In this document: positions 1-64,000 of the stretch, piece by piece
How positions within the stretch are numbered: position 1 is the stretch's first letter
Layout: each line of letters begins with the position of its first letter
Assembly (NCBI GenBank): GCA_903813345.2
Contig: CAIIXF020000001.1
Coordinates: 4,712,001-4,776,000 of the forward strand
Length of the DNA stretch: 64,000 nt
Direction of reading: 5' to 3'
Source: Owenia fusiformis
Taxonomy: Eukaryota
The notes under the pieces: model-generated
The model's input: the letters and a program-made list of their open reading frames with translations, nothing else
The model's database searches: none
Told to the model about the DNA's origin: nothing
Translations under genes and position numbers: made by a program

Positions 1-44
1 TAGAATTAAGAGTATGATTTAAAGATGATATGCTTCATTGAAGA

Positions 45-138
45 GCATACCATGGGGAGTAAGTCATCCCTCCCTCTTTTATTCTCTATATTAGAATATT
101 AGACGAGAAGGGATGGCTTACTCCACATTGGGCATACA
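45..138. repeat. Short inverted repeat / hairpin
   Basis: GGAGTAAGTCATCCC ... GGGATGGCTTACTCC. Confidence 0.6.
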
Positions 139-828
139 ATGAAAATATAACTTTTCTTACCCATCTAATTATTTAATGATTTTATCATGTTGTTTATAGT
201 GTGCCATTTCAGCAATTTCTGAAAGTACAATTTAAAAGATCAAATAAGATCGGTATTTCGTCGAAGTTTAACTGCTGCATTGATGAATCAGTTCCGCACT
301 CACTAGGACTATGTTATACGATTTTGTGACATTTTGTATGCAATCGCATGGACTGAACGCCTATAAACTTGATATATAATACATTAGAGAAATCATTGGT
401 TGGATATACAGAAGTGCTCTGAGAGCCATCCATCATATCAGTTTAGCTGTTCATCTAAGGGAAGTGAAGCGTTGCAAAGTTTAGTGGCTGCTTTACTGAA
501 CATTGATATATTTTATTTGAAATTGATAAATATCATTTGCGATAAAGACATTTCTTGTATGGTAAAAACTGATATAACAGTATGAGCTTATCATCAATAG
601 ATCAAATATGATTTGCAGCCCGATGACCAATTCGTTATAAAGGATTGGTATCGATATGGAGAACTGAATTCAGCAATGTTTTTCTTTTAAACCAATTGCT
701 GAAAATATTCTTTGAAAAAACACGATCCTTTATGTAATGTTGACTGATTGACAGCAATTTAATGCGAAAATAATTCATACATATTTTACGTAACTGTTTT
801 TTGTGCCTTTTTTTGTTGTTATTGTTCG

Positions 829-1440
829 AGTCTCCATTTCAATTGAATTTTGAACTGATGAAATTATAAATAATAGGTCAAATATTATTCGTTGTTTGAG
901 TCTCCATTTACATTTGAATTTTGAACTGATGAAATTAAACATAATGGGTCAAATATTATTTGTTGTTTGAGTCTCCATTTACACTTGAATTTTGAACTGA
1001 TGAAATTATACATCATAATGGGTCAAATATTATTCGATGTTTGAGTCTCCATTTACATTTGAATTTTGAATGAGTCTCCATTTACATTTGAATTTTGAAC
1101 TGATGAAATTATAAATAATAGGTCAAATATTATTCGTTGTTTGAGTCTCCATTTACATTTGAAATTTGAACTGATGAAATTAAACATAATCGGTCAAATA
1201 TTATTCGTTGTTTGAGTTTCCATTTACATTTGAATTTTGAACTGATGAAATTACAAATAATGGGTCAAATATTATTCGTTGTTTGAGTCTTCATTTACAT
1301 TTGAATCTTGAACTGATGAAATAACCCATTTGGGTTATCTATCTTACATTTGAATTTTGAACTGATGAAGTTATACATTGGGTCAAATATTATTCGCTGT
1401 TTGAATCTTCCTTTACATTATCAATTTAACTGATGTATTT
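829..1440. repeat. ~70-bp minisatellite, ~8.5 copies
   Basis: Unit GAGTCTCCATTTACATTTGAATTTTGAACTGATGAAATTA...GGTCAAATATTATTCGTTGTTT. Confidence 0.92.
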
Positions 1441-1443
1441 ATA

Positions 1444-2363
1444 CAGTGCGTATCAAAAAACAAACAAATAGTTTTCTTAGAAAAGCATAAAACCAGTGTA
1501 ACAGCATTGATTTCATTCAATGTACCATAAAGCCACGTGTCTCCTCTTTCCAGGTATGTTATTTATTGACATTGGGTCATGGTTGGGCGAGTAATTATTC
1601 CTTTAGCAAAGTGGGCCAAAATTAGTTTTGGACCAAGTTATAAATATTGCGAAAGTCAGTGCACGTGGCCAGGTGCTATTGGAAGAAAACATAAAACCAG
1701 TGGTGACTCCATCCTTTTCATTCAATGAACCACAAAGCCACATTTCTTTGCAATGGTATGTCATTCATTTACATGTGTTCATGGTTGGTTCAAATAATCA
1801 CTGCTCTCGCAAAGTGGGGCAAAACCAGCTCGGGACCAAGTTTAAAACATTTCAAAAGTCAGCAGTGCATAGTGCATAGGGGCTATTTGAAGAAGATGTG
1901 GCAGGCGTGACATAGACAGTTAAGTTTTCATACTCATACTCTTACAAGAATACATCCTATACCCCCTCCAAATTGCAACACACAAAGATGCGCTCATCTC
2001 TCCATGTCATTCATGGCTCAGCTCCGAGTCATATGTGGGTTAAGGTGGAAAAAAGCAGCCCGTTGGTAATTCTTTCTCAATATTTTTGCAATATCTTGTG
2101 GAGGAGTGGTTAACACTCTGCTCCTGGGGTAGCTTCAAAAGAAAAAGTCACAACAATTGAGGTCAGGAGAATTTCAATTAGCACTTAGCCCTTGCATTGA
2201 CTTTTGCAATATCTGAAACTTGGTCCAGAGCCGACTTTGACTCACTGTGCAAAAGGAATGGTTTTTCGCCCGACCATGACCACATTGAATGAAATTGATG
2301 TAGCTATCACTGGTTTTGCGGTTTTACGAGATAACTGTTTGTTGCGTTTTTTGATACGCCCTG
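1444..2363. mobile_element. Tc1/mariner-type MITE, family A copy 1
   Basis: TA|CAGTGCGTATCAAAAAA ... TTTTTGATACGCCCTG|TA; homologous to 8512-9292. Confidence 0.88.
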
Positions 2364-3296
2364 TATACGTGTTATATTACGGACAAATATTATTTGCGGT
2401 ACGGGTTTTCAATTACATTTGAAATCTTGAATGTAGACCGAATGAAATATGAGATGAATCCTCATTACATGATACAACCTATATATCAATATTTGATGAG
2501 CACCTGGAACAAAAATTATATAATACATCACATAATTAAGTTGCATTACTGCATTCTAATAAGTTATCGTTTACTCTTGAAAAAGATGTCCAATAAGTTC
2601 ATAGTATAACATACGAAAATAATTAGAACATAACAACTCCAACAGTGCCAGAAAAAGTAATTACCAGTCTATTTAATGCTAAATTTACCTAAAATGATTA
2701 TGTTTGTATTTTCCATGTAACTGAAAAATAAGAATTGTAATAAGTGAGGAAGATGCCTTGGGGCATTATAGTAATTCAGAAATTGTAAAGGACAGGATTG
2801 TAAGAAATGCAATCCACCCATTGTGGGATCCACAGCCTTTACTATCCTTTTGGAATAGTTCAAAAACGTTAGGTAAAGAGGGACTCTGATAAATCAGAAT
2901 GCAATCCACCGATTCTTCTGAGATGTTATATTATTTACCTACGCCCCGCGGCCATGGGCAGCAGAACACAAATTGATAGATTTAAATCTAAAAAAGACTT
3001 CGTTAATAGGATTCCATTACCCAACGCAATGTTACGTTTGTCCAATTTGATTTAATTTGGATGAAAACAAGTCTTCACTGAAAAAGGTGATTCCGAGCGC
3101 CTCAGTACCTTAGAGAGCTTAATCTATCATTTTCTTTCAGAGTTTGGGGTTTGCAGCATCCATCATTAATGTCAAAGGACCAGAAATAGTATTGATTCCA
3201 TAGCTTTTATACGAAACATCATCAATTTAAGGCAACCATAAGCACCTGGGTACATCACTTTTAACCAAATTGAAGTTATGTTTTGATGTACGTTTA

Positions 3297-3770
3297 TAAT
3301 TTTTAATAATGTGGTCTTGGCCTAATATTGAGGTTCTTATCTTAAACGTCATACTTTTAATAATGTGGTTTTGGCGTAGTATGACGTTCTTATCTTAAAC
3401 GTCATACTTTTAATAATGTGGTCTTGGCGTAGTATTGAGGTTCTTATCTTAAACGTCATACTTTTAATAATGTGGTTTTGGCGTAGTATTGAGGTTCTTA
3501 TCTTAAACGTCATACTTTTAATAATGTGGTCTTGGCGTAGTATTGAAGTTCTTATCTTAAACGTCATACTTTTAATAATGTGGTCTTGGCGTAGTATTGA
3601 GGTTCTTATCTTAAACGTCGTCATACTTTTGATAATGTGGTTTTGGCGTAGTATTGAGGTTCTTATCTTAAACGTCATACTTTTAATAATGTGGTCTTGG
3701 CGTAGTATTGAGGTTCTTACTTTAAACTTCATAATATTGATAATCTGGTATTGGCATAAGTATTGAGATT
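3297..3770. repeat. 54-bp minisatellite, ~8.5 copies
   Basis: Unit AAACGTCATACTTTTAATAATGTGGTCTTGGCGTAGTATTGAGGTTCTTATCTT; explains the 18-aa repeat ORFs. Confidence 0.95.
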
Positions 3771-4161
3771 CCTTGTTTTTTGCAAAGTACTGCTATCCTC
3801 TATGTGCTCTTAGAATCGTATTGAGATTATGTCTATGATTCTTCATTCGATCAATTCGTGAAGTCACTGCTGCCTAAGCTCGTTGGGGCACTGCCATCGA
3901 GTTATCAAATGCATTAATTATTTAATATCTAATTCAAGTCGAACTTGTTAAAGTAACCAATCATTAAATATAATGATCCACCGGGATACATGTAATTCTT
4001 CTTTTCATTAGACAATAGTCTGTCTGTTAGCACACTACGCGCCATCTATTTACAGTCAATATGGTACAACGAAAATGGGACTTCTGCGCATGTTAAAATT
4101 TTTCGTCAAAACTCAACTTTTGTTCAAGTTGATACGATTGTCTTTCGAACTAGAGACTTAC

Positions 4162-4547
4162 CTCATTCGAAAGATCATAAAAGACTTTATCTATGCTGAA
4201 AATCTTAGATCCAAACATAGTAGAATACGCCGTCAGTCCGCATTTGATTTTTTGAAGTGAGTTTCGTAGATCGTCAGATTTCTCCGACTGATATCGGGTT
4301 ATCTCAAATTGGTTCGTTTATAAATACAAATTTCTTTACCGTTGTAAGGCGCATGCGCAAAATTGATTTATAAACGTGATTGGTTGATGGTTTTTCTCCT
4401 GAGCATGCGTGAAGTCTGATGAACACTTATGACGAAGACCGGAGCAAACATTACTAGCTCTCAAACGAAATTCCAAGATTCAGATCATTTCGCCGTGTTT
4501 GCTAAGCGTGTATACGTGAATGACAAGCTGTTTTGAGTAGATCAGGT
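4162..4547. promoter_or_regulatory. Putative bidirectional promoter with divergent first exons
   Basis: CpG-rich; GCGCATGCGCA (NRF1-like) at ~4349 and ATTGG boxes; minus-strand donor GAG|GTAAGT at 4161 and plus-strand CAG|GTACCT at 4546. Confidence 0.45.
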
Positions 4548-7500
4548 ACCTGTTTTAGACACAACATTGATTTAGCTTGACATTGATGTGCACATTGGCA
4601 ATTTTGAGCATGTTAATACAAGTTTTTACACGCTTAGCACGAGACGTGTTTTCGAAAAATCTGTTATCTGATTCACTAGATTATCGTATGGATATGTATT
4701 TCTGCTGACATTTCAACACCACATCACATAGAATTACGATGCAGAATGATAATAAAACACAAAACAACTACTAAATTCCACTTGTTATTTCACAGGAGGT
4801 AAAATTGCACACTGCCTAGATTCTTTGTAAGGGTCGTCAGACATCGGATTGGCCGCCATATTTGAAATGAAAATATCACTAAATAGAGGTCTGCGCATGT
4901 GTCAACATTTCGACTGTTTAGGAGAAAGCTCTGGTTAGTGGGATATAAAATACGCTCGTATTAGATAGACCTGTCTTTTTCTCTGAATTGATGATTTTAT
5001 GACACACTGCTTTGTAAAACAATTCATCAAATAACTAACTAAAAGGCACCACGTTTTAAATCACATTGATATAATACACTAAATTGACTTTGGCGAAAAT
5101 TGCCGATTTATATTTCCAAGCCATCGACACTAATAAAACACCCATTTGTAAAGTGGTCAGTCTTATAGGATAAAACAGAAACTTGATTTGAGGATAAGTG
5201 TTATAATTGAAGATTATTCTGGGACTAAGGTAGTTGCTTTATATGCAGTAGGTCATTGGAGAAAAAGATTGATTGATGAATCTGGAGATTAAACTGACAC
5301 CATAAACAGCTCATTTCTCGCAATGGCTTCTTTTCTGAGCTTTACCGCATTTCGTCCCTCGAAGTCGACTAAATCACTTGAAATAAGGAAAATCTAATTC
5401 CTGAAATAGGACATACAGACAATAATCAAATGTCGAGTAATTGGATGGATTTTGGAGTTTATCGTTGGTTTGCAAATGACCAATGATGGCACTCAATATT
5501 TTATCCCTATTTCTAATAACTAACTCTAGTGACTCGACTGTCAAATAAATAACATTAGATCTCACAGAATAACAAGAACTGTTAGATTGTGTCAATGTAT
5601 AACAATAGGTCTAGTCAAATGAACAGCAACATTTACTTTAATTTATTATTTTGTGATATTTTTCGAGATTTCCCTGCTGATGCTTCAAGGAACACTTGTC
5701 CACTTTAAAATAAACGTTCATTCCAATTTCGATCCACTATTTGTACAATTAATCTAGCTTAATGTGAGCAAAATATCCATATGTGGCATGGGCGTATGAT
5801 TAGACCGTTACTTGTTACATTTTATACAATTAAATGAAAAATGTAATAAAATGAATAAATGACTTATGAACACCCAGAGCTATACATGTACAGGGTGTCA
5901 AAAAACAACGGCACCCCCCTCTACAGCAAAAAGTCCTGAATGTTCCATATCATGTCATACCTCATTTGAAAGATAATTTAATTCTGGAGTTACTCATCAA
6001 ATTTCATTAAATAAAACCTAATATTAAAAAAGCTACATTGTTTCAAAGTTTGCTACTTCGGCACTTTGTTTGCTGCTCTGTTACTGGTTAAAAGTCAAAT
6101 CTTCAGAAAGTGAAATATGAAAGAATTACCCCAGATTTCAACTGCACTGAACATATAGGTTCATTTCTGAAAAACAGGGTATAGGAACTGATGGACAAAG
6201 AGCCTCTTGAAAAAAGACACAGTAAGGATGTATTTCTGAAGAATGTGAAGAAAGTGCGAAGAGGATTTATGCAATGCTACACCTTTATGTGAATTTTTAT
6301 TGAAATCATATCTGTCCTAATAAGCTGCTGTTTGAGCAGCAACTGGTGGTCATACCAACTACTAAGAATCAGCTGTAAATCTGTCAAATTATATGATATA
6401 AAGCTGAAATTTCACAATACCAGTGTTTTTATATTTCATTTTATTGGATCCTCTGTCTTATCCGGTTCTCGCTCCATAATTCCACAATAGATAGAGCACC
6501 AAATCCTGTACTTTAAACAAATAAGGCGTGGTTTGCATTATACAAGTTCCTAATAAAAATTAACTTTTCATCTCATCTTCCACATTATGGATCCTTAAAC
6601 GCCCATTTCTCGTTTGGTTGGTGTGGATGTGTTTTCTCTAAAATTTCGTCAATTATCAACAATGCAAATTGCATAACTTCCAACATTATTTTAAGTTTAT
6701 GTTGTTGCTGCATTCTATCAAAACATAAAGAAACCAGGATCGTTTCTGTTCCGGGATTATCGCAAATCCAGCGAGGATCAATAAGAAGCTTACAAAAACA
6801 GAATTCCCAAACCTACAGTTATTGTCAGGCACTTATTGTCACGGGGCCCAATCGGCATTGCTGATCGAAGACTCGCTATAAAAAGAGCATTCCACGTCAC
6901 ATAAACATGACAGTCACTGATCCAAGTGCGTCTTAATCAAATTATTCTTTATTTAACAAGCCAGAAAGTTTGCAAGTAAGTCGTTGACTTTTAAGGCATA
7001 TATTATTTATGTTCGCGTTCAATTAACGATGTATTCCTGTTCGGAAATATCTGTGATGGCTAACTACTTCGATGATATTAGATCACTATTTGTCTTACTT
7101 TGGAGAATCCAGAACATTGCAGGATTTGAAATGGAAAAATGTTTATTGTATTGATTCTAAGATCTATGTGGACAAAAACATTCCAATTACTGAGTTTACT
7201 TTAGGTATAGTTCCAAGTAATTCAAAAAATAAAGTAGATACAGTTGGATATAAAGCGCATGTCTGGAGATCCCTTACGTGATTGTACGCAGTGTCCAGTG
7301 GTGTCAAAATTATAAAGACCCTAATCGAATATGTAGTTACCTAATTCTATTTACATCTGATCGTGCCTACTGTTAATTGCTCCTGTGGGAATTTGACATT
7401 GAGAACACATTTTTCATGGAAATCCTCCGTGTATGGAATTCAGACTAGAAAGTAAAAGTAATTTGATATATGTAGTCAAATGGACGAACTAATAGCGAGA

Positions 7501-8309
7501 GAGGGTGTAATTGTATTAACTACACCGCTTTTACCAGAATTCAATTCCCGAGAAAAATCATGTGGCCTAAGATCGTGTGTTTGTTTCATATGATTGTTCC
7601 ATATTCTCCAAAAGCAATATGGATTAAACTCTGTCCCTCATCAGTGCTGCATCAGGTGTAAGTTCCCTGTTTGAAGTATGAAGGACATCCTGATCAGCCA
7701 TTGATCCAGGTATATCACAGGCCTATAGGTCCCGGATGTGGGTAAACTCTTGGATTGATTGATGGGGAACCAAAGGTATCGTGATAGCTTTGATACATCC
7801 TTATGGGAAATGATATTCAATAAGATCGTTTGATAACCAATCAATGCATTCGAGTCCTCTTTGAACTTTCGTCTACCAAAACACGGAAAACAAAGAAAAT
7901 ACATCGATCCGACAAAAATATTATCTAACTTAACTAAAATCATGAATCTACAAAACGATAGACATAGCTAGCTACGAATAAGGCGAGACAATATTACCGC
8001 CTCGTTAAAATCCAATAGAAATGACAATTAAAAATTAAGCTCCATAGTTCATAAATTATCCTCTTTGCCATAAGTCTTGCTGTGTCGACGACTTTAATTT
8101 GGCTAGCCATTATTTTCGATCCTTATTTCTGCTTTGCCAAAATCTGAGATGGCTTTTATATATCACATGTAGCAGTACTGTACAGCATCCTCTTTGGCTA
8201 ATGTTCTTGTCAATACTTTTGGATCGTTGCTGCCCTAAACATGTTACCGAAAGATAGCTAGTCAACACGGTCATCTATATATTGAAGAGGTAAGTTACAA
8301 AATAAGTGT

Positions 8310-8372
8310 ACCTGTTTCAAGATTCGAACCTGAAGCCTGTGTATCAGACGTTGAGAGCATTAACCAATTCAA
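8310..8372 (-). mobile_element. tRNA-derived SINE head remnant
   Basis: Minus strand has TGGTTAA (A-box-like) and GGTTCGAATC (B-box); no full cloverleaf. Confidence 0.35.
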
Positions 8373-8511
8373 AATTGCGCTATAGATAAGATCTTCACGT
8401 CTCAACTTAAAAGTTTCCCAACGTGTCCATTCTTATGTCCGTGCAACTACTAGAGACTGCACCATGTTTTTCAAACATACTAAACTAGGACTGATATTAT
8501 TTGCTGATATA

Positions 8512-9292
8512 CGGTGCGTATCAAAAAACGCAACAGATTGTTATCTCGGAAAAGCACAAAACCAGTGATAACATCATTGTATTTCATATAATGCAGCATA
8601 AAGCCACGTGTCTCCTCTTTCCAATGGTATATCATTCGTTGATATTGGGTCATGGTTGGGCGAGATATCATTCCTGGCCGAAAAATCATTAATTTCGCTA
8701 TTTAAGTGGGGCAAAATTTATCTCGGACCCAAGTTTGAAACATTGCAAAAGTCAGTGCATGGGGCATAGGGGCTATTGGAAGAAGGTTCGGCGAGTGTAA
8801 CACAGACAGTAAAGTGTGCATACTCATACTCTTGCAAGAATACCCCTCCAAATTGCCACCCTTTCTTGTCACATAAAGATGGCTCATCTCTCCATGTCTT
8901 GCATGGTTCAGCCCCGAGTCACCTGTGGGTTAAAGAGGAAAAAGCAGCCCATTGGCACTTCTTTCTCGAAGTTTTACAATATCCCGGTGGAGGAATGGTG
9001 AGCACACATGCTCCTGAGATAGCTCCAAAAGAAAAAGTCAATTCAAGTCAGGAGAACTTCCACTGACACTGAGCTCTTGGACTAATTTTTGCAATATCTG
9101 AAACTTGGTCCAGAGCCGATTTTGACCCACTGTGCAAATGGGAGGATTTCTTGACCACATGTGAATGAATGACATGGCATTGCAAAGAGGAGGAACGGGG
9201 CTTTATGATACATTGAATGAAATTAATGGAGTCATCACTAGTTTTGTGATTTTACGCAATAACTGCTTGTTGCGTTTTTTTGATACGCCCTG
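8512..9292. mobile_element. Tc1/mariner-type MITE, family A copy 2
   Basis: TA TSD, TIR C.G.GCGTATCAAAAAACGCAAC; internal sequence shared with 1444-2363. Confidence 0.88.
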
Positions 9293-10001
9293 TATTACTT
9301 GCTATGCATATATTTCTAGAAATAGCCAGATCAGTTCAGTTCAGTTCAGTGTCTTTATTTCCTCCACATAGGTGAAGATTTAAACATTACATATGATTAC
9401 AGACAATTCACATTAACATATTATTTACAAAGTTTTAGCAGCAATGTCAACTCCAGGTAGTGATTAAATCATAGACTCCTATTCCGCATCTATCTCAGAG
9501 GTCCTTGTTTAATATATAATCACGGCCTCGTATTCGTCAGACTGCTGGGGCATTCTCTGGGGTGGGGACAGTTTCAGATTTAACGCTTGAGTTCTGTTAT
9601 CATCTTTTTGAATCGGATACAAATGGTAATGCCTATATTGCTATTGTTGATAAAAATAATGATCATAGAAACATCTTTCTCGTTTTTCTAGCATGGCTAA
9701 ACCCCGGAGCAAGACTCGTCGATATCCAATTTCAATTCCAAATGTCGCTAAATGGTATATGGGACTTTTAAGAGAAGACATACCCAATATGAAGTAAATC
9801 ATTAAATAAAGTCAATGATTAATATTTTATAAGATAAGACAACAAATATTCCAAAACCAAACAAGTATAGATTTACGGCCATGCCCATTTTCTCACCCGG
9901 TATGCTAAAATCAAAGAATAGCACAAGTTCATGATGCAAGTTGTATTTTGTTGTTATTGTACCAGTTTTCACATTCTGATTTTGATTTACGAGCAGTTAT
10001 A

Positions 10002-11057
10002 CAAGGGGCGATCCATATATTCTGATAAAAATGCTCTTATTTTGTGATTTTTTCACATATCCCTCTCATTTTTTCAGAAAATGTAGATTATGTAATTACA
10101 CATACAATGCTAAAATATTTTAACTATATCTTAAATCATCAATGAGATAAGGCTGCCATGGTAACCTGTATTAAGGGTAGGCAGGTCAATTTAATTGTAA
10201 CATATAAATATCAAAATAACTTGTTATTTTAATTATTTTAAAGCATGCGGAAATCATGCATTTTTTCTAAAAAAGTTTGGTATTGTTACTCGTTGTTTGT
10301 TGCTAAACAAATGTTTATATGTGCTCACTATAACATCACAACAAATCACAATAGCATTGTAGGACAGAATGGGCCAATTGACATTACATGTTATGAGACA
10401 CACCAAAAATCAAATTGTCAGATTAGGTTAATGTGGCTGATGCAGAGTGTCACATTAACTGATACATTAGGGAATACCATTAGATTTTCCATTATTCTTT
10501 CAAGAATAAGTAAGAGGACACTGTCAGAGACATACATGGACTCATAAAGTGCATTGGCAAGGTGTTATATCTGCATAAAGAATATATAGGTAGTATTGTA
10601 AAGAGGAAAGCATGGTCACTGTTGAAGATCATCCGCAATCTGATTGCAAGAAGAGCTTGCGGACAGAGAATAACACTACGATAAATTGAGATGTTACTTA
10701 TGAAAATATAGCTATCCCACTGTATAAATTATCAAACAAGGGCAACAGGGGTATGGAACAGATAAATGAATAGTTGACAATGACTGGAAGATGCGTTTGA
10801 TCTGCTTAAAATAGGTACCGAGGAATGATTAAATTAACATATTTATCTATTTTAGACGTTATAAGTTAACTGACCTGCCTACCCTAAATACAGGTTACCA
10901 TGGTAACCTTATTTCAAAATTAATTTAAGATACAGCTAAAATATTTTAGCATCGTATGTGTAATTACATAATCTACATGTTCTGAAAAAATGAAAGGGAT
11001 ATGTGAAAAAATCACAAAATGAGAGCATTTTTATCAGAATATATGGATCGCCCCTTG
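10002..11057. mobile_element. mariner-type MITE or deletion derivative
   Basis: TA|CAAGGGGCGATCCATATATTCTG TIRs of ~190 bp, TA TSD; interior has a faint mariner N-terminal trace (..TVEDHPQS..). Confidence 0.88.
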
Positions 11058-11717
11058 TATTTATCATATCACCCCTACATTTAGGATATAAATCGTTTTC
11101 GGCACATTTTTCATTTTTAAATGGTATATGTAATACTCAATATTTCACAACATAGTATTTGTTTATTTCCGAGAACCTCTCAAACTCGAAAAGCGAAAGG
11201 GTAACAAGATGAACATATAACTTTGTTTGAATTGTCATTCCATGGCAATATGATTACTGCTGATATTTTTAACTCGGAAATCCTGATACTTAAAGCCAGA
11301 CCGTCACAGTGATCTGCAAAATCCAATCTCAGTACTTAGCTATAAATCTGGTGAACAAATGCTATCTTTACATGGTTATTTGCACCTTAGAATTAAGATG
11401 CCAACACAAATAAATGTTACCACAGTTCGTGATCTATTGCAGAATATTGGTCATCCAATCTTACATTGATCAGTTCCAGCTACTCATCACTAGTTTAATG
11501 TCAAGCATCTCTTAGCAAGTTGCAAGTGTAGTCTGGGGATATCCCAGGTTAAAGGTTAATGTACTAATTGCTTTGATGATATTCATAAATCTCAATTTTG
11601 AAACAATTCCTCATCGTCGTAAAAGACCACTGCCTTCAGTTCATTTCTAGTTTGGTTGAAACAGAAAGATGCGATGAGTGTGACTGTCAGAATGATTCTT
11701 CATTGTATTACCGTACA

Positions 11718-13075
11718 CACCCTTGGTATACGCAGCTAACGAAAATTGACCGGTACGGGTCAAAAGCTGGACCAGTGCGGGTTAACGGTTTTATTTGAAT
11801 TTAAAACAGCCATAACTTGCTCAATATTTGCTGGAATTACACATGGCGTTTTACAAAAGCTTCTTCGGTTTTAACCAGGTTTAAGAATTAGGTGTAATCA
11901 CGATTGCGGTTTTACAAAAGCGCTTTTCTAAAACTCCAAGAACCCTTGTCACTAGTAAACGGCATAAGTCGTTAGGCGTTTTAAGTGTGCAGTGTAATAC
12001 CAATCGGTTTTTGTAAGAAGCCTTACCCGGGTTTTTACTAGTTTTTAACACTTGCCCTAAACGAAATATTTGATACATTTGATACATGATGAGACATCCG
12101 GTCACGCTGCTATCTGGCTATATATCTAAATTAAAAAATGGATGATGGTCGCCAGGTCACATCGAAATCAAGTGTTATCTTCAGAGAATATGTACATGTT
12201 TTTCTTTTACCTTTTTTATTATGTTCTCTCATAATTAATAAAAGATAAATAAAAATTATGCAATGTCATGCATTTTTAATCAAATTATGGAAGATCAGTT
12301 TTGTCTTAGATGCAAAAAGAATACAATTACAGGAGATGTAGGCTACACGTATACATGTATGCTGGATATTATCCATAACTACATCGTTAAAAGTGCACGA
12401 AAGGCGTTTTAGAAAAAACAGGTGTAATTCCAATTTATAATTCCTAAGACGCTTTAGAAATGTTGGTGTAATCAGAATGGCGATTTTGTAAAGCGCCTTC
12501 CACTAAAACGTTTTAGCGGATTTTGTGGTGTAATTCCAGCAATTGACTTCCTCGTGTCTAATTTGAAATATATGATGCCTGTTCGGGGCAATAGCATGAA
12601 CACAATTTAGGAATCTTTATACATGTGTGTTATTGCCCCGAACCGGTCCGTCTTCTCGCTGCAAGTAGGAGGAAATTCTTTGTCACAAAGTTTGGCATTT
12701 TTTATAAAATCAAACGCGCGTCATTGAAACTCACAAGATGTAAATAGCATGTCATTTACACCATAGCTTGATGGGGAAAAATAGATCTTATATGTTAGAA
12801 GTACTAAATAAAAGTTATCGTGAAAATGAGACAGTCGTTCTCGAGAGAAAAGAGCATAAATGCGCCTCTAGAGAGTTTTGGTCCGTTTAAAAATCTGTAA
12901 AAAATTGGGGTACTTAAAAGCATCGTGAGGCATCATATATTTCAAATTAGACACGAGGAAGTCAATATTGAGCAAGTTATGGCCGTTTTAAATTCAAATA
13001 AAACCGTTAACCCGTACCGGTCCAGCTTTTTGACCCGTACCGGTCAATTTTCGTTAGCTGCGTATACCAAGGGTG
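11718..13075. mobile_element. CAC-ended MITE with 5-bp TSD (Transib-like)
   Basis: GTACA|CACCCTTGGTATACG...CGTATACCAAGGGTG|GTACA; ~145-bp TIR, left arm split by a nested insertion. Confidence 0.85.
11829..12541. mobile_element. Nested MITE with 3-bp TSD (PIF/Harbinger-like)
   Basis: ATT|TGCTGGAATTACAC...GTGTAATTCCAGCA|ATT; removing it restores the host TIR. Confidence 0.8.
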
Positions 13076-14484
13076 GTACATAGATTCTGATTTGTATGTC
13101 TAAAAGTCCTTATTTCTTCATACTGAATTATCTTTCCCTTTTTAGAATAAATTAGACATATCCTGGGCCATCCCGGCGGGACATGTCAATACAACATGCT
13201 ACTACATGCTATTGATGTTTACGGCGCTGATTATACCGCAAAAGCCTCCACGATTGAAGGAAGCAGAAAGAAGAAGGCAGAAGACATCCTCCCAATCATC
13301 AAAGTGAGGGGTGAGAATGAATTAGAAATACAACATGTTTGACGTTTGACATCATAATGAAAATATGTAGTCTGCTAGATAAGTTTCTCAACTCGTGTTA
13401 AGTCTATTGCCAATCGCCTAGTGGCATTATAGGCCAAGCTTAAGTACATATTATATATTTAATACAATTAGGAACAGCATTTTGTCCATTGGGGCATAAA
13501 AGAACTGAGAGTGTCTGGCTAAGAATGAGAGTTAGGTGTCAAGTTTTTGGTTCCATGAGGGCAAAAAAGGAGATGAGGATGATACAAAAAACTATGAAAG
13601 GGGTCTTATTTCATATTTTCTTGGATAAAATTTGCAACGCTTTCAAAAGGTTCCTTCTTTTGAAGATTGAAAGGTCATTACTTCCGTATTCCAAGAAATG
13701 AATAATTTGATTTTCATTTTTGATAGTTAATATTACAAAGGTAGAATCTATCAGAAAAATGTGAGCAATTTTCACATTACGAATTAGAATTACCAATAAG
13801 TATAATCATTATCATCTCAAATATCTCGCAAAGGATCCGAATGTGTCATTTTAAATGATGCGTTATGTAAGATCAAAATGCAAAAGAAAATTCTTAATGT
13901 GCATATTTACGTACATTTATCAATTTTGTTCACATTTATCATTCTGTTCAAGTAATGAACACTAATATCAAAACCTATAATTTCCCTGGATACTGAAGTA
14001 CGAATTTCTTTGATGCTTGGAAAAGAAGCACGACAATGTCAATTCAATTGAATTGAAAACACTACATAATATACGTATAAAACAAAAAACACATATAGTT
14101 AATTGGGTGGATTTCCGAAAATTGTATTTTCCGAGGCCAATATCATATTTTCTCACGGAAAAATTATATTCCATTACGATCGTCAATAACCTATTTATTC
14201 CATAATATTTTTTCTGAAACTTATTTATATCAAAGTTTTGTATATCATCGCCCAATTATGGTGACATAAAAGGATATAATCAAATTGATTATATAACATT
14301 TTCCAGACCGGTTCCAAACGAAAAACGTAAAGATTGAGAGAAATCGCCGGGAATAGTTCTGAATACGGGATCAGATTTTGGTTGATAAGGAATCCAAAAC
14401 GGGATATGATACGGGATGTTTTGAGTATCAATTCTATTCACTATATTTCCCAGGGAAAACCTGTTGTTATGAATTAAAAAGTAG

Positions 14485-14852
14485 TTTAAAGGGAGGGATT
14501 TGATATGGGGAATATCACAAGAAGGATGGTATCAATATTTCCCGAGGAAACGCAGTGATCGAGAGAAATTTCTATATCATCCGAGGGATATTCACCATAT
14601 CATCCCGACGGGTGAATAATGACTTTATACCATCGTCAAAAGAAATATCTTCCTAAAAATCATCCATTGGAAGAGAAAATATAGAAGAGTCGAAAAAATA
14701 TTAACGTTGCGTGTATATATGAACTGAACTGAACATTATGGCCAGATATCATTCCGCTGATCCCAATATCATCCCGATATCTATATGCTATACCAAATAC
14801 GTGATTTATCACTTACTATTATATACCTGATATTGGTCTGACAATGGTATAA
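14485..14852. mobile_element. Crypton-like non-autonomous remnant
   Basis: CCCGAGG...CCGAGGGATATT...TGAATAA motif and an inverted pair CTTTATACCATCGTCA / TGACAATGGTATAAAG. Family call is by pattern recall. Confidence 0.35.
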
Positions 14853-17368
14853 AGATGCTAGTCAAATTACACTAATGAATCTTTATAACAAGTACTATAT
14901 CTAGTACCATTATATTATTTTCCGATTATTGTTAACGAAGCACTGGTAAAGAAAGTCCTTCTTAAATCCATACTTGTGGAATAATAGATTGAAAGAGAAA
15001 CGAGTTGTCAGAAAAGACAGATTACTCATGTCAATTCGGTTCAGTTTAATCTTGTGTTTTTCTTATTGTGCATGGTCTATACTGCAGCAATCATCTGATT
15101 ATATTCTGTAATAATGTGGTCGATGTCTTTGATAAACTTGGTTTACATGACCCGACCATCTTTCAAACATCATTTCAAGCGAAAAACTCGTGGTTCGGTA
15201 ACAGTGAAAATCTCATATCTTTGAGTCGTATATTACATTGACTTAGAATGGGTCTATATGATATGATTAGTTATCTAGTTATTGAATCAACATGAGATAC
15301 TGCAGCGCACGAATGTCAAATTATGTCTTCAGACAATTGGGGGTAAACCAACGGGGAAGGTATTGATAAATCTAATCAGATGATTCCGCTACACTACATA
15401 TTGCAATAATCGAGACTATATTGATACTTCCAAACACACTACACAACATTGTTAAGTACACTAAGGAAGTTTTGCTACACTACTCCCACCTTAAAGAAAG
15501 TTCATCCCAAGTAATAAGAGTGGAACCCTGTTGAATAAAAACAAGATAAATTCAATAAGGCAAGCATCAAAGTTCAAGAAGCAATTAACAAGGATCACGC
15601 ATAGAATAAAGTAGATGAATACAAGAGAAGTCGATACGTTACACTGAACAAGACCAGAAAGCCCTTACTACCTGTAGATAGGCTATAATATAATGTATGA
15701 ATACAAAAAATGGTAAGTCCCTTAATGCCTGCAACAAATCCAAATCAATCTTATTCTGTCTTTACGAGCCATTCACCCATTCACTAGAAGCTTGTAATGC
15801 CAGTTTGTGAGATTGACTGGAAAGATGATGGTCCCCTTAAGGGAGATCCATAAGGGATAATTTCGCCGTAAGAACTTGATTACGTCCCATCGTTTTTCGG
15901 ACCTCATGTAAGGTGGTAATGTTCAAAGCAGCAAATCAAGTTCGATTAGGGACAATGTCGACTGATTGAGAGATAAGTGACGGAAATGAGTGTTATATAT
16001 CCCAAGGGACCCAGTTACCATTCTTCGCAATCCAGTTAGAAGAATGTACTTTGGGATGAAAAATACTGTTTAAGAAGAGGACAATATATCTAGGAAGCCC
16101 ATGGGTTTGAATATATTCAATTACCATGCAGCTCGTATGATGAGGAAGCTAAAGGGCAAAATTAAAGGATTTTAGGTCCTTGGTACTGCAAAAAGAATTA
16201 ACGTTGAATAAATAACTAGAGTAATCCCAGATCTACAAAACCTTCCAGTTCCTTACAGTTCCCAAATTAATATCTAAAATGAAGATTTAAGATACCGAAA
16301 TATCCAAATTCAAATAATTGAATAAGTACCCCTTTTTAGGATTAATATTCGAAGCCAAGCCAAACAGCATTGGAGAACGAATACTAGGGTGGGAAAATAT
16401 GTGGCGAGAGGGAGATAGGTACCCTATTCCAAAATGGATATAAAAATTGTTTGGCTGCGATACGTTTGTCAAGGTTTAACCCGGCTATGATAGAGCCTTT
16501 TCAGCCTTTTTGAGCATAGACCTAATGGAGGGGGGGGGGCTTACAGTCAATAGATTGATATGGTTGTTGGGCGACAATGCTACGGTTTATATGAAAACAA
16601 CATCGGGAAAGGGGCAATGGGCCGGAGAATGAATATAGCGAGCATTAGGTGGTACATGTATGCTATGCTACTTTGCAATCTCATTTCACATTTAGCCGGA
16701 TATTTCTGACATTCATATTTTAGAAATTGTATAATCTGCTAATGTATTTCAATGATTAATTGATTGGCAGATTCCAATATATCATATAAAACCACTTCAA
16801 GAAATTGACAATTTATTTTCATAATATAATACAGACTGAAGTATGTACGAATCAAGAATTTCTAGAAATGATGGCCACTTCCATCTCTTATATCAAGTTC
16901 TGATATTTAATCCACATATTGAAGTAGCTCCCCATTTTCATTAGATTTAATCAAATGGGAACAATATGACCGGAGTACTCTATCATGAGCAGGGCCATTA
17001 TTGTATCCTTCTAGTCTATTCGGTCTTGGGGGAAATTAAAACAAACTGTTGTGTTTCTTTAGCTAGTCTCTTAGACGATAGTACGTCCATATTAGAACAT
17101 TGTTTTATAATGGACGCTTGTCACTGAGATGATAACAGATTGTGCTTCAATATACAAGTAGCGTTATGTACTCAGAGAAAAATATACCATACGAGTATTC
17201 TTACTAGCGGCAATTTTTGACTTATTTGCTAAAATGTGAATAGATTAATTGTGGGATTGGAGTTGGATTCATATACCGGTAAATGCAGCATCCCATTTTG
17301 CTAATTAGATCATGATGGAACGCACATATGATTACTCTTGTAATAGCAACAAAACTCCTACAAACCAT

Positions 17369-17444
17369 TACCCTTTGCATTTGTTCGACTTCACTTCTTA
17401 AAAGAGAGCTTCATAGTTTATAACTAGACTCTGCGCACAGGGTA
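17369..17444. mobile_element. ~75-bp mini inverted-repeat element (second copy 21849-21921)
   Basis: TACCCTTTGCAT...TGCGCACAGGGTA at two loci. Confidence 0.6.
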
Positions 17445-18158
17445 ACAAACCATATGGATTTTGAAACGCATTAAGTCTAATCCAATATTAGAGCTATGGA
17501 ACAACTACTTTACGTGTATACATGATCATACCATATATTTTGTTTTGTAGAAACCTTCTTTTTTAACCATTTCAAACGAAATGGAAAACATCGGATCTCG
17601 TCGTACAATTGAATTTTACTTCAAACTAGAAATTCAATTGCATCTTATTAGTTTGGAAATACAAGAATCGATCGTAATGCATTATTACAAATCAGTAGGC
17701 AAAGTCAGGGGAACCAACATAGCCATGGATTTATATGCTTTAGAATTACAAGCACCCTTCATTCATCTCCTGGGTATAAGGCTGTCACCATGCAAGCGTA
17801 GCGAACTATTCTACATGGGTCGTTTTACGATAAATGACATATCAAAGGAGTGGTATCGATATGGAGAACTTTTTGAACACACGTTTCTCTTAAACCAGTC
17901 TTAAAAAAATCTAAAAATTTAACACATCGTAAATTTAATGGTCATCTTTTGAATGGTAACAATATAAGTTGAAAAAATATATACTTTCATCTATATTGTT
18001 TTAGAAAACACATCAAACACTTGTTTTGTTCTTAATATTATGTTTCCAGAGTGAAATGAAACAGCTTTCCGAGCCTCATTAGAACAAAACGACATAAACA
18101 CAACATGTTTAGGTCTCTCAATATTGTAATTGTACAATGGAAATTTTCTATATATATA

Positions 18159-19123
18159 CAGGGTGACCCCAAAAAAATGCAACCCTCCATTTTTCGAATA
18201 TTTTTCTTAAATGGAGGTTAATTGCTCTGAAATTTGGCACACAAGGACTTCATTCAATGTGGGATCCTCTGGCAAAGTTTCAATAATCATAGTCTTATAT
18301 TGATAGAGTTATGGTCGTTCCAAAATATGCTCCAAATGTCGTCCATTTCCAATGTCAGGTTTTCGGATGAATCACATTCCCTTCTTTCTGAACATGTAAA
18401 CTCAAGAAATAATGTGTTCTGGGATCACAAATTCCAGATAAAGTGCTTCACAGGCCCCTACATTCTGTTAAATGCATAGCTTGGGCTGCCAATTTCCAAA
18501 CATGAAATCATCTGCCCCTTTTGGTTTGAGGTTGATAATGGCAACACTGTTACTGTTAACACACAGCGCAATATTGGCGTTCCCAGGAAGTTCTAGGCAG
18601 TTCTAGAGTGACATAGAGGCTTCAATAGACAAGAACAGTGGTTCTAGAAGGATGGAGCTACTCTTCACACTTCTAATGATAGCATAGCCCGGCTCACTAG
18701 TCATTTCTATGAGAAGATTATCTCTCCTAGGACGGAGGACCCATGGTCATCCCACAGTCTTGATCTCAATGCCCCTGACTTCTATATACGGGGTTATTTA
18801 AAGGATAATGTGTATGAAAATAACCCTACCGCAATTGCAGAACTCCAATAAGCGATGGCTGCAAAAATTTGAGCTATACCCATGGTGAAGAATGGAACAG
18901 TTTTCCTTGAACATTGCAAGTTTGTTTTCAGCGAAATTGACGACATCTGGAGCATATTTTGAAACAACCATAACTCTATCAATATAAGACTATGATTATT
19001 AAAACTTTGCCAAAGGATCCCACATAGAATGAAATCCTTGTGTGCCAAATCTCAGAGCAATTTACCTCCATTTAAGAAAAATATTGACAAAATGGAGGGT
19101 TGCATTTTTTTGGGGTCACCCTG
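18159..19123. mobile_element. Tc1/mariner DD41D-family deletion derivative with 191-bp inverted arms
   Basis: TA|CAGGGTGACCCC ... GGGGTCACCCTG|TA. Confidence 0.92.
18351..18973 (+). pseudogene. DD41D (rosa-type) transposase catalytic-domain pseudogene
   Basis: FSDESH..VNSRN..FW, PLHS.K...W, WF*KDGATLHT, W..HSLDLNAPDF..GYLKDNVY, HLEHIL. 41 residues lie between the 2nd and 3rd Asp; stops and frameshifts are present. Confidence 0.88.
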
Positions 19124-22100
19124 TATATCTATTTTGGGGGGATTTTGTTTTTAAGTTTTGAATACTTTTTTAAAATCAACCAAAAATTCCTTTGTATAAC
19201 TATAATATTGAGAGGTCTAAAAACATGTTGTATATGCTATTATGTTCCAACAAGGTTCGGAAAGACATTTTATTTCATTCTCAAGAATTGGTAGAAAGGA
19301 GCAAAAACAATTGCACTAAAAAAAACAAAAAATGTTAACAAAAACAGTTATATAAAATATTTCTAAATAATTTTCGCATTAAATTGTTGTCAATCAGTCA
19401 ACATTACATAAAATACCGTGTTTTTTACATAATGTATTCAATGATTGGTTCAAGAGAAAAACATTGTTGAATTCAGTTCTCCATATCGATACCAATCCTT
19501 TCTAATGTTCTATAAAATATGCGATGTTTGCGTTGATATCAGCATCTGTGTGTTACCTTGATAACAATACCATAGTTTATCATTATTGTAGGGTTAATTT
19601 TTAAGATATTGCTTTTTTTCTTGAAGCAAGCTGGAATTTTGGACATAAAAATTGTTTTGATTTTGTATGGCTAATAGGAACTTCTCAAGTAATCAGTTAC
19701 GTATATATGAAAAGATTGTTGGTATTTCTGTTGTTGTACAATGTAACCTTCACTCTGCTAAATTGAATCCCTCGAATACAAATTCATCAGGATCTTCCGA
19801 AATCTACGAAAGGACATGATAATGATGTCGCTCACGAAATCATAAAATATAACATTTCCTCTTCAAAATGATCGTCATAATTGTGTTTAAATTTCGGTTA
19901 ATGGCTTTTCCAAAATATATCACTTATCGTAAATAGGCCCACTTGCAAAGAACTAGTGAGCAATACGAAAAAATATACCATTATCAAAAGCAATATCAAA
20001 AATGCTCACTCCTGTTAAATGTCGCATATGGCAAACTTTATTTTACCATATGCAACATTTGCAAGAACAACTTCATCTAATTATCGAACAAAAATAATGT
20101 CAACCACATACTAGGTTATTGGATAGAGTAATCGAAATGAATAGCAATTATATATCAGTGAAAGATTTTACCTGGCAGGAATCACCAGGTGTCCTGTTAT
20201 AGAAATACGCCGAACATCACAGGAACTTCTCGGATAAGTTAATGTTATGACACGTGTCTGGGTTTTGACAGAAAACATGTTACATTGGGTAATCCAGTCC
20301 CTGGCCTTTTTACAGCATGGTCAGTGACACATCATCCGTGTAATCTCTGACTGGCCTAGAAACATACTATCTATGTAATTTTATGCGCCCTTGATTTGGT
20401 TCCGGCGGTTTTGTTGCCTCATGTCCTCCGTGGCTCCATTCTAATATTACAAAGCCCTGCTGTTATGGATGAAGAAAAGGAAACAGCATTTCTGTCATAT
20501 CGAGGAGCATGTACCCAACGATCGGACTGTTTTTGGAGATATATGGGAAAACAGTAATTCAGTCACTGTATGAACCAATGGAAAGGGACATTGGAGCCTG
20601 GCAGTGGTGCAGAAGGGACTGACGAAGTCCCATCAAATAATTGCGCCCTCTTCATTTAGGTGCCCTAATGTGCACCTATATATTGTTTTCCTTGTTCATA
20701 CATTACACCCTATGTACAAAGGTCGCCCGAAATTACAAGTCTGGGAGAATAGATGTAACAAATCTGTGAGATCTTCAATTGTATTCTAACCGTTATTTTC
20801 TAAATATTTATTTTTGTATCGACCAGGATCAATCAGAGCAATAGGACCAATAATCTCAGGGTAGTCATTATTTGTGTCTAATCAGTAATGCAACCGGAAA
20901 ATATGTAACTTATAGCATTGTTGATCACAAGGATAATTGATTACTTTCTGATTTATCAGACTCCCACATTGCTAAAGAGAGAGTAGAAGTTGTGGATACA
21001 ACTAATAGATCACATTTTCACATTATCAGAACTTCAGATATGAGCTTTACGATAGAGTATCTGACGCATGGTTGACTTGTTTTGGCTTACAAAAGAAGAA
21101 CAAGAATATTAAATAAGATTGACACTCCAGCGATTTCCCATCATGTATGTCTAAAACGGATGTGAAATTCAATTCCGCCAATAACAGTCACAAAATAAAA
21201 TAGATTAAAAATATAATAGACATTGGTAGGTAATGATTGGAACGCCGATATCAATTGATTCCACAGAGCATTGAACCCTAAATAACATGAGCATCAACAG
21301 TGACGTCATCGTAGAGATTAAAATGGATGCATGCTGAGTTTCTGGTTCCACGGACGGAAAAGTATTTCCAAGTTAAATCGAAGTGACAAATGCAGAAATA
21401 GATTTCAGGCCATTGACATATTTAAATGTAATAGTACACATGATGCTTCGAGACACAAATAAAAATACACAGCAAGTCAATTCTAAATAATTGTTCTTCA
21501 AGTGACTGAAGGATAAAGAGAAAATAAAATATTGGAAGTAATTCTTTTAATCAAAATGTCAATGTGTTCCTCACACTCCCCAATTTAAATAGTCTTGTAT
21601 CGAGCCCTTGCGACTCCATGGTCTTTAGTAAGTAGGGTGAAGGTGTCCATGCAGACTTGACGCAAAGTCATAAGCTCATCGAGGATAGAATAAAATGTGT
21701 CGTAATCTGCATCACCCTTGAAATACTTGTTTGGCATACTAAGTAACAATAGACTACAAGTTTGATTTGAAATAACTGCGATTAGAAATCTACCATTACG
21801 CAAGTGAGCAGATTACTTGTCTCCTTTCTTGCTATTCCAGAGATAAAGTACCCTTTGCATCCGTTCGACTTCACATCTTAAAAAAGAGCTTCGTCTATAA
21901 TCAGACTCTGCGCACAGGGTAGAGTTAAGAAATATCTACTTGGGTTTGAAATGGTGCTTGCTTTAATTCAAATTGATCTGTGCATGGGGGATTGACTGGG
22001 ATGGTAAGCCCGGGGAGGTAAGGCGCGGGAGGTAAGGTCATCTCCATACAACTGTTTATAATTTCCCTAACTGACCCAGGGACAAAATATGTCAATGTTT

Positions 22101-24234
22101 AAGTAAGGGCCATCGTAGAACGGGGACAAAAATTCTGTCAATATAGTACACAAAAGGTTTAAACGATATAATTGAGACGACCAACAGGTTTCTTTTTTCA
22201 TGCATACACATATAAAATAGTACCATTCTGATAGTCTTATGACATCTCTCTGTTTCACCTGAAACATATCTCAGGGCTGAGAAGAAACGAGCTGTCGTGG
22301 TTAATCATGGATGTTGAAATAGAACTGAATATGTATAAGACCTTGAAAATCAAAGATGGATATCTGGAGACTGACAAATAAAATGGTTCTTGGACATTGT
22401 CTATAAAAATCAATTGAAATGTCAAAAACGACTGGAACAACCAACCGATACTTATTAGTTATTAATCCTAAGTTGATTGATTAAGTAGTTTACCTTCCTT
22501 TGAAGTAGAATTAATCAGAAAGACGTCAATCTAGAGTGTCAGTTCGATACCGATTAAAAAAAATCAATAAAACAACTAATTTCGTGCCACTGGCAACAAT
22601 TTATAGGCTAAGTAGGGGGCATGTTCTTTTTTCAATTATTTGATTTCGCTTTTTAACGGTAGTCTCGGGATAGAGGTCATGGAAGAATTTCAGGATATAG
22701 TTTCAGCGAGTTAGAAATCATTTTGAGTCTAGTTATTACTGTTGAATTAATTGATTTTATACCGATTGGTCTCATTACTAAATAAGTGTTTTACCAAGCT
22801 GCGGCACATTCTAATCACACTGATAACGTGGACCTTATCTCTGGATACACCATGGGAGCGAGCCAAACACGAGATATTATTATCCACAGTGTATGATACA
22901 TGATAAACCACCGAGCCATAGAAATACCCTCTAAAAATAATTCCCATTGGCCCTGATATATTTATGAAATATTCTATAATAACGCTAACTAATAAGCTGA
23001 ACTATTGGTTTTGATCCGTACTGGAAATCGTTATTTTGGTAGAGCAATTGAGCGAAGTCTTCTACTTTTCATATATTACATAACTATGCCTTTTTAACCC
23101 ACGGATCAATAACAGAGTATTAAGCCATTGTGGATTATCTTTGGTATTTGAGCTCATCTTGGGCCTAATGTGTCGACTTTGGGAGACATTATTAAGCGTT
23201 TCTCGTTGCAGCAATCGCAGTTGAATTCGAAAATATTTGCCGTGCTGAATGGCAGCGAATACTGAAGCTAAAATTGATTAGCTCGGGACGCAGGGAGAAT
23301 AGAAGATCATTTGTGTCGAACAAATCCCCGCAAAATTGCGTGACAAACGTTAGTTACAGATTTCATCGCAGATCCTGTATTCACACAACCCTTACATCAG
23401 TGATTTTCTTGTTCAAGAAACCAGTGTTCCAGGTTCTTAACCATGTCAAATACAAGCTGTGTGGTGTGTACCACTTCTGTCTACTGATTTAACCCAATCG
23501 ATCTCCGAGAGATATGCATCGTTTAAATCTTCCTTATTTTCAACAAATTATAGGTATTCATCAACGCAAGCCTAAATGTATTTGAAATAAATCTTAGTTA
23601 TCCCTCGTCTAATCCCCAATCAGCAAACGGTTTCAACAACGAGAATTTATGATTGGTTACATTTTTCCAGCTACTCGCTTGATCAGACAACAAAGTGTGA
23701 ACATAACAGCAACTGTTCATTAATTTAACCCATACAGACATATCTTACTAATAAATATTTAGATATTTCATCTTAAAGTGGCAACAAAGGATTTAAAGAG
23801 TTAGAAATGTTGGAAATAAACGATAAAATAATAAAAATCTCAATCGCGTATGATCCAAATATTTGAGGAGATTCCAAAAATCTGATCAAAGATGGAAGTT
23901 CCTGAAAATTAATGATATAAAATGTCAAAATTCGCTAGAACTGATCACTACCATTGACCTTTAAATCCAAATTGAATACTTTTCATCAAAGTCATCAAGT
24001 CAAAACACCCCACTATTATTGAGAAAAGACTGTCAATTAACAAAAATATTATAAGATTCGCTAACGTTTAATTAAAGAGGAATTCAAAAATTAACACTTT
24101 CATTCCTTTGGCGTCTCTTTAGATTTTAACATTGGTTTTAGAGATAAAATATTCAGGTATTAGCTTAAATTAGATTTCAAATATTGAGCAAACGAAATAA
24201 AAAATAGACATCAATAAATATCTAATAATCTTAC

Positions 24235-24670
24235 CTTGGCTCATTTGAAATACATTGGTATGTGCGTGGACGCGGACTTTATATCTTGTCCATTGCTTTG
24301 GAGTCTTCCTTAATGTTCTAAACTAAAACTTGCGTTAAGTAGTTTGGCACCTGGTTTATTTTTCCCTTTGCTTAATTCAATCTCGTGATACAAGGAAAAG
24401 TTCGATTGGTATCGTTCCTGGTTATTGACTACTACTTGCAGCTAGTATCCTGTCTGCTTTTTCTCAACACACTGCTCTTTTTTAATATGTAACGAGCTTT
24501 TTACCGTCTAAAAGACAAGGGCGAGCAAAATAAAGCTTATGCATCGAAATGTATAACCATTCAATACCAATATTCCCTGGAGTATCAGAGGTCACGTGAT
24601 TGCATCAAAGATTTATTGTATTCTTCCAGTAAATTGTACCCTTCGTGAAATAAAGATGCGTGCGCAGATC
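24235..24670 (-). promoter_or_regulatory. Putative promoter and first exon of a minus-strand transcript downstream of scrib
   Basis: Strong donor CAAG|GTAAGA at 24234; E-box GTCACGTGA at 24591; TGCGTGCGCA at ~24657. Confidence 0.4.
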
Positions 24671-25049
24671 ATGAAGGAGAATTGGGCAGATTGATTTTGC
24701 TATTGGGACTGATGAGTTATTTGCACACCAGTCACGACATATTCCCGGCCTTAAAATTCTCTTTTCATTGATAATCATAATATACTGAAATCGACAACTG
24801 CGATATTGGCACCCGTTACTTAGTTTTCATTGTCCTCATTGTATCGGAATATAATAGGCTAATTGATCTTTAAATCGTCCGTTTATACTGACATAGCGCG
24901 TGTTATAGACAATCATATTGGAAATAAAATCATTGGTTATAATAAAGTATGTGTAAAAAGACAATTATTTATTGATCATTAAAGTTCTGTATCGTAAATA
25001 CATTACACATTGGTGTTACTTGTCTGGCTGGGATCATAATGTTATTACG

Positions 25050-27052
25050 TAAGCTGCTTACAGCTGTGTCTTCACTTTGTTAACTACACAGCTGTGTCTT
25101 TTCAGTATGTAAATTACTTACAACTAGCTGTGTCTTCTATACTACTTAAATTGCTTACAGTTGTGTCTTTTCAGTATGTAAACTTCTCACAGCAAGTGTC
25201 TTCTTACTATGTAAACTGCTTACAGTTGTGTCTTCTTACTCTGTAGACTGCTTACAGCTGTGTCTTCTTACTTTGTAAACTGCTTATAGCTGTGTCTTTT
25301 TACTCTGTAAACTGCTTACAGTTATGTCTTCCTACTATGTAAACTGCTTATAGCTGTGTCTTTTTACTCTGTAAACTGCTTACAGCTATGTCTTCCTACT
25401 ATGTAAACTGCTTATAGCAGTGTCTTTTTACTTTGTAAACTGCTTATAGCTGTGTCTTTTAACTCTGTAAACTGCTTACAGCTATGTCTTCCTACTATGT
25501 AAACTGCTTATAGCTGTGTCTTTTTACTCTGTAAACTGCTTACAGCTATGTCTTCCTACTATGTAAACTGCTTACAATTGTGTCTTCTTACTATGTAAAC
25601 TGCTTACAGCTGTGTCTTCCTACTATGTAAACTGCTTACAATTGTGTCTTTTTACTCTGTAAACTGCTTACAGCTATGTCTTCCTACTATGTAAACTGCT
25701 TACAATTGTGTCTTCTTACTATGTAAACTGCTTACAGCTGTGTCTTCCTACTATGTAAACTGCTTATAGCTGTGTCTTTTTACTCTGTAAACTGCTTACA
25801 GCTATGTCTTCCTACTATGTAAACTGCTTACAATTGTGTCTTCTTACTATGTAAACTGCTTACAGCTGTGTCTTCCTACTATGTAAACTGCTTACAGTTG
25901 TGTCTTCTTACTCTGTAGACTGCTTACAGCTGTGTCTTCTTACTTTGTAAACTGCTTATAGCTGTGTCTTTTTACTCTGTAAACTGCTTACAGTTATGTC
26001 TTCCTACTATGTAAACTGCTTATAGCTGTGTCTTTTTACTCTGTAAACTGCTTACAGCTATGTCTTCCTACTATGTAAACTGCTTATAGCAGTGTCTTTT
26101 TACTTTGTAAACTGCTTATAGCTGTGTCTTTTAACTCTGTAAACTGCTTACAGCTATGTCTTCCTACTATGTAAACTGCTTATAGCTGTGTCTTTTTACT
26201 CTGTAAACTGCTTACAGCTATGTCTTCCTACTATGTAAACTGCTTATAGCAGTGTCTTTTTACTTTGTAAACTGCTTATAGCTGTGTCTTTTAACTCTGT
26301 AAGCTGCTTACAGCTATGTCTTCCTACTATGTAAACTGCTTACAATTGTGTCTTCTTACTATGTAAACTGCTTAGACCTGTGTCTTCTTACTATGTAAAC
26401 TGCTTACAGCTGTGTCTTCTTACTATGTAAACTGCTTACAGCTGTGTCTTCTTACTATGTAAACTGCTTATAGCTGTGTCTTTTTACTCTGTAAACTGCT
26501 TACAGCCATGTCTTCGTACTATGTAAACTGCTTACAATTGTGTATTCTTACTATGTAAACTGCTTACAGCTGTGTCTTCTTACTATGTAAACTGCTTACA
26601 GCTGTGTCTTCTTACTATGTAAACTGCTTATAGCTGTGTCTTTTTACTCTGTAAACTGCTTACAGCCATGTCTTCGTACTATGTAAACTGCTTACAATTG
26701 TGTCTTCTTACTATGTAAACTGCTTACAGCTGTGTCTTCTTACTATGTAAACTGCTTATAGCTGTGTCTTTTTACTCTGTAAACTGCTTACAGCCATGTC
26801 TTCGTACTATGTAAACTGCTTACAATTGTGTCTTCTTACTATGTAAACTGCTTACAGATGTGTCTTCTTACAATGTAAACTGCTTACATCTGTGTCTTCT
26901 TACTTTGTAAACTGCTTACAGCTGTGTGTTCTTACTATTTAAACTGCTACACAGTCGTGTCTTCCCACTTTTTAAACTGCTAATACACCTGTGCCTTTTC
27001 ACGATGTAAACTGCTTATGGCTGTGTCCTCTCACTATGTAAACTGCTTATAG
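25050..27052. repeat. 32-bp satellite array, ~62 copies
   Basis: Unit CTGCTTACAGCTGTGTCTTCTTACTATGTAAA; degenerate at both edges. Confidence 0.97.
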
Positions 27053-27098
27053 TGTATCACTTGAATCTGCTACATTCGCTATGTAGACTGATCACAAT

Positions 27099-27560
27099 CA
27101 CACCGGAATAGCCTTACAACGGTAAAGTCAGATTCCATTGTCACAAATGGCGGACATAACCGTCGCTTTAATTAGATTTTCATGAACTGTATCTTTAATA
27201 GAGCACCTTCTCACTACCATCGAAACAAAAGTCTTTCATTTAACCGATCAAAATGAGATACGGGACAACGGACACTTAATTATGCCGTTGTCTTTGTAAA
27301 TTATTATATTATATTAATTCAGATTCCGTTGTCATTGACGATATCGAAGACGCTATATTATAGCGATTCGCGACCCAATTTGATCGAAATTGGGATTTCA
27401 TCTGGATATACCATCACAAGAGTTTAATGCATGCACAGAATTAGCGACAAAAAAATCCCATAAAATGAGCACCAAGTGATTAAATAATTGAAGCGACGGT
27501 TATGTCCGCCATTTGTGACAACGGTATCTGACTTTACCGTTGTCAGGCTATTCCGGTGTG
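27099..27560. mobile_element. CAC-ended MITE with 5-bp TSD (Transib-like), second family
   Basis: ACAAT|CACACCGGAATAGCC...GGCTATTCCGGTGTG|ACAAT; ~75-bp TIR. Confidence 0.85.
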
Positions 27561-29388
27561 ACAATGTACCACTTGTCCTTGCTACATTTATTGTATCACT
27601 TGTCTCTGCAACACTCACAGTGAAACTGCTCACACTGTATCACTTGAACCAATTCATGGATGAAAGAGGTGGATGGTTTGTGTATCGGCCTACTGGATGT
27701 TAAAGGGGTAAAAGCAAAAATGAATTATTTGTCACCGACTACTTCAGGCCATAAGAGTGGATCAATGCACTCCAAGTAAAAGGCGCCATGTTCCATCATA
27801 CTTAGGAGTTTGATGACCAAATACATTAGAAACATACTCCAGGGGAAAATATTATCTTTAGATCATCAATATTTCATAAGAAAGAAGAGTAACTAGAAAA
27901 CAGCATCCCCTTGGAGTGGCATATCCCACATATGTTTCTCAAACCATCAATTTGAAATTTCATTGTAGAAATTATCAGGCAATGTTTGATTCTCGGTTTG
28001 GCATAACGAAACCTGTGATGCAACATTATTTTGAATATAAATCAAATCTTTCAAGCGGTATTCAAATCATAAACAGAAATATTAAGAAATGGCTGCCATT
28101 AAGAATATATAGCCATTTTGAAAAAAGGTGTCAGGTTGACTCCATAGTTTATTGATAAAAAAGAGAGTTTTAAAAAACTTACTAAAGTCAAAAGTCAAAT
28201 GCAGCCATTTTGAAAATGTGGAGTCGATTCCAATACATATTTTATAACAATCAGTGTCATCATACAATAAAAGTGTGAATGCATAGTTCCATGAAACAGT
28301 GTTTGAGTTATAGCCAAAGACATAATATTTTTGACAAAAAGGATGTTCATTTTGGATTTGGAGTGAATTTGAAATGCAAAGTTATTTTACATACACAAAG
28401 CACAAACATTTCAAATATGGACTAAGTTTTACATGCGGTAGGCTATTAAATCTCTCTTCAAAATAAATTGTAGACATTACAAGATTTCCATGAAATCAAT
28501 GAAGGCATACTTTGGAAAGATCTCAGAATTGATGGAAATGCCCATCATTTACTTGTATAGAGCTGATGGAATCGGTACTAAAAAACTCAGAATATTTATT
28601 CCATGAATAACTTCAATGTAGGCATACATACATGAAGAAAATAGATCCGGATTAAATATTTAGATGTGCCCTAGACAGACAGATGAAAGGTACTCACAAA
28701 ATTCCTAACAATTTATAAGACGATAGGATTGAAACAAATCTGAGTTACCGTGTTTGAGTTATTACCATGGGAAACGAATGGACTCACACGGTTCCAATAT
28801 CTCTACACAAACTTTGTCAGTGGTATGATTAGCCATTAATTAGATTTGCTACTCATGGTGTATTTTTAGATGGCAATATCTTTTGGCTGGTGTTCTCGGA
28901 GGGTCAGGTTGACAGTACGAATGATGGCTTACAATTGCTACAATGCGGATAATTTCCTTGTGGTATTGTCTCTTGCACGATGTATTTTTTTCAACTTATG
29001 TTATTACTAAGACTTGAATACCTTCGGGGGATTAATAACCTGCTTTCACGTATGTATTGATCTTAATATATTTAAAACGTATAATTGCCCTAATAAAGAC
29101 TTTGGGCAATAATAATATTGCAGTAAAACGAGGAGCTGATTTTAAGGCAAATTTTGAAAATTCACCTGTTCACAAGAAACATTGGTTATATTGTACTTCC
29201 CATTGTTTTTCAGAAGTGTGGATGACTTTCGCCAATAGTTGATTCTTAAGAGCTGTATACATTAATATATCATATGAGATTAGGATAAGCCAAATGTTAA
29301 CAGGATGTGACATTTTCCACCCACTGCTAATTACCCCACTATTCTATATGTCAAAGTAATCTCTTTGTTATAAATTGGCATGCCACCA

Positions 29389-29579
29389 AGGAAGCATTCG
29401 CGAATTCAACTGCCGGTTGTCGGCTGACTGATTAACTCACTATTTTATGACCAACTCGTTTAGATATGAAATATGAATCGCATCTGCTATCATTATATTC
29501 ATATTTAATTTGGAAATGAGTTGGCTATAAAATAGTAGATTTAACCGTCAGGCGACAGTTGAATTTGCGAATGCTACCT
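29389..29579. mobile_element. Hairpin MITE (AGG...CCT, Kolobok-like); related copy ~30036-30181
   Basis: AGG.AGCATTCGCGAATTCAAC / GTTGAATTTGCGAATGCTACCT. Confidence 0.7.
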
Positions 29580-29602
29580 TAGCTAGCATTGAGGAATATC
29601 CT

Positions 29603-30030
29603 AGATGCGAGTAGAAATAATCTTGATTAACATCATTAAAAATTCACAATTCAGTCAAACTGGTGTCATATTTGGAATCTACATATAAAATTACATCGAA
29701 AAATGTGGTTTTGAAAAAATTTTATCAACTTAGAAAAATTAATTTTCTTTGAAAATGTGACTTCTAGGTCGGGGAGATTCCCCATAGACCCTATGTCGTA
29801 AAACCACAAAAAGTGAAATATCTTGTCTTGTGTTGGGCAGATAATATTTTCTTTTACTGGACATATTTTAATTTGTATAACTATCACATACATAAGGGTA
29901 ATTTGAAAAGTGAACCACTAAAACGGATGCATATTCAAGTGTAAGGGAATTTTGTAATACCCTGCCATGTTATTTCCCCCGAATCAGCCACCTGGTGGCG
30001 AAGCTGGTAACTAACTACCTACTCGCATCT
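29603..30030. mobile_element. MITE with AGATGCGAGTAG TIR; fragments also at ~49427-49525 and 30288-30366
   Basis: 12-bp inverted ends; dispersed homologous fragments within the window. Confidence 0.5.
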
Positions 30031-30574
30031 GAGTAATTCAACCACCGTCTGACGGATTAACAACTATATAGCAAAATTTCATTTAATATGAATAGTGGCA
30101 GGAACTATTCATATCTAAATGAGTTGTTCATAAAATAGCAGTTAATCCGTCAGCCAGTAGTTGAATTCGCGAACACTACCTAATGCCAAAGCTTGATGAC
30201 CAGTCCAGAGAGCTTTCTTTGTTGGCAGGTTTTACTGTATTATACATATAATTGTCACTCTCGTTGCACATTTTTCTTCATTTACTTAGTTACCAGTTTC
30301 ATTCTAAAGTGGCTCACTCAGATCAGATAACATGGCAAAGATAAAAGGGTTCCCCCAACTTGAATGATTTTACAAATGCAATTTTCATCAAATTCTCAAG
30401 AGTTTTAGTGGAAAAGAACACTTTGTTTTTCTTAATATTTAACATATATATGTACTGTAAATTAGGAATGAAATCAACTAGCTAGAAGTCACATCTTTGC
30501 AGATGTCACATATCATTTAAACTGGCTACTAACATCATTGACAATTGTAGATTTATTTCACATAAGACAAAGAC

Positions 30575-32738
30575 TGTTTTGTATGTATATCTTTTTTATT
30601 AAATAATGTCATTTTGTTTACAATGTACTGTATAATTCTTCTGTTACTAATTTTATATGGCATAATATGGCTCCATTCAGTTGGATGTTGTCAATTGTAT
30701 ATTAAATACTATGTACAGGCTAAAACCGAACAGTAAAGTTAGATAATAAAAACAATATTCATAGAAACTTTAAAAAGTTTTTCATTTTTCTAATAAAAAT
30801 CAATAATTTCTTTTTTTAACATGATTTGTCCCAAGGACACTAAAAATGATAATTTGTTTTAATTTTCATAATTATTCTAATTGATGCTTAAGCTATACAT
30901 ATTATACAATTACATTACATATAAACCAGTATCCAGACAATAACTGATATTCATACTAAAATAACTGATGATAGAATGTGTATGTAAATGAAGATTCCAT
31001 AAACCATTACAATATTAAAAGGTTTTGCTCTCTTAAGAATCAGCAAATTTCAAAAGAAAATTTCAGCACTATGATCAGTTTTGCATAGAGGAAAATAGGA
31101 ATTAAATCAATTTTTTACAGATAAACAAGGGACAATCCTTGATGAACATTTGCTTCTAATATAAATTGCTGAAAATTAATTAGTCATATGCATTATAAAA
31201 AAGTCCAATATAAAATAATTTATTGAAACGAATAAATTGATAATTGTGTCATTATGACACATATGTTTTATATCAGTGATTACATAAAATTCTCTCCACA
31301 ATACAAAACATTGTTTCCATTGATATCTTAGTGCCAATTCAATGTTACATTTATAATTAGCATCACTATTATGTAATATATCTAAAGGTATTGTTCAAAC
31401 CCATTCATACTCTGATAAAAAACATTTACACATCTCCCTTTAATACATATATTACAAGAAAAGCTATGTTTCACATATTTCCTGGACCACCCTGTACTCA
31501 GTGGAAGTAACAGATTTACACTGACAATGGTTTCCGAATCACATGGACCCAGAATCAGGATGCGACGTAAGTGCCAGGCTGAAAGGCCAGACAAGTTAGA
31601 TTTACAACAGGTCAGCTGATTTAAGCACATACTGTATAGCGTTTAAATTCAATTATATCAGGAAGTCCTGAATCCTTATATCGCATCCTGCCTAGGACTA
31701 TGATTCCAAGCCCTATTAAATAATTCAAAGACCAAGGACATTCACAGCTTCACTGTCTACATGATCTTTGACCATGGACTTTGATATACACACATCTGAA
31801 GTAAAGCTGTCCTTACAAGCATGTACCCTTACTAGAAGTAAGCCAAGCTAAACCAAACCTGACATCTATGAAGCATACAACTGCTTACTGTTCAACTAAT
31901 CTAACTACAAGCTGGTCAATGATATCAAATCATTGCCCTTTTGTACAGCACCACATTGATTCTATACAACCACGTTGGTTCACACTGCATCGGAATCCAT
32001 AATGTGTAGTCCACACTGTACAATATACACACTTCCACCCTACAATCGCACACAAACAGCTCCCCTTGGAGCATAGCATATGCTCCCTTGTCCTATGGGA
32101 GCATACCACGAGCTCATTCCTCGGAGCAAAACACATGCTCCCCTGTCCTCCGGGAGCATACCATGAGCTCTTTCCTATTGCACATTGGGCATTATTATTG
32201 TTAGGCCTTGCTTTTTACATGATAACATAATGTATGCAGTACATGTTATAATAATACTGTAGCTCATGTTAACCTACTGTAGATGTTGCAGTTGAGTACC
32301 TGTATATCTCAATTCAGTAGATCTGGTGGCTGAATCCAAACGAAACCACTCGCAGACCCAAGTTCAAACATTGTTATTTCGAAAATGAAAAGCAGTTAGA
32401 ATAATATTCTAACACACATCTTACTGTACAATTAATCGTCCATGCCTGAACATTTCACTTTCCATTATTCATGTAGGTTAAATGGAAATAACCAGGGATT
32501 CCTCTTTGCATCTTGCTCTAGCTGTACTGTTCCTTATTTAAGCAGCAGATAGCACGTATTGAGTCTACAGCTGACATAACAATATTCTCTTGCAGTAACG
32601 TATGTCATGGTGATAGACTCAGTTACAGGTATCATAGCACAAACTTAGTAACCACTGCCATAGCAACAATCTCAAAGTTGCCATAGTAACATAAGACCCG
32701 CAGCATTGCTATGCCCAGTGAATCCATCAAGCCTTGTC
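30575..32738 (-). other. scrib: Scribble terminal 3'-UTR exon (~2.1 kb)
   Basis: tttacAG acceptor at 32739-40; AATAAA on the minus strand at 30595-30600 with GT-rich sequence downstream; no ORF. Confidence 0.6.
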
Positions 32739-33005
32739 CTGTAAATGATAATGAAACAGTCATTAAAGATATGAGTTGGAAGTCATATAAATAAATTCTT
32801 GTATTCTGTCACACTGATGTTCATGTGTAACGACTCCTAGTTTTTTGTTTTTTTTCAGCAAAATGTAACATTTTTCAAGTTTGATATATTTTATTTCTGC
32901 GTGACTGTATCACATGCTTATATAAAAAAATTCATCATTTCAAGTATCTTGAATTTCCTTATATTTTTAAATGGTAAATGTTACTTACAAATGTTGCGTG
33001 ATGCT

Positions 33006-33065
33006 TCAAACTCCACCATTAGAGGTTGTCTCTAGTTCCATGATTTGCTGCTTTGTGGTCTCAAC
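33006..33065 (-). CDS. scrib: Scribble last coding exon (VETTKQQIMELETTSNGGV*)
   Basis: tttcAG acceptor; TGA at 33006-33008; the exon continues 17 nt to a GTAAGT donor at 32988. Confidence 0.85.
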   Translation of the reverse strand, partial: VETTKQQIMELETTSNGGV

Positions 33066-33911
33066 CTGAAATCACAGGTCAGATTGCAGTCAACCATTAG
33101 TACAAACTTAATTTTAACTGAACTAAGTCAACTAAAGATACATATATAATGAAATAACAATTTGACCAAAGTCAATCAAAGGTCCCGGAACAATCAAATA
33201 TATCTGGTAGGTTGAATATCAAATTAAAATTCATATCTATTTATCTTTTAGTATTTTTAAATTCAGTAACATAAATCATGCAATAGACTATGAACAATGG
33301 AGAAGGAATAATGTCACTGCATGGAATATCATGCTAGAGTGCTGCCCATCATAGGTATCATGGGATATGAAGCACAAAGCAGTGCATGGTTGTAGGGAAT
33401 CTTATATCAGACATCCGAAATAACACCATAAAAATATGCAAACACATATTTAAACAAACACCAAAGTAAAACTCAAAATTGAATTCCTTTAAAATAAAAC
33501 ATTAATCAATTCCAGATCAAGACCAAAACCATAAATCAAGAAATATACAGAAATGGAATGAGCTGTATAAATGATTACGGGCGTGCAACAAAATTTGATC
33601 AGATCAAGACAAGGAACGATGATGATCATGAATCATGATGAGGAGGACAATGATGATCATGAACCATGATGACGACAATGATGACAATGTGAACTTCTAA
33701 ATATATGTCAGGTCATCTATATACACCTATCACCAACAACAATGAGGATAAAACCATCCTCCACCAGGAAGTGCTGTGCCAATCATTGTTAAGGTAGTGT
33801 GGTGAACACCAGACACAATAGCAATTTTGGATACAACACCCAGGCAGCCACAAATAAGGAGACAAAATCAAGCGAATACTAAGGGTGCTAAGAATTCTGG
33901 GGAACAACTAC

Positions 33912-34097
33912 CTCCTTCTCAATTTGTTTTTCGACAAATTCAACTGTACGAAAGACTGTTTTTCCAGTTATAGGGTCTGTTATCTCTTCTGTTTTACGTG
34001 TGACCTTTTCACCAATGACACGCGCTGATTCACGCACCTTGGTCTCACCAGGTTTCACATTCACGCGAAGATTTTTATATGTGCTTTGTACAAGGGG
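33912..34097 (-). CDS. scrib: Scribble penultimate coding exon
   Basis: 186 nt, phase 0/0: PLVQSTYKNLRVNVKPGETKVRESARVIGEKVTRKTEEITDPITGKTVFRTVEFVEKQIEKE; resembles the invertebrate Scribble tail (D..TG....RTVE.VEK.IE.E). Confidence 0.88.
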
Positions 34098-34488
34098 CTG
34101 TTAGTAAGAATTAAGAAATACAGTGTGTTAGTAGAAAGAAGAAAGCTGTTGATCAATATCATACAGAATTTATTCACCCAGACTGAAGTCCATTAATCAG
34201 AAAGAACAGGCAATTTTATCCTAATCAAAAATGATTTAGTATAACTATGGGCATAATACTAGAGATTCCATGTATATTATGCTAATAGTAAAACTACAGA
34301 TCAAATTAATGACATTAGACTAAGAGTGAAGCTAAGAAACTATGAATTACTGTAGCGACAAATTAACTGAGAAATATTAACAAATGGTAACAGCGACCCA
34401 GGTTTATCAAAACCAATGTCATGTTAGACTGTTATTATAATGCAATATGGTATGCACTGAGGCTTGAACAAGTAAATATAACACAAAC

Positions 34489-34528
34489 CTGTGAGTCTGT
34501 ATGAGCATTAACTGTTACATCGGGTTTC
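34489..34528 (-). CDS. scrib: Scribble 40-nt exon
   Basis: tttccAG acceptor and GTTTGT donor, phase 2/0: KPDVTVNAHTDSQ. Restores frame between the 36304 and 34097 exons. Confidence 0.7.
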
Positions 34529-35049
34529 CTGGAAATACAAGAAATAATGTGTTAAAATGTAAGCAGACACAGTTATCTTAATTTAGATGGTAAAGTACTT
34601 AGTATTCTATTAAAAATAAAAACATATGATGAATATCACATATTGTGATAAATAGAGCAGATGGAGAAAAATAATTTGCCAGAAACATTTCTACAGGGAA
34701 TTCAGTGTTATTAAGTCTAGATTTATAAAGATAGTAAAACTAGGTGATCTTGACCATCTCCTTACATACTTGCTAATTCAAGCGTGAATACTGATATAAA
34801 TTTTGCCGTGACCTCAACAACTCTACGTTTCAAACATGCAGAGTATCTAGTGAGAAAACATGTTCTTAATAAAGGACACACATCCCATGTGTTCCATACA
34901 GCATTTTTTTGACATATTAATGAAAATCACCTTTTCTTAAAAAATGGAAAAATTGAAACTTGAAGACGAATGGTTGCTATAGATAAACATAAATGAATGT
35001 GTTCAGGAGCTAATATATTAAGCCAAAATCATCATATGATATTGCTAAA

Positions 35050-35412
35050 TAGTGCAGTGTCTGTTATATTAAGAAACAAGGCATTTGAATTTCTGAAAAC
35101 TTGTAGATGATTTTGAAAAATAAATAGGTCAATTTGAAAAGGTCATTGAAGGTCACATTTATAGTTAGATTTGAACTTTTGAGAACTTCTAGTTGATTTA
35201 AAAAAAAAAGTTGATTTGAAGCAAGTTGAAAAAAGACCTTTTTACCTTTTTTTGACCTTGAAAAGATCATTGAAGGTCAAATCTTCAATATAAAGTTACA
35301 TTTGAACATTTAAGAATTGGATACAGACGCCAACCGCCACCCGCCGATCACCAACTGCTGCCAAAAAAGGAAACCATAACAATAGGTCACCACTTTTTGG
35401 TGGTGACATAAA
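35050..35412 (-). mobile_element. Degenerate HINE-like remnant
   Basis: AAGGTCA/TGACCTT repeats, CGCC-rich microsatellite-like patch, terminal hairpin GTCACCACTTTTTGGTGGTGAC plus A-tract. Confidence 0.45.
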
Positions 35413-35934
35413 AACTACTACTTTACATCAAAATTGGCAATTACTCGAAAAGAGAGGACTTTGAAAATGGTGATGACAGGTGAATTACATTCTATTTTAT
35501 AATTGACAATATGAATGCAGATATGACTTAATAGAAAAGCAATTTTAATTTGTACCATCAATGTTAATGGATGGATTGACAGACTGATGGGCAATCTAAT
35601 TTACAGACACCTAGTTGATCCCATAGGTTTACTATGTGATCCAAAAACAACACAAAACATTACAACAGTATATGCTCACATGTCTACTTAAAACTTCAAT
35701 TAAGGAATGTCAAGTAAATCATAATAACTTGGTCAATTTAAAAGGGTCATGCAAAAACAGGTCCAAAAGTCATTATACTTGAGCTGCCTTAATATAGTTA
35801 TACCTGGGAAGAGCACAAGTATTCATCCGAGGTCTTACTAATATTCAAGTGAGGCAAAAAGTACTTCCCGTCAACCAGAACAACATCTATACAATAATAC
35901 AACATGCAAAACAACAGTACAACAACTCCATTAC

Positions 35935-35952
35935 CTGTCTCCAGTATCATAG
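35935..35952 (-). CDS. scrib: Candidate 18-nt Scribble microexon
   Basis: tgttctAG|CTATGATACTGGAGACAG|GTAATG; phase 2/2 fits its neighbours (YDTGD). Confidence 0.45.
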
Positions 35953-36303
35953 CTAGAACACATTGAATACATAAAACCTTAATTATAACAGATATGTACA
36001 AGTGCACAACATCTTAAAGAAATAGTCCACTTTAATAGGTTCTGTCTTGATTTGTTTGATTAAGTGCCTATTGATTGTCCGCTTCAAGACAGGATTAGGG
36101 TTCGATGGTGGACTACTCCTTTAAGCATGTTAGGACACCAAACACATGGTGGGGTATCTATACAGGTACATGTACCAAAACATTCAATTATTGACCCAAC
36201 CAAATCATAACCACCATAATAATCACAAAGGTTCTATTGTAAAGGGTTATAAATTTTAATAAATATCTTCTTTGGATAATATGATTTCTAGATATATACT
36301 CAC

Positions 36304-36394
36304 TTTGCTATTATTTTGCTAAAATCATGATCTTTGGAATCTGAAGACATGTAGTTCAATATTTCCTCTTTAGACATAGAATTAGTCTTCTGAT
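36304..36394 (-). CDS. scrib: Scribble 91-nt exon
   Basis: ttttAG acceptor and GTGAGT donor, phase 1/2: DQKTNSMSKEEILNYMSSDSKDHDFSKIIA. Confidence 0.8.
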
Positions 36395-36672
36395 CTAAAA
36401 CACAAAAATGGGAATACAATTTTAGAAATATCTTAGAATTGTATCAATATGTTTATGATGTTAAACTGGACTGTTTCAGATATTAGGGCTGTCAAATTAA
36501 TTGTATGAGTTCTTAAATTTCTTAAAAACATATTTGAGATCTAATCAGGAAATTGCAGGTTCAATTTCTGCCAAGGTGGAGTGACTTTGAAGTTGGTCTA
36601 GAGTAGCTATCCAATGCATTAGGTTTAGCCCTAATATACATACACACTGCACTGTATTGCAAAATCCCTTAC

Positions 36673-36729
36673 CATCTTCTATTTTCATTTTAGATATCTC
36701 ATGTTCTTGGAGGTAGGAAAACTTTTTGG
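36673..36729 (-). CDS. scrib: Scribble 57-nt exon
   Basis: ttttcAG acceptor and GTAAGG donor, phase 1/1: AKKFSYLQEHEISKMKIED, similar to KRVSLV..DDLRKMQEEE. Confidence 0.85.
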
Positions 36730-36874
36730 CTGAAAATAAATAATGAAGAGAGTAAACATACAAAATAAACAAAACGTCACAATAAAATGTGCAGTAATTG
36801 AGATCATTTTGCTGAGAAAATATAGAAGAATTAATCCAAAAGGATGTCAACACTTCTTTGGCTGTACATCTATA

Positions 36875-37122
36875 TGTTGTATTGCATCCATATTGTATTG
36901 TATTGTATCATTTTTGTACTGTATTGTGCTGTAATGCGCTGACCTGTTCTATACTGTATTGGACAGTACTGTACAGTGTTGTACAGTATTGTACCATATG
37001 TACTGTACTGTAATTTACTATACTGTACTGTACTGTTCTTCAAATATAATACTGTATTGTACTGTATGTACTACATCATATCCTATCACATATCATATCA
37101 TATCATATTATATTCATATTAT
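36875..37122. repeat. Compound pentanucleotide microsatellite (TACTG/TATTG)n-(ATATC)n
   Basis: Seen directly; abuts the donor of the scrib exon at 37128. Confidence 0.85.
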
Positions 37123-37127
37123 CATAC

Positions 37128-37239
37128 CTGTTTTTGGTTGAGTTTCACTGGACTGTTTGATCTCTTGCTCAAAAAATTTCTTCCTATCAATTAAAGATCT
37201 AGTTTTGTTGTCTATGGGTTTGTTTTCTTCTGGCTTGTT
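37128..37239 (-). CDS. scrib: Scribble exon with S...RKKFFE motif
   Basis: 112 nt, phase 0/1: NKPEENKPIDNKTRSLIDRKKFFEQEIKQSSETQPKT; resembles the Scribble C-terminal SF.ERQKYFE motif. Confidence 0.85.
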
Positions 37240-40200
37240 CTGTAAAAAAACATATGCAAATCTTTCAATATAGCAGTTTTTTAAATGGTTCCTAAATGAT
37301 AGGGGAATGGGTTGCTATACAGTTTCTTTGTATGTAAGACCACTGTTTGAATGTTGGGGATTTGTTTTCTTAGACCACTTGAATTCTTCTAAGTTTCTTC
37401 TTTTTCTTTCCTTTACTTTTTGATCTTTTTCCTTACAGCACTTGCGCTTGCATAAGCCTTTACAATTAGATATTACCCCCAGAGAATTGTGTATAATGGA
37501 TAACTAATTTCCTCACTGATGTAAAAGCAGATCAAGAAAAAAACAGAAACACGCTATTAAGAAACAACTTCTTTAGGGGCTTGAGATGTCAATTGCTTTA
37601 ATTATTTTGCCTCCAACTCTGACTATTAGAAAGAAAACACCCAAAGTGACATTTCTAGGATATTAAATCATAACACTTAGAGTTATAAAGAAAGACTGAG
37701 CGAAATATAACAGAGCTACCAGCTGGGCAGCCAAACCCAGAAATCAATTGTCGCGGTGATTCGGCATTAACCTGAAAACTACGCGAAAATCGTGCTTTTC
37801 TACAGAATATAGTCCCGCCTCCAAAAATCATATAAAATGACACCTGTGCATAAATTGACTTTTAATATCGATAAACGTAATGGTTTTGGCCGATATTTCG
37901 GGAAACGTTTGGAGATATCGGGATGTAACTATATTTCACGAATAATAAGCAAAATAAGGTATGGTGGGTGAGAAAGAAGACCTCAAAGAGAAAAGTTTTG
38001 AAACTGGGTTTCGATAATTTTGAAAATTGGGGTCGTATACATGTTTTGGGCATTTTTTTCTGAGATTAGTTATTTATGTGATTTTAGTACAAAACGCACC
38101 CCCCTTAACTCGCGGACGTGATTTGAACGTTTTATTGCCCATTCTTATATATGTCTCGAGTTATCAGCCACTTAGTCAGCAGTAATTGATTTTCAGAAAA
38201 AAATGTTAATTCTCAGGGATCGATTTTGACATGGTCCCCTGAAGTTGTAAACACTCAATCTCGGATGAAACCCGTAGTTAGCCGATACAAAATAACCAGT
38301 AGATGATAAAATTGACTTGTAGTTCCCAATCCCCGCATTAAGTTTTTGTTGGGAATTGATTTCTTCACGTCGAAAAAAATATGTGATCAGAAAATCAGCT
38401 AAATGACAAAAACAATTCTGAGGAAACATTAGTTCAGAATGTTTTGGGCAAATTTTTTTCTTACAGATCTGTGGTTAAAAATCTATTGATAAATAAAAAG
38501 TAGTCTAAAATACATATGGTGTCTAAATATAAAAATACCTGGATAAGTACTTTTGTCAGGAGACTTGAATCAATTGCGGTCCAGTCATATTGTCGTGTCA
38601 AAATTACCCAAAATGGTGAAGCCCTGGCTTTTGAAGAGGGTCGTCTTCGGACTCGAAGTTTTCAGTATTTTTAGCCCTTTAGCAACTAATTCTTGAATTA
38701 AACGTATGCGTATGATCTAAATACGCATAAGTAAGCCGTATTGTGCATCAATTCGAAGTTCTTATGGCAATTTGAAGCCATCATCTGGAGCGGTTTCTAC
38801 TCTTGAATCCGCCAAATTGCTGAAATGCCAAAGGACCTTCTCAGGTCACGTGACCTGTTTTTAAAATTTTGCATTTCAGCCACAAAACAACAACATCGGT
38901 CATTCATAAATTGTTTGTGGATGGCTTTGAGCACCAACTTGGCATTACTGTACTTAAAATCAAGAGAGAATGTCAAACAAAACAATAATCGCTAACTGTT
39001 TTATCAATTTTTAGTTGATTCCAAGGGGTCTTTCCCTTTCGTTCGTAATTTTAAAGTATCGATGGCGCTGAAAACAAATTGAACTGGCTCAGCCTATTTG
39101 AACGGATTTTAGTAGATTCATGGATATTTAGATCAACCGATAGTGTTAACAGGATTCAGGGATTACAGGTGATTACGATGGAGTTCACGGCTTTTAGGTA
39201 AGTTCAGTATTTCTGTTAGATAACGTAGTTTGAAAACACATAATTTGAATAATGATGGTGTAATTTTTGATTTTTGAAATTTTTTAAAGTTAGAGGCAAT
39301 CTCATCAAATTTCAGTATCTTTTATTGCACATAGGATTCTAGAAATTTACTCACACATTGATGTGATAATAAATATTGTATATTTGATGTAAATAGCATC
39401 AGGGTCTTGGAGTTAAGCTCGATGTCAGCGCCTCCAAATGACCCATGTTGTTTCAAAATTAGGGACCATATTTTGGGTCATATTGCGCATGCGCAAAATA
39501 TATAGCTATTTCTTTTGTGCATTTCCAGAAAGCAGGTTCCAGAACTCCTTGATTCTGCCTCTGCTTCGATGTGCCTACCAGATTTAATTTGTGGATTTCA
39601 CAGGGGATTTCAATGTCATCTTCCCTCTCTGAATCTGAACAGCAATGCCTCAGTCATATTTGTGAATTCCCAAGACTAGATTTGCTTGTTATGTGAGTAT
39701 AGGTGTAACCTTACATGTGTTGTGCAAATTCAAGAAATTAATGCTGTACAGTAACAGTGTATATTGTTGGTTTGCGACAAAGTCAAGGTAGTTCCGTAAA
39801 ATGTTTACAATGTTTCTTGACCTGAGTGGCGAGCGAACATTTACAGGGCTGCAGGGGCCTGGGAACCAATAAGGGGAGGGGGGGCAAGTTTCTGGTCTGA
39901 GAAAAAACTTCAGCGAAAAAAATGTTTGGACCCCTACAACCAAGTTTTGACATTTGAGGCCCATTATGTTGAAACTTTGGCCTAAAATTAAAAAATAAGG
40001 CCTTAGAAGCCCCCATTATGACCAAAAAAGCCCACTTTCTGGGGCCTTAAGACTATTTTGGACCAAAATTTATTTTGGCCCATTTTTTTCTGAGCCCACC
40101 CAAATGACGAGGCCCCGGCCATTACCCCCCCCCCAGATCCGCCAATTATATTATGGTCACATTAAGGTCTCATGGTAGTTATCAGAAATTTACACCAAAC

Positions 40201-40779
40201 AGGAAATGAAATAATCATGTTATTTTAAAGTTTTTTGAATGAAGTAAGATAACTGAGTTCTGCTTTGATCTTCAGTCAGTTGTAGTACTCCCATATATCA
40301 TTTACATGGCCAGGATCACAATGGTTATTGTCAAAATGACCTTTACCATCAAAATAGCTTTTTCAGCCCTAATAAAAAATATATATAACTTTTTCAGGAA
40401 ATGCCTTGCAAAAGTAGAATAGAGGACCAACAACAATGCCTTGACTCAACCTAGAACAGAAATTATGTTCAAATCCTCTGATGGAGAACACTAGGTAAAC
40501 TGTTTGTTTTCATGTAACTAACTGAAGTTGGTATACCATATATATCATCTAAGTTTTGATTTTAAAAAATGTATTGATAAATAAGCAAGAAATGAACTAT
40601 CTATGCATGTGTGTCATGAAAATGTTTCAGAGAAAAATGCATTTTAAAATTATATTCCTCGTAGAAGCAATATTTAAAACATAATATTTGCTTCTTTTCC
40701 TGAAACAGTAAGCTAATCAACATTGGATTATTTTGAAAGTTTAAGGAGACTATACTATTGGGTATATTGAAATTTACCA

Positions 40780-41286
40780 GGCAAGCTTTTGAACCAGGAG
40801 TCATAGGGGGGTTTTCTGTATTGATGTTGAACAGAAATAACTTAAAACAGGAATCCTATCGACAGAGGTTAGCTAGGAAATGGGCTAAAAGTGAATTTCG
40901 CGAGACACAAGTGACGGCCATTTTGAAAATAGGCGAGCTTTTGAACCAGGAGTCATAGGGGGGTTTTCTGTATTGATGTTGAAAAGAAATAACTTAAAAC
41001 AGGAATCCTATCGACAGAGGTTAGCTAGGAAATGGGCTAAAAGTGAATTTCGCGAGACAAAAGTGACGGCCATTTTGAAAATAGGCGAGCTTTTGAACCA
41101 GGAGTCATAGGGGGGTTTTCTGTATTGATGTGGAACAGAAATAACTTAAAACAGGAATCCTATCGACAGAGGTTTTAAAACGTGCCACTATTGTTGACGG
41201 ACAGACAGACAGACAGACGGACGGACGGACGGACAGACAGACGGACAAGTGAGTGATTGCAACAGCTCACCATGTGAGCTAATAAA
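40780..41286 (-). mobile_element. Helentron-type non-autonomous element (HINE-like) with 152-bp tandem repeats
   Basis: 152-bp unit x~2.6 (40785, 40937, 41089), (GACA/GACG)n microsatellite, terminal hairpin AGCTCACCATGTGAGCT followed by an A-tract. Confidence 0.7.
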
Positions 41287-42178
41287 AACATGATTATCTC
41301 ATCTGCATACATGTTGATAATTTAATATAAAATGGAATTCATCACAATTATGGCAATAATAAATGTGAACATTCTCCCACAAATTATATTTTTACTGGAA
41401 TGTCTTCTTGAATTATTACCCACAATGCAACATTTGAAGAGATATTATTTACTAGTAATATGTAGATTTCAAGTATGATATCACATTGACTGAATTTTGA
41501 AAACTTTGAATTGTGTAAATCAAGATTATTTCTAATAACTAGTCCATTGTTATATTGTCATATTGATTACAGAAAACATGATTTTTTCCTATCAAGTTTC
41601 TTATAATATAACATTAATATTCATGTATTTTTCTAATTTTTCAGATTTTTTTGTGTTGGCTGAAGATGTTCCCTGCCATAGGTGCAAAAATGACTGGCTT
41701 CAAAGGTTACTAGATACTTATCAACAATATCAAGCTCAGATTTACAACTTCACATGAATCAATCAACAAAAATGAAGGCGTAACGTTACACCATTCACCA
41801 TCACCTATTAATGGTACAGTTAAATCAACTTTGTCTGATCTGAAAAACTCAGTTCCTGATGAAACACAATGGAGATTTTAAGACCAGACCATGTCCATAA
41901 CAGCAGAGTATTGATAAGGTGAAAACAAAATGATACTGTGCAATGTTAACGAGATGCCAAGAACTATATACTCAAAATGATAACAATGAATGATAACACG
42001 ACTTTGATGTTGACATGAAAATTGAACTATAAAGAGAGTCAGTTAGCAGGGACAATTTGATTCTTCTGTCTTCCAACTCTTTGAGGTAATGATTTATGAT
42101 TCAAAATTAGATAAGGATATATTGGAAAATACTAATATTGGAAATATTCTGGAAAATACTATTTGCTGGAAAGATTTA

Positions 42179-42616
42179 TAGGCTGTCCCAAAAGTATGGG
42201 ACCCCCACAGGCAGAATGTACCAATGCCCCCATTGTCATATGTGATTTTAAAGCTTATCCAAAGTTACATTGATTTGCCAAGTATCATGTGTCAATTCCC
42301 AAATTGGAAAAAGGTTACAGATTTTTCAAAATTTACTTTCTGGCTACAGTTGAAGTTCAGTTTTACACTAAATTAGTAGTAGTGTGTCTTTCCTTGGCCA
42401 TGTTGCATTTTAAATCATCTTAAAACATTTTTAAGGAAATAAAGAGTTTCCATGGAGTATCTACCCTCACCTTGGCCAAACACTATTTGAGAGTTGAATC
42501 ATGATACTGGACAAGTCAATGTAATTCTTGATAACCTTCAAAATGTTATATAATACATACTGTGAAGGCATTGGTATATGTCTGCCTAGGGGGTCCCATA
42601 CTTTCTGGACACCCTG
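42179..42616. mobile_element. Tc1/mariner-type MITE
   Basis: TIR (C/T)AGG.TGTCC..AAAGTATGGGACCCC with TA on both sides. Confidence 0.75.
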
Positions 42617-43302
42617 TACACTGGTACATTGGTAAATAGTTTTTAAAATCTTAGTTTTTCATTTCAACCAAATTAATGATTATTTCTGCTTATCTAAAAT
42701 TTTGGTTGTCTATCCATTGAATCTGTGAGTTTTTGGCATGACCCCCCTCCTCACAGGGGCTGTGTTGAGAAAAAGGGTTAGAAATATGTCGCTGGAATTA
42801 TGAAATTATGATTTAAAAAAAATGTTAACTGTAATTTTTACATGTTTTTATTCTCATTTTCTGCTAAATCAGCATGCAACCTGGTGGATGGATGCCACAT
42901 ATATCTTGTCATTAAAATACCAAGGAAACAACCTATCAGTTATTTCACATGGCCTCCATTTTGAATTTTTAAATATATTTTGTCATCAAAATGTCTTCCA
43001 CTCATGGTATTCAATTTGAATTTGTACAACTTTGATGTACAACTTCAAAGTCTATAGCTGACGAACTTTCGGAACTCTGGAGGATAAAACTTCATACAAA
43101 TCGACTGGTGCTATGCTCATTGAGAGTGATATTTATTAGTTTTTGTCTTGTCCTATTATTTTCTGTTAAAAAGCTAGAACGAGATTCATGAAAACTGAAA
43201 TTTTGAGAATATCCTCATTCCAAAAACTTGGTCAAATGTAGCAAGTTTTAATGTCATTTGGTCAATTTTCAATTACACACTTCCTGTCTGTCTAGATCTA
43301 CA

Positions 43303-44246
43303 TTTATTATCCCATCGAAAGAAGTTCATTTTACGATTTTTGCTGTAACTCAAAATATAGTGGAGCGATTTTGTTCATATTTGGTATGTGAATACTATAA
43401 GCATTGCACACTGTCTAAAGACACTTTTGGTAGAAGGCGGCCATTTTGAAAAATGGCCGCAATTTTAACGTATTTTACTATAACTCAAAAAGTAGTGGAG
43501 CGATTTTTTTCATATTTGGTATGTGAATACTATAAGCATGGCACACTGTCCTATGAAATTTTTGGTAGAAGGCGGCCATTTTAAAAAAAAAATTTGAAAA
43601 ATGGCCCCCATTTTAACGTATTTTACTATAACTCGAAAAGTAGTGGAGCGATTTTGTTCATATTTGGTATGTGAAAACTATAAGCATGGCACACTGTCCT
43701 ATGACACTTTTGGTACAAGGCGGCCATTTTGAAAAATGGCCCCCATTTTAATGTATTTTACTATAACTCGAAAAGTAGTGGAGCAATTTTGTTCATATTT
43801 GGTATGTGAATACTATAAGCATGGCACATTGTCCTATGACACTTTTGGTAGAAGGCGGCCATTTTGAAAAATGGCCGCCATTTTAACGTATTCTACTAAA
43901 ACTCGAAAAGTATTGGAGCGATTTTGTTCATATTTGATATGTGAATACTTTAAGCATGGCACATTGTCTAATTAAACTTTGGGGAGTAGTCGGCCATTTT
44001 GAAAAATGGCCACCATTTTTATGTGTGTTATTTTACAAGTATGTGTGCGATTTTTCGAAAATTTTAGAGATGGCTACTTAAAAGCATATTAATTCTCCTG
44101 ATGACAACTTGGCTAGTGAGCAACCATTTTGAAAATGGTGGCCTTTCTGATGTGTTGTTTTATGATATTTGCATTCGTTTGTAAAAATGCCAGCCATTTC
44201 TGTTCGATGGGATTCGCTACGCTTTGGCATTGCCGTTGTTCTGGTT
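43303..44246 (+). mobile_element. HINE-like element with 135-bp tandem array
   Basis: Subterminal IR ATCCCATCGAA (43309) and TTCGATGGGAT (44203); ~5 copies of a 135-bp unit at 43345-44020. Confidence 0.7.
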
Positions 44247-47183
44247 TCTATCATGTCTATCTGTGTCTGAAATTGGGGCACACTTTAAAATCACTTCCCT
44301 ATGAATGATGATGAATTCGTTCCCTTATTGTATGGTTTAGAAGGTATCAATCAAGTTCTGCTATTTTGAACACATGCAATATTATATAAATTGTATTGAA
44401 TATCATGAAAATAAAGTGAATTATTGATAATATTTAAAATAATTATAACATCTGTCTGTGTCATATTTGTTGTTAGCATAATTTTTACAAAATTTGCAAT
44501 TATATCCCCAGCATGAAAACATTAAATATTGCATTATTAGAGCAAAAGTATGTACCAGGCATAATTCTGTTACAAATGCTAGGTATAACATTTTCAACAA
44601 ATGAGTATTCTCGATTTGAAGAACGAAGTTCATCACTCTAGCGTTACCCTGCTTTGCACAATTCTTTTACATTATTTAGGCTAGATTTGAATGTCTGCTT
44701 TTGAAAAGATTTAATTTGGGTGATATTTCAAATTTTTTCATATAAAAAAATAAATTATGAGTGCAGTAAACTGATGAACTTCTTTCTCCAAATCTAGACT
44801 AATTGTATTTTATTGAATCGGTCTACTCACTGCACGTAATACCCCTGCTTCGAACAATTGTGATATTTTTACATCTTGCAGAATTAAGTGTGTTCTTTTG
44901 AATATTCATGATTTAATTTGGGTGATATTTCTAAATTTTTCATTAAAAAATTATGAGCCCAAGAGACTGTTCTCCGTACGGCGACGTCTCCTTTTATTCC
45001 AGTCCAGGCATAAATTCTATGCTAAATTTTATATTCGAACACGAATGTATTCACGCCTTCTATAAAATGTAAACAAAGTCAACATTTCACGCGGAGTGTA
45101 TTCGACAATATTACCCCTGCTTTTCGGTCTATATTTCTTAATTATATTCTCATTCTCAAGCTACTATTTTTACCATTAGCAACCAATTAAAAACTTAGGC
45201 CTACAATGGAGTGATTGGATCAATATTTTTATGAATTAGACAATGGTTGCCTCAAGTTAGCCCCTTCAGTGATAAATGAAGAAATGTAACCTCTTGCAAT
45301 GATATACAAATGTCATTCATGTACATTATGAATATACTTTTCCATATATTATTGCCATTCCTTAAATTTATGCCCCAGCATTGAACATTCTCAGATTCCA
45401 ATTTCAATATAATATTCAGTTGAAAATCAAAATTAACGTTATTATTCTATATTTTCTGAGTTTTCTGATTTAGTTACATTTACCAATAGAATTTATATTT
45501 TCTATGGTAACCCATCATGATAAACAATGCCATCTCAAATCTTCTCAGCCCTGAGATGCCATGATATAATGAGCTTGATTTGGCGATCCAGGAGAGCCCA
45601 AATTTGAGGATTTTTGAGATCTTTCATCCCAGCTCATATTTCATCTAATTGGGGTCATTAAACTTGTGTAACTATGCCTGTTGTAATATCTGCTGTTAAA
45701 TACAATGCCTATTATGTAATGTATTGACATTAAGGTAGATGATTACATGATAACAATCACACTTATTGATAGTTTTAACTTTTCCCATCTGATTTGCTCA
45801 GATCACAGAATATGCCTCATAATATCAGAGCATGTTTCAGGTGAAACAGAAAGATGCTATGAGTATCAGAATGATGGTAACCGGGTACTACTAGATATAG
45901 TAATTGGTATGTTATAATTTGCCTTTTGGGTCACTGTACTCAGTGACCGGTATCATTGACCTCCTGTGGAATGTATTTGACAAGTACATGTAGTTCACTC
46001 TAGAATAGACATCAGGAGACGGTAAAGAGTCGATTAAATACAAATAATCGCGCGTGTTATGCAGTTTTAAGGTATGTGCAGTACCTATATGATATAGACT
46101 TTCTTTTAATCTCGTTGGTCAAGCGATTTACCAAGAACAAATCGGTTGAAGAGCTCACTAAACTCGTCGAATGTCAGAAGGAAAATCGCCATTCAGCTGA
46201 TTCCAAATCGAGTCAGCCCCGATAAGGACAGCTCATTTCAACTTAATGTCCAGCGAATCTGTCTAGTATAGATCCAGACACACTTATATGAAGGGACATA
46301 GACCACTCACGTCATAACTTATAAAGTTACACCTTGAAATCTGAAAATACATGTTACAAGTCGAAAACAACAGTTCAAACTGCCTACCGAACTAGTGTTT
46401 TTATTCGATTGTTTCAAGGGGTCTTCAAAATTCTCGCAATGAAAGTTCAAATTACCCTACTTATATTGAAGTTTGCGTGATCGAAACCTATTTAAATCGT
46501 AAAAAGAAACTATACTTTATGTCTCTGCCAAGTATAAAGTGTAAATATTCTGTAGTTTTTGCAGGATTAGAATATCTATTCGGGAAGTGGGGATTCTGGA
46601 CGTATGCCGAGAATTTTTAATCACCGGCGCGTAGTGATAATCGTGACGTCATATTTTGGTTTGGCCGCCCAGCTGTACAGAGTAAAGGAAGGTCAATAAA
46701 ACATTCTAATAAGTCCCTGACATTTACAATTTAGGAGTTACTTCAGAATCAAAGTCATTGAACTGCTTCAATTGTTACTGATTGACGCAGAATAGTTATA
46801 GCTGTTGCCGTTGCCAAAAATAATGAACTGAAATTTAATTTGACCTTCATATAGATATAAATCTCTAGAAAAACATAAAAAATGAAGTCACAACGCTTAT
46901 GTACTGGTATATCAGAAACTAAAATAAATTGAAGCTAATATTAAACATGCAGTTTAATTACACAGTCTGCATAAGCATAAGAAGCTATAAGCTTGAGTTA
47001 TTGCACAAACATAAATTCCAATATTTGCTTATAATACCTGAAAAGACGTGCAATTTAGTAAAGCCAAGTTTTGCAACAGAAGCCAAAAATTGTACCCTCT
47101 TCCTAAATATTCCATTATGAAAACCAAGTAGACCTGATGTCTTATGAGCTACTGGGTGAAAGTCACTTCCAAATCCACATTAC

Positions 47184-47348
47184 CTCAGTCTGTACATCTT
47201 CAGCTGGTGACTTGCTTTCAAAGCCAGGCTTAGGTATATTAGTCTTGGGTTTGATTTTAGCTGCAGGTAACCGGGAAGCCCTAATTGGGTCAATATCTCC
47301 AGAGGTGACACCTGGTGGAGGGATTTTAGGTTTCTGGCTTACAGGGGG
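47184..47348 (-). CDS. scrib: Scribble proline-rich exon
   Basis: aaacAG acceptor and GTAATG donor, 165 nt, phase 0/0: PPVSQKPKIPPPGVTSGDIDPIRASRLPAAKIKPKTNIPKPGFESKSPAEDVQTE. Confidence 0.85.
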
Positions 47349-49699
47349 CTGTTTAAAATAATAAAATATAAAAACTTCAAATCTAACTACTCTATTCTAG
47401 ACATTCAGAAGCTATGAATCTGTACAATCCCCAAATTATCCAGATAATTTTTTGACAGTTAAGATGCATTGTGGAATTAAACAGAGATAATTCTCGAATT
47501 CAGTTTTCAATGAAATATTATTCTAAAAATAATTTGCAAAAAACTAGGATCGCAAATATTCTCCCAAAGAAAATGTATCAATATTATTCTAGATTTAATT
47601 CTAGGATTGTACGAATTCAAAGCCTAAGGTCTACTACACAGACTAGAAAATCATGTAGTGAGATCATTACACAAGCTAGGGTCTGTGTATGAAGACCGAT
47701 TCATAGAATACCAAGTGTCTCTCGATGAATTGTAACCATATTATGCCAGTAGCAAATCCAAACAAACATTTTATTCATGAATCTGAAATATGTCACAATA
47801 TGATATTGTCATGATTTGCACATAAAAAGACATTGATCAGTGAAATCTCAGAATCTGATATTTGAGTCATTGTCAAGACAGATGCACGGATGGATGGACA
47901 GACATAGGGACGAATCAAATGGAGAGCTTCGCCATATCCCAACTCAGGCTTCATTCGGTGGGATATTAAGACTAGATCATAAGTTACCCCGTTGATTTCA
48001 AAATGAGGTGTCTTAACTTTTAATCACCTAGTAGACTACGGCCCACTCTGATAATTGTAACTCCTTCCTTACATGAAAGGTTACACATTCCAACCTATTT
48101 CAAACCATCTGTATGATTATACTGGACACTTTCTGGGTAGTTGGACTTTCTATAGGGGTGGCAGACGGCCCTCAGACCAATTTATACCCCTACCCCCAAA
48201 ACACCATGGGGGTACTTTAATACCACCCAATAAAAAGAATACTAATGTATGTCAGATATTCATTGTTTTATATTGGGTAGGGCATGTTATGGTTAGCTAG
48301 TGCCAGAAATTTCCAATCTCTAACTTATATGGTTACCATAGAAACAGTATTTATATCTCGAAATATTCTCAATTTGACCCCCTCCCAAATGTGTCCCTTT
48401 GTTCTCAAAGTGAAATATTTGCAAATCTGTTTGGATTTTATGGCTGCTACTTTGTCAAAAATTGTATCAATATGTATATTTTAACATTTAAACACTGAAA
48501 AGTGTTCATAATGATCCTATAAATCAATAATATTTATCAAATATAGTCACACATAGCTGCTTTCAGGGAAAAGTGGGCGTGGCACTTTTTGGTACGTGTG
48601 TACTTGTTGCAGCATTAAATGAAAAATACATATTATACTAACAACAATTGACATTTAATTAGCATCTACTTATGTTGTGTAACATTGTAATATGTTCATT
48701 ATCATTATTAGACACTTTAAATATTTTATATAAGTGTTATCCTGACCCTTCCCTTTATCCCTACACCCTTCAAGGTGGGCATTACCAATCGTGTCAAGTT
48801 AACATTTCTGTTTGATTTATTTTTACCATAGACAAGGTTCAAAAGCTTTACCATGAGTACTGACCTTATTAGGTGCTAAACTGATGAATGGATAGGTAGA
48901 TGGCAGCACTTGTGCTGGTTGGACTACACGCTAGCATCTACCATAGACACATATTAATTTACCATATTTGTTATTTTGGATTAAAGTAAAACTGCTTTCG
49001 CATCAAACTTAGTGAGATTCAGATTGTGTTTGAAACTAGATGATCTTCAGATTTTGTGTGAACCTTAAATTCATGACAATCAAAAGAATTCAACATTTAG
49101 GAAGTCAACATTAAGATTTTTAACATCATCTCAATGAGAATTTAGCACGACCTTAAGTTAAAGATCATAGAAAATTGAACATAATCAAAGTTCCTCAGTA
49201 GAACATTTAATCTCCTAAAATCACATTAAAACTATATCAGCAATATTTCCAAGCTAAATAGTATAAAAACTTCTATCACATCATTTGCAACGTTTTCATT
49301 ATTCAATAGTTCAACCCTATATGAATTATTGATGATTTTAAAAGTGCAAGGAATCTAAATGAATCAGGGAAGCCAGTGATATGTATTTGCCTTATTAATT
49401 GTTGACTTATACAATGAAATAGACTTAGATGCAAGTAGAAATGATCTTGCTTTACATCATAAAAAATTCAAAATTCAGTCAAATAAGTGATATCATATTT
49501 GAAATCTTCATGAAGAATTACATTTCTTCATGCAATAAGTTAACCTTTTAGAGAGTAGTTGTGACTAATGTAATCATGCACTTATATAATTTGTCAGTAA
49601 AAGTTATTTATCCTATACTTAGTGTTATAGGTAAATAAAATGCATGAATATAATTGATACTTAGGTGAGTGGGGATATACATGTACTGCATATCCCGCT

Positions 49700-51635
49700 T
49701 TATCCCATACTTGGTCGTGTTTCAGGTACATAAAGCAGGTTTTTAAAAACTTATATTTTCATCAGCGGGCAGATATAGCTTTACATTCTGTTGCGAGCAG
49801 GCAGATATAGTATATCTGCCCCCTCCGTCATAATCGCCCTTTCGGGATAGTTCCAATATCCTGAACCTCATATAGGATAATCTCTATGTATCGCCAGGTT
49901 TATCGTCTGCTCAGTAATCCCCTGCAGGAATTTCATTCTGTGCAATTTCTCATATTTTCGTATATTAGTATATGATAAATAATTTTGGGTACAAGATATA
50001 ACCCTTGGGAAATACAATATTCTACCCTCAACCCCTCTTGGAGGTATATTGTATTTCCCTCAGATATATTGTATTAATCCCTGTATTAAAAATTTCCCAT
50101 TAATTAAACCTCATATATAATTCACACTATTTTAAATATGAATCAAAACCATGAATTAGTGATATCCATGTTTCTAACGAAAGCATGAATTTGAAAGAAA
50201 CAAACATTCTACTCATATGGTATAAAGATATTACCAGTTGTATCCATTTTAGATTTGATTGAAGAACTTCATTAGAGGCAATTTTGAAATTACAATATAT
50301 TAAAAGAGGCTCTGTTGCTTAGATGGGAGAATATTCTACCCTCAACCCCTCTTGGAGGTATATTGTATTTCCCTCAGATATATTGTATTAATCCCTGTAT
50401 TAAAAATTTCCCATTAATTAAACCTCATATATAATTCACACTATTTTAAATATGAATCAAAACCATGAATTAGTGATATCCATGTTTCTAACGAAAGCAT
50501 GAATTTGAAAGAAACAAACATTCTACTCATATGGTATAAAGATATTACCAGTTGTATCCATTTTAGATTTGATTGAAGAACTTCATTAGAGGCAATTTTG
50601 AAATTACAATATATTAAAAGAGGCTCTGTTGCTTAGATGGGAGAATCAATTAGCTGCATTGTTCAGTTTATGACAAAATTGATGTTTAGTGTTACTTTCA
50701 TGAACACCCATCCTGTAAAATAGCATTTGGAATCTAGTAGTTTGTATATAGATGAATTAGATAAGGCATTGTCGAGGAAAAAATATCCAACAAGATTACT
50801 AATTTGCTCATGAAATTAGGCATACTTTAACTTGAAACAATTTGTAACACTCAATTTTTGGGGTTTGGAGATCGAAGTAATAATGATGAAAAACAAGCAA
50901 TTTTAAAATATTTATGTTTTACCCAAATTTTTAAAGATTTTTGTTAGCCTTTGTTTCGTCTGTTTTATTCTCAAATAAATCATGGTCACCAATTTTAAAA
51001 TTAAATATTACTGGTTAGAGAATGTGATTTCTTACTTTAGGTTATATTTATATCCCGATTTATATGTATAATAATAATTGATGAAGACAAATAGAGATTA
51101 TCCTCTATGAGGTTCGGGGTATTGGAATTATCCCGAGGCCAATATAATATATCTGGTCGAGGGTCGTAGGTCCCGAGGGAAGATATTTTCTATTGGCCAA
51201 AGGCCTTAGGTCCTGAGGGAAGATATATTATATTTGCCAAGGGATAATCCTAATAGCATGAACTGACTATAGGATTATCTGTTTATCCCATATCAATCTC
51301 TCTTATCTGGTTCACATTGTTCAATTGGCCAGAGTTAGAAAGAATACAACCACATGAATGTATTCATGACTAATTTTGTTTTCTTGGCCTTAGGAGGATT
51401 CTCCTGTTTTTTAAGTATTCATCCACATATTCTCGAATCATTGATTATTAACATATGTATTAAGTATGCTACTTCCTTCATTGCTAATCATACACAAATG
51501 ATGATTATGACTTAGTGGGCAGGTGTAATTTATCTGCCCTCTCAGGCAGGGACATTAGCTATATCTGCCCGCTGATGAAAATATAAGTATTTATAAACCT
51601 GCTATATGTATCTGAAACATATCCAAGTATGGGAC
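49700..51635. mobile_element. Nested inverted-repeat element(s) inside the long-TIR element, possibly Crypton-like
   Basis: Inverted pairs ~49703-49780/51558-51633 and ~49843-49886/51092-51135; CCGAGG-rich stem motifs at 51130-51250. Family call is from recalled pattern only. Confidence 0.45.
50016..50646. repeat. 314-bp direct tandem duplication inside the long-TIR element (also at 55256-55886)
   Basis: AATATTCTACCCTCAACC starts at 50016 and 50330; 3-bp AAT microhomology at the ends. Confidence 0.9.
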
Positions 51636-53271
51636 AAATGTATCCACTTTGATTTCATACACTAAACCGATTTGTTTAGGAATTATATGAAGTATTTCAA
51701 AAACATATACCGAACCACTATTGAAGGAATCATTGAAAATACAGCATATCAGAAACATGTGTAAATTGTTTATCTTGCAATTATTTTGCTAAATACTAAT
51801 AGAAATTATACTGTACCTTCCAGAGGATAGCTTTTTTGTTAACTATGAGCCAATGAATGAATGAATGCATTTTATTATAACTGCAAAATGATGCTCTATG
51901 CAATTCATACGAAAAATTAATTTTGCCATATTAGAATCAAGTATAATCTTTAATCCATTTGATAGATAGATCATGCATTGCCTGATGTTGAGGTATTGAT
52001 AAAAGAATCAGCAAGTGTCTGACAAAATAGATTTTAGTGTTGTGTATTAGGCAAAATATTAGGAAGGGTATAAATGGTCTCCAATCTTTCTAGTTTTGAG
52101 TATTATGTCTTGTTGCTTTGATTCAAATTATCCTCGGTCACTATTTGTAACCCCTCCCTCCTTCCCCATTTAGGCCATGGATATGAAGATGTTTTAGAGG
52201 TTATGTGAAGGATACCAGGGAAGGGTTAATAGCCAGAGTTAAATTAGTTCATTTAATCATAAATGTTATGCAATTCACACTAGCATCAAATATCATACCA
52301 AAAGGATTGAACTGTTCATTACTTTTCAATTGCAGTAAACATGGTAAAATGGTTCTTAATATTGAACATTGTTGAACAAGCATAGATGACTTGAATAGCT
52401 CTAGATGACTTGAACTTATCCATTCATATTCTAGGAACAAGTCAATGAATAAGTAAGACTTGACTCTTGAAAGGCTTAAAAGACCGAGGACCCTATAAGA
52501 CTTAAACTAAAAGTTCATTTGACCATTGATGACCTATGATAGGGAAGGGTCAGGATAACACTTATATAAAATATTTAAAGTGTCTAATAATGATAATGAA
52601 CATATTACAATGTTACACAACATTAGTAGATGCTAATTAAATGTCAATTATTGTTAGGGTAATCTGCATTTTTCATTTAATGCTGCAACAAGCGCACAAG
52701 TACCAAAAAGTGCCACGCCCACTTTTCCCTGAAAGCAGCTATGTGTGACTATATTTGATAAATATTATTGATTTATAGGATCATTATATCAACTTTTAAG
52801 TGTTTTAGTGTTAATATAGACATAATATTACAAATTTTGACAAAGTAGCAGCCATAAAATCCAAACAGATTTTGAAATATTTCACTTAGAGAACAAAGGG
52901 ACACATTTGGGAGGGGGTCAAATTGAGAATATTTCGAGATATAAATACTGTTTCTATGGTAACCATATAAGTTAGAGATTGGAAATTTCTGGCACTTATT
53001 AACCATAACATGCCCTACCCAATATAAAACAATGAATATCTGACATGCATTAGTATTCTTTTTATTGGGTGGTATTAAAGTACCCCCATGGTTTTTTGGG
53101 GGTAGGGGTATTAATTGGTCTGAGGGCCGTCTGCCACCCCTATAGAAAGTCCAACTACCCAGAAAGTGTCCAGTATAATCATACAGATGGTTTGAAATAG
53201 GTTGGAATGTGTAACCTTTCATGTAAGGAAGGTTGCATTTCTAGAGCGCTTCTACAGAATGGCTTACAGTC

Positions 53272-56200
53272 TAGACTACGGCCCACTCTGATAATTGTAA
53301 CTCCTTCCTTACATGAAAGGTTACACATTCCAACCTATTTCAAACCATCTGTATGATTATACTGGACACTTTCTGGGTAGTTGGACTTTCTATAGGGGTG
53401 GCAGACGGCCCTCAGACCAATTTATACCCCTACCCCCAAAACACCATGGGGGTACTTTAATACCACCCAATAAAAAGAATACTAATGTATGTCAGATATT
53501 CATTGTTTTATATTGGGTAGGGCATGTTATGGTTAGCTAGTGCCAGAAATTTCCAATCTCTAACTTATATGGTTACCATAGAAACAGTATTTATATCTCG
53601 AAATATTCTCAATTTGACCCCCTCCCAAATGTGTCCCTTTGTTCTCAAAGTGAAATATTTGCAAATCTGTTTGGATTTTATGGCTGCTACTTTGTCAAAA
53701 ATTGTATCAATATGTATATTTTAACATTTAAACACTGAAAAGTGTTCATAATGATCCTATAAATCAATAATATTTATCAAATATAGTCACACATAGCTGC
53801 TTTCAGGGAAAAGTGGGCGTGGCACTTTTTGGTACGTGTGTACTTGTTGCAGCATTAAATGAAAAATACATATTATACTAACAACAATTGACATTTAATT
53901 AGCATCTACTTATGTTGTGTAACATTGTAATATGTTCATTATCATTATTAGACACTTTAAATATTTTATATAAGTGTTATCCTGACCCTTCCCTTTATCC
54001 CTACACCCTTCAAGGTGGGCATTACCAATCGTGTCAAGTTAACATTTCTGTTTGATTTATTTTTACCATAGACAAGGTTCAAAAGCTTTACCATGAGTAC
54101 TGACCTTATTAGGTGCTAAACTGATGAATGGATAGGTAGATGGCAGCACTTGTGCTGGTTGGACTACACGCTAGCATCTACCATAGACACATATTAATTT
54201 ACCATATTTGTTATTTTGGATTAAAGTAAAACTGCTTTCGCATCAAACTTAGTGAGATTCAGATTGTGTTTGAAACTAGATGATCTTCAGATTTTGTGTG
54301 AACCTTAAATTCATGACAATCAAAAGAATTCAACATTTAGGAAGTCAACATTAAGATTTTTAACATCATCTCAATGAGAATTTAGCACGACCTTAAGTTA
54401 AAGATCATAGAAAATTGAACATAATCAAAGTTCCTCAGTAGAACATTTAATCTCCTAAAATCACATTAAAACTATATCAGCAATATTTCCAAGCTAAATA
54501 GTATAAAAACTTCTATCACATCATTTGCAACGTTTTCATTATTCAATAGTTCAACCCTATATGAATTATTGATGATTTTAAAAGTGCAAGGAATCTAAAT
54601 GAATCAGGGAAGCCAGTGATATGTATTTGCCTTATTAATTGTTGACTTATACAATGAAATAGACTTAGATGCAAGTAGAAATGATCTTGCTTTACATCAT
54701 AAAAAATTCAAAATTCAGTCAAATAAGTGATATCATATTTGAAATCTTCATGAAGAATTACATTTCTTCATGCAATAAGTTAACCTTTTAGAGAGTAGTT
54801 GTGACTAATGTAATCATGCACTTATATAATTTGTCAGTAAAAGTTATTTATCCTATACTTAGTGTTATAGGTAAATAAAATGCATGAATATAATTGATAC
54901 TTAGGTGAGTGGGGATATACATGTACTGCATATCCCGCTTTATCCCATACTTGGTCGTGTTTCAGGTACATAAAGCAGGTTTTTAAAAACTTATATTTTC
55001 ATCAGCGGGCAGATATAGCTTTACATTCTGTTGCGAGCAGGCAGATATAGTATATCTGCCCCCTCCGTCATAATCGCCCTTTCGGGATAGTTCCAATATC
55101 CTGAACCTCATATAGGATAATCTCTATGTATCGCCAGGTTTATCGTCTGCTCAGTAATCCCCTGCAGGAATTTCATTCTGTGCAATTTCTCATATTTTCG
55201 TATATTAGTATATGATAAATAATTTTGGGTACAAGATATAACCCTTGGGAAATACAATATTCTACCCTCAACCCCTCTTGGAGGTATATTGTATTTCCCT
55301 CAGATATATTGTATTAATCCCTGTATTAAAAATTTCCCATTAATTAAACCTCATATATAATTCACACTATTTTAAATATGAATCAAAACCATGAATTAGT
55401 GATATCCATGTTTCTAACGAAAGCATGAATTTGAAAGAAACAAACATTCTACTCATATGGTATAAAGATATTACCAGTTGTATCCATTTTAGATTTGATT
55501 GAAGAACTTCATTAGAGGCAATTTTGAAATTACAATATATTAAAAGAGGCTCTGTTGCTTAGATGGGAGAATATTCTACCCTCAACCCCTCTTGGAGGTA
55601 TATTGTATTTCCCTCAGATATATTGTATTAATCCCTGTATTAAAAATTTCCCATTAATTAAACCTCATATATAATTCACACTATTTTAAATATGAATCAA
55701 AACCATGAATTAGTGATATCCATGTTTCTAACGAAAGCATGAATTTGAAAGAAACAAACATTCTACTCATATGGTATAAAGATATTACCAGTTGTATCCA
55801 TTTTAGATTTGATTGAAGAACTTCATTAGAGGCAATTTTGAAATTACAATATATTAAAAGAGGCTCTGTTGCTTAGATGGGAGAATCAATTAGCTGCATT
55901 GTTCAGTTTATGACAAAATTGATGTTTAGTGTTACTTTCATGAACACCCATCCTGTAAAATAGCATTTGGAATCTAGTAGTTTGTATATAGATGAATTAG
56001 ATAAGGCATTGTCGAGGAAAAAATATCCAACAAGATTACTAATTTGCTCATGAAATTAGGCATACTTTAACTTGAAACAATTTGTAACACTCAATTTTTG
56101 GGGTTTGGAGATCGAAGTAATAATGATGAAAAACAAGCAATTTTAAAATATTTATGTTTTACCCAAATTTTTAAAGATTTTTGTTAGCCTTTGTTTCGTC

Positions 56201-58513
56201 TGTTTTATTCTCAAATAAATCATGGTCACCAATTTTAAAATTAAATATTACTGGTTAGAGAATGTGATTTCTTACTTTAGGTTATATTTATATCCCGATT
56301 TATATGTATAATAATAATTGATGAAGACAAATAGAGATTATCCTCTATGAGGTTCGGGGTATTGGAATTATCCCGAGGCCAATATAATATATCTGGTCGA
56401 GGGTCGTAGGTCCCGAGGGAAGATATTTTCTATTGGCCAAAGGCCTTAGGTCCTGAGGGAAGATATATTATATTTGCCAAGGGATAATCCTAATAGCATG
56501 AACTGACTATAGGATTATCTGTTTATCCCATATCAATCTCTCTTATCTGGTTCACATTGTTCAATTGGCCAGAGTTAGAAAGAATACAACCACATGAATG
56601 TATTCATGACTAATTTTGTTTTCTTGGCCTTAGGAGGATTCTCCTGTTTTTTAAGTATTCATCCACATATTCTCGAATCATTGATTATTAACATATGTAT
56701 TAAGTATGCTACTTCCTTCATTGCTAATCATACACAAATGATGATTATGACTTAGTGGGCAGGTGTAATTTATCTGCCCTCTCAGGCAGGGACATTAGCT
56801 ATATCTGCCCGCTGATGAAAATATAAGTATTTATAAACCTGCTATATGTATCTGAAACATATCCAAGTATGGGACAAATGTATCCACTTTGATTTCATAC
56901 ACTAAACCGATTTGTTTAGGAATTATATGAAGTATTTCAAAAACATATACCGAACCACTATTGAAGGAATCATTGAAAATACAGCATATCAGAAACATGT
57001 GTAAATTGTTTATCTTGCAATTATTTTGCTAAATACTAATAGAAATTATACTGTACCTTCCAGAGGATAGCTTTTTTGTTAACTATGAGCCAATGAATGA
57101 ATGAATGCATTTTATTATAACTGCAAAATGATGCTCTATGCAATTCATACGAAAAATTAATTTTGCCATATTAGAATCAAGTATAATCTTTAATCCATTT
57201 GATAGATAGATCATGCATTGCCTGATGTTGAGGTATTGATAAAAGAATCAGCAAGTGTCTGACAAAATAGATTTTAGTGTTGTGTATTAGGCAAAATATT
57301 AGGAAGGGTATAAATGGTCTCCAATCTTTCTAGTTTTGAGTATTATGTCTTGTTGCTTTGATTCAAATTATCCTCGGTCACTATTTGTAACCCCTCCCTC
57401 CTTCCCCATTTAGGCCATGGATATGAAGATGTTTTAGAGGTTATGTGAAGGATACCAGGGAAGGGTTAATAGCCAGAGTTAAATTAGTTCATTTAATCAT
57501 AAATGTTATGCAATTCACACTAGCATCAAATATCATACCAAAAGGATTGAACTGTTCATTACTTTTCAATTGCAGTAAACATGGTAAAATGGTTCTTAAT
57601 ATTGAACATTGTTGAACAAGCATAGATGACTTGAATAGCTCTAGATGACTTGAACTTATCCATTCATATTCTAGGAACAAGTCAATGAATAAGTAAGACT
57701 TGACTCTTGAAAGGCTTAAAAGACCGAGGACCCTATAAGACTTAAACTAAAAGTTCATTTGACCATTGATGACCTATGATAGGGAAGGGTCAGGATAACA
57801 CTTATATAAAATATTTAAAGTGTCTAATAATGATAATGAACATATTACAATGTTACACAACATTAGTAGATGCTAATTAAATGTCAATTATTGTTAGGGT
57901 AATCTGCATTTTTCATTTAATGCTGCAACAAGCGCACAAGTACCAAAAAGTGCCACGCCCACTTTTCCCTGAAAGCAGCTATGTGTGACTATATTTGATA
58001 AATATTATTGATTTATAGGATCATTATATCAACTTTTAAGTGTTTTAGTGTTAATATAGACATAATATTACAAATTTTGACAAAGTAGCAGCCATAAAAT
58101 CCAAACAGATTTTGAAATATTTCACTTAGAGAACAAAGGGACACATTTGGGAGGGGGTCAAATTGAGAATATTTCGAGATATAAATACTGTTTCTATGGT
58201 AACCATATAAGTTAGAGATTGGAAATTTCTGGCACTTATTAACCATAACATGCCCTACCCAATATAAAACAATGAATATCTGACATGCATTAGTATTCTT
58301 TTTATTGGGTGGTATTAAAGTACCCCCATGGTTTTTTGGGGGTAGGGGTATTAATTGGTCTGAGGGCCGTCTGCCACCCCTATAGAAAGTCCAACTACCC
58401 AGAAAGTGTCCAGTATAATCATACAGATGGTTTGAAATAGGTTGGAATGTGTAACCTTTCATGTAAGGAAGGTTGCATTTCTAGAGCGCTTCTACAGAAT
58501 GGCTTACAGTCTA
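53272..58513. mobile_element. Non-autonomous long-TIR DNA transposon (Academ-like), copy 2 of tandem dimer
   Basis: Repeats copy 1 at a 5240-bp offset (identical ORF-track entries); shares TA at 53272-73; right flank TAG at 58514-16. Confidence 0.8.
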
Positions 58514-59533
58514 TAGCTAGAAATCAATTAAGGAAACTGATTATTGAGACAAATGTGTGATATAAAACCCGCTCTTAGGGTATAAAGTAGCAGTCATTTT
58601 ACAATCACCAGATCATTAGTTATGGAACTCGATGACAACATCAATTTATTTCAATAAACCGAGAGATACTTAGTTTCTAATTTGTAAAGCATTATGGTAA
58701 GTATTATGCATGGCATATTTGATGACAACTTGTTAATCAAGAATGATGATGCATATCAATCTGAAATAGACCTACTTAGATCAGTGTAACCCCCATTACC
58801 ATTACTCTGAATCTCAACATGAATGTGATAATAATTGTTAGTGACGTGAAGGACAATGTAAGAGATGTTTGCCCTTGTGAGATTGTCCCATAACCACTTT
58901 AAGCCAATGTACATGCATTGACATAACCACTTTAAGGCAAAGTACATATACATACATTGACAACATAGATTAATTTCAAGCCCTCATTTTCATCAATCCT
59001 TAACAAATCCCACATTCCACTTGTTATACATTTATAAGCACATGCAGAAAAACTAGTTTTTGTAGAATACCATTCCAGACTATACATACAGAAATGTAAA
59101 GGCATCCTACACTATTTATGTACCATTTAATACCTTATCCATTACAAATCACAACATTAGTACCATAACCTTATTTCTCATTAGTACCAAATTAACATAA
59201 GTACCAATTCTCATTAGTACCATTTCCTGACACCCTGCTGTATCTGAATAGCAATACTTACATAGAAGCGAATCACAGGGGTTGTTCCTATTTTCTAATA
59301 CAATATGGGAGACATTTAACAATTAAAAAATAAATTGGGACCATAACTAAACTGTAAATAAAACAGGGGTAAAAAAAATACTACCAAAAGCAGAAAATGT
59401 AAGTCAGTAATTAAAGCTATATGAGTAACTAGGATCATGCTATATGGGGCCCATTACAATAAAATTGCCCCTTTCAATTACTGTAATTTTAAAATGGGCA
59501 ACAGTGGGGGCATTGATAATATTATTGTCTTAC

Positions 59534-59644
59534 CTTGGGTATTTTGGATGGCTTCTGTGCAACAGGGGGCGCTGGCTTATGTGCGACTGGTGGGGGCTGT
59601 TTTGCAGGCTGGGGGGTAGGAGCTGCTGGGGCTGAAGGGTCCTT
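59534..59644 (-). CDS. scrib: Scribble proline-rich exon
   Basis: cttacAG acceptor and GTAAGA donor, 111 nt: KDPSAPAAPTPQPAKQPPPVAHKPAPPVAQKPSKIPK. Confidence 0.88.
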
Positions 59645-60958
59645 CTGTAAGTACAATATAATATCATATCAGTTTTACAGCTCTGTCAGAGTATGGCCTT
59701 ATACAAGAATTAAATGTCTGTTTAGCAGAGCCTGTCTACTCAGTTAATTCCCCTTAAGATATGGCTAAACACACAATTAACACATGGTGGCCTAACACAT
59801 ACATAATAATAAAATAATAAAAAGTTTCTTTCCTACTGATTCCTATGAAGTATTTTGGGTAATTTATATTTATGATGTTCTGTGTATTAGCCAGTTGGCA
59901 GAGAAACGTGTTTATATTTTAACATACATATCAGTATGGATGGAGATTCATAACAGCTTGACAAGGAGTCTTTCCATAATTAGGTTAAATAAGCAGCTCA
60001 CTTTTTAAAATATGAATTTTGAATTTACATTATGATCTTTATAAAATAATAAAATATTTTCAAGAAGTAAAAAATGAGGTTAGAAAATTGTAATTGTAAT
60101 GCATGATTTAATTCTATAATAATAACAAAAACTTGATATAATGTTAGTTGTTGGAATCAGTCCATGCGCAAACAAAATAAAAGATCAAAACATAATTTGC
60201 AAATATTGTTAGTAATTTCATGTAGAAGATTAATAAAATAACTTAAAATAAATATTGGGAATTAAAAGTTTGTCAAAATTATAATTATTTGCATTCCATG
60301 CATTCACCTGGAGATGTTTCTCCAGACTTGAAATATGCAATGAGTTGTAATATGCAACTGTATATGTATAGTGTTAATATAAATGTATTTACAGTGTTCA
60401 TGATATACTAACTTTTAAAAGCCTATTTAGTATTTTCCTAATTTGTGCTGTTAGTCTTTAAGCAGAACATATTGCCTACAATGTACTGTACTTAACTGTT
60501 ATGTTAACTTAGCTATAATATTGTATGCTGGATATAGTAGCATTATTATATAGATTATCTGAAACCTAAGAACAGGTCTGGAGCAACAAGACACATGTCC
60601 ATTAACTAGAAACAACTATATCCAGCAAACGTGACTGACTTGTTCTAATATAAGCTTGGTTAGCCTCTAAGCGAATCTAAACCTAGTTTTCTTAGACCTA
60701 CATCACTAAAATGTTTCACTAAAATCAAATCTTCATATCATATAGACCACTTCACCTAAAATATGCAAATATGACATCTATTATTGCAAGCATTAACATG
60801 CAACATGTTTATATGCAACATATAACACAGAACTACAGCTTAACATTAATATCTATTGCTCTGTTCAGCCTACATGCCAGCATACATGTAAATGGGCAGA
60901 AATACCATATTTGGAAAAACACCATATATGGATTTTACGAAGGCATGCTGACCATCAC

Positions 60959-61117
60959 CTTAAGAACTATGGGATATACAAAAGTGGGCTTCCACTCCTG
61001 GGATTTACGGACCCTCCTTGGTGGCGTGCCTTGACGTTGGCGGATTTTTTGCAGTCGCAATTTTTCCATTTCGACCTCGATTGCTTGAAGAATCAAATCT
61101 TCATCTTCGTCAGCAAA
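60959..61117 (-). CDS. scrib: Scribble exon (possibly alternative or terminal)
   Basis: ttcctgtAG acceptor; open in phase 0: FADEDEDLILQAIEVEMEKLRLQKIRQRQGTPPRRVRKSQEWKPTFVYPIVLK. The donor (AAG|GTGATG) is weak; read-through stops at 60935. Confidence 0.6.
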
Positions 61118-61973
61118 CTACAGGAATAAAAGCGTCTAAAACCCAGCCCCTTATTACAATAACAACAGAAATATACTACATCGATAAATATACAGAGATG
61201 TATTATAATGCTATATCATAAGCTAGAAGCACTAAAGAGCTAAAGTGACATAAGTTAAAATGACATAAGTTTTAAGATATTGTATAGAGGTTAAGTACAA
61301 AGGAAATAAAGTAATGAATCTGTAAAGGAAATTAAACATTAATAACACTAGAGAAGCACACCAACACCACATTAATTAGTGATTATTCACCAAACCACTT
61401 CAAATCCTATTCAAGATTTAGCCTTCAGAGAAAAACTCATTTTTCTTGCGGGTGAAATCAGATAGCGATCATGCCAAAATGATGAATGGCAAAAATCAAA
61501 GTGAATCAATGTGAATTGATCTATGTCAAGCATTACGCATTTTGGAAAATTAAAATTTGAAATGCATTGAATTTTGGTTTTCTCATTCATATTTTATTTT
61601 GATTAACATGAACACATCCGCTATCTACTTTTAAAAGAAGAGGAACTCGACATATTCAACATTTTACAGCAAAATAAAAATAGAGTTAGGCACACATTGT
61701 AAACATAATACAACTACAAATGTAACACAATAACAACTCTAAATTAATTTCAAATATCACTCAAAGCATAAAATTATGAATACAAACATGTAAGGCCTAA
61801 TGCAAGGATCTGAAGACAGAAATACATGGTTCACTTCTACTTTTCATGTAGAAAACCTTGATGCGACACAAATTGAGTGACACAAGTCATGTGATAATGT
61901 TGTCACCAGTTACTTAACAGCATATGTCATATCACGTGACACATGTTATGCGAGCCAAGCTGGTTGGACTTAC

Positions 61974-62156
61974 TGGGATGCTATCAGCGAAAGGAATATC
62001 ATCCAGACTGTTAAGACTGGCGATACTGTTGAGACTCTGAACACTATTCTCTTTAGTCAGCTGTTGAGTTTGTCGTTCTTGCTCCCTCCTCATTTGTTCA
62101 ATCTTTGCCAAATCTTCCTGTTCCCACATAGCAGCTTCCTGTAGGGTTTCTTGCTC
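61974..62156 (-). CDS. scrib: Scribble exon, post-PDZ coiled region
   Basis: TAG acceptor, GTAAGT donor, 183 nt, phase 0/0: EQETLQEAAMWEQEDLAKIEQMRREQERQ...DDIPFADSIP. Confidence 0.85.
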
Positions 62157-62828
62157 CTAAGATACAACATTAATTCTCCACAAATCATGTACACCAACAA
62201 CACTTAGCCCAAGCAATGTGATTGTGTGCAAAAAACTTAAGGTAGGCCAAAAATAATAGGGGGACTAAATCAAGGTGGTATTTTCCATATAGGACTCCAC
62301 ACAAAGTGCCCCATTAGGCCTACCTTAAGCCAATTTTTGTGAAATTTACCAACAACAGATAGTAATATTACAATAAACTCTTCATGCACAACATACTATT
62401 TAAGAAATATATAAATCCACAACCATCAAGCAACCCTTGTGGCATAACAGAGCCACCTACGTACAGACTTGTAGTATAACACAGTCTGTATTTGCTATAC
62501 TCATCCCATTTAGGACACAATTCGCAGGTGATTCAATCTCATAGTAATGCATTGCCAATGCATATTGCACACCTGTACAAATTAATCATTTAATAACCCT
62601 CACCACTGAAAAGCCATTTAAAATTGTCTATATCAAGTCTAGCACATAGATAGCCCCAAAAAATGAGGGAGTCATCTTTTCATTTAAAGGATTCAATCTC
62701 GGCCCCTCATAAAATGTATACATGTTACCTGTATACAAATAGATATTGTCGAAGTCTACTAATTTTCAGTTTTACATTAAACCTATAATTAGTCAACCCA
62801 ATATTTTTTGTTCATGACATAAATTTAC

Positions 62829-63113
62829 CTGTTTGACAATATCGAAGTCTGCATCATCTCTATCTATACTACTGATGGAGTCGAATCGTCCCTGAGAGTT
62901 CAAGCTAGGCCCAGTCCCCGTGGGGGACACCATATTGTGATGGCTAGGGTCAAAGCCGTCACACACCATGATTGTTAAGACGTCACCTACACTACGGAGT
63001 GCTCGCACTGCCTCCTGGTGGCTGGCACCTATCAGACTGGTGCCATTAACCTCCAGGATCCTCTGTCCAACCACCATACGGCCATCTTTACTTACAGCGC
63101 CACCTGGCTGGAT
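62829..63113 (-). CDS. scrib: Scribble exon, PDZ4 C-terminal half plus SISSIDR motif
   Basis: 285 nt, phase 0/0: IQPGGAVSKDGRMVVGQRILEVNGTSLIGASHQEAVRALRSVGDVLTIMVCDGFD...DSISSIDRDDADFDIVKQ. Confidence 0.95.
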
Positions 63114-63401
63114 CTAAAATGAATGCAGAGCTAAATACTGGTGATCAAATAAGAATATATAATCCAACATTTAACAATAAATCATTCGCTAAACCTTACT
63201 TATGCTTTCAATTGACGTCCCTAAGTTTTCTTTGTGACCCACAATCTGTAATATTTGGCATACTTGCTCTGGTAAATGTAGTTATGTTTATAAACATTAA
63301 ATATACATATTCCTGTAAAACGTTACATACATGATTGTTGATTTCCTACCTGAAGCATACTTAATACATTCGACGCATATCTTGTCTTTCCAATGTCTTA
63401 C

Positions 63402-63518
63402 CTTTGAGACAAATATTCCTTCATCAGCCTTGTTAGCAGGGTTGCCAGGTTGACTATGAAGTCCTCCCTTTATACTCATACCCAATTTTTCACCATTACC
63501 CTTGGGGATGTTCAACTC
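63402..63518 (-). CDS. scrib: Scribble exon, PDZ4 N-terminal half
   Basis: AG/GT bounded, 117 nt: ELNIPKGNGEKLGMSIKGGLHSQPGNPANKADEGIFVSK. The GNP..DEGIF.SK motif is typical of Scribble PDZ4. Confidence 0.95.
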
Positions 63519-63834
63519 CTGGAATAGCAGAGACATTATGATAACAGGGTAATTGCAAAATATGATTAAAAAGTATTGGGATCAAAGTATGACATTACGA
63601 TTTTCTGTGTTTTTTCAATTCATGAGAATTGAATGTAATTCTAGAATTTTGCAATGTGTTATACTAATCTCCTTTTAAGATTTTTTATAGTGGAGTGTGA
63701 TATTAACTTTTAAAACAAACGCGTCCAACAGTTAATATAAGCTCAAGGAAACTTAGACTGACCATTGGACCATATGTTAAACATATGTCTCTTGACACTA
63801 GAGTTTTCACATTTAAGGTTTGCTAAATACTTAC

Positions 63835-64000
63835 AGTAAGCCCTTTGGGAGGAGGGTCGTGTCTGACCAACAGCTTGATGTCATATGTTGGGGATATAAG
63901 AGCCATGACAGCCTCTTGATGGCTAGCATTAGTGACATCTTTCTCATTCACCTTCAACACACGATCCCCAACCTGCAGATTTACTTTTGAGGCTGCACCA
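63835..64000 (-). CDS. scrib: Scribble exon (5'-truncated by window edge), C-terminal half of PDZ3
   Basis: Translates GAASKVNLQVGDRVLKVNEKDVTNASHQEAVMALISPTYDIKLLVRHDPPPKGLT, resembling Scribble PDZ3 (..RVGDRILAVNG.DV..ATHQEAV.ALL..LLVRRDP.P.GL). Ends at GTAAGT donor, phase 0. Confidence 0.93.

Follow-up and report, generated by a model that had tools for sequence, protein, structure and literature searches.

An exact head-to-tail dimer of a putative Academ-type transposon in Owenia fusiformis, possibly formed by joining of cut element ends

How do two identical copies of what appears to be a DNA transposon come to stand head to tail so closely that they share two bases? The question is raised by a locus in a 64,000-nucleotide stretch of the Owenia fusiformis contig CAIIXF020000001.1 (positions 4,712,001 to 4,776,000, forward strand), the whole of which we analyzed and call the window. 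Transposon tandem dimers are thought to seed many satellite DNAs, and, to our knowledge, documented eukaryotic transposon dimers keep a TSD between their copies. A tip-to-tip fusion by overlap of the element's last two bases points to another route, the joining of cut ends.

An earlier note on this DNA had described two identical copies at a 5240-bp period with breakpoints at the element termini. Comparing every position x from 48032 to 53273 with x + 5240, we found that 48032 to 58513 is an exact repeat of this period, with 0 mismatches over a block of 10482 nt (2 × 5240 + 2), so that the description stands (Table 1). The 100 nt outside the block on the two sides match at only 24% and 32%, and the flanks are thus unrelated. 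Re-reading of the sequence at the left boundary (CACCTAG followed by TAGACT), the inner junction, and the right boundary (AGTCTA followed by TAGCTAG) returned all three as the note had written them. Dimerization has also set the right arm of copy 1 facing the left arm of copy 2, which produces a quasi-palindrome with 692-nt arms that are 96% complementary and spaced by 70 nt. Two identical 5.2-kb copies whose breakpoints coincide with the outermost bases of a 730-nt TIR are not explained by chance.

Table 1. Features of the dimer and the two candidate element registers (window positions)
Feature	Position	Strand	Remark
Left flanking TAG	48029..48031		3-bp TSD on Academ reading
Copy 1, TAGACT...AGTCTA, 5242 nt	48032..53273	+	Final TA common to copy 2
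Left TIR arm, copy 1	48032..48754	+	Diverged tip 48032-48062, core 48063-48754
Nested exact tandem duplication AAT-[311]-AAT-[311]-AAT, period 314	50016..50646	+	In copy 1; also in copy 2, 55256-55886
Right TIR arm, copy 1	52541..53273	-	Core 52541-53232, diverged tip 53233-53273
Quasi-palindrome from dimerization, copy 1 right arm facing copy 2 left arm	52541..53994		Inverted-repeat pair
Inner junction AGTC-TA-GACT	53268..53277		10-bp perfect palindrome; shared TA = 53272-53273
Copy 2	53272..58513	+	Same as copy 1 at 5242/5242 positions
Right flanking TAG	58514..58516		TSD on Academ reading
Register with TSD TAG	48032/58513		Tips TAGACT
Register with TSD TA	48034/58511		Tips GACT

The TIRs of the unit are about 730 nt long, with a core of 692 nt (48063-48754 against 52541-53232) at 95.52% identity and 31 mismatches. 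Their arms are alignable to the very tips, where each carries TAGAC(T), while the outermost 31 nt on the left and 41 nt on the right are diverged, with an indel of about 10 nt. The duplication had been thought far younger than the divergence of these arms, and the numbers bear this out: 0 differences in 5240 nt between the copies give a 95% upper bound of about 3/5240, or 0.06%, against 4.5% between the arms within one copy. If the arms were once identical, the duplication is roughly 80-fold or more younger than their divergence. The dimer would be a rare structure, present here at a single locus of the assembly.

Nothing that we scanned in the unit appears to code for a transposon protein. 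Outside the TIR there is no ORF longer than 85 aa, and a Pfam scan of unit ORFs of at least 30 aa gave no match beyond noise in 75 of 77, two duplicates within the nested repeat having been left out. For the 155-aa ORF that the right TIR arm contains, no homologue was found among proteins of 85 to 272 aa. Across the window, ORFs of at least 65 aa yielded no transposon protein in the 119 of 125 that were scanned (six copy 2 duplicates were left out), and Rfam and tRNA scans returned no match. The sole real domain match among the window ORFs scanned was a PDZ exon. Further copies of the element and an autonomous partner were both absent from the 64-kb window, and a 29-nt TIR stretch had 0 matches in prokaryotic contigs. 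Within each copy lies a second exact duplication, of 314 bp, edged by the 3-bp microhomology AAT and without convincing transposon ends. Its reading as a dimer of a small transposon (tips ATTCT...AGAAT, flanks CAAT/CAAT) is suggestive, given that 489 of 100,000 simulated microhomology duplications matched a TSD of at least 4 and a terminal inverted match of at least 5 in any register within ±6 nt, and it was set aside. An inner inverted repeat (49699-49835/51503-51638) was ruled out as a nested transposon, having no TSD.

The origin of the junction depends on where the element ends. Among start and end registers within about ±12 nt, only the two listed in Table 1 have both matching inverted termini and a direct repeat in the flanks. 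TAG on both sides of the dimer fits a 3-bp TSD, at one locus (n = 1) where the TA register is also present; in the latter, the flanking TA can equally be read as the element's own tip. At the inner junction, a TSD copy stands between the two elements if the TSD is TA and is absent if it is TAG. With a TAG TSD, a further insertion would add 5245 nt, and 5240 are seen; a simple double insertion fails on this reading because the junction lacks a TSD and the tips overlap by TA. The empty site would read CACCTAGCTAG if the 3-bp TSD is correct and CACCTAGTATAGCTAG if the TSD is TA. We rejected hAT, MULE, piggyBac/Kolobok, and Sola1, as none of their repeats (8 bp, 9 to 10 bp, TTAA, and 4 bp, respectively; lengths partly after a passage of PMC10045372) occurs at any register with an inverted match. 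According to the same passage, TSDs are 3 to 4 bp in AcademX and 9 to 10 bp in AcademH, and no flanking repeat of the AcademH length was found at the dimer registers that we checked.

We compared the tips by eye with the 5′ ends of consensi in the bivalve transposon library supplied with PMC10294476, using the first 400 nt of each of 35 Academ-1 consensi, out of 100 Academ consensi in the library, together with 37 non-Academ consensi. Academ-1 consensi began with TAG in 30 of 35 cases, with TAC in 3, and with G in 2, and two of them (A.marissinica_6 and _49) began with TAGACT, as does the dimer element; no non-Academ consensus (0/37) began with TA. The A.marissinica_6 tip, TAGACTAGTAAGCC, resembles the element's right tip, TAGACTGTAAGCC, and a subterminal motif, ...AATTGCAAC..., seen by eye in many Academ-1 consensi, has its counterpart in ATAATTGTAAC on the left and GAAATGCAAC on the right of the element. 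Six exact 12- to 17-mers, three tip or TIR-start stretches and their reverse complements, had 0 matches within the first 400 nt of the library consensi that this search covered. The passage of PMC10294476 that we draw on states that curators used TSDs to set class II family boundaries. The two consensi beginning with G look as if TA had been placed outside the element, which would count against our reading. Altogether, the ends bear out the earlier note in being of Academ type: the tips TAGACT and AGTCTA show the 5′ TAG... and 3′ CTA of Academ, and the 3-bp flanking repeat, if it is the TSD, would be like that of AcademX. Given that the Academ consensus tips favor TAG, a TAG TSD with a TSD-less junction at which the tips overlap by TA is the better reading.

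Other features are shared with Academ only in part. Academ elements carry an XPG nuclease or helicase beside the transposase. Neither an Academ transposase with such a domain nor a nuclease or helicase gene was found in the element or the 64-kb window, and the very long TIRs of the element also set it apart. Pfam, as described in part of PMC5751038, has no Academ transposase model, but XPG or helicase domains would have shown in the scan. In length, the element (5242 bp) is close to the curated Academ mean of 5565 bp given in a passage of PMC10294476.

We infer that transposase cut two element ends and that their joining produced the inner junction. The terminal TA being its own reverse complement, right and left ends would be joinable through either 2-nt cohesive overhangs or 2-bp microhomology end joining, and AGTC-TA-GACT would be the product either way. 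In the simplest route, joining would occur in place after replication, with one sister chromatid cut at the element's right end and the other at its left end; the two element-bearing arms would be joined, the original TAG TSD would stay outside the dimer, and the other chromatid would be left with an empty site. Alternatively, joining may take place extrachromosomally, between two copies that were excised or through the copying of a circle, and the dimer would then integrate by its outer ends. We put at even odds the joint proposition that the palindromic terminal TA served to join cut ends, whether at the original site on sister copies or in a pre-integration concatemer, and that the unit is a non-coding, non-autonomous DNA transposon of Academ kind, 5242 bp long with a 3-bp TSD of TAG. 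Against it, the TAG TSD rests on a single locus, and the diverged outer 31 and 41 nt of the arms do not sit easily with transposase having acted on both ends very recently. The earlier note had suggested that a concatemer of circular or replicative origin may have inserted in one event; in-place joining of sister-copy ends would yield the same sequence in fewer steps. A more specific version, in which the enzyme makes a 2-nt stagger with self-complementary TA overhangs that allow circles or concatemers, so that the dimer is the fossil of an extrachromosomal and possibly rolling-circle-copied intermediate integrated once, seems to us quite improbable; if it were true, Academ would be a eukaryotic DNA transposon whose pathway is partly replicative and runs through circles or concatemers.

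The alternative already raised in the earlier note, a GACT...AGTC element with a TA TSD, fares unevenly. Here, a 5238-bp TA-targeting element would have received a second identical copy in its flanking TA, for example through a post-replication local hop of the sister copy. The arithmetic is perfect (5238 + 2 added to 5242 gives 10482), and TA-E-TA-E-TA is the exact product of such an insertion with no added assumption, which counts against end joining. Register 48034/58511 supplies both the TA repeat and the GACT tips, the window contains TA-targeting MITEs with CAG-type tips, and a passage of PMC5932611 explains Drosophila P-element and hobo dimers, with one TSD copy inside, likewise. The tip comparison disfavors it: most of the Academ consensi compared have the TA as part of a TAG tip like that of the dimer, TcMar consensi start with C in 19 of 20 cases and with GACT in none of 20, and in place of the CAG or CNG that Tc1/mariner-type elements usually have beside TA, the tip here would be GACT. 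A GACT start does occur in one of three Sola1 consensi, but a 4-bp TSD is absent at that register. The extra TAG/TAG match outside the TA would moreover be a coincidence, arithmetic at the local base composition giving about 2% for two unrelated 3-mers. We therefore regard a second TA-targeted insertion as unlikely.

Rather less probable still are two further explanations. Were there one genomic copy that the assembler traversed twice, possibly via reads from an excised circle, perfect identity over 5.2 kb would be expected, as it is of any false duplication, and the unit does hold a second exact duplication; however, a false duplication should not start and end on the last TIR bases with a 2-bp overlap, and such a graph cycle would itself need reads across a real tip-to-tip junction. 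Such an artefact thus strikes us as very unlikely. We hold a tandem duplication made by the host without transposase to be no less doubtful. It would arise by template switching or 2-bp microhomology end joining, perhaps aided by the inverted repeats, in the same process as the nested 314-bp duplication, whose exactness, AAT microhomology, and want of convincing transposon ends are in its favor, as is the replication slippage proposed for coral MITE tandem arrays in a passage of PMC2872659. Yet both breakpoints fall exactly at transposon tips. In a DNA co-fold of both ends, the left end stays unpaired over its first ~46 nt and only then does the long perfect stem start, tens of nucleotides inward, so a structure-guided switch would not be predicted to pick the tips. 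Because the tips are unpaired in this fold, a switch at the hairpin base would miss them and an end-recognizing enzyme would not, which argues against slippage at the hairpin base.

Joined or tandem transposons are known from several other systems. Like the dimers and circle junctions of the bacterial IS30, IS21, and IS3 families, the dimer brings right and left ends head to tail within a few base pairs. Those junctions arise by a known copy-out chemistry and hold a short flank-derived spacer with no end overlap, whereas the dimer junction is an overlap of the ends. The P-element and hobo dimers of Drosophila melanogaster, as described in part of PMC5932611, are likewise head-to-tail and made of complete DNA transposons and arise fast while the family is active; these have one full TSD inside, while the junction here, on the Academ reading, has none and loses 2 bp to overlap. 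The same source describes tandem arrays of D. melanogaster Bari1, for which rolling-circle replication was proposed. Bari1 arrays share with the dimer tandem DNA transposon copies and, on the Academ reading, TSD-less junctions, but their junctions lack TIR sequence and they end in partial elements, whereas here both tips are complete save for the shared TA. A parallel to in-place joining is alternative transposition of maize Ac/Ds, in which, according to passages of PMC4270019 (see also PMC3744419), transposase acting on sister-chromatid ends gives rise to tandem duplications and to chromatid ends joined to one another, in some cases with microhomology. The use of right and left ends of different chromatids would be common to both; in maize the ends enter a new target and the duplications include flanking DNA, whereas here the ends were apparently joined directly.

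The little-studied Academ superfamily is abundant in bivalves. As a single locus known from the assembly alone, the dimer remains a curiosity; if its junction recurs, it would provide a direct, testable prediction of the cleavage site of the Academ transposase. Just one further Academ-like element, of 196 bp (44606-44801), lies in the window; its flanks are GAG and ATT, hence without a 3-bp TSD, a point against our reading. For its end at 44801, the only partner tip found in the window was the near arm at 44606. This element is old, with a 35-nt TIR at 83%. TcMar-like MITEs in the window begin with (TA)CAG.

Self-comparison of the window returned an exact match at a 5240-nt period from 48032 to 53273 with 0 mismatches, and the repeated block is therefore 48032-58513, or 10482 nt, equal to two periods plus two bases. 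This confirms the exact dimer with that period and the three boundary sequences described in the earlier note: two head-to-tail copies of a 5242-nt transposon (48032-53273 and 53272-58513) have one TA in common. Over the flanking 100 nt on each side, matching is at background (24% and 32%). The dimer structure is real as sequence, and chance is not its cause.

Features of the dimer, of its repeated unit, and of the surrounding window
Feature	Position	Strand/orientation	Details
Left boundary of dimer (slash, element edge)			CACCTAG/TAGACT
Inner junction of dimer	53268-53277		AGTC-TA-GACT
Right boundary of dimer			AGTCTA/TAGCTAG
Register of Academ reading	48032/58513		tips TAGACT...AGTCTA, TSD TAG
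Register of TA reading	48034/58511		tips GACT...AGTC, TSD TA
TIR core arms	48063-48754 vs 52541-53232	inverted	
Nested tandem duplication	50016-50646 (copy 1), 55256-55886 (copy 2)		
155-aa open frame, right TIR arm	52776-53240 and 58016-58480	(-)	
Dispersed short repeat	49426-49523 (in element), 29602-29696, 41460-41534 (elsewhere in window)		~80-83% identity
Academ-like 196-bp element	44606-44801		tips TATTCTCGATTTG... left; right, reverse-complemented, TAGTCTAGATTTGG...
Tandem array	43327-44019		135 bp x5, 87%
Tandem array	40779-41174		152 bp x2.6, 97%
Tandem array	3301-3771		54/165 bp
Satellite	25042-27049		32-bp unit, ~63 copies, 84% identity
Further inverted-repeat elements	1442-2365, 18155-19127, 42177-42618, 10000-11059		
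PDZ-domain exon	62796-63113	(-)	Pfam PF00595, E = 2e-08

The inverted-repeat core of each unit, 692 nt long, has 95.5% identity (31 mismatches), and when the two ends are aligned globally, the homology of these terminal inverted repeats (TIRs) reaches the tips, both of which carry TAGAC(T). Divergence is far higher in the outermost part of the arms (left, 31 nt; right, 41 nt), where the two differ by an indel of ~10 nt. Weaker inverted repeats further inside lack a target-site duplication (TSD). The interior holds no reading frame longer than 85 aa. The 155-aa frame in the right arm is unusually long for DNA of 34% G+C, and its left-arm counterpart is broken into 79 and 65 aa; a Pfam scan gave no match for it, and proteins of 85 to 272 aa yielded no homologue. 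Of the 77 ORFs of at least 30 aa in the unit, 75 were scanned against Pfam (the two omitted were duplicates), with nothing beyond noise up to E = 1; a 29-nt stretch of the TIR had no match in one scan of prokaryotic genome contigs. The unit is a non-autonomous element.

Every start and end register around the dimer boundaries was tested for an inverted terminal match together with a direct flanking repeat, and only two registers combine them. Under the Academ reading, the elements overlap by TA with no TSD in between; under the TA reading, the structure is TA-E-TA-E-TA (E, element). We compared the tips by eye with a manually curated bivalve DDE/D transposon library (PMC10294476, supplementary file 8), taking the first 400 nt per consensus from 35 of its 100 Academ consensi and from 37 non-Academ consensi; that paper describes consensus boundaries as defined from TIRs, superfamily motifs, and TSDs. 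Academ consensi start with TAG in 30/35 cases, with TAC in 3/35, and with G in 2/35, and TAGACT, the hexamer at both tips of the dimer element, opens two of the 35 (A.marissinica_6 and _49). By eye, A.marissinica_6 reads TAGACTAGTAAGCC versus TAGACTGTAAGCC at the element's right tip, and ...AATTGCAAC..., which lies ~30-45 nt from the start in several Academ consensi, compares with ATAATTGTAAC on the left and GAAATGCAAC on the right of the element. None of the 37 non-Academ consensi compared (20 TcMar, 10 hAT, 3 Sola1, 2 PiggyBac, 1 PIF-Harbinger, and 1 MULE) starts with TA; among the TcMar consensi, 19/20 start with C and 0/20 with GACT. Sola1 was rejected for the TA reading: GACT opens one of its three consensi, yet there is no 4-bp TSD at that register.

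The additional TAG/TAG match beyond TA has a chance of ~2% at local base composition. Given this figure and the Academ-like tips, we favor the Academ reading, with its 3-bp TSD, over the TA reading and regard it as quite probable; the Academ-type ends proposed in the earlier note are supported. TSD lengths are given as 3-4 bp in AcademX and 9-10 bp in AcademH (PMC10045372). Against the Academ reading, this is a single locus (n=1), and two Academ consensi start at G, as though TA were placed outside the element. Also against it, the window's only other Academ-like element (35-nt TIR, 83% complementary) is flanked by GAG and ATT with no 3-bp TSD visible; since that element is old, its flanks are weak evidence either way.

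Joining of transposase-cut ends via the shared TA is the most likely origin of the dimer. Because the TA terminal dinucleotide is self-complementary, cut right and left ends could be joined through it, by 2-nt cohesive overhangs or 2-bp microhomology, and both modes would yield AGTC-TA-GACT; we infer this step. One route would run in place: the two sister chromatids would be cut, one at the right end of the element and the other at the left, and then joined, so that the original TAG would still flank the dimer. The second route would run outside the chromosome: a pair of excised copies, or a circle that is copied round, would be joined, and the resulting dimer would integrate via its outer ends; the single insertion of a concatemer proposed in the earlier note is possible. 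Both routes end in the same sequence, which by itself does not separate them. When both ends, flanks included, were co-folded as DNA, the long core paired perfectly, the left end stayed unpaired over approximately its first 46 nt, the right tip was self-folded, and the stem base lay tens of nucleotides inside the breakpoints. A stem base so far inside argues against template switching guided to the tips by the inverted repeat and for an end-recognizing activity, namely, transposase.

There are three less likely rivals to the joining of transposase-cut ends. A second insertion by a TA-targeting element into a flanking TA, which the earlier note raised as its alternative, has TA-E-TA-E-TA as its expected product; under the Academ reading, a simple double insertion is ruled out, since it would add 5245 nt and 5240 nt are observed. 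An assembly artefact might be suspected from the quasi-palindrome that the dimer makes, with 692-nt arms spaced 70 nt apart. Such quasi-palindromes are fragile inside cells and awkward for assemblers, which fits a very young event yet also sustains the artefact explanation. As for host-mediated duplication of a generic microhomology type, the unit itself contains a nested tandem duplication with a period of 314, AAT-[311]-AAT-[311]-AAT, which predates the large duplication or arose simultaneously. Because this nested duplication is exact and AAT-bounded, microhomology-mediated duplication clearly occurs in the DNA of this window. Another register of the nested duplication gives two 314-bp units that abut each other, with ATTCT...AGAAT tips (5 exact, 9/11 inverted) and CAAT/CAAT flanks; a pattern of such strength arose in 489/100000 simulated duplications. 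However, a generic process does not account for the fact that the large duplication breaks, on both sides, at the transposon's last bases.

In maize, Ac transposase acting on the ends of different chromatids is reported to give tandem duplications as well as chromatid ends that are joined with 0-9 bp of homology (PMC4270019, PMC3744419). Drosophila P-element dimers and intact hobo tandem junctions are described with an 8-nt motif, TSD-like in the P-element dimers, between copies; junction deletions are noted in 24/36 hobo dimers, and both kinds of dimer are ascribed to double insertion (PMC5932611). Their likeness to the window dimer holds only under the TA reading, whereas under the Academ reading the window dimer is a variant: its tips are complete and overlap by 2 bp, and it lacks a TSD between the copies. 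The same source describes Bari1 arrays as without TSD and without TIR sequence, with rolling-circle replication as the proposed origin, and coral tandem arrays of complete MITEs have been ascribed to replication slippage (PMC2872659).

The window (34% G+C) is rich in tandem and inverted repeats, with almost no long ORFs and no tRNA or Rfam match; its sole clear host coding signal is the PDZ-domain exon, and it resembles intergenic or intronic sequence from a large animal genome. Its two longest ORFs, on opposite strands, are produced by the 54/165-bp array, where a weak YEATS match under Pfam's cut-off is likely spurious. The palindromic motif GGCGGCCATTTTGAAAAATGGCCGCC occurs in most units of the 135-bp array, while the 152-bp array has near matches to the core only. 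This core, AARATGGCSGCC, matches at 33 sites of the window (5.4 expected), nearly all in these two arrays and none in the dimer; in the bivalve library, many Academ-1 consensi also carry it subterminally. In three of the four further inverted-repeat elements, the tips are of the (TA)CAG type, as in Tc1/mariner, and the arms of the fourth (1.06 kb) match 22/22 at the tip, TACAAGGGGCG.
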